DNA of 35,119 nucleotides from a virus, in UHGV virus genome UHGV-0196339; one strand, given 5' to 3'. Each line of letters opens with the position of its first letter. The first letter of the stretch is position 1. The translations under genes were made by a program, and so were the position numbers. This document shows, piece by piece, positions 1 through 35,119 of the stretch. The notes beneath the pieces were generated by a model. The model had not been told where the DNA came from. It was given only the letters and a program-made list of their open reading frames with translations, and ran no database searches.

Positions 1-9
1 GTGGTTGAA

Positions 10-477
10 TTATTGTTTAATGGCGTTTTCTATCCATGTCGCCAAATTGTTCTTGATATCGCTATAAGCGTCGTTAAAGTTAGGTTCATATACGAGTGGT
101 TTAATTACTCGATCGCCTCGCTTAAATGTAAATTGGTCGAAAGGATTCGGTCCTTTTGTCCCATAGCCGTTACGAGGGCATTTCAGTCGATGAATATAAA
201 TACCCACCACAGCCTTACCCTCTTTCCAGGCTCTTTCGATCTCATACTTGACCCATGGGCGATTAGCCGTTTGACTCCCGATCAGTACTACTAAGCAGGA
301 TTTGCCATTTAAGCTCTGATTAATCCAATTCTTCACGCCCTGCTCAGTTCGTTTAATTTGTTCCCAAGTATTTGGGCTGACCGGTTCATCCCCCTCCAGC
401 ACTCCCATGTTACGAATCTGCTGTACCCGCATAACATCGTTATCAAAGTGAAAGCTGTAAAATACCTTACGTTTCAT
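10..477 (-). CDS. thsB: Thoeris ThsB, TIR-domain protein
   Basis: 155 aa. N-terminal RKVFYSFHFDND, LVVLIGSQTANRPWVKYEI and KGPNPFD blocks match the ThsB TIR family. ATG lies 2 nt after the thsA stop, with an AGGAGG SD inside the thsA 3' end. AT-rich. Confidence 0.88.
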   Translation of the reverse strand: MKRKVFYSFHFDNDVMRVQQIRNMGVLEGDEPVSPNTWEQIKRTEQGVKNWINQSLNGKSCLVVLIGSQTANRPWVKYEIERAWKEGKAVVGIYIHRLKCPRNGYGTKGPNPFDQFTFKRGDRVIKPLVYEPNFNDAYSDIKNNLATWIENAIKQ

Positions 478-479
478 AT

Positions 480-1946
480 CTAACCTCCTAGTTTCTTTAA
501 AATTTCTAAAACTTTCATTTCGATATTTGCCCGATTAGCAGAGAGATCTGCAAGCTGAGCAACTTCCTTTTCCAACCAAGGGTACCGGACAAAATGTTTA
601 CTTGGATCCGTCAGCATCTCGTCAGCTAGTTCCTTGGCCATATAACCAGTGACGCCAAGTGGAAGCACGACAACCCCTGTTTCCTGAGCAATTTGAAACT
701 CCCTTCGGACCCCATCAGCATTAACGATTCGACCATCATGGAGTTTATTCCCAAAAAGGAATATAGCGATTCCAGAAAGACCAATCATACGCTGCCGATA
801 TTCGTCCCATAGCTCGCTCAGGGCTTTATCGTTTGATGAGTGTTGAGGGAATGGCCGCATGATAAGTTGCTCTTCTGAGTACTTATCAGGCTTAGAATAA
901 ATGGCTTCAAGAGCTCCGTTGATGACCGCACTACCAATACCCCATCCAAACCCATTGACAACTCGATAGCCATTCTTCACCAAAGATGACGAAAGTATGT
1001 GTACAAAGTTTAGTGCTTCCTGTTTGTCCCAAGCGCCATACTCTTCTGCACTACCAGATATAAATATGGTCTTCTTGAGGAAGCGACTCTCAATCTCTTT
1101 CAATATAAGTGGAATATCATCGTACTCGTTTACTAATACAGCCTGAATGCCAAAACGGAGCAAATCGCGAATATGATGTTCTTGCCTACGCTGCCTATAC
1201 ATAGCGCCAGCTTCATCTTCATTTCCTTGCGGCAGAGAGGGTTCCTTACGAAGAAAGCAGTAGTGTCTACGACGATGCTTCTCCGGAACATGCAATCGGC
1301 TCAATATGTAATCAAGATTAGGATCAGTAAAACTGAAGCCAATAAATAAGAATGTCTTAGAAATCAAATCTCCACTCAATGCTGTAACAAACCCCTCATG
1401 GGTCTTGTAGTACTGCTCATACTGAGCTTTATAAAGTATGGCGTCACCTGGCGAGCTAACATCACCATGCATTTTGTAAACAACAGCATCTCGTTTAGGA
1501 CGAGTGGAAATAAGATCATCGGTTCTGCGTTTAATATCTGCGACACGGTAGTTTTCTTTGAGACTATCTTCAATCAAAGTGTCATAGTTGGTTGTCCAAT
1601 AAGTTCTAATGGGTAGTCTAGCAAGGATTTTATGGGCTTCGGAAGGTTCCGCTTGCTCCGAGAATTCCTCTAGGATTTTTCTAGCTAAACCAGTTGAGCT
1701 GTTGTTCTTGTTGACATGGTATTGTGCAACCGAAATTAAGTCGTGCTCTAGCTCAACAGAAAGGCCTAATTCTTCAGCAATTTCACGCAGCAGTTCACTC
1801 CAATTAACGAAGCCGCTGGTTCTAGATAGGCCCGCACCAGCAAAAACGGCGGCAACCCCTTCTTCGAGATCCTTCACATAAGTCCTGATAAAAGCTTCAA
1901 CTTCAGCCGAAAACTGAACACTCATATTTTTAGACAATCCGGTCAA
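480..1946 (-). CDS. thsA: Thoeris ThsA, SIR2 (NADase) + SLOG domain protein
   Basis: 488 aa. SIR2 motifs FAGAGLS, TTNYD, YKMHGD, FIGFSFTDPNLDYILSR. C-terminal SLOG-like region (FISGSAEEYG, GFGWGIGS). Operon partner of thsB. Confidence 0.9.
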   Translation of the reverse strand: MTGLSKNMSVQFSAEVEAFIRTYVKDLEEGVAAVFAGAGLSRTSGFVNWSELLREIAEELGLSVELEHDLISVAQYHVNKNNSSTGLARKILEEFSEQAEPSEAHKILARLPIRTYWTTNYDTLIEDSLKENYRVADIKRRTDDLISTRPKRDAVVYKMHGDVSSPGDAILYKAQYEQYYKTHEGFVTALSGDLISKTFLFIGFSFTDPNLDYILSRLHVPEKHRRRHYCFLRKEPSLPQGNEDEAGAMYRQRRQEHHIRDLLRFGIQAVLVNEYDDIPLILKEIESRFLKKTIFISGSAEEYGAWDKQEALNFVHILSSSLVKNGYRVVNGFGWGIGSAVINGALEAIYSKPDKYSEEQLIMRPFPQHSSNDKALSELWDEYRQRMIGLSGIAIFLFGNKLHDGRIVNADGVRREFQIAQETGVVVLPLGVTGYMAKELADEMLTDPSKHFVRYPWLEKEVAQLADLSANRANIEMKVLEILKKLGG

Positions 1947-2338
1947 AAGATAGACATAAACTTCTTACCACAAACTAACCTTTGTAGTTCTATACACCGC
2001 TTTTACGCTGTGCTTTAGTATCCAAATGGATTCATTACTACTGGGGTCAGTACCTATTGAGTAAGTAGGTAGAAAGCCATTACTAGCTCCAATACTCGCT
2101 AAGTATATGAGGCAATTAGGTGGTATTTTCAAGTTCACCGAGCCTGATACAGGGCCATAGGAATAAATAGTCACATTTTCGTAGCTCTTTTCCACTATTG
2201 GTAGTTAAATAATTACTTTCACTTTATCGCTCAAAGCGTACTCTCAGGTTTATTGCTTTTTAGTTACATAAACCGTCAGTTAGAGTTTGTACCTGTACAA
2301 CCTAGAATAACGGTAGCAACACGTTTGGGGAGGTCGCA

Positions 2339-2599
2339 ATGTTCCGTTGTCCACTTTGTGGTGCATCTGCCCGTATCCGCACCAGTCGTCCGGAAAATGA
2401 TTCAAACACTGTACGACAAAAGTATTACCAGTGTAATAACTTAGAATGCGGCGTATGCTTCTCAACACTGGAAGCTTTTCATAAGTTCACATCAAAACAC
2501 ACCTCCTGCGTTCACTCTTCAGGGGATATTCCGTGGCATGAGCTGCCAGCTTCACACAAGGGAAACAATCAGATGAGTTTGCCTTTACCTCAGAATTAA
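2339..2599 (+). CDS. ogr: Ogr/Delta-type zinc-finger late-gene transcription activator
   Basis: 86 aa, MFRCPLCG...ARIRTSR...YYQCNNLECG: C2C2 zinc-finger pattern as in P2 Ogr. GGAGG SD upstream. Confidence 0.9.
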   Translation: MFRCPLCGASARIRTSRPENDSNTVRQKYYQCNNLECGVCFSTLEAFHKFTSKHTSCVHSSGDIPWHELPASHKGNNQMSLPLPQN

Positions 2600-2687
2600 C
2601 AAGCAGAATTGCCGGAGTAGCAAAAAAGCGATAGATTACGCGCGGGTGCCTTTCGGCTGATGGTCGGAGGGAATACCCGAAGGCCAG

Positions 2688-2924
2688 ATGTGGAAAGGCC
2701 CCGGAAAAACATCTCTGTTTAACCGAGGCCCTAACCGCATTACCTTGACAAGTGAAAGGTTAGCGCCTCTCCGGAAAAGGAGCAAGTGCTATGTCGCAAA
2801 AATCGCTTACGGCCATCACGTTCTGCGTGACGGCAATCCTCATCATCTGGATGCTGCACGGTTCGCTGTGCGAAATACGGATGAGCTTCTGGGGAGCGGA
2901 GTTTGCGGCGTTCTTACAGTGTAA
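2688..2924 (+). CDS. mok-like overlapping reading frame (modulator of killing) of the hok locus
   Basis: 78-aa ORF starting upstream of hok and overlapping it in another frame, the arrangement known for hok/mok/sok loci. No independent sequence support. Confidence 0.3.
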   Translation: MWKGPGKTSLFNRGPNRITLTSERLAPLRKRSKCYVAKIAYGHHVLRDGNPHHLDAARFAVRNTDELLGSGVCGVLTV

Positions 2925-2931
2925 GCAGTAA
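2791..2931 (+). CDS. hok: Hok/Gef-family type I toxin (small membrane peptide)
   Basis: 46 aa, MSQKSLTAITFCVTAILIIWMLHGSLCEIRMSFWGAEFAAFLQCKQ: N-terminal TM helix, then SLCEIR and E-x-AAF motifs as in Hok/Gef. AAAAGGAG SD at 2775-2782. Too short for the ORF track. Confidence 0.7.
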   Translation: MSQKSLTAITFCVTAILIIWMLHGSLCEIRMSFWGAEFAAFLQCKQ

Positions 2932-3020
2932 GGAAACCGCGACGGGGGAGCAATCCCCCGTCAATCGGTTGCCAAGGTAAGGTCGATAAGGCACCCTATC
3001 TCATAGAGATGAATAACAAA

Positions 3021-3052
3021 CCCGCAGCGTAAAAACTGCGGGGTTTCTTTTT
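3021..3052 (+). terminator. Rho-independent terminator of the hok transcript
   Basis: Hairpin CCCGCAG-cgtaaaaa-CTGCGGG followed by TTTCTTTTT. Confidence 0.5.
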
Positions 3053-3120
3053 GGAACTCTCACTAGCTAGTGTACCGTTAGCGGCACATAATGCTCGCAC
3101 AACAAACCAGTTAAAAGAGA

Positions 3121-3516
3121 TTACTCAGCATTCTCCTGCTTCCATTGCCGGATCATTTCATCGGTAACATCACTCTCATAACATACCACGTCATACCCTC
3201 CAGTACGGCTATATGCACTGCGTCCACCACATCTACTACCATTCCTTGCATGATTATAAGGACACGCACAATTGCCTGGATAAGATTCAATGGATTCTTT
3301 AATTATTTCTTTCTTGATCTGAGCATCTGACTTTCCTTTTGCTGCATACCCACTAAAAGATACCAAACAAAGGCAGATTGCCATTAATAAACCACATCGC
3401 ATACCGATACGCCCTATTACTAACCAATCATAGCCCACATCATAAAATCGAGATGAGGAGTACAACACCTTTAACAAGAAGGTGCCATCACGATAATATG
3501 TCGTGCAATTCATCAA
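3121..3516 (-). CDS. Hypothetical Cys-rich secreted or membrane-anchored protein (att-proximal cargo)
   Basis: 131-aa ORF. Internal Met at 3402 is followed by a signal-peptide-like segment MRCGLLMAICLCLVSFSGYAA and a Cys-rich domain (GNCACPY...RCGG...VVCY). The true start may be 3402, which has a better SD. AT-rich. Confidence 0.5.
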   Translation of the reverse strand: MMNCTTYYRDGTFLLKVLYSSSRFYDVGYDWLVIGRIGMRCGLLMAICLCLVSFSGYAAKGKSDAQIKKEIIKESIESYPGNCACPYNHARNGSRCGGRSAYSRTGGYDVVCYESDVTDEMIRQWKQENAE

Positions 3517-3870
3517 AAAAAAGATCTATATCAAAGAGATAGAGTTATTATCAGTGCTGCAGACATCAGCATTCGAGGCAGCAGAAAAACAGTTAATCTA
3601 ACGAATTTGTATTTTCTCAGGATGTTGATTAAAAAAGATAGATTAGCGCAGACACCTTTTGGCGGGTGGTAGGAGGAAAAATGAAGTTGAGTGGGAAGAT
3701 CCCAGAAAAAATTTTGATTTAACCAAGGCCCTAGTTCAACATGCGAAATACAGATTAGTTGCAGGAGAGTTCTGCTTCACGCTTAGAGCTTCAACAGACG
3801 TGCACTATCATTGTTTCTGCATATCGCCACATCATCGCCACTTTACCGCCATTGCACAAAATACAAATAC

Positions 3871-3895
3871 AAAAAAACCACCCGAAGGTGGTTTC
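3871..3895 (-). terminator. Intrinsic terminator (minus strand) downstream of int and the att core
   Basis: Hairpin CCACC-ttcg-GGTGG followed by a 7-T run on the minus strand. Confidence 0.4.
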
Positions 3896-3937
3896 ACGAC
3901 ACTGCTTATTGCTTTGATTTTATTCTTATCTTTCCCA

Positions 3938-3992
3938 TGGTACCCGGAGCGGGACTTGAACCCGCACAGCGCGAACGCCGAGGGATTTTAAA
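3938..3992 (-). other. Phage attachment core: 3'-terminal ~55 nt of a tRNA-Leu(UAA) gene (anticodon loop to CCA), not a complete tRNA
   Basis: Minus-strand sequence TTTAAAATCCCTCGGCGTTCGCGCTGTGCGGGTTCAAGTCCCGCTCCGGGTACCA matches the 3' part of enterobacterial tRNA-Leu (leuZ-like, recalled from memory). The 5' half (D-arm, acceptor 5' strand) is absent. Confidence 0.7.
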
Positions 3993-4098
3993 AACTATCA
4001 ACCACCATTTATATATCATAAAGTTATGATTTTATTAACTTTGCAAATGACTCTATACGACGCCATTTGAATCTATTGTCACTTTTTATCGCCACTTT

Positions 4099-5100
4099 TT
4101 ACCCTCTATTATCAAAAGGATTCAATTCAACAGCAGCCTCTAAATGACCTGGAGCAAAATGCGCATAACGCATAGTCATTTTTATATCGCTATGCCCCAG
4201 TATTTTTTGCAACACAAGAATATTTCCGCCCCGCATCATAAAATGACTGGCAAACGTGTGACGTAGCACATGAGTTAATTGCCCATCAGGAAGCTCGATC
4301 TTCGCTCTCTTAATTGCAGCGTCAAAAGCCTCATAACATGGTGAAAATAGCGCTCCTCGTTTTTTAGGAAGCATAGCCTGCAATTGAGGTGAAATAGGTA
4401 CAGTGCGGTTCTTCTTTCCTTTAGTTTTAACAAATGTGATTCGACCGGGCAGTACTTGAGATTGCTTTAATCCTTCTGCTTCACTCCACCGAGCACCAGT
4501 CGCAAGCCCAATACGGACAACAACCCCCAAATCTTTATTCCGTGACTCATCACACGAAATCAGAAGGCGTTCAATCTCATCTACATACAGAAACGCCAGT
4601 TCCTTTTCTTCCTCACGAAACTTGCGAATACCAGTCAGAGGGTTTTCACCAGACCACTCCCCAAGGCGCTTCAGTTCGGCAAAAACAGCATGTAGATATG
4701 ACTGCTCGCGATTAACGGTTGCTTCACTAAGTTTTTTCTTCCCCTTGGGATTCCATTCTCCTGATAGCCTTCTTTCCCGATAAGTAGCAAACATATTTTT
4801 GTCAAACTGAGAAGCAAATGGATCTCCCAGCCTAGAACAAATCGCCTCAAGTTTGACTTTGCGCTCTGCACCAGAGGACAAGGTTTTACCGTACATCTCA
4901 AACCAACGAGCAATCAACTCAGAAAGACGAGGACCAGAACCATCTTGAAACTCGTCTCCAACTCTACTATTCATTAAACGGCGCTCATAAGAGAGCGCCT
5001 CACTTTTTGTCGCAAACTGTTTACGAATGCGTTTTCCCGATGCCCCGTAGGGATAACATTCGCAAAGCCATTTACCTGATGGAATCTTACGAACCGACAT
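4099..5100 (-). CDS. int: Tyrosine recombinase / phage integrase
   Basis: 333 aa. C-terminal catalytic region with HVLRHTFAS, GHSDIKMTMRYAH (R-H-R-Y family). Adjacent to the tRNA-derived att core. Confidence 0.95.
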   Translation of the reverse strand: MSVRKIPSGKWLCECYPYGASGKRIRKQFATKSEALSYERRLMNSRVGDEFQDGSGPRLSELIARWFEMYGKTLSSGAERKVKLEAICSRLGDPFASQFDKNMFATYRERRLSGEWNPKGKKKLSEATVNREQSYLHAVFAELKRLGEWSGENPLTGIRKFREEEKELAFLYVDEIERLLISCDESRNKDLGVVVRIGLATGARWSEAEGLKQSQVLPGRITFVKTKGKKNRTVPISPQLQAMLPKKRGALFSPCYEAFDAAIKRAKIELPDGQLTHVLRHTFASHFMMRGGNILVLQKILGHSDIKMTMRYAHFAPGHLEAAVELNPFDNRG

Positions 5101-5105
5101 TTTAG

Positions 5106-5453
5106 TTACTTATCACATAAATCAAATGCAGCCTTAGTGACATCCCCCAGATTCTTTTTTAACCCTGGGGCGGCATCATTATCTAGCCAAAATGGATTAT
5201 TGTTATCTAACGGTAACGCACCAAATGTTTTACCTTTTATTCGAGCCAAACCTGTAAGCGCATATAACTTATTATCGTCAAAATTCATCACATAAGGATT
5301 ACCATCAAGACACTGTAATTGAACCTCATCAGTATTAAATGGCCATACCCCATTGAAACTCTCACGTTCAATAGTTTTAAAAGGCATTGCGACGGCAGAA
5401 AAAGAAAACATAAATAAAAAAGTAACTAATAGTTGAATCTTTTTTACTTTCAT
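5106..5453 (-). CDS. Hypothetical secreted (signal-peptide) protein, lysogeny-operon cargo
   Basis: 115 aa. N-terminal MKVKKIQLLVTFLFMFSFSAVA signal peptide, two Cys in the mature part. GAGGT SD. 5-nt gap to int, AT-rich. Confidence 0.6.
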   Translation of the reverse strand: MKVKKIQLLVTFLFMFSFSAVAMPFKTIERESFNGVWPFNTDEVQLQCLDGNPYVMNFDDNKLYALTGLARIKGKTFGALPLDNNNPFWLDNDAAPGLKKNLGDVTKAAFDLCDK

Positions 5454-5482
5454 ATCATTACCTCAATTTAGCTCAAGTAAGA

Positions 5483-6133
5483 TTACAAATTAAAAAACAT
5501 CCTAGAAATGGCACCGCCTACCAAAACCCCTACGCAGATAAAGAATATTATTTCTTTTGGATAAAGTCGGATTAATTCTGAAGCACGAAGTCGGACTTCT
5601 GGTAAGGTCGAATTCTCTGTGTTGCTTGATACCGATTGTTGCTCTAACCACGACAATGCAGACTGTAACTGAGAACGAGTAAGATCGTTTAAACGTCCTG
5701 TACCGAAATTGATATGGCAATACCGCAGAAGTTTTTGTCGAAGTCCACAGTCTTCACTGTTACGTAGTAATAAACTTACAAGAGTCTTACAGGCATCATG
5801 ATCTTTACATCGCTCAAGCATTGCATGCAGAAAACTCTCCGCTGTTTTATATTGATTTACTGTCATATCATCAATACCAGCTACACCAATCTCCGCATGT
5901 ACTTTTTGCCAAATAATAAACGCTTCAGTATTGCTAGCTTCTGCAATAGCAGCAACCAAGCTATTTAGCTCCTTACGCTGAGCCTTAAGCAAAGGGCGAT
6001 CGTCATCATCATTATTCGAAGGGATTGCGATATTGACGATATGAGAACCATCATATCGATCTATCTGAATATTCTTTTCGTGAAAATCACGCCCAGCAAC
6101 GCGATTGTTTGAACCGTTTGAGTTGACGGCCAT
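5483..6133 (-). CDS. Hypothetical tail-anchored membrane protein, lysogeny-operon cargo
   Basis: 216 aa. C-terminal hydrophobic helix IIFFICVGVLVGGAISRMFF. N-terminus SNNRVAGRDFHE repeats the repressor C-terminal motif. GGGAGG SD, 15-nt gap to the repressor stop. Confidence 0.6.
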   Translation of the reverse strand: MAVNSNGSNNRVAGRDFHEKNIQIDRYDGSHIVNIAIPSNNDDDDRPLLKAQRKELNSLVAAIAEASNTEAFIIWQKVHAEIGVAGIDDMTVNQYKTAESFLHAMLERCKDHDACKTLVSLLLRNSEDCGLRQKLLRYCHINFGTGRLNDLTRSQLQSALSWLEQQSVSSNTENSTLPEVRLRASELIRLYPKEIIFFICVGVLVGGAISRMFFNL

Positions 6134-6148
6134 GTCACCTCCCTACTA

Positions 6149-6553
6149 TCACCTACCCTTAGTTTCGTTATAGTCACGACCAGCGATACGGTTATTACCA
6201 CCAGAAATATTTAACTCACGTCCTGATGGCTGAGTTTCCTTTTCACTGACCGCACCTTTTAAAGCCCCGATCACCGCGTTTTTCACATCTAACGAAGCTG
6301 CTCGAAAGCGAGTAATCAACTCCTGCTCATCATCGTTATAAGTTTCAGGTGAGTGAATTCCCAACACAACATACTGAACATCAAGGCCAAAACGAGACAG
6401 CGCTGCCAAATACGCAGCATCAGGAAAGCTATCTCCTTTCTCATATCTAAGCTGAGTTAGCTTTTTGACTCCACCAATGTCGCTCATAGCAACTTGACTA
6501 AGCCCCAATCTTTCCCTTTCCTCACGCAACCGCTGACCAATATCATTTTTCAT
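6149..6553 (-). CDS. XRE-family HTH repressor (cI-like immunity repressor)
   Basis: 134 aa. N-terminal HTH (LGLSQVAMSDIGGVKKLTQLRYEKG). Divergent from the early operon. First gene of the repressor-cargo-int operon. Confidence 0.75.
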   Translation of the reverse strand: MKNDIGQRLREERERLGLSQVAMSDIGGVKKLTQLRYEKGDSFPDAAYLAALSRFGLDVQYVVLGIHSPETYNDDEQELITRFRAASLDVKNAVIGALKGAVSEKETQPSGRELNISGGNNRIAGRDYNETKGR

Positions 6554-6628
6554 ACAAAAACCTTGACAAGTATCTTTTTTGATACCAAAATAATTTCACG
6601 AGCTATTAGATGATCACAATATACCACT
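6554..6628. promoter_or_regulatory. Divergent early/repressor promoter-operator region
   Basis: 75-nt intergenic region between divergent genes. TTGACA at 6564-6569. Palindrome GTATC-tttttt-GATAC at 6571-6586 is a candidate operator. Confidence 0.4.
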
Positions 6629-6835
6629 ATGAAACAAGTTCTTCACGATACCAGATCACGCATTCCGCGTAACACCGCCACAGGTCCAAGACTGGCACTT
6701 CGGCTGTCCCTCGAGGAGCGAGCCGTCATTGATGAAATGGCAGCTAAAGAGCAACGCTCATCCTCTAACATGGCGCGCATGATCTTCCTTCGCGGCCTAG
6801 AGCTAACCCAGAAAGAACAAAACAAATCTTCCTGA
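6629..6835 (+). CDS. Small ribbon-helix-helix-like early regulator (Cox/Cro-position protein)
   Basis: 68 aa. LALRLSLEERAVIDEMAAKEQRSSSNMARMIFLRGLE resembles an RHH beta-alpha-alpha fold. First ORF of the rightward early operon. No clear SD. Confidence 0.45.
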   Translation: MKQVLHDTRSRIPRNTATGPRLALRLSLEERAVIDEMAAKEQRSSSNMARMIFLRGLELTQKEQNKSS

Positions 6836-6851
6836 TCAGGAGGCTAGTGGG

Positions 6852-7084
6852 ATGTCAGGTATAACCATCAATATCAATGTGAATGCCCCCTATGTATCCC
6901 TGCAGAAATATGCAGAGATAACAGGTATCCCTCCGAGGTCGACGAACGCCTGATTACCACTATCGACAAACATCGTTCGGAAAAGGATGCACACCACATC
7001 TACCTCACTGACGGCACTTACTTCTGCGCCACCAACGTGGCGCGAGTAAATCTTATCCGACAGGTACAGGAGCCACGCAGATGA
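6852..7084 (+). pseudogene. Frame-disrupted HTH/excisionase-like early gene (frameshift near 6930-6945)
   Basis: ATG at 6852 gives MSGITININVNAPYVSLQKYAEITGIPPRS then stop at 6951. The +2 frame continues open as DERLITTIDKHRSEKDAHHIYLTDGTYFCATNV... to a TGA overlapping the next ATG at 7081, with no in-frame start of its own. Confidence 0.35.
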
Positions 7085-7347
7085 CCATTCTGGACTACAT
7101 CGCTACTCATCCGGGGTGTAGCGGCGGAGAGATCGCCGCAGCACTGAATACCCCAACCACAGCCATTAATGCTGAGTTACGCCGACTTTGGCGCGGCGGC
7201 TTAGTCATCAGAACAAACCGCAGCACAGGTGGTCGCGCTCGCAAAACAGGAGGCCAAGCTTCTTACCACGTAAACCCGATGCCGTTCGGGTGTAGCAATC
7301 CACTTACTCACATGTTTAACCAGCTACTGAAGGAAGCCAGAGCATGA
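7081..7347 (+). CDS. Small winged-helix-like DNA-binding protein (early operon)
   Basis: 88 aa, AGGAG SD. ILDYIATHPGCSGGEIAAALNTPTTAINAELRRLWRGGLV resembles a wHTH. Confidence 0.55.
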   Translation: MTILDYIATHPGCSGGEIAAALNTPTTAINAELRRLWRGGLVIRTNRSTGGRARKTGGQASYHVNPMPFGCSNPLTHMFNQLLKEARA

Positions 7348-7643
7348 GCACCATCAACCACCAGAAGCTACGCGAACTGGCATTTGCCCTGCAACGAATG
7401 GCAACGCCTCAAAAATTACTGGCATTTCGCGCAATGCTCTCGCCGTCTGCTGTGCTGGCACTGCTGGATGAGCTGGAGCACGCCAGAACCACGGCTCCTG
7501 CCATTCGCCTGACGCTCCATCATGAAATCGCTGATTTCTGCGCGACGTTGGAGGCGCCGGGCGAACCGGAAACGCCGGAAGCAATACAGCAAGAGCTGCT
7601 GCAACGCATTGACAAGGTTTTTGATTTTTTTCTGAACCAGTAA
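7344..7643 (+). CDS. Hypothetical early protein
   Basis: 99 aa, AAGGAAG SD, ATGA overlap with the preceding gene. Confidence 0.5.
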   Translation: MSTINHQKLRELAFALQRMATPQKLLAFRAMLSPSAVLALLDELEHARTTAPAIRLTLHHEIADFCATLEAPGEPETPEAIQQELLQRIDKVFDFFLNQ

Positions 7644-7734
7644 GAAACCAGAACATGCACACACAAAAAAACCGCTTGCCATGCCTCAATAGGTCAGGTT
7701 ACATTTCCGCTGCACCTCATAAAACGGGTGCCGG

Positions 7735-7920
7735 GATTCTCAACCCGACACAGAGCAAAGCGCATAACCGCGCAAGCGGTTTTTTTGTGCGTACTGTATT
7801 GCCACGTCTTTTTCGCGTCAGAATTATGGCGGGGCGTACGGGGCCGACTTTGGTCGGGCCGGATTCTTTGCTCTCCGGTGTTGAGAACCCTGTACGTCTC
7901 GCCACCCCGAGATTCTCAAC
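7735..7920. repeat. Three copies of GATTCTCAAC-like motif (two direct, one inverted) flanking a terminator
   Basis: GATTCTCAACCCGACACAGAGCAAAG at 7735-7760. Its imperfect reverse complement at 7866-7889. GATTCTCAAC again at 7911-7920. Confidence 0.4.
7766..7787 (+). terminator. Rho-independent terminator within the early region
   Basis: AACCGC-gcaa-GCGGTT followed by TTTTTT. Confidence 0.5.
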
Positions 7921-7965
7921 TCTGGATGGTGAGTTATTTCTATCACCGAGCAAAGAGGCCACACC

Positions 7966-8196
7966 ATGGCAAACCGCAAACAGCACCGCGCTATCGCGGA
8001 GCGTCGTCACATCCAGACTGAAATCAACCGCAGACTTTCCCGCGCATCACGCGTCGCGCAAATCATGCACATCAATATGCTGCATGAGCGCAGCCACGCA
8101 CTATCAAACATTTATTCCGCCTCTGTTTTCAGCTATCTGGCGGATGATCTGCACGAGCTTCAACAGCTCATCCAGCAGCAAAACAAACTCCATTAA
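7966..8196 (+). CDS. Hypothetical small helical protein (early region)
   Basis: 76 aa, AGAGG SD 8 nt upstream, compositionally protein-like. Confidence 0.5.
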   Translation: MANRKQHRAIAERRHIQTEINRRLSRASRVAQIMHINMLHERSHALSNIYSASVFSYLADDLHELQQLIQQQNKLH

Positions 8197-8268
8197 TTCC
8201 TGTTCCGGGCCTTTCCTGCACCTTGCGGCGGGAGGCCTTCGCACATCTGTAACAAGAGGATTGCCGCA

Positions 8269-8634
8269 ATGATTCTCGCCAACGACTTTCTTGAATACCT
8301 GCTCAACACAGAACGTGATCTTGCCGCTCGCGTGCGTGATCGTTATGACATGTACCTGAAATCCCTGCCTGTACCGCAGCTCGCTGACGGAAAGATTGTT
8401 ATTGAAGATCGCTACATGATTGACAGCCACGAGGGAAATTACAGGCTTTACCGCATTGAAGGTGGCACCCCGTCCGTTATTGGCATTTACCAGCGCCCAT
8501 CCTCTGCAATCGTCGATGTGATTGCCGACAGCATCCGCATCACACATCGCCATGCCGACACAGAAGACACCGTGCTGGAAATTCAGCGGCTGGCTACAGT
8601 CTGCCGCGACACCCTGAATGGCATGACGAAGTAA
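8269..8634 (+). CDS. Hypothetical protein immediately upstream of the replication gene
   Basis: 121 aa, AGAGGA SD. Stop lies 6 nt before the gene A start. Confidence 0.55.
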   Translation: MILANDFLEYLLNTERDLAARVRDRYDMYLKSLPVPQLADGKIVIEDRYMIDSHEGNYRLYRIEGGTPSVIGIYQRPSSAIVDVIADSIRITHRHADTEDTVLEIQRLATVCRDTLNGMTK

Positions 8635-8640
8635 ATCACT

Positions 8641-11406
8641 ATGACGGCAGAGTACATCAGGGACTGGCAACAACCGCGCCACGCAGTGGGGCGTGAAGGA
8701 ACGGGGATCCCCGCTCCTGAATCCGCGCTTTCCTCCTGGCTGGATGCCTACCGGGCAGAGAACGAGCGCCGCCAGGAAATGGCTGATGCGGCGTTCTCCG
8801 CCACGCCGCTGGGCAACCTGATTAATAAAAGCCTGGACGCACAGGAAAAACAGGACAAAACCATCACACTGGCAGGAGACGCCAGAAAACAGGCACGTGG
8901 CGCGGTGGATGAAGCCATGGCCTCGCTGCGCCTGCTGCCGACCTATCTGCGCGATCCGCTTATTCGCCACCTCTCCTTCCTGCGCAAAAAACAGGAAGCC
9001 GATCGTCAGAAAGGAAAAAACGCCAGGCAGGCAGAACGCTATGCGCGTGGGACCCTGCGCAAAATATTCGAACGTCTGGAGCGCACCGATCACCGCTGGC
9101 TGACACCGGGTTATCGCTCCCTTGCCGGACGCGAACGCCTGGACAATTTGCTTTACCTGCCGCAGCTCAACAAACACCAGATACAGACGCTGGCCACCAT
9201 GACGGCGGCGATGTTCAGCAGCACCTTCGAAAAACTCTGCGATGGCTTTGGCGCGACCGATGGCGAGCTGACCATGGATGTAACCCTGAAGGCGTATCAG
9301 ATGCTGGCCCGCATAGCGTTACACCTGCACGCCATGCCTCCACATTATGACGCACTGACAACAGACAAAGACCGGAGGAACGAACCGGACACGGAGCTGC
9401 TGCCGGGCGCAATCCTTCGCCTGACCTGTGCGGAATGGTGGAAACGCAAACTGTGGCTGTTACGTTGCGAGTGGCGGGAAGAACAACTCCGCGCCGCCTG
9501 TCTGGTTTCCAGAAAGACATCACCCTATCTGAGCCAGGACGCGTTAAGCGAGTTTCGCGCACAGCGCGAGAAAACACGCGATTTCCTGAAAAGTTTCATG
9601 CTGGAAAACGAAGACGGGTTCACGATTGATCTCGAGACAGTGTATTACGCGGGAGTAAGTAACCCGGTTCACCGTAAGGCAGAAATGATGGCCACCATGA
9701 AGGGGCTGGAACTTCTGGCCGAAGCCCGTGGCGACAGAGCGGTGTTTCTGACTGTCACCTGCCCGTCAAAATACCACGCAACAACGGAGAACGGTCATCC
9801 GAATCCCAAATGGAACGGGGCCACTATGCGCGACTCCAGCGATTACCTGGTTAACACGTTTTTTGCAGCGGTCCGCAAAAAACTGAACCGCGACGGCCTG
9901 CGCTGGTATGGCATCCGCACGGTGGAGCCTCATCATGACGGCACGGTGCACTGGCACATGATGGTTTTTGCTCATCCTGACGAGATTGAAACCATCGTGT
10001 CCCACGTCTGCGATATTGCCATTCAGGAAGACCGCCACGAGCTGGGCGATGACATAACTCCGCGTTTTAAGGCGGAGTACGTCGACGGCTCAAAAGGCAC
10101 ACCAACCAGCTATATCGCGACCTACATCGGAAAAAACCTGGACAGCCGCGCCGTGGATGGCATCGACCCGAAAACGGGCAAACCACGCGTTGACCACGAA
10201 ACCGGAAAATCAATGGCCGAGAGCGTGGAGCGCGCCATCGGCTGGGCGCGCCTTCACCGGGTCCGCCAGTTCCAGTTCTTTGGCATCCCCTCCCGTCAGG
10301 TGTGGCGTGAACTGCGCCGCCTTGCCAGCCAGATGGCACGCAACCCGGAAGGCCCGCAACGGCTGAAGGATGACGCAATGGATGCGGTACTCGCTGCCGC
10401 TGATGCCGGGTGTTTTGCCTCCTACATTGAAAAACAGGGTGGCGTACTTGTTCCACGCAAGGACTACCTGATTCGCACCGCCTACGACCTCGCAGATGAG
10501 CTGAACGATTACGGCGAACAGAGCGTACAGATTTACGGGATCTGGTCACCACTCATCGGGGAATCCTCCCGTGTGTGCACGCACCCGGATAACTGGAAGC
10601 TGGTAAGACGTAAACCGGAAGCGGAAGACAGCACCCGCGAAAATGATTTTGACCTTCAGGGCGGCCCTGCCGCCCCTTGGACTCGTGGCAATAACTGTCC
10701 CCGTGTACAGGAAACGGACAACAACGGGACAGAACAGCAGGAAGAACGGCCAGCACTGTGGCCGCAGCTTCCTGACGGCGTTGATGTGGATGAATGGATG
10801 CGCTCACTGAAACGGCACGAACGCCGGGCGCTGATGCGTTCGCTTCGTGACAAACAGGCAAAAAACAGCAGTGATGAAATGCAGAGCTGGACACAGAGCC
10901 GCAAACAGCAGCGGCCTTTGCCTGATAACCACGAATTACTCGCTAAAGAATGGCGGGAATCTGCCGAATCTCTCGGCCTGCATATCGGTGAACAGCAGAT
11001 GCAGCACCTGTTACGAGGCGGCAGTCTGTACGTTGACGGCAGCATCATTGCACCGCAGGGATTTGAAATTGTACGCAAACCAGATACCCGACCGGACAGC
11101 CGAATCACGCAGCTCTGGCAGCGCCTGAGCCGTAATCACGGCGTAAACAGCACGGAAATCCGCCATAACCCGGTTTCCAGCTATCTGAAACAGCTCGGGG
11201 CATCAGACCCTGAAGCCGCTGCACGCCTGGCATCCACAATTCAGCAGGACCAGAGCACCATGAAAACTCCCGTTACCGTGCTTTCTGACATGCTGCGCGC
11301 CATCCGTGACGCAGAGCACGCACAGAGAATCAATGAAACCACTGAACGCGCACGTCACAAGGCGGGTCTGTTGCAGGACAAAGGCAATAGCGAGAAGAAA
11401 AAATAA
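8641..11406 (+). CDS. A: Gene A-type rolling-circle replication initiation endonuclease
   Basis: 921 aa. TVTCPSKYH, VEPHHDGTVHWHMMVF (HUH motif) and YIATYIGKN (catalytic Tyr motif) match P2 gpA. Long low-complexity C-terminal extension. Confidence 0.9.
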   Translation: MTAEYIRDWQQPRHAVGREGTGIPAPESALSSWLDAYRAENERRQEMADAAFSATPLGNLINKSLDAQEKQDKTITLAGDARKQARGAVDEAMASLRLLPTYLRDPLIRHLSFLRKKQEADRQKGKNARQAERYARGTLRKIFERLERTDHRWLTPGYRSLAGRERLDNLLYLPQLNKHQIQTLATMTAAMFSSTFEKLCDGFGATDGELTMDVTLKAYQMLARIALHLHAMPPHYDALTTDKDRRNEPDTELLPGAILRLTCAEWWKRKLWLLRCEWREEQLRAACLVSRKTSPYLSQDALSEFRAQREKTRDFLKSFMLENEDGFTIDLETVYYAGVSNPVHRKAEMMATMKGLELLAEARGDRAVFLTVTCPSKYHATTENGHPNPKWNGATMRDSSDYLVNTFFAAVRKKLNRDGLRWYGIRTVEPHHDGTVHWHMMVFAHPDEIETIVSHVCDIAIQEDRHELGDDITPRFKAEYVDGSKGTPTSYIATYIGKNLDSRAVDGIDPKTGKPRVDHETGKSMAESVERAIGWARLHRVRQFQFFGIPSRQVWRELRRLASQMARNPEGPQRLKDDAMDAVLAAADAGCFASYIEKQGGVLVPRKDYLIRTAYDLADELNDYGEQSVQIYGIWSPLIGESSRVCTHPDNWKLVRRKPEAEDSTRENDFDLQGGPAAPWTRGNNCPRVQETDNNGTEQQEERPALWPQLPDGVDVDEWMRSLKRHERRALMRSLRDKQAKNSSDEMQSWTQSRKQQRPLPDNHELLAKEWRESAESLGLHIGEQQMQHLLRGGSLYVDGSIIAPQGFEIVRKPDTRPDSRITQLWQRLSRNHGVNSTEIRHNPVSSYLKQLGASDPEAAARLASTIQQDQSTMKTPVTVLSDMLRAIRDAEHAQRINETTERARHKAGLLQDKGNSEKKK

Positions 11407-11506
11407 CCAAGAAAGAAATCATCAATTGTATGAAGGTAGAGTTTAGACATGGTAAGGACGTTCCATGAGGCACACTGTAATTTCATATAGTATTCCTCTT
11501 CCCTGT

Positions 11507-11534
11507 TTGATAAAAAAGTGCAATACTATAAATA
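11507..11534 (+). promoter_or_regulatory. Candidate sigma70 promoter for the ATPase-protease cassette
   Basis: TTGATA (11507-11512), about 16 nt, then TAAATA/TATAAA around 11527-11534, in an AT-rich leader upstream of the ATG at 11587. Confidence 0.3.
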
Positions 11535-11586
11535 GTCCAGTTAAATGCTTTTTCAATTCACTTAAAATCAAGAGGTTACAGTTAAG

Positions 11587-12708
11587 ATGGGCGACTTAGG
11601 TGGTATTCAGTCAGATTTAGCCCAACTAGTTAGACTGGTAATAACTGAACAGTATGATGACGTTCGGTTATATGTCGCTCGCTTGGTGCGTAAATATCGG
11701 GAAACTATGCCTGCTCTATCCGAGCAGCTTGATCTTTATCTACGAAATAAACCGCAAAAGCCTGCACAAAGCCTGCGTAAGGTTACCGCACCAAAACAAG
11801 CGCTGCCTCAAACCATGCCTGTGGACGAGGAGTCAAGGCTTACCTTGCTTAAAGCACCAAATGAAAAGATTGTGAGCAAACCTCTACTGTCCAGTCAGAT
11901 AGAAGACTCACTGGATCAAATTATTCTTGAGCGGAAGCACATCGATCGCCTCAAGACTCTCGGCTTACAACCAACACGCTCTGCCATTTTTGTTGGCCCT
12001 CCGGGTGTAGGTAAAACACTTACGGCAAGCTGGTTAGCTCAGAAATTAGGGGTTCCTTTTTACGTTCTTGATTTAACGGCAGTAATGAGCAGCTATCTGG
12101 GCAAAAGCGGAAATAACCTTCGGGCAGCTCTAGATTTTGCGAAGAAAGGGCCGTGCGTTCTTCTGTTAGATGAAATTGATTCAATCGCCAAAAAGAGAAG
12201 TGATGATTCTGATGTTGGAGAATTAAAAAGACTTGTTACAGTGATACTCCAGGAGGTTGACGAATGGCCGTCTTCTAGTTTGCTACTTGCTGCAACTAAC
12301 TTCGCTGAGTTGATTGATCCAGCACTATGGAGACGTTTTGATTTAGTGCTCAATTTTGAGAAACCAGATAGCGAAAGTATTAAAGAAGCAATTAAACGCT
12401 TTTCAGGTCCCGACTACGCGATTTTTGCACGTTGGATAGATCTACTGGCTATTATGTTCAAAAATGAATCTTTTAGTAATATTGAGCGTTCTATCAACAA
12501 ATTCCGACGTTCGGTCGCTTTAGGTATTTCCTCAGATGAAGAGTTGATTGGGTCGTTCATTAAAGATGGTTTATCAGAATTAGACAGGAATGAACGTAAA
12601 GAAATTGCAGTTACTCTAAAAAGAAATTCTAAATTATCCCAGCATGCCATATCAGACTTAACCGGAGTCAGTAGGGATACAATTAGAAAATACAGTCAAA
12701 AAATGTAA
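11587..12708 (+). CDS. AAA+ ATPase with C-terminal HTH-like segment (IetA-like)
   Basis: 373 aa. Walker A GPPGVGKT, Walker B LLLDEID, sensor-1 ATN, Arg finger region WRRFD. C-terminal LSQHAISDLTGVSRDTIRKY resembles an HTH. AT-rich. Confidence 0.8.
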   Translation: MGDLGGIQSDLAQLVRLVITEQYDDVRLYVARLVRKYRETMPALSEQLDLYLRNKPQKPAQSLRKVTAPKQALPQTMPVDEESRLTLLKAPNEKIVSKPLLSSQIEDSLDQIILERKHIDRLKTLGLQPTRSAIFVGPPGVGKTLTASWLAQKLGVPFYVLDLTAVMSSYLGKSGNNLRAALDFAKKGPCVLLLDEIDSIAKKRSDDSDVGELKRLVTVILQEVDEWPSSSLLLAATNFAELIDPALWRRFDLVLNFEKPDSESIKEAIKRFSGPDYAIFARWIDLLAIMFKNESFSNIERSINKFRRSVALGISSDEELIGSFIKDGLSELDRNERKEIAVTLKRNSKLSQHAISDLTGVSRDTIRKYSQKM

Positions 12709-12731
12709 TACAGCATAGATAAGGAGTATGT

Positions 12732-14957
12732 ATGGCGAAAACTAATTTTCTGATTGGACGCGGCGAATTATTAACCAGCGATATTCCTGGTCCTAAAAGA
12801 GTGCCCGGAAAAGCTGAGGTTTATTCTCTTTACGAATCGAAACAACGTTTATTGCCGCAAATTGCATCTACTATAGAAAATTTTGATGATTTACCCAGTC
12901 AGGCATGTCCTTATGATTATGCTGTGGCTAAGTTGACGTTGAATCCGAGCTATATTGCACGCTCTTTTTTTCCTGCAAAAATGCTTAAGTCTACCGGGTT
13001 AACGTCTATTGGCAGCAGGACGGTAAAAATTACGCCTCAAAGCTGGAAGCGAAAAGTTACTGTGTCAGAAGTAACTACGACACAAATGTTTGTTGCTGGT
13101 AAAAGAGAATCCTTCAAAGAGTTACCTCATTGGGTGTCAGGACTCAAAGAGTTTTCTGACGAAGCGATTGATTTTGCACGCATAGAACGGTTCGATGCCT
13201 ATTTACCCGAAGAGCGTATTATTACCATTGGTGAGCAGGATTCTTCGTATTTTGAGGTTGGTGTTCATTTACTGCCAGATAATGAACAAGACTTGGTTCA
13301 GCAACAATTTGTTCAGTTTGCATCAAATTTGAACATCAAAGTACATACTTCATTAGCTTTTACCGCTGGTACATTATGGTTCGTGCCAATCCAGGCCGAT
13401 AGAATTACTATTAGTAAGCTTGCGAAATTTACATTTGTACGAGTAATAAGACCGGTTCCAAGATTGCGTGGGATTAGACCAATACAAAGGAACTACGGTC
13501 CTTTAGCTCAGTGTAAATTGCCTGCTGAGGGCCCCGTATCTTCAGAAATAAAAGTTGCGATTCTTGATGGCGGTTTACCATCAGAGCACGCTATATCGCC
13601 ATGGTTAAAATCCTATAGAGTTTTGGACGATCATGCAGAGGATGATCCAGACGGTTTAGAACATGGTTTAGCTGTGTCTTCAGCCTTTTTATTTGGACCA
13701 ATAAGTAATAAATCGGAAGCGAAAAGACCATACTCTTATATTGATAACTTAAGAGTTTTGGACAACAAGACCTGCCAAGAAGATCCGCTGGAACTATATC
13801 GAAATTTGGGCTTTATTGAAGAGGTATTGTTGTCTCGCCAGTATCAGTTTATCAATCTAAGTTTAGGTCCAGACCTACCAATTGAAGATACGGAAGTTCA
13901 TGCATGGACTTCCGTTATTGATGATTTGTTAAGTGATGGTGAAACATTAATGACTGTTGCTGTTGGCAACAATGGAGAAATGGATCGCAAGTCTGGTAAT
14001 GCAAGAATTCAAGTACCAGCCGATTGCGTTAATGCTCTTGCTGTTGGTGCTTGTGATACAGTTAATGATACGGAATGGAAACGAGCACCATATAGCGCCA
14101 TTGGGCCAGGCAGAAGTCCTGGCGTGATGAAACCGGATTTAGTTGCGTTTGGTGGTGACACAGACGAGTACTTTCATGTTTTAGGTAAAGGTAAGAAGCC
14201 TGTAATCATACCCCAGCTAGGAACAAGCTTTGCCTCTCCTTACGCCTTACGAGCAGCTGTTGGTGTTCGGGCAATTTTAGGGAACGATTTGAGCCTACTA
14301 GCAATCAAAGCTTTGTTAATTCATGCGTCAAAACAGCTTGATCATCCTTGTACAGAAGTTGGCTGGGGAAAACTTCCTGAAGACTTGAACGACATTATAG
14401 TCAGCCCTGATGGTGTTGCCCGTATCGTCTACCAAGGTGAATTGAAACCAGGAAAATACTTACGCGCTCCTCTTCCAATACCTGAAGGTGGCTTGAAAGG
14501 TAGAATAAACTTAGCGGCAACTTTCTGTTATGCAACAACCACTGATCCACAAGACCCAGCTTCCTATACAAAAGCTGGTTTGGAAGTGACATTCCGGCCA
14601 AATGATTCAAAAATCAAAGACGGAAAACAAAATGCTGAAACCAAGGGATTCTTTGAACTGGCCAAATATTCAACTGAAAGTGAGCGACGTTCTGACATGG
14701 GCAAATGGGAGACCGTCTTACATAATTCGAAGAACATGCTCGGTTCAACTCTAAAAAATCCTGTATTTGACATTCATTATAACGCTCGTGAGGCCGGTGC
14801 AAGCATAGCCAGCCATAAGGCAGAAAAAATCAAGTATGCTCTTATAATTACCATTAAGGCATCAAAGCACCAAGACCTGTATAACGAAATTTTACGTACT
14901 TATAATCAGGTGCTCGTGCCAATTCAACCGCAAACATCAATTCCTATTCGTTCGTAA
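12732..14957 (+). CDS. S8-family subtilisin-like serine peptidase with N- and C-terminal extensions (IetS-like)
   Basis: 741 aa. Subtilase motifs: Asp in VAILDGG, His in LEHGLAV, oxyanion Asn in VGNNG, Ser in GTSFASP. AAGGAG SD 5 nt upstream, 23 nt after the ATPase stop. Confidence 0.85.
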   Translation: MAKTNFLIGRGELLTSDIPGPKRVPGKAEVYSLYESKQRLLPQIASTIENFDDLPSQACPYDYAVAKLTLNPSYIARSFFPAKMLKSTGLTSIGSRTVKITPQSWKRKVTVSEVTTTQMFVAGKRESFKELPHWVSGLKEFSDEAIDFARIERFDAYLPEERIITIGEQDSSYFEVGVHLLPDNEQDLVQQQFVQFASNLNIKVHTSLAFTAGTLWFVPIQADRITISKLAKFTFVRVIRPVPRLRGIRPIQRNYGPLAQCKLPAEGPVSSEIKVAILDGGLPSEHAISPWLKSYRVLDDHAEDDPDGLEHGLAVSSAFLFGPISNKSEAKRPYSYIDNLRVLDNKTCQEDPLELYRNLGFIEEVLLSRQYQFINLSLGPDLPIEDTEVHAWTSVIDDLLSDGETLMTVAVGNNGEMDRKSGNARIQVPADCVNALAVGACDTVNDTEWKRAPYSAIGPGRSPGVMKPDLVAFGGDTDEYFHVLGKGKKPVIIPQLGTSFASPYALRAAVGVRAILGNDLSLLAIKALLIHASKQLDHPCTEVGWGKLPEDLNDIIVSPDGVARIVYQGELKPGKYLRAPLPIPEGGLKGRINLAATFCYATTTDPQDPASYTKAGLEVTFRPNDSKIKDGKQNAETKGFFELAKYSTESERRSDMGKWETVLHNSKNMLGSTLKNPVFDIHYNAREAGASIASHKAEKIKYALIITIKASKHQDLYNEILRTYNQVLVPIQPQTSIPIRS

Positions 14958-14970
14958 TCCTTCAAGACAT

Positions 14971-15000
14971 AATGCCCCTCAATTTGAGGGGCATTTCTTT
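14971..15000 (+). terminator. Rho-independent terminator after the S8 peptidase gene
   Basis: Perfect palindrome AATGCCCCTCAA/TTGAGGGGCATT followed by TCTTT. Confidence 0.6.
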
Positions 15001-15097
15001 GCACAAAAGTGCACAAATTTGCACAATTTTTTTGAACGACTTTTTGCCCTTCCGGCCCGCATGGCGGCTGGATCGGTCAAGGATCCGTGCGTGCACA
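15000..15097. repeat. Phased TGCACAA repeats in the cos-proximal intergenic region
   Basis: TGCACAA at about 15001, 15011 and 15021 (10-bp phasing) and again near 15090, in the region where P2-like phages carry cos. Confidence 0.35.
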
Positions 15098-15450
15098 AAA
15101 AAACGCGCTTTTTCTGCGCGCAGGTGACGGGGGAACAGCCCGCGTTTCAGGGGGGAAATAGCATCCCCTGAACGATGTCGCAGCGACACAACAGAATGGC
15201 TGTATTTCTCACGCTGAGCGTGAAAAAGACGTGAGGGCTTTTGATTTGATGGGGTGAAAGGTAAGGCCGTCAAAATCGCACTGAGACGGCGAGAACATGC
15301 AGTCAACGCGGTGGGATTGCGTAAGAGTCTGACTGTCGATGATGGCAATCAGCAGGAAAGCATCGTGAAATTATCTGACTGATACAGGAGCTGGAGAGTC
15401 GGGGCATAAATTTTTTATGCCCCGGCGAAGCAGCAGACAAGCGAAGCGCG

Positions 15451-16497
15451 TCAGGATGTGGGCTGGGTGTCTAACAGTGCGTAAGGGTTAAAGCGGATCA
15501 CCTCTTCGCCAAGCCAGTCATTGATGTGCTTCATGGCCTCCATGACGGGCATCAGCTCGTTAATTGCGTAAACCCGTGCGGCCTTCTCCACATCACCAAA
15601 CGCACTTTTTTCGCCCGGCATCGCCCCCATCAGTTGCGGCGGAACGCGGTGCGCAGCCAGCACATCATCACGGGATGCCGCCTTAACATTCATGAACTCA
15701 TCCTTTGCGGTGATCTGCTGGAACGGCAAAATTTGCACCCCCTCTTTGCCCCCGTTGGGCGCATGGATGAGCACGTTTTTAAACGCACCACCTCCACGTG
15801 CCCCCTGTAACGTTTCTTTCAGGGAGTCCATGCTTTCGCGGTTTACCTGCGCTGCTCCGATGTAGATGATGCACCCGGCGTGGGATCCATTGTCGTAATA
15901 CAGTTTTCTGAACATGTCCGCCGAATGAGACAGGCTGGCCGAGAGTAATGCGCCAAGATATTCCGGCATGCCGTAAATTTCCTGGTTAATGTCCGGATTC
16001 ATCAGGTGGCACACTTTGCCAGGGCGAAACTGAAACGCGTCTTTGCCATCCTGCACATACCACCATGATTCAAGATCGCTTCCGCGTCGCATGTATTTCG
16101 CCAGTGCGTGCCGTAATTTAAGTGGTTCGCCGAGCATATTGCTTCGAAGCTCAAGGAATGCGTTACCGAACACAAACCAGTCCAGCGCCAGCGCCGAGAA
16201 ATCCTGCCGGGAAAGCAGCGGGTGCGGGATGTAGCAACCAAGTAATACATTGCGCTTAAAGTAAAGCGCAGACTGATGCCAGGACGTTTGCCGGGCAGCT
16301 CTTGCCAGACCGTACCAGTCCACCGGGGTTTCATACCACCGCCCGTTATCAGCACAGTACATATTGTCCAGCAGGTCATGCCCGGTCAGGCGATAAGGAC
16401 CATCAAATGTGAATGCACTGAGCGATGATTCTTTCCTGAGCGCATCAGCGAGATCAATGCGTGAACTCATGCGCACTTTTTTATTTTTTCTGCTCAT
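15451..16497 (-). CDS. Q: Portal protein (P2 gpQ-like)
   Basis: 348 aa, downstream of and ATGA-overlapping the terminase gene on the minus strand. Position and size as P2 Q. Possible alternative start at 16470. Confidence 0.85.
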   Translation of the reverse strand: MSRKNKKVRMSSRIDLADALRKESSLSAFTFDGPYRLTGHDLLDNMYCADNGRWYETPVDWYGLARAARQTSWHQSALYFKRNVLLGCYIPHPLLSRQDFSALALDWFVFGNAFLELRSNMLGEPLKLRHALAKYMRRGSDLESWWYVQDGKDAFQFRPGKVCHLMNPDINQEIYGMPEYLGALLSASLSHSADMFRKLYYDNGSHAGCIIYIGAAQVNRESMDSLKETLQGARGGGAFKNVLIHAPNGGKEGVQILPFQQITAKDEFMNVKAASRDDVLAAHRVPPQLMGAMPGEKSAFGDVEKAARVYAINELMPVMEAMKHINDWLGEEVIRFNPYALLDTQPTS

Positions 16498-18248
16498 CAG
16501 AACTCCATAACCGTGAAACGCTCGTTTTCTCCTTCGCCGCCAATCGGTTCGTTAATGACAGCAAGCATGGTTGCCCACGCAAGGTCGCCGTGGCTGATCC
16601 CCCTCGCGCGGTCCGTTTCGTAAGTGATAAAGCCGCCCGGTGTTTTCACCTTACGCACGGCGTTAAAGGCCGCGACCAGCTCGCGTTCGGCGCGATCGTA
16701 TTCCCACCGCCCGGCACGCATTATTTGCAGCATTTTCAGTACCAGCGACCGTTTTGATGACAGCGTGAAGGTGTACGGAATAGCAGCAGGGAAAAACCGT
16801 TTCACTATCTGATAAACAGCCTCCCCGTTCCCGCCCGTCACATCAATGCCGATGTGTTCCACGTTGTAGCGACACGTGAACTCTTCAATGACTCTGGCCT
16901 GTTCTTCAAACTCCAGCCCCTGAACGCGTCGCGTCTCCACCGTTCGAAAACGGCCACCAGGAACAGCCGGAGGAACCACCACGGACACAGCGCCGCTGTC
17001 GCCGTTGCCACTGCTGCCGTTTGCGTCATACCCAATCCATACCGGACGATTTCCCATCGGGCGGGGAGCAAAAGGTTTCCAGTCTTTCCAGTCGTCGTAT
17101 CCGTCAACACCGCAGCCAATCAGGATATTCAGGTTAAATGCCGATTCCCCTTCGCGGACAAACTCACACATATAGAGATTGAGGAACTCGTCTTCGGTGT
17201 TTTCATCACGAATTTCGTCGATATCGGTGTGTTTCCAGCCGTGATTAACCACATCTTCCAGCGTGACAATTTGCCGCCACGTCCGGTCAGGGCAGATAAG
17301 CCCGTTATGCAGCGTTTTCCAGTCCACAGAAAAACGCTGGCGTTTATGCGAGGCCTTTTTCTCGTTCCAGCGGTCGCCGTTCCAGTAGGCGTATGCCTCG
17401 TGCGTTTCGGTGGATGGCGTGGAGAAGTAGGTGCGCCGCAGTCCGCTGAGGGTTGCCATAGCGCCAGCCACCTTGCGCAGTTCAGCAAAGCGACTGACCC
17501 AGAAAAATTCATCAAAATAAAAATTGCCCGTATAGGACTGTGCCGACGCAGCAGAAGTGCCGAGAAAATGCAGCTCTGCGCCGTTGGAGAGGATGATTTT
17601 ATCGCCCCCTTTCAGCTCCACATCAACTTCAGCCGCGGCCTTCTGAATAATGCTTTTAAACTGGAACGCCTGACGACGCGACGCAGACAAAAAAATCTGG
17701 TTACGCTGGTAAGGTTGCGCCACATCGTCACGCAGCGCCATCAGCAGAGCTTCCTGTGCAAAATACCAGGTCGCCCCAATCTGTCGGGATTTCAGGATCA
17801 TCCTGTTACGTATCCCGGCTTCCCTGCAAAGGGTCAGGGAGTCAAACCAGCCCCGCTGATGCCACTCCAGCCTGCTGATGATTTTTTCCCGCAGTGCGGC
17901 AATCTGTTCCGGCGTGAAATGATTTTTGAGTTTTTTCGCCCGGCCTTTCTTTCCTGCGGTCATCACATCCGGCTGGCCATCATGCAGCTTTTTAAGCTGC
18001 CGGGTCAGCAGGTCTATTTCCTTAAAGTCACCGCCTGTTTTATTCTGTTTTTCAGTAAGCTGGATGAGGCGCGCATCGATGGACTGCGTAACACGCTGCA
18101 CGGGTGGTGTTTCATCCCACTGGTCGCGTTTTTTCCACGCATAAATCGTGTTCGGGTTTATTCCCATCAGACGTGATATTTCTGCGGGCGGATACCCCTG
18201 CCAGTAAAGTTGCCGCGCACGCTGGCGCACAAAAGCGTCCTGAATCAT
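16497..18248 (-). CDS. P: Terminase large (ATPase) subunit (P2 gpP-like)
   Basis: 583 aa, GGGGGAG SD. Divergent from the capsid operon as in P2. Confidence 0.88.
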   Translation of the reverse strand: MIQDAFVRQRARQLYWQGYPPAEISRLMGINPNTIYAWKKRDQWDETPPVQRVTQSIDARLIQLTEKQNKTGGDFKEIDLLTRQLKKLHDGQPDVMTAGKKGRAKKLKNHFTPEQIAALREKIISRLEWHQRGWFDSLTLCREAGIRNRMILKSRQIGATWYFAQEALLMALRDDVAQPYQRNQIFLSASRRQAFQFKSIIQKAAAEVDVELKGGDKIILSNGAELHFLGTSAASAQSYTGNFYFDEFFWVSRFAELRKVAGAMATLSGLRRTYFSTPSTETHEAYAYWNGDRWNEKKASHKRQRFSVDWKTLHNGLICPDRTWRQIVTLEDVVNHGWKHTDIDEIRDENTEDEFLNLYMCEFVREGESAFNLNILIGCGVDGYDDWKDWKPFAPRPMGNRPVWIGYDANGSSGNGDSGAVSVVVPPAVPGGRFRTVETRRVQGLEFEEQARVIEEFTCRYNVEHIGIDVTGGNGEAVYQIVKRFFPAAIPYTFTLSSKRSLVLKMLQIMRAGRWEYDRAERELVAAFNAVRKVKTPGGFITYETDRARGISHGDLAWATMLAVINEPIGGEGENERFTVMEF

Positions 18249-18403
18249 TGCTCCCCCTGAGTAATTACAGGAAGATTACCCGCGCGCGAAACCGTTCTCC
18301 TTAACCCCCTGTTCTGGCCGTTTTCTTACAACAAAAGCCCTTTGTATCAGCCTGTTACGCTTTGCCATCATGACTGAAGAACCAGTCAGAGGGGCAAAAA
18401 ACT
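18249..18403. promoter_or_regulatory. Divergent late promoter region (P-Q leftward, O-N-M-L rightward)
   Basis: 155-nt intergenic region between divergent late operons. Contains dyad ACAAA-agccc-TTTGT and CCCTTTGTATC, shared with the FI-D intergenic region. Confidence 0.4.
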
Positions 18404-19240
18404 ATGGCTAATGAAAAAAAGACATCCCGCAAAAAGTTTCGCGTGGCTGTCTCCGGATCAACTGTTGATGGCCGTGAAATCAGTCCGGTGCATCTGCGTG
18501 AAGCCGCCGAGAACTTCAACCCGGATGTTTACGCTGCCCGCGTGAACGTTGAGCACTATCTCTCGCCATGCCCGTCAAGCGAATTTTCCGCAATGGGCGA
18601 TGTCACCGCACTGAGTACGGAAGACATTACGGAAGGTCCGCTGGCCGGACGTACTGCGCTGTATGCAGAAATCGAACCGACCGAGCGCATGAAGCAGCTT
18701 GTCGCGGACGGCAAGAAAATCTATTCCAGTATCGAACTGCACCCGCAGTTCTCCGTTAACGGGCGCGCCTATCTGGTCGGGCTGGCGATGACCGACACCC
18801 CGGCAAGCCTGGGCACTGAGCGCCTGAAATTTACGGCACAGCAACGTCAGGCGGTAATGACGTTCAACAGTGTCCAGGGTGAAGCACCGCTTATCTCCGA
18901 AGCCATCGAGTCTGAAATCATCGAAATGGCAGAACAACGCCAGGAAGAAGGCACCCAGTGGTTTAACCGCGTAATGGGGATTATTGGTCGTGGCCGCAAA
19001 GCGGATGACGCCAGTTTCTCCCGTATTCAGGAAGCGCTGGAAGGCGTCGCAACGTCACAGGCCGACATTATCGACCGTTTTAATGTGCTGGAAACCCGCC
19101 ATCAGCAGGACAGCCAGAAAATCACGTCACTGACCACAGAGCTGACAGCATTGAAGGAAAAACTGCGCACGCAGGACGGCGATCCGCAGAACCGGTTCAC
19201 CGCAACAGGTGCAGCCTCCGACCAGCTGGCTGACTTCTGA
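18404..19240 (+). CDS. O: Capsid scaffolding protein (P2 gpO-like)
   Basis: 278 aa, AGAGGGG SD, position before the major capsid gene. Confidence 0.8.
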   Translation: MANEKKTSRKKFRVAVSGSTVDGREISPVHLREAAENFNPDVYAARVNVEHYLSPCPSSEFSAMGDVTALSTEDITEGPLAGRTALYAEIEPTERMKQLVADGKKIYSSIELHPQFSVNGRAYLVGLAMTDTPASLGTERLKFTAQQRQAVMTFNSVQGEAPLISEAIESEIIEMAEQRQEEGTQWFNRVMGIIGRGRKADDASFSRIQEALEGVATSQADIIDRFNVLETRHQQDSQKITSLTTELTALKEKLRTQDGDPQNRFTATGAASDQLADF

Positions 19241-19263
19241 TAAGACAAAGGAGCAAATTTTTT

Positions 19264-20316
19264 ATGAATCTGGTGATGTCAGATATTACCCGCAACAAGC
19301 TGGGTTGCTATATGGCGCAGCAGGCGTCGCTTAACAATATCCCGGTTTCTGCACTGGTATCGCGATTTACCGTGGAACCCGCGGTGCAGCAGCGTTTTGA
19401 AAACGCCTCAAAGGAAAGTACCGAATTTACGAAAAGAATTAACGTGATCGGCGTGACCGACCAGAAAGGCGAAAAAATCCTCCTGGATACCACAGGACCG
19501 ATTGCGCGCACGAATACCAGTTATGACGGCACAAAACGCCGTAACCCGAATAACGTGGTTGATCTGAAAAACCGCAAATACCAGTGCGAACAGGTGAACT
19601 ACGACACGTTTATTTCGTATCCGCAGCTTGATGCCTGGTCGGCACACCCTGATTTTCAGTCCCGCATCAGCGCACAGATTGCCCGACAGGTGGCACTTGA
19701 CCGCATCATGATCGGTTTCAACGGCACGTCTCACGCGGATGAGTCCAACTTCAGCACCAACAAGTTGCTTCAGGACGTTAACGTGGGGTGGCTGGAGCAC
19801 ATCAGAACCAACGCCAGCGAACGCGTTATGAATGACGTGACGCTGACCTCCCGTAACATGGACAACACCGTGGCGCACGCGGGTAAGTATGCGAACGCTG
19901 ATGCACTGGTACAGGACGCGCGCTCATCCCTGCTGGATGAATGGCACAAGGAAGCTGACGACCTCGTGGTGATTATGGGGCGCAACCTGTTTAACTCGCT
20001 GCGTCTGCCCGTGCTGAACAGCATCAGCGGCCAGAATCCCAATGCGGAATTACTTGCCGGGCAGCTCATTCTGTCATCGCGCACCATTGGCGGGCTGGGC
20101 GTGTTCCTTGCGCCGTTCTTCCCGGATTCAACGATGCTGATCACCTCGTTCAACAACCTGTCGATTTACTGGCAGAAAGGTTCAATGCGTCGTCTGATGA
20201 AAGACGAACCGGAATACAACCGCATCGCCACCTACCAGTCCATCAATGACGCTTATGTCGTTGAAGACTATGGCAAGTGCGCGATGGTCACTGGCCTGAA
20301 GTTCGCCGACAGCTAA
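19264..20316 (+). CDS. N: Major capsid protein (P2 gpN-like)
   Basis: 350 aa. FTVEP, GFNG, LQDVNVGWL, NLSIYW, YVVEDY blocks match P2 N. Confidence 0.9.
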   Translation: MNLVMSDITRNKLGCYMAQQASLNNIPVSALVSRFTVEPAVQQRFENASKESTEFTKRINVIGVTDQKGEKILLDTTGPIARTNTSYDGTKRRNPNNVVDLKNRKYQCEQVNYDTFISYPQLDAWSAHPDFQSRISAQIARQVALDRIMIGFNGTSHADESNFSTNKLLQDVNVGWLEHIRTNASERVMNDVTLTSRNMDNTVAHAGKYANADALVQDARSSLLDEWHKEADDLVVIMGRNLFNSLRLPVLNSISGQNPNAELLAGQLILSSRTIGGLGVFLAPFFPDSTMLITSFNNLSIYWQKGSMRRLMKDEPEYNRIATYQSINDAYVVEDYGKCAMVTGLKFADS

Positions 20317-20361
20317 TCAACTCACGGCGGGCATCATGCCCGCCTGTAACGGAGAGAAAAA

Positions 20362-21162
20362 ATGATTACTCCTGCACAGCAACACTGGCAGAACGTGATG
20401 GCACAGCGCGCAGGCCGGGCGAATGAAGGCGTGGACCACGCCGCGCGTACCGCGCATGAAGAGGTGCTGTATCGTCTGCGTCTGGCACAGGCCCGGCTTA
20501 AGGGCGTACAGGCCAGAAGCGCCAAAGCCGCCATCAAAAAAGAGTTGTTGCCGGACTTTTCCGGCTTGATTGAGGGAACACTGGAGGCTGACGGCGGGCA
20601 GCAGGATGAAGTGATTGCCACGCTGATGGTGTGGGCGATTGACTGCGGCGATCTTCCGCTGGCACTGCGTATTGGTGCATATGTGGTCCGTCACAACCTC
20701 ATCATGCCGGATAACTTTGGACGTACTGCTGCTACGGTACTGACCGAAGAAATCTGCAACCCGGTACTGACGCAGGCCGGGACGGATGCCGACGCGGATT
20801 TGTCCGCCTTTATCGAACCACTGGATACCCTCCGGGAGATTGTCACCGACCAGGACATGCCGGACGAAGTGCGCGCCAAATTATGCAAGGCGTGCGCCTT
20901 TGCCCGCCGTGGCCTGACCGATGCGGACAGCATGGCCTCATCACTGAAGCTGCTGCGCGAAGCGATGCACCTGAACCCGAACGCAGGTGTGAAACGCGAG
21001 ATTGCAACCCTTTCCCGCGCTCTGAAAAAAGCCGATTCCGCAGCCGCACCAGAAGATGCCAGCACACCGCAGGCGCAGGACGAAAGCAGCAAAAGTAAAA
21101 AGACAACGCGGAAGCCTGCAACACGAAAAACCACCGCGACGCAGAAGGCGAAGCGCGGTTAA
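20362..21162 (+). CDS. M: Terminase small (endonuclease) subunit (P2 gpM-like)
   Basis: 266 aa, GGAGAG SD, basic C-terminal tail, position as P2 M. Confidence 0.8.
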   Translation: MITPAQQHWQNVMAQRAGRANEGVDHAARTAHEEVLYRLRLAQARLKGVQARSAKAAIKKELLPDFSGLIEGTLEADGGQQDEVIATLMVWAIDCGDLPLALRIGAYVVRHNLIMPDNFGRTAATVLTEEICNPVLTQAGTDADADLSAFIEPLDTLREIVTDQDMPDEVRAKLCKACAFARRGLTDADSMASSLKLLREAMHLNPNAGVKREIATLSRALKKADSAAAPEDASTPQAQDESSKSKKTTRKPATRKTTATQKAKRG

Positions 21163-21263
21163 CGACTGACCCCGTCAGCGGGCGGCGTGCGCGGTGTTCC
21201 GGTTTGACTCCGTGACCGTTTACACCGCGCACCCACCGCCCGATTTTTTCAGGAGTGAACCCC

Positions 21264-21758
21264 ATGAGTATGGTTGCCAGAACCAACCCCGGACCCGCAG
21301 AGGACGACATCACCGATACCGATGATGGTGATACCCGTATTTCAGCGGGTGCATTCTGGCCGGATATTGTGCTGCGTGAGCTGCGTCTGGCGGTACGACT
21401 GCCGGGGCGCGTGACCACCTCCCGCCTGCTGCATACCGCCACCGGAGCTGTGGCACACGTTACCCGCGAGCTGGAAGCATGGCAGCAGGAACAGCAGGCG
21501 GCTGGCCATCAGACGCTGGCCGATGTTCCGGCACCCGTAATTAACGGAGAAAGCGTCAATCTCTGGCACTGGCGCAATGCTGTTTATACCGCCACGCGCG
21601 CCCTGATTCTGGAGCGTTATCGTGATGCAGACACAACGGACAAGGGCGACCGCCGGGCGGACGCACTGGATATACAGACATCGGATTTGTGGCGTGATGT
21701 GAGCTGGGCCATCTCTGACATTCTGTGCCGCCCACGAATCTTTGCGGATTTGTGCTGA
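21264..21758 (+). CDS. L: Head completion/stabilisation protein (P2 gpL-like)
   Basis: ATG at 21264 has an AGGAG SD 8 nt upstream (the ORF track starts at an upstream GTG, 21255). LADVPA...GESV, ERYRD...KGD and LWRDV blocks match P2 L. Confidence 0.8.
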   Translation: MSMVARTNPGPAEDDITDTDDGDTRISAGAFWPDIVLRELRLAVRLPGRVTTSRLLHTATGAVAHVTRELEAWQQEQQAAGHQTLADVPAPVINGESVNLWHWRNAVYTATRALILERYRDADTTDKGDRRADALDIQTSDLWRDVSWAISDILCRPRIFADLC

Positions 21759-21958
21759 TGAAAGTTAAGGCACTGGAAGGCGACACCGTGGATTCGCTCT
21801 GTTTCCGGTACTACGGCACGACGCAGGGCGTCACCGAAAAGGTGCTGGATGCCAACCCCGGACTCTGTCAGCAGGTATTTCTGGACGCCGGGCAGGAAGT
21901 GGAGATGCCGGAGCCGGAGAAGAAGAAACGAGAAATGATTCAGTTGTGGGGGGAGTAG
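21758..21958 (+). CDS. X: Tail protein X (P2 gpX-like)
   Basis: 66 aa, MKVKALEGDTVDSLCFRYYGTTQGVTEKVLDANPGL matches P2 X. TGATG overlap with L. Confidence 0.75.
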   Translation: MKVKALEGDTVDSLCFRYYGTTQGVTEKVLDANPGLCQQVFLDAGQEVEMPEPEKKKREMIQLWGE

Positions 21959-21960
21959 CA

Positions 21961-22284
21961 GTGAGCACCATTCAAACAGGGATCACAGAGCAGGTTATTG
22001 CGTGGCTCTTTGACCACCTGCCAACGGTGTATGCAGTAGGCGCGGCGGTCAGCATTTCCGCGCTGATGAGTCTTTATGACGGACGAACACTGGTTCAGAC
22101 CGTAACGGGATCGCTGGCGTGCGGCGTTCTTGCCATGGCCGTGGCCGGGTCGTTGCGCTTCTTCGGGTTTCCTGAAGATGCCGTGACGTTTATCGGCGCA
22201 TCAATCGGTTTTATGGGTGCAGAGAAAGCACGCGACAAGGTTATTGCGGCCTTTAATCGCAGGGTGAAGGAGAAGGACGAATGA
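21961..22284 (+). CDS. Holin (putative, three TM segments)
   Basis: About 107 aa from GTG 21961 (GGGGGAG SD). Hydrophobic segments typical of a class I holin. Sits before the endolysin. Confidence 0.55.
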   Translation: MSTIQTGITEQVIAWLFDHLPTVYAVGAAVSISALMSLYDGRTLVQTVTGSLACGVLAMAVAGSLRFFGFPEDAVTFIGASIGFMGAEKARDKVIAAFNRRVKEKDE

Positions 22285-22673
22285 GCAACACATTTAAATT
22301 CAGCAGCCGGAGCGAAAAGAATTTGCAGAGCGTAAATCCTGATCTGGTGAAAGTGACACGACGGGCACTGGAAATCTCGGAAGTGGATTTTGGTATCACC
22401 GAAGGGTTGCGCAGCCGTTACCGTCAGAAGCAACTGGTGGCCACGGGTAAGAGCCAGACCATGAACAGCCGCCACCTTACGGGGCATGCCGTGGATGTTG
22501 TGGCTTATATCGGCAGCCAGGTGTCATGGGAATGGCCGCTGTACGAAAAAATCGCTGCAGCATTCAGACAGGCCAGCCGGGAACTGAATATTCCGGTGGA
22601 ATGGGGCGGCGACTGGAAGACCCTGAAAGACGGACCGCATTTTCAGTTACCACACGGAGCCTATCCGGCATGA
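22281..22673 (+). CDS. Endolysin, M15/LAS-family L-alanyl-D-glutamate peptidase
   Basis: 130 aa. SRHLTGHAVDV and WGGDW motifs of zinc D-Ala-D-Ala carboxypeptidase-like (peptidase M15) endolysins. ATGA overlap with the holin. Confidence 0.8.
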   Translation: MSNTFKFSSRSEKNLQSVNPDLVKVTRRALEISEVDFGITEGLRSRYRQKQLVATGKSQTMNSRHLTGHAVDVVAYIGSQVSWEWPLYEKIAAAFRQASRELNIPVEWGGDWKTLKDGPHFQLPHGAYPA

Positions 22674-23077
22674 AGCTCTGGCCCACGCTGGGCGTCGCTT
22701 TCCTTCTGATTGCCGCATGGGGAACATCCATGCGTCTGTCGTGGTCGCTGGGCCGGGAGAACGCCAGAAACGAAGCGCAGGCCAGCGCCCTGAAAAGTAC
22801 CGCCGATACCCTGAATATCATCAGCGCCGGGGTACAGGATATGCAGCAGGTGCTGGCGCAACTCCGCGTGGAAAATCAGCAACGCAATCAGGACGGAGAG
22901 GTAAGACGTGAACAGCTACGCAACGATATTGCAAAAGATGAATGCGCCCACGCTTTGCCTGACGCTCGTTTTACTGACAGGTTGCGCAGGCACGCAGAAC
23001 GCGCCACGGCCAGCGCCGTCAGTCCGGCTTATACCGCAGACGCTGACCATACCGGTAACGCCTCCCCCCTTCCCTGA
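22670..23077 (+). CDS. i-spanin (Rz/LysB-like)
   Basis: N-terminal TM helix MKLWPTLGVAFLLIAAW then a coiled-coil-like region. ATGA overlap with the endolysin. The ORF track extends it upstream to 22526. Confidence 0.6.
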   Translation: MKLWPTLGVAFLLIAAWGTSMRLSWSLGRENARNEAQASALKSTADTLNIISAGVQDMQQVLAQLRVENQQRNQDGEVRREQLRNDIAKDECAHALPDARFTDRLRRHAERATASAVSPAYTADADHTGNASPLP

Positions 23078-23228
23078 CACTCCCACATGGGGAAATCTCG
23101 GTATATGGGGCGACCGCCTTCTGGATGCACTGGAAACCTGTAACGCGGATAAACGGGCCATTGAATTACTGGAACAGCGCAGGCTGCAACGACTGAACAA
23201 CGAGGACAACAACCATGCTGAAAACTGA
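22908..23228 (+). CDS. o-spanin (Rz1/LysC-like outer-membrane lipoprotein), overlapping the i-spanin in another frame
   Basis: Lipobox LLTGC after a signal peptide, Pro-rich mature region. Starts inside the i-spanin gene and extends beyond it. GTG start with a GGAGAGG SD. Confidence 0.6.
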   Translation: MNSYATILQKMNAPTLCLTLVLLTGCAGTQNAPRPAPSVRLIPQTLTIPVTPPPFPDTPTWGNLGIWGDRLLDALETCNADKRAIELLEQRRLQRLNNEDNNHAEN

Positions 23229-23682
23229 TTCCCTGCGTGAAGCCATGACCCGTTCATGCCGATGGTGTCAGGCCAACCCGGAAAAATTCACCATTTTCGT
23301 GGAGAGCGGCAACATTGAAACGACAGGAGAAACCCCATCGTTTGTTTACCGCTATCAGATGGTGATGTTTGTCATGGATTACGCCGGGGAGCTGGACGAC
23401 CTCACGCTGCCGCTGCTGGCGTGGTTATCCGAAAATCAGCCACAGTTGTTGCTCAACCCTGAGCGTAATCAGGACATCAAATTCTCCGCCGTTATTAATG
23501 ACGATGACAGCGCCGATCTCCTGTTTACGCTCCCCCTGCGGGAACGCGTTCGCATCACGCGCAGCAGTCAGGGCACACCGCAGGCAGAACACCTGCCGGA
23601 GCCAAAACCCCGCCTGCCATCTTCCGAAGGCGACTGGTCGCATGTATTCCAGGATGTGACGTGGGGTGAAAGCGATGGATAA
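23215..23682 (+). CDS. R: Tail completion protein R (P2 gpR-like)
   Basis: 155 aa, position and size as P2 R. Confidence 0.75.
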   Translation: MLKTDSLREAMTRSCRWCQANPEKFTIFVESGNIETTGETPSFVYRYQMVMFVMDYAGELDDLTLPLLAWLSENQPQLLLNPERNQDIKFSAVINDDDSADLLFTLPLRERVRITRSSQGTPQAEHLPEPKPRLPSSEGDWSHVFQDVTWGESDG

Positions 23683-24310
23683 GGCATTCACCCGCGTGGA
23701 TGAAACCTTTGAGGCCATCCGCGACAGCCTGAATCAGCAGGCCATCAATAACATCGCCAGAAAGCTGGCACAGGATTTACGCCGCGCCCAGCAGGCGCGT
23801 ATCCGGTCACAGAAAGCGCCGGACGGGACCGCGTGGACACCACGCAGACGCCGCGTAACCCGGATACAGGAACGCATTCGCTTTATCTGGAATAACGAAG
23901 CACGCACGCTGAAAAACTGGCATCACGACACGGGGAAATACGGGCGAACCATTACCGGGTGGGATGAGGATAAAAACAATATCCGCACGTTTTACCGGGA
24001 TGACATCGACCGTTTTCTGGAAATACGCACCCGGCGCATCAACCAGGACAGCACCAGGCGCGTCCCCATGTTCGTAAAACTGCGCACCGCCCGCTACCTG
24101 AAAGCCCGTGCAGATGCTTCCAGTGTGACGGTGGGTTACAGCGGCGTGGCCGCACGTATTGCCCGCGTTCATCAGTTCGGTGAGCGCGATCAGGTTGCGC
24201 CGGGCATTTTCACCGATTACCCGGTACGTGAGCTGCTGGGTATCAGCCAGGCAGATGAGCGCCTGATTTATAACACGGTGCTGGGCCGGATTGCGGAGGC
24301 TGTACGGTGA
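23675..24310 (+). CDS. S: Tail completion / virion morphogenesis protein S (P2 gpS-like)
   Basis: About 211 aa from ATG 23675 (the ORF track starts at GTG 23666). Position after R. Confidence 0.72.
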   Translation: MDKAFTRVDETFEAIRDSLNQQAINNIARKLAQDLRRAQQARIRSQKAPDGTAWTPRRRRVTRIQERIRFIWNNEARTLKNWHHDTGKYGRTITGWDEDKNNIRTFYRDDIDRFLEIRTRRINQDSTRRVPMFVKLRTARYLKARADASSVTVGYSGVAARIARVHQFGERDQVAPGIFTDYPVRELLGISQADERLIYNTVLGRIAEAVR

Positions 24311-24888
24311 GCGCAGAACTCATGCGACTGCTGAGCAATATCATCCGCACCGGGATCATCTCTGAAGTTGATGAGAAGTCCTGGCGCGTGCGCGTTCGCA
24401 GCGGCGAACTGGAAACAGGCTGGTTGCGCTGGAACACCACGCGCGCGGGAGCCTTCAATGTGTGGCTGCCGCCATCACCAGGCGAACAGGTGGTAATTGC
24501 CTGCATTGGCGGCAACCCGGAAACCGCCATGATAATTGGCAGCCTGTGGAGTGATGCCAGTCCGGCACCCGGCAAAAGCCTGAAAGAAATCGTGATCAGC
24601 GCGCCGGACGGCGCGGTGTTCCGCTACGACGCGGACGCAGGCGCACTGAGCGCCAGCGGCATGAAAACGGCCACTTTACAGGCATCCGTCAGCGTGAAAC
24701 TGGATACGCCCGTCGTGGAATGCACAAACCTTCTGAGAACGGCGACGCTTGACGTCACAAAAGGGGGAAAGATGAGCGGCAATATCACGCACAGCGGCGG
24801 CAATTTCACCTCAAACGGCATCACAGTGCATACGCATAAACACGGTGGCGTTAAAGGTGGCAGCGATTCGACAGGAGGCCCGCAGTGA
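24307..24888 (+). CDS. V: Baseplate spike/assembly protein V (P2 gpV-like)
   Basis: 193 aa. IRTGII, HTHKHGG and C-terminal Gly-rich tail match P2 V. GTGA overlap with S. Confidence 0.85.
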   Translation: MSAELMRLLSNIIRTGIISEVDEKSWRVRVRSGELETGWLRWNTTRAGAFNVWLPPSPGEQVVIACIGGNPETAMIIGSLWSDASPAPGKSLKEIVISAPDGAVFRYDADAGALSASGMKTATLQASVSVKLDTPVVECTNLLRTATLDVTKGGKMSGNITHSGGNFTSNGITVHTHKHGGVKGGSDSTGGPQ

Positions 24889-25235
24889 CAACCCGCTACA
24901 CAGGAATGAACCCGGACGGAACGGGAAACCTGAACGATATGGAGCACCTGAAACAGTCAGTCAGGGACATCCTGACCACCCCGCTGGCAAGCCGGGTTAT
25001 GCGACGGGAATATGGCAGCCTTGTGCCTGATTTGATTGACGAACCCATGAATAACACCACACGTCTGCAATGCATGAGTGCTGCTGTGATTGCGCTGACA
25101 CGATGGGAACCCCGCATTGCCCTGGACGCTATCGACGTTGTCTGGAAGGCAGGAGGCCGCGCCGGGGTGACGCTGTCGGGCACTGTCATGCAGACCATGC
25201 AGAATGTTGAATTAACCATCACGCTGAGGGAGTAA
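24885..25235 (+). CDS. W: Baseplate wedge protein W (gp25-like)
   Basis: 116 aa. MTTRYTGMN...RVMRREYGSL matches P2 W (MTARYLGMN...). Confidence 0.85.
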   Translation: MTTRYTGMNPDGTGNLNDMEHLKQSVRDILTTPLASRVMRREYGSLVPDLIDEPMNNTTRLQCMSAAVIALTRWEPRIALDAIDVVWKAGGRAGVTLSGTVMQTMQNVELTITLRE

Positions 25236-25238
25236 ATC

Positions 25239-26135
25239 ATGCCTGCCGTTGACCTTTCCCAGTTACCGGAACCCGCCATCATCGCGGAGCCTGACTTTGA
25301 GGCAATTCTGGCTGACACAAAGGCCATGATGATTGCGTCCTATCCCGCCGAACAGCGTGAAGCCGTTTCCGCCGCGCTGGAGCTGGAATCGGAACCCCTG
25401 AACGTTATCGCTCAAACCATGTCGTTTCGTGAAATGCTGTTACGCCAGCGGGTCAATGAGGGCGCACGTGCCTGCATGTTAAGCCACAGCACCGGAACAG
25501 ATCTGGATAACCTCGCGGGCAATATGAACACAAAGCGCCTGACCATCACTCCAGCAACGGATACCACCGACGCGGTGATGGAGAGCGACACCTCGCTGAG
25601 ACTACGGGCGCAGCGGGCGTATGACGGCCTGAGTGTTGCAGGCCCGTCAGGCGCATACGAGTATTTTGCCCGCAGCGCCAGCGGTCTGGTGCGTGATGCG
25701 CGAGCCATCAGCCCGTCTCCGGCCTGTGTGACGGTTTCCATCCTGTCCACTGAGGGCGACGGCACAGCAACGGAGGCGTTGCTTAATACCGTTCGCGCCA
25801 TTCTGAATGCAGAGGATACCCGCCCGGTAGCCGACCGCCTGACCGTACAGAGTGCCAGAATCGTGACATGGCGGCTGAATGCAAAACTGTACTTTTACCC
25901 CGGCCCGGAATCCGAACCTATTCTGGCCGCGGCTGAATCGTCGTTCAGGAAGTGGCTGGCTGAGCAGGGGTTTATCGGTCAGGACGTGGCACTGTCAGCC
26001 ATTGCCGCCGCACTGCATGTGCACGGTGTGCAACGCGTGGAGATAATCGAACCCACACAGAATGTTGTCATCAGTGATACGCAGGCGGCGCGCTGTGAAT
26101 CATTCACCATCAGCGAAGGTGGGCGCAATGAGTAA
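25239..26135 (+). CDS. J: Baseplate protein J
   Basis: 298 aa. DLSQLPEP...DFEAILA, LESEPL, GLSVAG, SPSPACVT, VADRLTVQSA match P2 J. Confidence 0.9.
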   Translation: MPAVDLSQLPEPAIIAEPDFEAILADTKAMMIASYPAEQREAVSAALELESEPLNVIAQTMSFREMLLRQRVNEGARACMLSHSTGTDLDNLAGNMNTKRLTITPATDTTDAVMESDTSLRLRAQRAYDGLSVAGPSGAYEYFARSASGLVRDARAISPSPACVTVSILSTEGDGTATEALLNTVRAILNAEDTRPVADRLTVQSARIVTWRLNAKLYFYPGPESEPILAAAESSFRKWLAEQGFIGQDVALSAIAAALHVHGVQRVEIIEPTQNVVISDTQAARCESFTISEGGRNE

Positions 26136-26736
26136 TTCACTGTTACCACCATCAGCCAGCAGTTTCATGCGTTGTGTCGAAACTGCCAGCACACGCATCA
26201 CAGGCATTCCGGTAAACCTCAGCACACTGTGGTCGCCGGACACATGCCCGGTGCACCTGCTGCCTTATCTCGCCTGGGCGTTTTCCGTTGACCGCTGGGA
26301 TCGCAACTGGCCGGAAGAGACAAAGCGACAGGTGATTCGTGATGCATGGCTGATACACCGACATAAAGGCACTCTCAGCGCACTGCGAAAAGTTGTTGAG
26401 CCACTTGGTTACACGATCGAAATTAAGGAATGGTGGCAGCTCAATGAGGAACCAGGGACATTTCGCATTGTTGTCGGGGTACTTGATCAGGGCATCACCG
26501 ATGAAATGTACATGGAGATTGAACGCCTTATTGCAGATGCAAAACCTGTAAGTCGTCATCTGGCTGGTATGACAATCACTCTGGATACCAAAGGCAATAT
26601 TTTTACTGGTGCAGGGTGTTACCTCGGTGATGCTCTGACAGTGTATGCCTTCACCCCGGAGGAAATTACCGCCAGAGGAGAGTGCACCCCAGCCCAGTCC
26701 GTTCATTTAATTGATAATCTGGAAGTGAAAATATGA
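26128..26736 (+). CDS. I: Baseplate/tail protein I
   Basis: ATG at 26128 overlaps the J stop. MSNSLLPP..., LLPYLAWAFSVDRWD, HRHKGTL, IADAKPVSRHL match P2 I. The ORF track starts at 26062. Confidence 0.85.
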   Translation: MSNSLLPPSASSFMRCVETASTRITGIPVNLSTLWSPDTCPVHLLPYLAWAFSVDRWDRNWPEETKRQVIRDAWLIHRHKGTLSALRKVVEPLGYTIEIKEWWQLNEEPGTFRIVVGVLDQGITDEMYMEIERLIADAKPVSRHLAGMTITLDTKGNIFTGAGCYLGDALTVYAFTPEEITARGECTPAQSVHLIDNLEVKI

Positions 26737-27701
26737 CTGTAAAATACCATGCCATCCTGACAAACCAGGGCGCAACACGAATGGCGCATGCGGTCACGCC
26801 TGGCAACAAACTCAATCTGACGCAAATGGCTGTTGGTGATGCGAACGGAACATTGCCAACGCCAGATCCGGCGCAAACAAGCCTCATTAACCAGAAACGC
26901 ATTGCACCGCTGAATATGCTGAGCATTGACCCGAACAACCCCGGCCAGCTCATTGCGGAGCAAATCATCCCTGAAAACGAGGGAGGATTCTGGATCCGTG
27001 AAATTGGTCTTTTTGATGATGAAGGTGTACTCATTGCGGTGGCAAACTGCCCGGAAACATACAAACCCAAATTACAGGAAGGCAGTGGTCGCACCCAGAC
27101 TATCCGCATGATTCTTACAGTATCAAACACAGACGCTGTTACCTTAATCGTCGATCCTGCTATCGTGCTGGCCACACGGCAATACGTAGATAATCAGGTT
27201 ATCGAAATAAAAGAGCTTCTGAGTGAACATGAAGCAAAACCCGATCCTCATCCTCAGTATGTCAGCAAAACAAGTGAGGAAATGAAGCTTCTGGCTTCAG
27301 TTACAGAGATTGGTAAAAAACTGTTATCCGCCGGAGCTGTTGAAGATATCTGGTCACTACTCGGGCATGATTCAACTTTTGACGGAACACCGGATAACTG
27401 GTGTATTCGATTTAAGAATGGATTTATGGTTCAGGGCGGCACTTTACCTGAAACCGGACCCGCAAGAGTAATCACATACCGGGTCCCCTTCACAACAGCC
27501 GTGCTCTGGCATGATGCTCTGGGATATCAGGATTATTCAGGAGGTGGAGGTCTCGCATATTATAAAATGCACACAATGAAAGATATTGGACTAACCAGCG
27601 CAAAAATCGGGATGCTCGGTTATTTTCGTGCAGATACGACTCAGTTTATTCCGTCGCCGTCATCCATGACGGGCGGGAAATATATTTTTATGGGGTATTG
27701 A
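26733..27701 (+). CDS. H: Tail fibre protein H (short form with divergent C-terminal domain)
   Basis: 322 aa. N-terminal 150 aa (TQMAVGDANGTLPTPD...GGFWIREIGLFDDEGVLIAVAN...EGSGRTQTIRMIL) matches the conserved P2 H N-terminus. C-terminal half unrelated and short. Confidence 0.8.
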   Translation: MTVKYHAILTNQGATRMAHAVTPGNKLNLTQMAVGDANGTLPTPDPAQTSLINQKRIAPLNMLSIDPNNPGQLIAEQIIPENEGGFWIREIGLFDDEGVLIAVANCPETYKPKLQEGSGRTQTIRMILTVSNTDAVTLIVDPAIVLATRQYVDNQVIEIKELLSEHEAKPDPHPQYVSKTSEEMKLLASVTEIGKKLLSAGAVEDIWSLLGHDSTFDGTPDNWCIRFKNGFMVQGGTLPETGPARVITYRVPFTTAVLWHDALGYQDYSGGGGLAYYKMHTMKDIGLTSAKIGMLGYFRADTTQFIPSPSSMTGGKYIFMGY

Positions 27702-28139
27702 ATGAAATATACATACAGCCCGTCAGCCGGCGCATTTTTCCCAAATGAATTCAAAGAAAGCTATAAAGCGGCAGGAAGCTGGCCAACTGATGGTATTGAG
27801 GTGACAAAGGAAATTCGGGATAAGTTTTTAGCCCAGCCACCTGAAGGTAAGTGTCTCGGTGCAGACCAGAACGGGCACCCTGCATGGATTGACATACCCG
27901 AGCCAGATAAGGAAGAACAACAGGCCGAATTCATCAATGAACGAAACCTGCGAATATTGTTTGCTAATGACTATATTGCCAGTAAGCAATGGCCCGCCAG
28001 AGCTGTTCTTGGTCGGTTAAAGGGTAACGAATTATCTGATTACAATAAGTGGCTGGATCACCTTGAAGAACTTGAATCAATAACCCTCGACACTGTTCGT
28101 AATAATCACTGGCCGCAACCCCCTCTACCTTCGACATAA
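27702..28139 (+). CDS. G: Tail fibre assembly protein G
   Basis: 145 aa, immediately downstream of H. N-terminal MKYTYSPSAGAFFP... typical of Tfa proteins. Confidence 0.75.
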   Translation: MKYTYSPSAGAFFPNEFKESYKAAGSWPTDGIEVTKEIRDKFLAQPPEGKCLGADQNGHPAWIDIPEPDKEEQQAEFINERNLRILFANDYIASKQWPARAVLGRLKGNELSDYNKWLDHLEELESITLDTVRNNHWPQPPLPST

Positions 28140-28142
28140 TCT

Positions 28143-28170
28143 ATTGGCCGTGCCATTACGCACGGCCAAT
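28143..28170. terminator. Bidirectional hairpin terminator between convergent G and U
   Basis: Perfect 10-bp stem ATTGGCCGTG/CACGGCCAAT with an 8-nt loop in the 34-nt gap between convergent stops. Confidence 0.5.
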
Positions 28171-28173
28171 ATT

Positions 28174-28665
28174 TCAGACACGAGAAAAAACATTTCCCAC
28201 TGTTTCATATGCTGAGCTTGCTGTTTTCTGGAAATCACCCAGAAGATCTCCGAAGGAGGATGACTGCAGGCGCTCCCGCAAATCCTCATCACAGCGTTCA
28301 AGGGTCAGTGAAAACTCTATCTTTTTCGCCTTACCGTAGCGATCAAACTCGGAACGGGTCGTATTCGTTTCGGTCAGGACATACATGCCGTAAATCTGCC
28401 CGACGCCATCAATCAAAGGCCAGGGACGTCCTGTATACGCCTGCGTGGTCAGCAGCGACAGCGACACTTCGCCACCTGTAATTTCAGGATAAAGCACACC
28501 AGAAAGCACAATGCGATCATCGCCTGCCCCGATATACTGCCAGCTTGCTGAACGGTTAACGCGTTCATTTTTCACATGTCGCCAGCTTTTATTTTGCTGT
28601 AACTGCTGATGCGGCAATGTGCGCAGCTCAAAAACAAACATGCCGTAGATCATCATCATGTCCAT
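28174..28665 (-). CDS. U: Tail protein U
   Basis: 163 aa. MMMIYGMFVFELRTLPHQQLQQNKSWRH resembles the P2 U N-terminus. Last gene of the minus-strand tail operon. Confidence 0.8.
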   Translation of the reverse strand: MDMMMIYGMFVFELRTLPHQQLQQNKSWRHVKNERVNRSASWQYIGAGDDRIVLSGVLYPEITGGEVSLSLLTTQAYTGRPWPLIDGVGQIYGMYVLTETNTTRSEFDRYGKAKKIEFSLTLERCDEDLRERLQSSSFGDLLGDFQKTASSAYETVGNVFSRV

Positions 28666-28671
28666 GACTCC

Positions 28672-31515
28672 TCAATCTTTATCGTAAAAACTGCCACGCC
28701 CGGCACGGGCGCGCCGTTCTATTTCTGCCCTGACCATTTCACCGACCAGTTTCGCCAGTTCGCGGGGATTCTGCGTAACAACGTTATGCAGATGGACATG
28801 AATTTCACCACCAAATCCGGAGGCAACAGGCTCCTGGTTACGGGAAGTTGCAGGAACTGATGCCACTGGCGATCGTATGGCCTCCACCACCGGGCGGGAG
28901 TTGGCCGCAACAACAGGGACCAGCGCCGGAGGCAGCGGAGCCGGGACCACGGGTGTGATATTAATTGCGGGGGCAGGCTTACTGGCCTGCGCAATCTTCC
29001 GCTCCTGCCACTCCCCACGAACGGCAAGTGCGCGGGGCAGGTTCTTAAAGACAATATCACCGGGGCCAATACGTTTTTTCGTCTCATCAACCAGCTTACC
29101 TGTGTTATCAGCAATTTTGCTGAGTCTGCGTAGCGTACCGGTATTGCTGTCTGTGAGCGGTTTGTTGTCTTTGGGTTTATCACCTCCGGTGCCATTGCCA
29201 TTTTCCACAGGCTTCGGTGGATTGATTTTCGCCAGGTCCCCCTGAAGCAAGGCAACCTTGTCCTGAAGAATGGCCGCACGCTGTGCGTCTTCGATTTTCT
29301 TTCTCGCCCTTTCCGCTTCATCCGGAAGCACACCGAGCTTTTCAAGTATCCACGCCAGCGTATTCAGCAACATTTTTGCAGGTGTCAGAACAAGCTGTAA
29401 CGTACCGCCAAGAACGTTACCGAATATCTCGCCAGCACTGGTACATTTATCCAGCGTTTCCTTGCTGGACTCCATCGGTGACAGCAGCGATTTAAACCAG
29501 TTAAAGAGCTGAATAATCCCATCGCGCACGACATCAAAAACAGGACCAAACCGTTCAAAGGTTTCGCGCAACGGAGCCAGCCGTTCCATAATCCCACTGA
29601 ACACCCCGGCATAAAACGCCTTGATGGGTTCCCAGTATTTCCAGATGAGAACCGCCGCAGCCACAAACGCGGCAACAATCAATCCGACCGGACTGAACAG
29701 CGCCCCGATAGCGCCACCCAGCAACGAGATGGAACCTGTTACCATTCCCCATAGTGCTGGCAGCACCCTGACGACATTCATTGATCCGGTCAGGAGAGAA
29801 AAACCAAGACGTAACGTGGCCAGTTTCCCGTGAAGCACGCCAATAACCAGCGACAACGAGCCAATCGTTGCAGTCATTGCCAGCAACGCACCGCCTGCTA
29901 TCAGTAGCTGGCGCGTCAGTGCCGGATGGGCCTGCGCCAGCGCCGTCACCCTTGATACCACCCGCGTGAGCCACTGCGTGACAGAACGCAGCGGGCCGTC
30001 AATCAGATCTGCAATGCGGATGCGCAACCCTTCCCATGCACTGCCGAGTGATTTCAGATCGCCATCAAGGTTGTTGGCCATAACCTTTGCCGTGCGTTCA
30101 GCCTCACCGCGTGCGCCTTCAAGTTCTTTTCTCAGTTTGGGTAAGGAACCGTCACCTGCCGCATCAACGAGGGCCATAAACGATGTGAAAGCCTCTTCCC
30201 CGGCGATGTCCTTAAAGAAGGATACCCGGTCAACTTCCCCGTATTTGCGGGTGGCTTTATAAAGGTCGGCCAGCACATCCTCCATCGGACGCATTTTGCC
30301 GTTCGCGTCAGAAACTGCCACACCAAGCTCTTTCAGCGCCTCTGCTGCTGCCTTTGGCGGTGATGCCAGACGAGCCAGGCTGGCACGCATTGCCGTCCCG
30401 GCATCACTCCCTCTGATACCCATATTCGCCAGCACGCCCGCCATCGCTGCGGCCTGCTCCAGCGATATTCCCAGCTTACCCGCCACCGGACCTGCATATT
30501 TCATGGTTTCGCCCAGTGCGCGAAGGTCAGTGTTGGTACGGGTAAACGCTGCGGTGAGTGTGTCACCAACCCGGTCCATCTGGTCAGCAGAAAGGCCGAA
30601 CTGCGTCAGGATATTTGAGCCAATATCCGCCGTCTCGCCGAGATCCATACCGCCAGCCGTTGCCATGCTCAACACGCCGGGAAGCGCAGCCTGAATGGCC
30701 TGCGGTGTGAAGCCAGCCATTGCAAGAAATGCCTGTCCACTGGCGGCATCGCCTGCGGTGAACTGCGTTTCAGAGCCAAGTTTTAACGCCTGCTCACGCA
30801 GCGCCTTAAACTGTGGGCTGTTCTGGTCGATTCGCGTCAGTGCCTGAACGCGGGACATCTCTTTCCCGAACCCGATCGCAGGCTGCAAAAAACGCCCGGC
30901 AGCATAGCCGCCAGCCGCTGCCGCACCAATTGCCAGCGCACCACCTGTTTTCAGTTTTCCAGCAGTTTCCTGCGCGCGCGAATACCGCTCACGCGCCCGC
31001 GTTACACGCGCAAGCGTCTGCCGTTCGCGTTCAAGCTGGTTGTTGTACTGTTCGGTGCGTCTGATGGCCTGCTGGATGGTGTTATCGCTGCCTGTCAGGG
31101 AAATGCCGTGGCGTTTCAGCTCTCCGCCAAGTTCCCGCATTTTCTGAATTTCCCGTGTGCGCGATTCATTCAGGCGTTCAAGCCGGGTGCTTAACTGCTG
31201 CATCAGCTTTTGTTGTTTTTCGCTGAGCACTGTACCCGTGCGTTGTAACTGATTAAGGGCGTTAAGCTGGCGTCGTGCTTTCACGATGCCAGCATCCGCT
31301 TTACTGACAGCGTCGCGGGCGCGCTCAAATGATCGCGCCTGACGCTCGAGATTTTTGATCGCCCCCTGCGTTCGCTGGATGGCGTCACCAAACTGCCCCA
31401 TCAGGCGGCGTGCGTTTTCGGCAGGTCGGGTCAGCCTGTCAACGGCGCTGAAAGCGACCCGGATATCAAGAGTCTTCATTGTCTGCATTCCCGCTGCGAA
31501 GTGCCGCCCGCTCAC
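28672..31515 (-). CDS. T: Tail tape measure protein T
   Basis: 947 aa, coiled-coil N-terminus, central Gly/Ala-rich hydrophobic region. Position between E/E' and U. Confidence 0.85.
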   Translation of the reverse strand: MSGRHFAAGMQTMKTLDIRVAFSAVDRLTRPAENARRLMGQFGDAIQRTQGAIKNLERQARSFERARDAVSKADAGIVKARRQLNALNQLQRTGTVLSEKQQKLMQQLSTRLERLNESRTREIQKMRELGGELKRHGISLTGSDNTIQQAIRRTEQYNNQLERERQTLARVTRARERYSRAQETAGKLKTGGALAIGAAAAGGYAAGRFLQPAIGFGKEMSRVQALTRIDQNSPQFKALREQALKLGSETQFTAGDAASGQAFLAMAGFTPQAIQAALPGVLSMATAGGMDLGETADIGSNILTQFGLSADQMDRVGDTLTAAFTRTNTDLRALGETMKYAGPVAGKLGISLEQAAAMAGVLANMGIRGSDAGTAMRASLARLASPPKAAAEALKELGVAVSDANGKMRPMEDVLADLYKATRKYGEVDRVSFFKDIAGEEAFTSFMALVDAAGDGSLPKLRKELEGARGEAERTAKVMANNLDGDLKSLGSAWEGLRIRIADLIDGPLRSVTQWLTRVVSRVTALAQAHPALTRQLLIAGGALLAMTATIGSLSLVIGVLHGKLATLRLGFSLLTGSMNVVRVLPALWGMVTGSISLLGGAIGALFSPVGLIVAAFVAAAVLIWKYWEPIKAFYAGVFSGIMERLAPLRETFERFGPVFDVVRDGIIQLFNWFKSLLSPMESSKETLDKCTSAGEIFGNVLGGTLQLVLTPAKMLLNTLAWILEKLGVLPDEAERARKKIEDAQRAAILQDKVALLQGDLAKINPPKPVENGNGTGGDKPKDNKPLTDSNTGTLRRLSKIADNTGKLVDETKKRIGPGDIVFKNLPRALAVRGEWQERKIAQASKPAPAINITPVVPAPLPPALVPVVAANSRPVVEAIRSPVASVPATSRNQEPVASGFGGEIHVHLHNVVTQNPRELAKLVGEMVRAEIERRARAGRGSFYDKD

Positions 31516-32004
31516 GCCAGCTAACCACTTCGCCGGGCGTCATCATGAAGATTTCGGCGGGCGACCAGTTAAAAATGGCGGCAATATCCGCCACCAGATC
31601 TTCGATGCGCTCAAAGCACACCAGGGTGATTACGCTGCCGTCTCCTGCACGCTCTTCGCGCCAGAGTCTGGCTCGCTCATAAAATTTACAGCCACAGCGC
31701 ACAACTGAATAAAATCGCGTGACGACATTTTTTTAATCATCACTTCATCCAGTCGTGGCGAGGTCACGCGAGGCAACAGCGTGAACATGGTATCCGCTTT
31801 CAGGTTCAACACATCAGAAAGCGACAGACCACGCAGAGATCCAGCCTGCTCAATAGCCCCGGTGATTTCCACATACGTGATTTTTTCGCCACCGCGCTCA
31901 ATTGGTCGGGCCAGTTTTACGCCACGTTCGACAGCCATATCCTCACCTGCCGTCACATCATCCGCCACGGCGTTATTCTGGGTTTCAGTATTGATGTTTT
32001 TCAT
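31466..32004 (-). CDS. Tail assembly chaperone E+E' (-1 programmed frameshift product)
   Basis: The -1 frame is open from about 31702 to 31466 and overlaps the E 3' end. Slippery heptamer A_AAT_TTT on the minus strand (plus-strand 31681-31687). The E' frame ends inside T, as in P2. Confidence 0.5.
31630..32004 (-). CDS. E: Tail assembly chaperone E
   Basis: 124 aa, AAGGAG SD, between the tube and tape-measure genes. Confidence 0.75.
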   Translation of the reverse strand: MKNINTETQNNAVADDVTAGEDMAVERGVKLARPIERGGEKITYVEITGAIEQAGSLRGLSLSDVLNLKADTMFTLLPRVTSPRLDEVMIKKMSSRDFIQLCAVAVNFMSEPDSGAKSVQETAA

Positions 32005-32059
32005 CAGTTGTCTCCTTTTCAGTCAGAGGCGACGCACCGCGCCGCCTGCATATTACTTA

Positions 32060-32572
32060 TCAGCCAAGCCCAAGCGCGGAACGGATGCGATCGGGCACAA
32101 TGTCCTTGCCGTCCTTCCGGTAGATGTGGTTCAGCAGGTCGATTTCCCACAGCGGACGATCGTTAACGCTCAGCTTGTAGTAGGTGTTTTTGACAGCGTA
32201 AGTGTGTGATGTGGCTTCGCCCTGTTTGGCTTCCCCCATATCAATTTCCGTCACACGCCCGCGCATCTCGATTTCATACAGATCACTTTCTGCATCGGTG
32301 TAGTATTCACCCGCAAAACGCAGCAACGTGCCGTCAATCGTGCCGCCATATTTAAGGAACAGCTCACGGACTGCCCCCCCCATGACAAAACTCGCATCAA
32401 GCGCAGAATCATCAAGACCGAGGTCGATACTCACCGCCCCCATCATGCCACCGCCACGATAGCTTTCAGTTTTGCGCGTCAGTTTAGGTGGAGTGACGGA
32501 CGTCACCTTACCCACTTCGTTTTCACCATTCACAAACAGCGTAAAAAAGCGAAGATGTTTTGGTACAGCCAT
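32060..32572 (-). CDS. FII: Tail tube protein FII
   Basis: 170 aa, ATGA overlap with FI, position and size as P2 FII. Confidence 0.85.
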   Translation of the reverse strand: MAVPKHLRFFTLFVNGENEVGKVTSVTPPKLTRKTESYRGGGMMGAVSIDLGLDDSALDASFVMGGAVRELFLKYGGTIDGTLLRFAGEYYTDAESDLYEIEMRGRVTEIDMGEAKQGEATSHTYAVKNTYYKLSVNDRPLWEIDLLNHIYRKDGKDIVPDRIRSALGLG

Positions 32573-33756
32573 CAGACACCTCCCAACACCGCAAATGCGG
32601 GATCAAAGTATTCATCAGTAAACGTCTGGTAAAGCTCCATATCTTCCAGCGGAGGAACGGGCGTATATTTGTAGCGAATACGCACACGCCCCTGTCGCAA
32701 TTCCGTGGTACTGTTATCCACAATGTCATACCAGCACGACGCCCCAATCAGTTTCCCGGCAGTAACCAGCGAATCCAGTTTTGCCCTGATAGCACTGATA
32801 ACATCCTTCACGTTCGCGGGCGTCAGTGGACTGTCGATGGTTTCAAACTGCGCTTCCGCAATTGAATCAGCCAGCACCTGTGCGGTTCGGGTATACACCT
32901 CAAAGATGTAGGCGTTCGTTTCCGGTGTGCGGTTGCCCCAGAAACGGAACCCGTTGCGACGAATAATGGTCGTGATTTCTTTGTTGTTAAGGCTGTTGGC
33001 ATCGCTGTCTTCGGCCTGCAACGACCAGAACACATGCCGGGACATCCCCAGCACATTTTTAACCGGAACGTTGGACAGTGATTTGTGCCATCCCTGCTCA
33101 TGGTCAATGTACGCACGAAGGCCGCACGCATAGGCAGACGCGGGGAACGTTTCGTTTTTGCCACTTTTCGGGTTGTAGGCGATGAAGTCAGGCCATAAGA
33201 GCATCACCTCACGTTCGTTGAATTTCTGGCGGTAGGTAATCGCCTCAGCCATCGTGTTACAGCCGTGACATGAGGCATACACAAACGCGCGCAGTTTACC
33301 TGCAATCACGCACAGGGATTTTGTTACAGCCTCCGTGTCCAGCTCCGGCGCGGCCAGAATACGCGGACGGTATCCGATGCTTTCATCCTGCTCTGCAACA
33401 AGCAGCGCATACATCCCCGTATAGCTGCCGTCAGATTCAGAACCACCGATAACCAGTTGATCCTGCGTCTTTCCGTCTTCTTCTTTGTGTTCAGCCACGC
33501 GAACGACGATCACCTTTGTGCTCACCTGGTCTGCGATGGCCTTAAGCGCACGATAAAGCGTCCCCGTTGTCCCGCATTTCCCCAGCACGTCATTGACGCG
33601 GGTCAGCAGTGTGGGCTTGTTCAGCGGGAACAGCTTCGCGTCCGCATCATCCGCCGTTGCCACGATACCGATAACGCTGGAATCAACATCGTTAATCGCT
33701 GTTACCAGGTCGGTATTTTCCGTAACACGGGCACCATGAAAACGAGTTTCACTCAT
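32572..33756 (-). CDS. FI: Contractile tail sheath protein FI
   Basis: 394 aa. ADDADA..FPLNKP, GTLYRALKAIADQ, KLRAF, WPDF, EQGWHKSLSNV, IRRNGFRFWGNRT, YTPVPPLE blocks match P2 FI. Confidence 0.9.
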   Translation of the reverse strand: MSETRFHGARVTENTDLVTAINDVDSSVIGIVATADDADAKLFPLNKPTLLTRVNDVLGKCGTTGTLYRALKAIADQVSTKVIVVRVAEHKEEDGKTQDQLVIGGSESDGSYTGMYALLVAEQDESIGYRPRILAAPELDTEAVTKSLCVIAGKLRAFVYASCHGCNTMAEAITYRQKFNEREVMLLWPDFIAYNPKSGKNETFPASAYACGLRAYIDHEQGWHKSLSNVPVKNVLGMSRHVFWSLQAEDSDANSLNNKEITTIIRRNGFRFWGNRTPETNAYIFEVYTRTAQVLADSIAEAQFETIDSPLTPANVKDVISAIRAKLDSLVTAGKLIGASCWYDIVDNSTTELRQGRVRIRYKYTPVPPLEDMELYQTFTDEYFDPAFAVLGGV

Positions 33757-33913
33757 AGCTTCAGCCCCTTGTATCCGTTAAATGATTCGGCAACAATCAT
33801 CACCCACCACGCGCGTAATCTCACCCCTGCGCCGTTCTCCCGCCACGGCGACAACAAAAAGCAGTAACCCCCTCCGCACGCACATGCGACCATGCCGCAC
33901 AGGGAGGGAGCAG
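33757..33913. promoter_or_regulatory. Divergent late promoter region between FI (minus) and D (plus)
   Basis: 157-nt intergenic region between divergent starts. Shares CCCTTGTATC, ACAACAAAA and AACCCCCT with the P-O region. Confidence 0.4.
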
Positions 33914-35023
33914 ATGACCGACACCACCATGCAATTGCTCAGTCAGGGCACGGACCCCGTGAAAATGCCGGATTTTGATATTCTCACGGAGGGGAAAACG
34001 CTGCCCAGCGTGGCAGAGCGCCTGATGAACCTGTCACTGACCGACAACCGGGGATTTGAAGCAGACCAGCTCACCATCACGCTGGATGATGCAGATGGTC
34101 AGTTGCAGCTACCGCCACGGGGCGCGCGCCTGACGGTTCTCATTGGCTGGAAAGGAGAACCGCTGACAGAAAAAGGTACTTATATTGTTGATGAAATCGC
34201 TCATGAAGGACCGCCGGACAGGCTGACTGTTTCAGCCAGAAGCGCAGATTTCCGGGATGAATTTAACGTTAAACGTGAGGTGTCCTGGCATGATGTGACC
34301 GTTGAGCGTGTGGTATCCGCCATCGCTCACCGGTACGGCCTGAAACCGCAAATCAGCGAAATGCTGATGGATATCGAAATCGACCACGCTGACCAGACTG
34401 AAGAAAGCGACATGTCCTTCCTTACGCGCATGGCGGAAATGCTGGGCGCAATCACCACAGTAAAAAGCGGTAATCTGTTATTCATCATGCCAGGCGGTGG
34501 CGTGAACGCACAGGGCCAGCCGTTGCCATCGTTCGCCATCACTCGCAGTAGTGGCGATCGCCATCAGTTCCGCATTGCTGACCGCGAAGCGTATACGGGA
34601 GTACGCGCTTACTGGCTTGATCTTAATTACGGGAAAAAGAAAAAAGTCAGCGTGAAACGCCGCAAACCGAAAAAAGAGAAAAGCAGCAGCCGTGAAGGTG
34701 ACTATATGGAAGGTTCGGAAGGCAACGTGTTTGTGTTACGCAAAACTTATCAGAACGAACAGGCAGCAAGACGCGCAGCGGCGGCAAAGTGGCAGCAGCT
34801 ACAACGCAGAGCCGCATCATTCTCCATCACACTGGCACGTGGACGCGCAGAACTCTACCCCGAAATGCATGGCACGGTGACAGGCTTCAAAAGTGACATC
34901 GACAATCAGGACTGGATTATTGCAAAAGCCGAGCACACCATTGATAACAGCGGCTTTACCACGCAGCTTGAGCTTGAGGCAAAAATCCCAGAGTGGATAG
35001 CAGAAACAGAGCGAGCAACATAG
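33914..35023 (+). CDS. D: Tail protein D (late control gene D family)
   Basis: ATG at 33914 preceded by AGGGAGGGAG. About 369 aa with the gpD-family layout. The ORF track extends the frame upstream to 33782. Confidence 0.85.
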   Translation: MTDTTMQLLSQGTDPVKMPDFDILTEGKTLPSVAERLMNLSLTDNRGFEADQLTITLDDADGQLQLPPRGARLTVLIGWKGEPLTEKGTYIVDEIAHEGPPDRLTVSARSADFRDEFNVKREVSWHDVTVERVVSAIAHRYGLKPQISEMLMDIEIDHADQTEESDMSFLTRMAEMLGAITTVKSGNLLFIMPGGGVNAQGQPLPSFAITRSSGDRHQFRIADREAYTGVRAYWLDLNYGKKKKVSVKRRKPKKEKSSSREGDYMEGSEGNVFVLRKTYQNEQAARRAAAAKWQQLQRRAASFSITLARGRAELYPEMHGTVTGFKSDIDNQDWIIAKAEHTIDNSGFTTQLELEAKIPEWIAETERAT

Positions 35024-35119
35024 ATACATTAGTTCATGCATAAGCTGGCCAGCTTACTACAAAAAGCTAGAATAAATTTGGCAATCCGCACAAATTAACA
35101 GGAGGCAGCTCAGGCCTCC

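Follow-up and report, generated by a model that had tools for sequence, protein, structure and literature searches.

Among the described phages, P88 and other Xuanwuvirus members (P88_4B11, 520873, 503458, 500465-2, PhiR44_2 and Chuche), together with Citrobacter phage phiSM, are closest to the locus described here, sharing 94–95% nucleotide identity with positions 28240–35024 of the window, which is the whole stretch of 35,119 nucleotides that was analysed (UHGV virus genome UHGV-0196339). These phages have U, T, E', E, FII and FI in minus orientation and D in plus orientation, with an FI–D gap of ~157 nt, as in the window, and both P88 and phiSM form plaques (PMC5285337, PMC6456863). The same layout can be read from the record annotations of P88, P88_4B11 and Salmonella phage SEN5 (Senquatrovirus); FI–U is inverted and D divergent in SEN4 and SEN5. 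SEN5 resembles the window in that its G and U face each other directly, without an invertase; in P88-type phages the G–U interval is occupied by a DNA invertase and an alternative fibre cassette, and in the window by nothing more than the 34-nt spacer with its hairpin. The inverted layout itself is already known from the records of these named phages and is not new; the inversion goes unmentioned in the P88 and SEN4/5 papers, the phiSM paper does not use the words 'inversion' or 'inverted', and no explicit description of the FI–U inversion was found in the literature searched, although it may have been discussed elsewhere. The F operon of P2 (FI-FII-E/E'-T-U-D under promoter PF) encodes the same seven products, with E' in the -1 frame, but forms one rightward operon after G and Z/fun in which D directly follows U, whereas in the window FI–U is turned round, start signals of its own precede D, and no cargo lies between G and the tail block.

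The window belongs to the P2 family, Peduoviridae, and within it is P88-like (Xuanwuvirus-like). The head and packaging set of the family is present at 15451–21758, comprising Q portal, P large terminase, O scaffold, N capsid, M small terminase and L head completion, with matches to the Pfam families Phage_portal, Terminase_6N/6C/5, Phage_GPO, Phage_cap_P2, Phage_term_smal and Phage_GPL, and Q–P is divergent from O in the P2-type manner. The P2-type tail and baseplate genes S, V, W, J, I, H, G, FI, FII, E/E', T, U and D were identified by PHROG and Pfam matches, and a gpA-type replication initiator (Phage_GPA, E 2e-129) and an Ogr/Delta zinc-finger activator are also encoded. The gene order is not that of Peduovirus, with FI-FII-E-T-U-D collinear and rightward after G; it is that of Xuanwuvirus, with an inverted FI–U block and a ~157-nt FI–D gap. 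The ICTV places a phage in a genus at ~70% or more whole-genome nucleotide similarity to a member. Against P88 alone, 68% of the window aligns, which gives ~64% intergenomic similarity with core genes 94–97% identical, the lower overall value being due to the cargo, the immunity/integrase region and the fibre cassette. Compared with P88, the window has a short divergent H/G cassette and a variant U C-terminus, differs in its integrase and immunity region, and contains Thoeris in the D–ogr interval and IetAS in the A–Q interval. Its sequence is circularly permuted, position 35119 being followed by position 1, and the E. coli H3 chromosome runs through this join with 100% contiguity. The features from H to the end of the window are as follows.

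26733–27701, plus strand: H, tail fibre gene (PHROG 327/6202, E 1e-111, residues 1–179; Pfam Phage_tail_fib on an identical contig)
27702–28139, plus strand: G, tail fibre assembly gene (PHROG 188, E 4.5e-39; Pfam Caudo_TAP)
28142–28171 (30 nt): G–U hairpin, perfect 12-bp stem and 6-nt loop
28174–28665, minus strand: U, tail gene (Pfam Phage_P2_GpU, E 5e-39; PHROG 76)
28672–31479, minus strand: T, tape measure gene (PHROG 28, E 4e-214; Pfam PhageMin_Tail)
31466–31702, minus strand: E' ORF, in the -1 frame relative to E (Pfam Phage_P2_GpE, E 2e-12)
31630–32004, minus strand: E, tail assembly chaperone gene (PHROG 103, E 2e-36)
31681–31687, minus strand: candidate slippery heptamer A_AAT_TTT in the E frame, read from the sequence
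32060–32572, minus strand: FII, tail tube gene (Pfam Phage_tube, E 7e-46)
32572–33756, minus strand: FI, tail sheath gene (PHROG 23, E 6e-128; Pfam sheath domains, Phage_sheath_1)
33757–33913: FI–D intergenic gap, 157 nt, divergent
33914–35023, plus strand: D, baseplate hub and late control gene (PHROG 52, E 7e-164; Pfam Phage_GPD)
35101–35119: hairpin between D and the convergent Thoeris genes

The strands are those assigned in an earlier sequence-only reading of this DNA, with U, T, E/E', FII and FI on minus and H, G and D on plus, and together with the synteny comparison they bear out its description of an FI–U block inverted relative to P2 and of D as a separate divergent unit, 157 nt from FI; that reading had also seen no cargo between G and U, and no gene is indeed present there, G being the last gene of the plus-strand late operon. 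H is a short gene of 322 codons, conserved in its N-terminal domain and divergent, with low GC, at the C-terminal end, and a distant blastn search of the H/G region against phages gave no close relative of the fibre cassette. The U start is placed at 28659 in gene calls on identical contigs; the final ~22 codons of U are unlike those of E. coli P88-type U, and homology to P88 and E. coli genomes runs from 28240. T has 935 aa from the ATG at 31479, the same call as on an identical contig, and the longest ORF opens with GTG at 31515. Both hallmarks of a P2-type E/E' pair are present, namely a GpE-domain ORF overlapping E in the -1 frame and the candidate heptamer, 54 nt upstream of the E stop, and an E+E' product would come from a -1 frameshift; E itself gives a Pfam Phage_TAC_7 match under the cut-off of that family, and a GpE-family ORF is annotated at the E' position in P88 and in RefSeq. 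FI and D are 45% and 51% identical to their P2 counterparts. The start of D is placed at 33914 because a longer ORF from 33782 is not conserved among relatives, and a ribosome-binding site, GGGAGGGA, lies just upstream. A search of the FI–U/D region against Rfam returned no match.

Both junctions of the inverted block were checked in independent assemblies. Of 5426 complete E. coli genomes, 1358 carry the FI–D junction uninterrupted (query coverage at least 80%, identity 95–99% in nearly all matching records), and the G–U junction, with the same 34-nt spacer, occurs in 19 contigs of independent samples (Logan, NCBI, ENA) located through the exact G protein, two of them identical to the window over 6–8 kb and three at 97–98% identity without indels. 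An assembly artefact at one or both junctions could appeal to exact-match scans of IMG/VR and JGI metagenomes, which gave no match to the hairpin, and to the window's G–U junction being covered by no complete E. coli genome; it is refuted by the independent assemblies, is further opposed by the ORFs flanking both junctions, all of which are intact, and was rejected with practically no credence left to it. The G–U spacer separates two convergent genes, and its hairpin (dG -22.5 kcal/mol, z -6.43, with none of 200 shuffles equally stable) is probably a two-way terminator at which the O-to-G operon on the plus strand and the FI–U operon on the minus strand would both end. The U-tracts of the hairpin are weak, and it was not among the output of a generic sigma-70/terminator scan.

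The inverted layout was found in ~130 fetched Enterobacterales loci with D at least 60% identical to that of the window, and in IMG/VR and genome relatives with D ~70% identical, as in Klebsiella Reginaelenavirus records (for the unannotated Reginaelenavirus record Kp4871-3 the layout is presumed from these relatives). Senquatrovirus- and Reginaelenavirus-type relatives differ from the window in having D only 61–70% identical and distinct nucleotide sequences. Across ~160 loci compared by tblastn the split is clean, all loci with D at 60% or more being inverted and all loci with D at 46–53% collinear. In a neighbour-joining tree of D, which carries no support values, the inverted loci, 49 once redundancy is removed, form a single clade that contains no collinear tip, while P2-type relatives and those of Pseudomonas and Burkholderia, the latter two serving as outgroups, are collinear. 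In the 5426 complete E. coli genomes the inverted layout is present in 1358 and the P2-type layout in 1571. Judged from these loci, the inverted layout is the fixed, ancestral state of a very common P2-like prophage clade. The orientation singled out by the sequence-only reading as a departure from P2, on the understanding that it was not the rule in some P2-like subgroup, is the norm in one (Xuanwuvirus, Senquatrovirus and related loci); the inversion is real but ordinary, since it is the fixed layout of the common P88/Xuanwuvirus-type clade, and the departure from P2 synteny is a lineage marker, not an anomaly, because inverted loci are nearly as common as P2-type ones.

The uniform orientation of the ~130 clade loci, none of them collinear, also bears on whether FI–U is a programmed invertible segment flipped by a serine invertase, the window showing one of two states. 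Programmed segments of this kind include the G segment of Mu and the C segment of P1, with invertases of the Gin/Cin/Hin type. P88-type relatives do possess a DNA invertase and an invertible fibre cassette adjoining U, but the window has no invertase gene, an inverted-repeat search found no arms flanking the FI–U block, and the promoter and ribosome-binding features are fixed for the present orientation. Of the marks of Gin/Cin/Hin-type systems, the window shows neither an adjacent invertase nor flanking crossover sites, and none of the ~130 clade loci has the other orientation, so that a programmed switch is extremely unlikely. Another possibility is that FI–U is a foreign module from a different contractile-tail lineage, inserted in the opposite orientation. 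P2-like phages are mosaic, and the neighbouring H/G cassette has clearly been swapped in, with its low GC and with P88 homology stopping at 28240. FI identity nevertheless tracks D identity over the loci (FI/D 97/97, ~75/76, ~60/64 and ~49/50%), FI, FII, U and D diverge in parallel over all of them, FI and D of the window are about equally far from P2, and the PF site keeps a P2-like distance from FI, all of which makes an imported block very unlikely.

The FI–D gap is conserved in length, at 145–163 nt in nearly all clade gaps, and contains a dyad of the Ogr type. The features concerned are the following.

33834–33855: Ogr-type activator dyad GTTCT-N12-ACAAC, with the core TCT-N12-ACA at 33836–33853
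33796–33801, minus strand: predicted PF -10 hexamer GATGAT, predicted start near 33789
33885–33893, plus strand: predicted extended -10 TGcGACCAT of the D promoter, predicted start near 33900
18311–18332: Ogr-type dyad GTTCT-N12-ACAAC in the P–O divergent gap
2339–2599, plus strand: ogr homologue, presumed dyad-binding late activator (Pfam Ogr_Delta, E 5e-14)

Ogr-dependent late promoters of P2 contain a partial dyad, TGT-N12-ACA, centred ~55 bp upstream of the start (PMC3931495; P2 record features). Counting against an Ogr site, one half-site in the window and many relatives reads TCT, not TGT; the P2 PF and PP/PO sites each have one mismatch too, CCA for ACA. The exact TGT-N12-ACA search gave no match in the late gaps, and allowing one mismatch gave 151 matches, which is not above chance; the signal emerged only when positions were compared across relatives and the motif was extended. 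GTTST-N12-ACAAC then has only two perfect matches in the window, one in the FI–D gap, centred at 33844.5, 88.5 nt from the ATG of FI and 69.5 nt from that of D, and one in the P–O gap, whose centre is 73.5 nt from the start codon of P and 82.5 nt from that of O. Of 105 distinct gaps in the inverted clade, 103 contain T[G/C]T-N12-ACA at 78.5–88.5 nt from the FI ATG and mostly 68.5–71.5 nt from the D ATG, with variable sequence in between and within N12. In collinear relatives the site lies ~77–84 nt from the FI start codon as estimated by tblastn alignment, and at P2 PF its centre is 57.5 nt away from the transcription start, which has been mapped, and 82.5 nt from the ATG of FI, so that a dyad ~83–88 nt upstream of FI is common to P2 and the window. 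The ogr product is 42% identical to P2 Ogr and contains the C-X2-C...C-X4-C motif. Of 86 inverted loci informative on its position, 70 have ogr no more than 150 nt beyond the downstream end of D, and in P2 too it follows D.

Candidate -10 elements occur on both sides of the dyad. In 28 non-redundant gaps (<80% identity, which reduces inherited likeness but does not remove it), nAnnnT hexamers have their midpoint precisely 46 nt from that of the dyad in 89% on the FI side and 75% on the D side, and at any other offset in at most 25%; on the D side a TG..A..CAT consensus is conserved. The gap shares with P2 late promoters a dyad at a PF-like distance, -10 elements at the matching distance and no good -35, and a generic scan of the gap found no sigma-70 consensus promoter. 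One central dyad-symmetric site, bound by Ogr, would drive both FI–U and D from the 157-nt gap, lying ~55 bp upstream of each predicted start, and D would most likely have gained its divergent late promoter from PF's own activator site, because the gap mirrors the shared PP/PO activator site of P2. There a single dyad-symmetric site stands in the middle of a gap of ~155–173 nt with starts ~55 nt to each side, and the P2 record annotates one activator site for pO and pP, 56 and 55 nt from their starts; the P–O gap of the window has the same GTTCT-N12-ACAAC site as its FI–D gap, with the difference from PP/PO that the FI–D site would serve FI and D, from predicted starts, instead of P and O. The earlier placement of both promoters in the 157-nt gap is supported by this conserved site and its flanking -10 elements; the rearranged late-promoter architecture proposed with it is nothing exotic, as it mirrors PP/PO. 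No bidirectional FI/D late promoter was found in the literature searched.

A start near 33900 would leave D a leader of only ~14 nt, beginning at the Shine-Dalgarno sequence, which counts against an Ogr-dependent start there and favours a dyad that serves PF alone, with D transcribed from an Ogr-independent or otherwise regulated promoter in the right half of the gap; the extended -10 on the D side (TGn plus hexamer) can also work without a -35 or an activator. Such a separate D promoter seems unlikely, in that the two -10 elements share the same exact 46-nt offset from the dyad, the distance from dyad to D ATG is kept at ~69–71 nt over genera across variable intervening sequence, PP/PO of P2 is a precedent for a common site, and the gap has no sigma-70 consensus promoter. 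The shared site remains the preferred account of the gap.

The sequence-only reading had further held that the layout is not a simple inversion of the P2 operon, but one inversion yields exactly this map if its breakpoints lie upstream of the PF site and between U and D. On this account, a single event in an ancestor shared by a large enterobacterial clade would have turned round FI-FII-E/E'-T-U together with the PF activator site, breaking the DNA between that site and G at one end and between U and D at the other. The PF promoter would have moved along with FI–U, the single F operon of P2 would have been split into two divergent late units, FI–U and D (usually D-ogr), and the arrangement would have been fixed since. 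One ancient inversion of FI–U together with PF is suggested because the inverted loci form one clade and the P2-type, Pseudomonas and Burkholderia relatives are collinear. Taken as a whole, a circularly permuted P88-like window with a single ancestral inversion and both late units served from one Ogr-type site is the best explanation and a probable one.

Why the inversion was kept is a more tentative matter. Rewiring of late control, with one Ogr site, two short divergent units, feedback on ogr and new cargo hotspots, is a doubtful though possible reason. If it holds, D-ogr would lie only ~70 nt from the late promoter, giving tight positive feedback on ogr; the dosage of the hub would be uncoupled from that of sheath and tube; and the new convergent operon ends, at G/U and downstream of D, would be hotspots for the insertion of cargo such as the invertase and fibre cassette, an acetyltransferase or Thoeris. 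A single Ogr site driving FI and D divergently is a testable prediction. The G/U and D/ogr junctions of the clade are places to seek prophage cargo, for example defence systems, and FI–U orientation offers a simple synteny character separating two major enterobacterial Peduoviridae clades. P2 provides the textbook map, yet about one quarter of complete E. coli genomes carry an FI–U-inverted P2-like prophage.

The window represents a phage genome of the P2 family, in which Q and P on the minus strand diverge from O-N-M-L on the plus strand, with lysis genes, R/S and then V-W-J-I-H-G following on the plus strand. The tail block FI-FII-E/E'-T-U is inverted relative to P2, and its genes and strands had been described accurately by the sequence-only reading, including the 34-nt hairpin spacer between G and U and the 157-nt gap between FI and D:

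27702-28139, plus: G, followed by the 34-nt spacer
28142-28171: perfect hairpin in the G-U spacer, 12-bp stem, 6-nt loop, dG -22.5 kcal/mol, z -6.4
28174-28665, minus: U
28672-31479, minus: T
31466-31702, minus: -1 frame ORF of E, containing the Pfam GpE domain
31687-31681, minus: candidate slippery heptamer A_AAT_TTT of E
31630-32004, minus: E
32060-32572, minus: FII
32572-33756, minus: FI
33914-35023, plus: D, separated from FI by the 157-nt gap

The D start, which is preceded by a ribosome-binding site, GGGAGGGA, was placed at 33914 because the in-frame ATG-initiated extension (33782-33913) is not kept in relatives. Annotation of 33782-33913 is inconsistent in P88 and RefSeq E. coli, appearing as a short FI-D 'hypothetical protein' or as differing D starts.

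The inverted FI-U block is the norm in P88-like and related Peduoviridae, a large named P2-like lineage, and many annotated genomes in public databases already contain it. Positions 28240-35024 display 94-95% identity to Escherichia phage P88, other Xuanwuvirus and Citrobacter phage phiSM, of which P88 and phiSM form plaques (PMC5285337, PMC6456863), and in the annotations of P88 and P88_4B11 the strands and the FI-D gap are as in the window. Salmonella phage SEN5 (Senquatrovirus), whose D is 61% identical, shares the window's layout and likewise has G and U converging directly and no invertase. Klebsiella phage records classed under Reginaelenavirus, compared by D identity, have a D ~70% identical to the window's, and IMG/VR and genome loci at ~70% D identity were all inverted. 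No discussion of the inversion was found in a literature search, although one key review fell outside its reach.

The distribution was assessed in 160 loci around D homologues fetched from GTDB species genomes and IMG/VR, in which FI, FII, E, T and U were placed by tblastn. FI-U was inverted in every fetched locus whose D reached 60% identity to that of the window, and every P2-type locus (D 46-53% identical) was collinear. Hosts of the inverted loci include E. coli, Salmonella, Citrobacter, Klebsiella, Enterobacter, Kosakonia, Serratia, Symbiopectobacterium, Pectobacterium, Brenneria, Erwinia, Pantoea, Edwardsiella, Xenorhabdus, Photorhabdus, Providencia, Morganella, Yersinia, Hafnia and Rouxiella. 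When D was placed in a neighbour-joining tree, the 49 inverted loci left after redundancy removal grouped as one clade with zero collinear tips inside, sister to the enterobacterial P2-type clade, and the outgroups from Pseudomonas (Citexvirus) and Burkholderia (Tigrvirus) were collinear.

The inversion is almost as common in E. coli as the P2-type U-D junction (1571 of 5426 complete genomes), since a 901-nt query spanning FI-gap-D was matched at ≥80% coverage in 1358 of these genomes, with 95-99% identity in nearly all matching records. The window's own G-U junction was not found in complete E. coli genomes; 19 contigs, assembled independently in Logan, NCBI and ENA, do encode the exact G protein, followed by a convergent U across a spacer of the same 34 nt. 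Two of them are identical to the window across 6-8 kb, and three further ones are 97-98% identical without indels. An assembly error at either junction, a concern of the earlier reading, is excluded by this recurrence.

The simplest reading is one ancient in-place inversion, a shared derived character of the clade. The claim that the map is not a simple inversion was unsupported, as a single inversion with its left breakpoint upstream of the activator site of PF, the P2 late promoter of FI, would yield it; PF would be carried along with FI, and its dyad-symmetric site could then serve D too. A programmed invertible segment is excluded, because the window lacks an invertase, the block lacks flanking repeats and a single orientation was observed among ~130 loci, and replacement by a foreign module is unlikely, because FI identity declines in step with D identity from locus to locus (tblastn).

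The sequence-only reading also placed the FI promoter in the FI-D gap, and promoters in this gap are supported by a conserved Ogr-type dyad with -10-like hexamers on both sides:

2339-2599: Ogr homologue
33801-33796, minus: predicted FI-side -10 hexamer GATGAT, predicted start near 33789
33836-33853: dyad TCT-N12-ACA, 88.5 nt from the FI ATG and 69.5 nt from the D ATG
33885-33893, plus: predicted D-side TGcGACCAT, predicted start near 33900

In the P2 record, which marks the activator site and transcription start of PF and the FI ATG, the core TGT-N12-CCA has its centre 57.5 nt away from the start and 82.5 nt away from the ATG, and collinear relatives have TGT-N12-ACA ~77-84 nt upstream of FI, with start codons estimated from tblastn alignments. 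Among 105 distinct FI-D gaps of the clade, nearly all 145-163 nt long, 103 have T[G/C]T-N12-ACA at 78.5-88.5 nt from the FI ATG, in most 68.5-71.5 nt from the D ATG, with a freely variable N12 spacer. The extended motif GTTST-N12-ACAAC is matched perfectly at only two places in the whole 35 kb: at this dyad and midway through the P-O gap. When 28 representative gaps (<80% identical) were anchored on the dyad, the centres of nAnnnT hexamers peaked at an offset of exactly 46 nt to either side: 89% of gaps have one there on the FI side and 75% on the D side, and no other offset exceeds 25%. The window's gap has no sigma-70 consensus promoter, as expected of activator-dependent promoters, and we infer from these motifs Ogr binding, both start sites and Ogr dependence. 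An Ogr-independent promoter for D was considered, because the D side bears an extended -10 and the predicted D leader is just ~14 nt, and is judged improbable. P2 itself offers a precedent: its record lists one shared 'activator binding site; pO, pP promoters', from which the P start lies 56 nt to one side and the O start 55 nt to the other. The FI-D gap therefore holds a further copy of an architecture that P2-like phages already use. The putative bidirectional FI/D late promoter is the one modestly new element. A one-mismatch dyad, GTTATCGTGATGCAGACACAAC, lies at 21616-21637 within L, ahead of the X/lysis genes, and is a possible internal late promoter. Upstream of V, the location of PV in P2, the window showed no dyad.

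That G and U have no cargo between them holds for the window, but among relatives this junction is occupied by an invertase and alternative fibre cassette in P88 and by a serine acetyltransferase in E. coli H3. Of 86 informative inverted loci, 70 have ogr ≤150 nt after D, in agreement with the single terminator that ends the ogr transcript and F operon in the P2 record, and 0.4-4 kb insertions separate them in the remaining 16, which suggests that the D-ogr interval is a cargo hotspot. The window is circularly permuted, and the join of its end to its start (including 35101-35119) is 100% contiguous in E. coli H3, on whose chromosome the order is D, ThsB/ThsA, ogr, hok and attR adjoining tRNA-Leu. 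A type I Thoeris defence system (10-1946, minus strand) occupies the D-ogr interval of the window:

10-477, minus: ThsB (TIR)
480-1946, minus: ThsA (SIR2 + STALD/SLOG)

A putative hok/gef-type toxin gene, placed by alignment to the P88 annotation, lies just 3' of ogr at ~2791-2931, a position shared by P88, P88_4B11 and E. coli H3.

A divergent low-GC cassette (~27100-28240) comprises the C-terminal part of H (322 aa, vs ~765 aa in P88), the whole of G, the hairpin and the final ~22 U codons; complete E. coli genomes and the GenBank phage collection yielded no close match to it. Homology to P88 and E. coli begins at 28240, and the recombination joint falls inside the 3' end of U.

Between the replication gene A and the portal gene Q, at the position of old/tin in P2, the low-GC (39-43%) segment 11587-14957 (plus) carries the two-gene defence system IetAS, with IetA (AAA ATPase; PADLOC E 1e-77) and IetS (S8 subtilase; PADLOC E 1e-52). 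The immunity/integration module (3053-6933) is swapped relative to P88, because its three genes below lack nucleotide homology to P88, and 7712-7909 in the early region, with both RNAs above the Rfam gathering score, is a predicted P1/P7-type antisense immunity module within a P2-like phage:

4099-5100: integrase
5483-6133: 216-aa protein with no Pfam match
6149-6553: HTH protein
7712-7786, plus: isrK, 61.9 bits
7822-7909, plus: C4 antisense RNA, 77.6 bits
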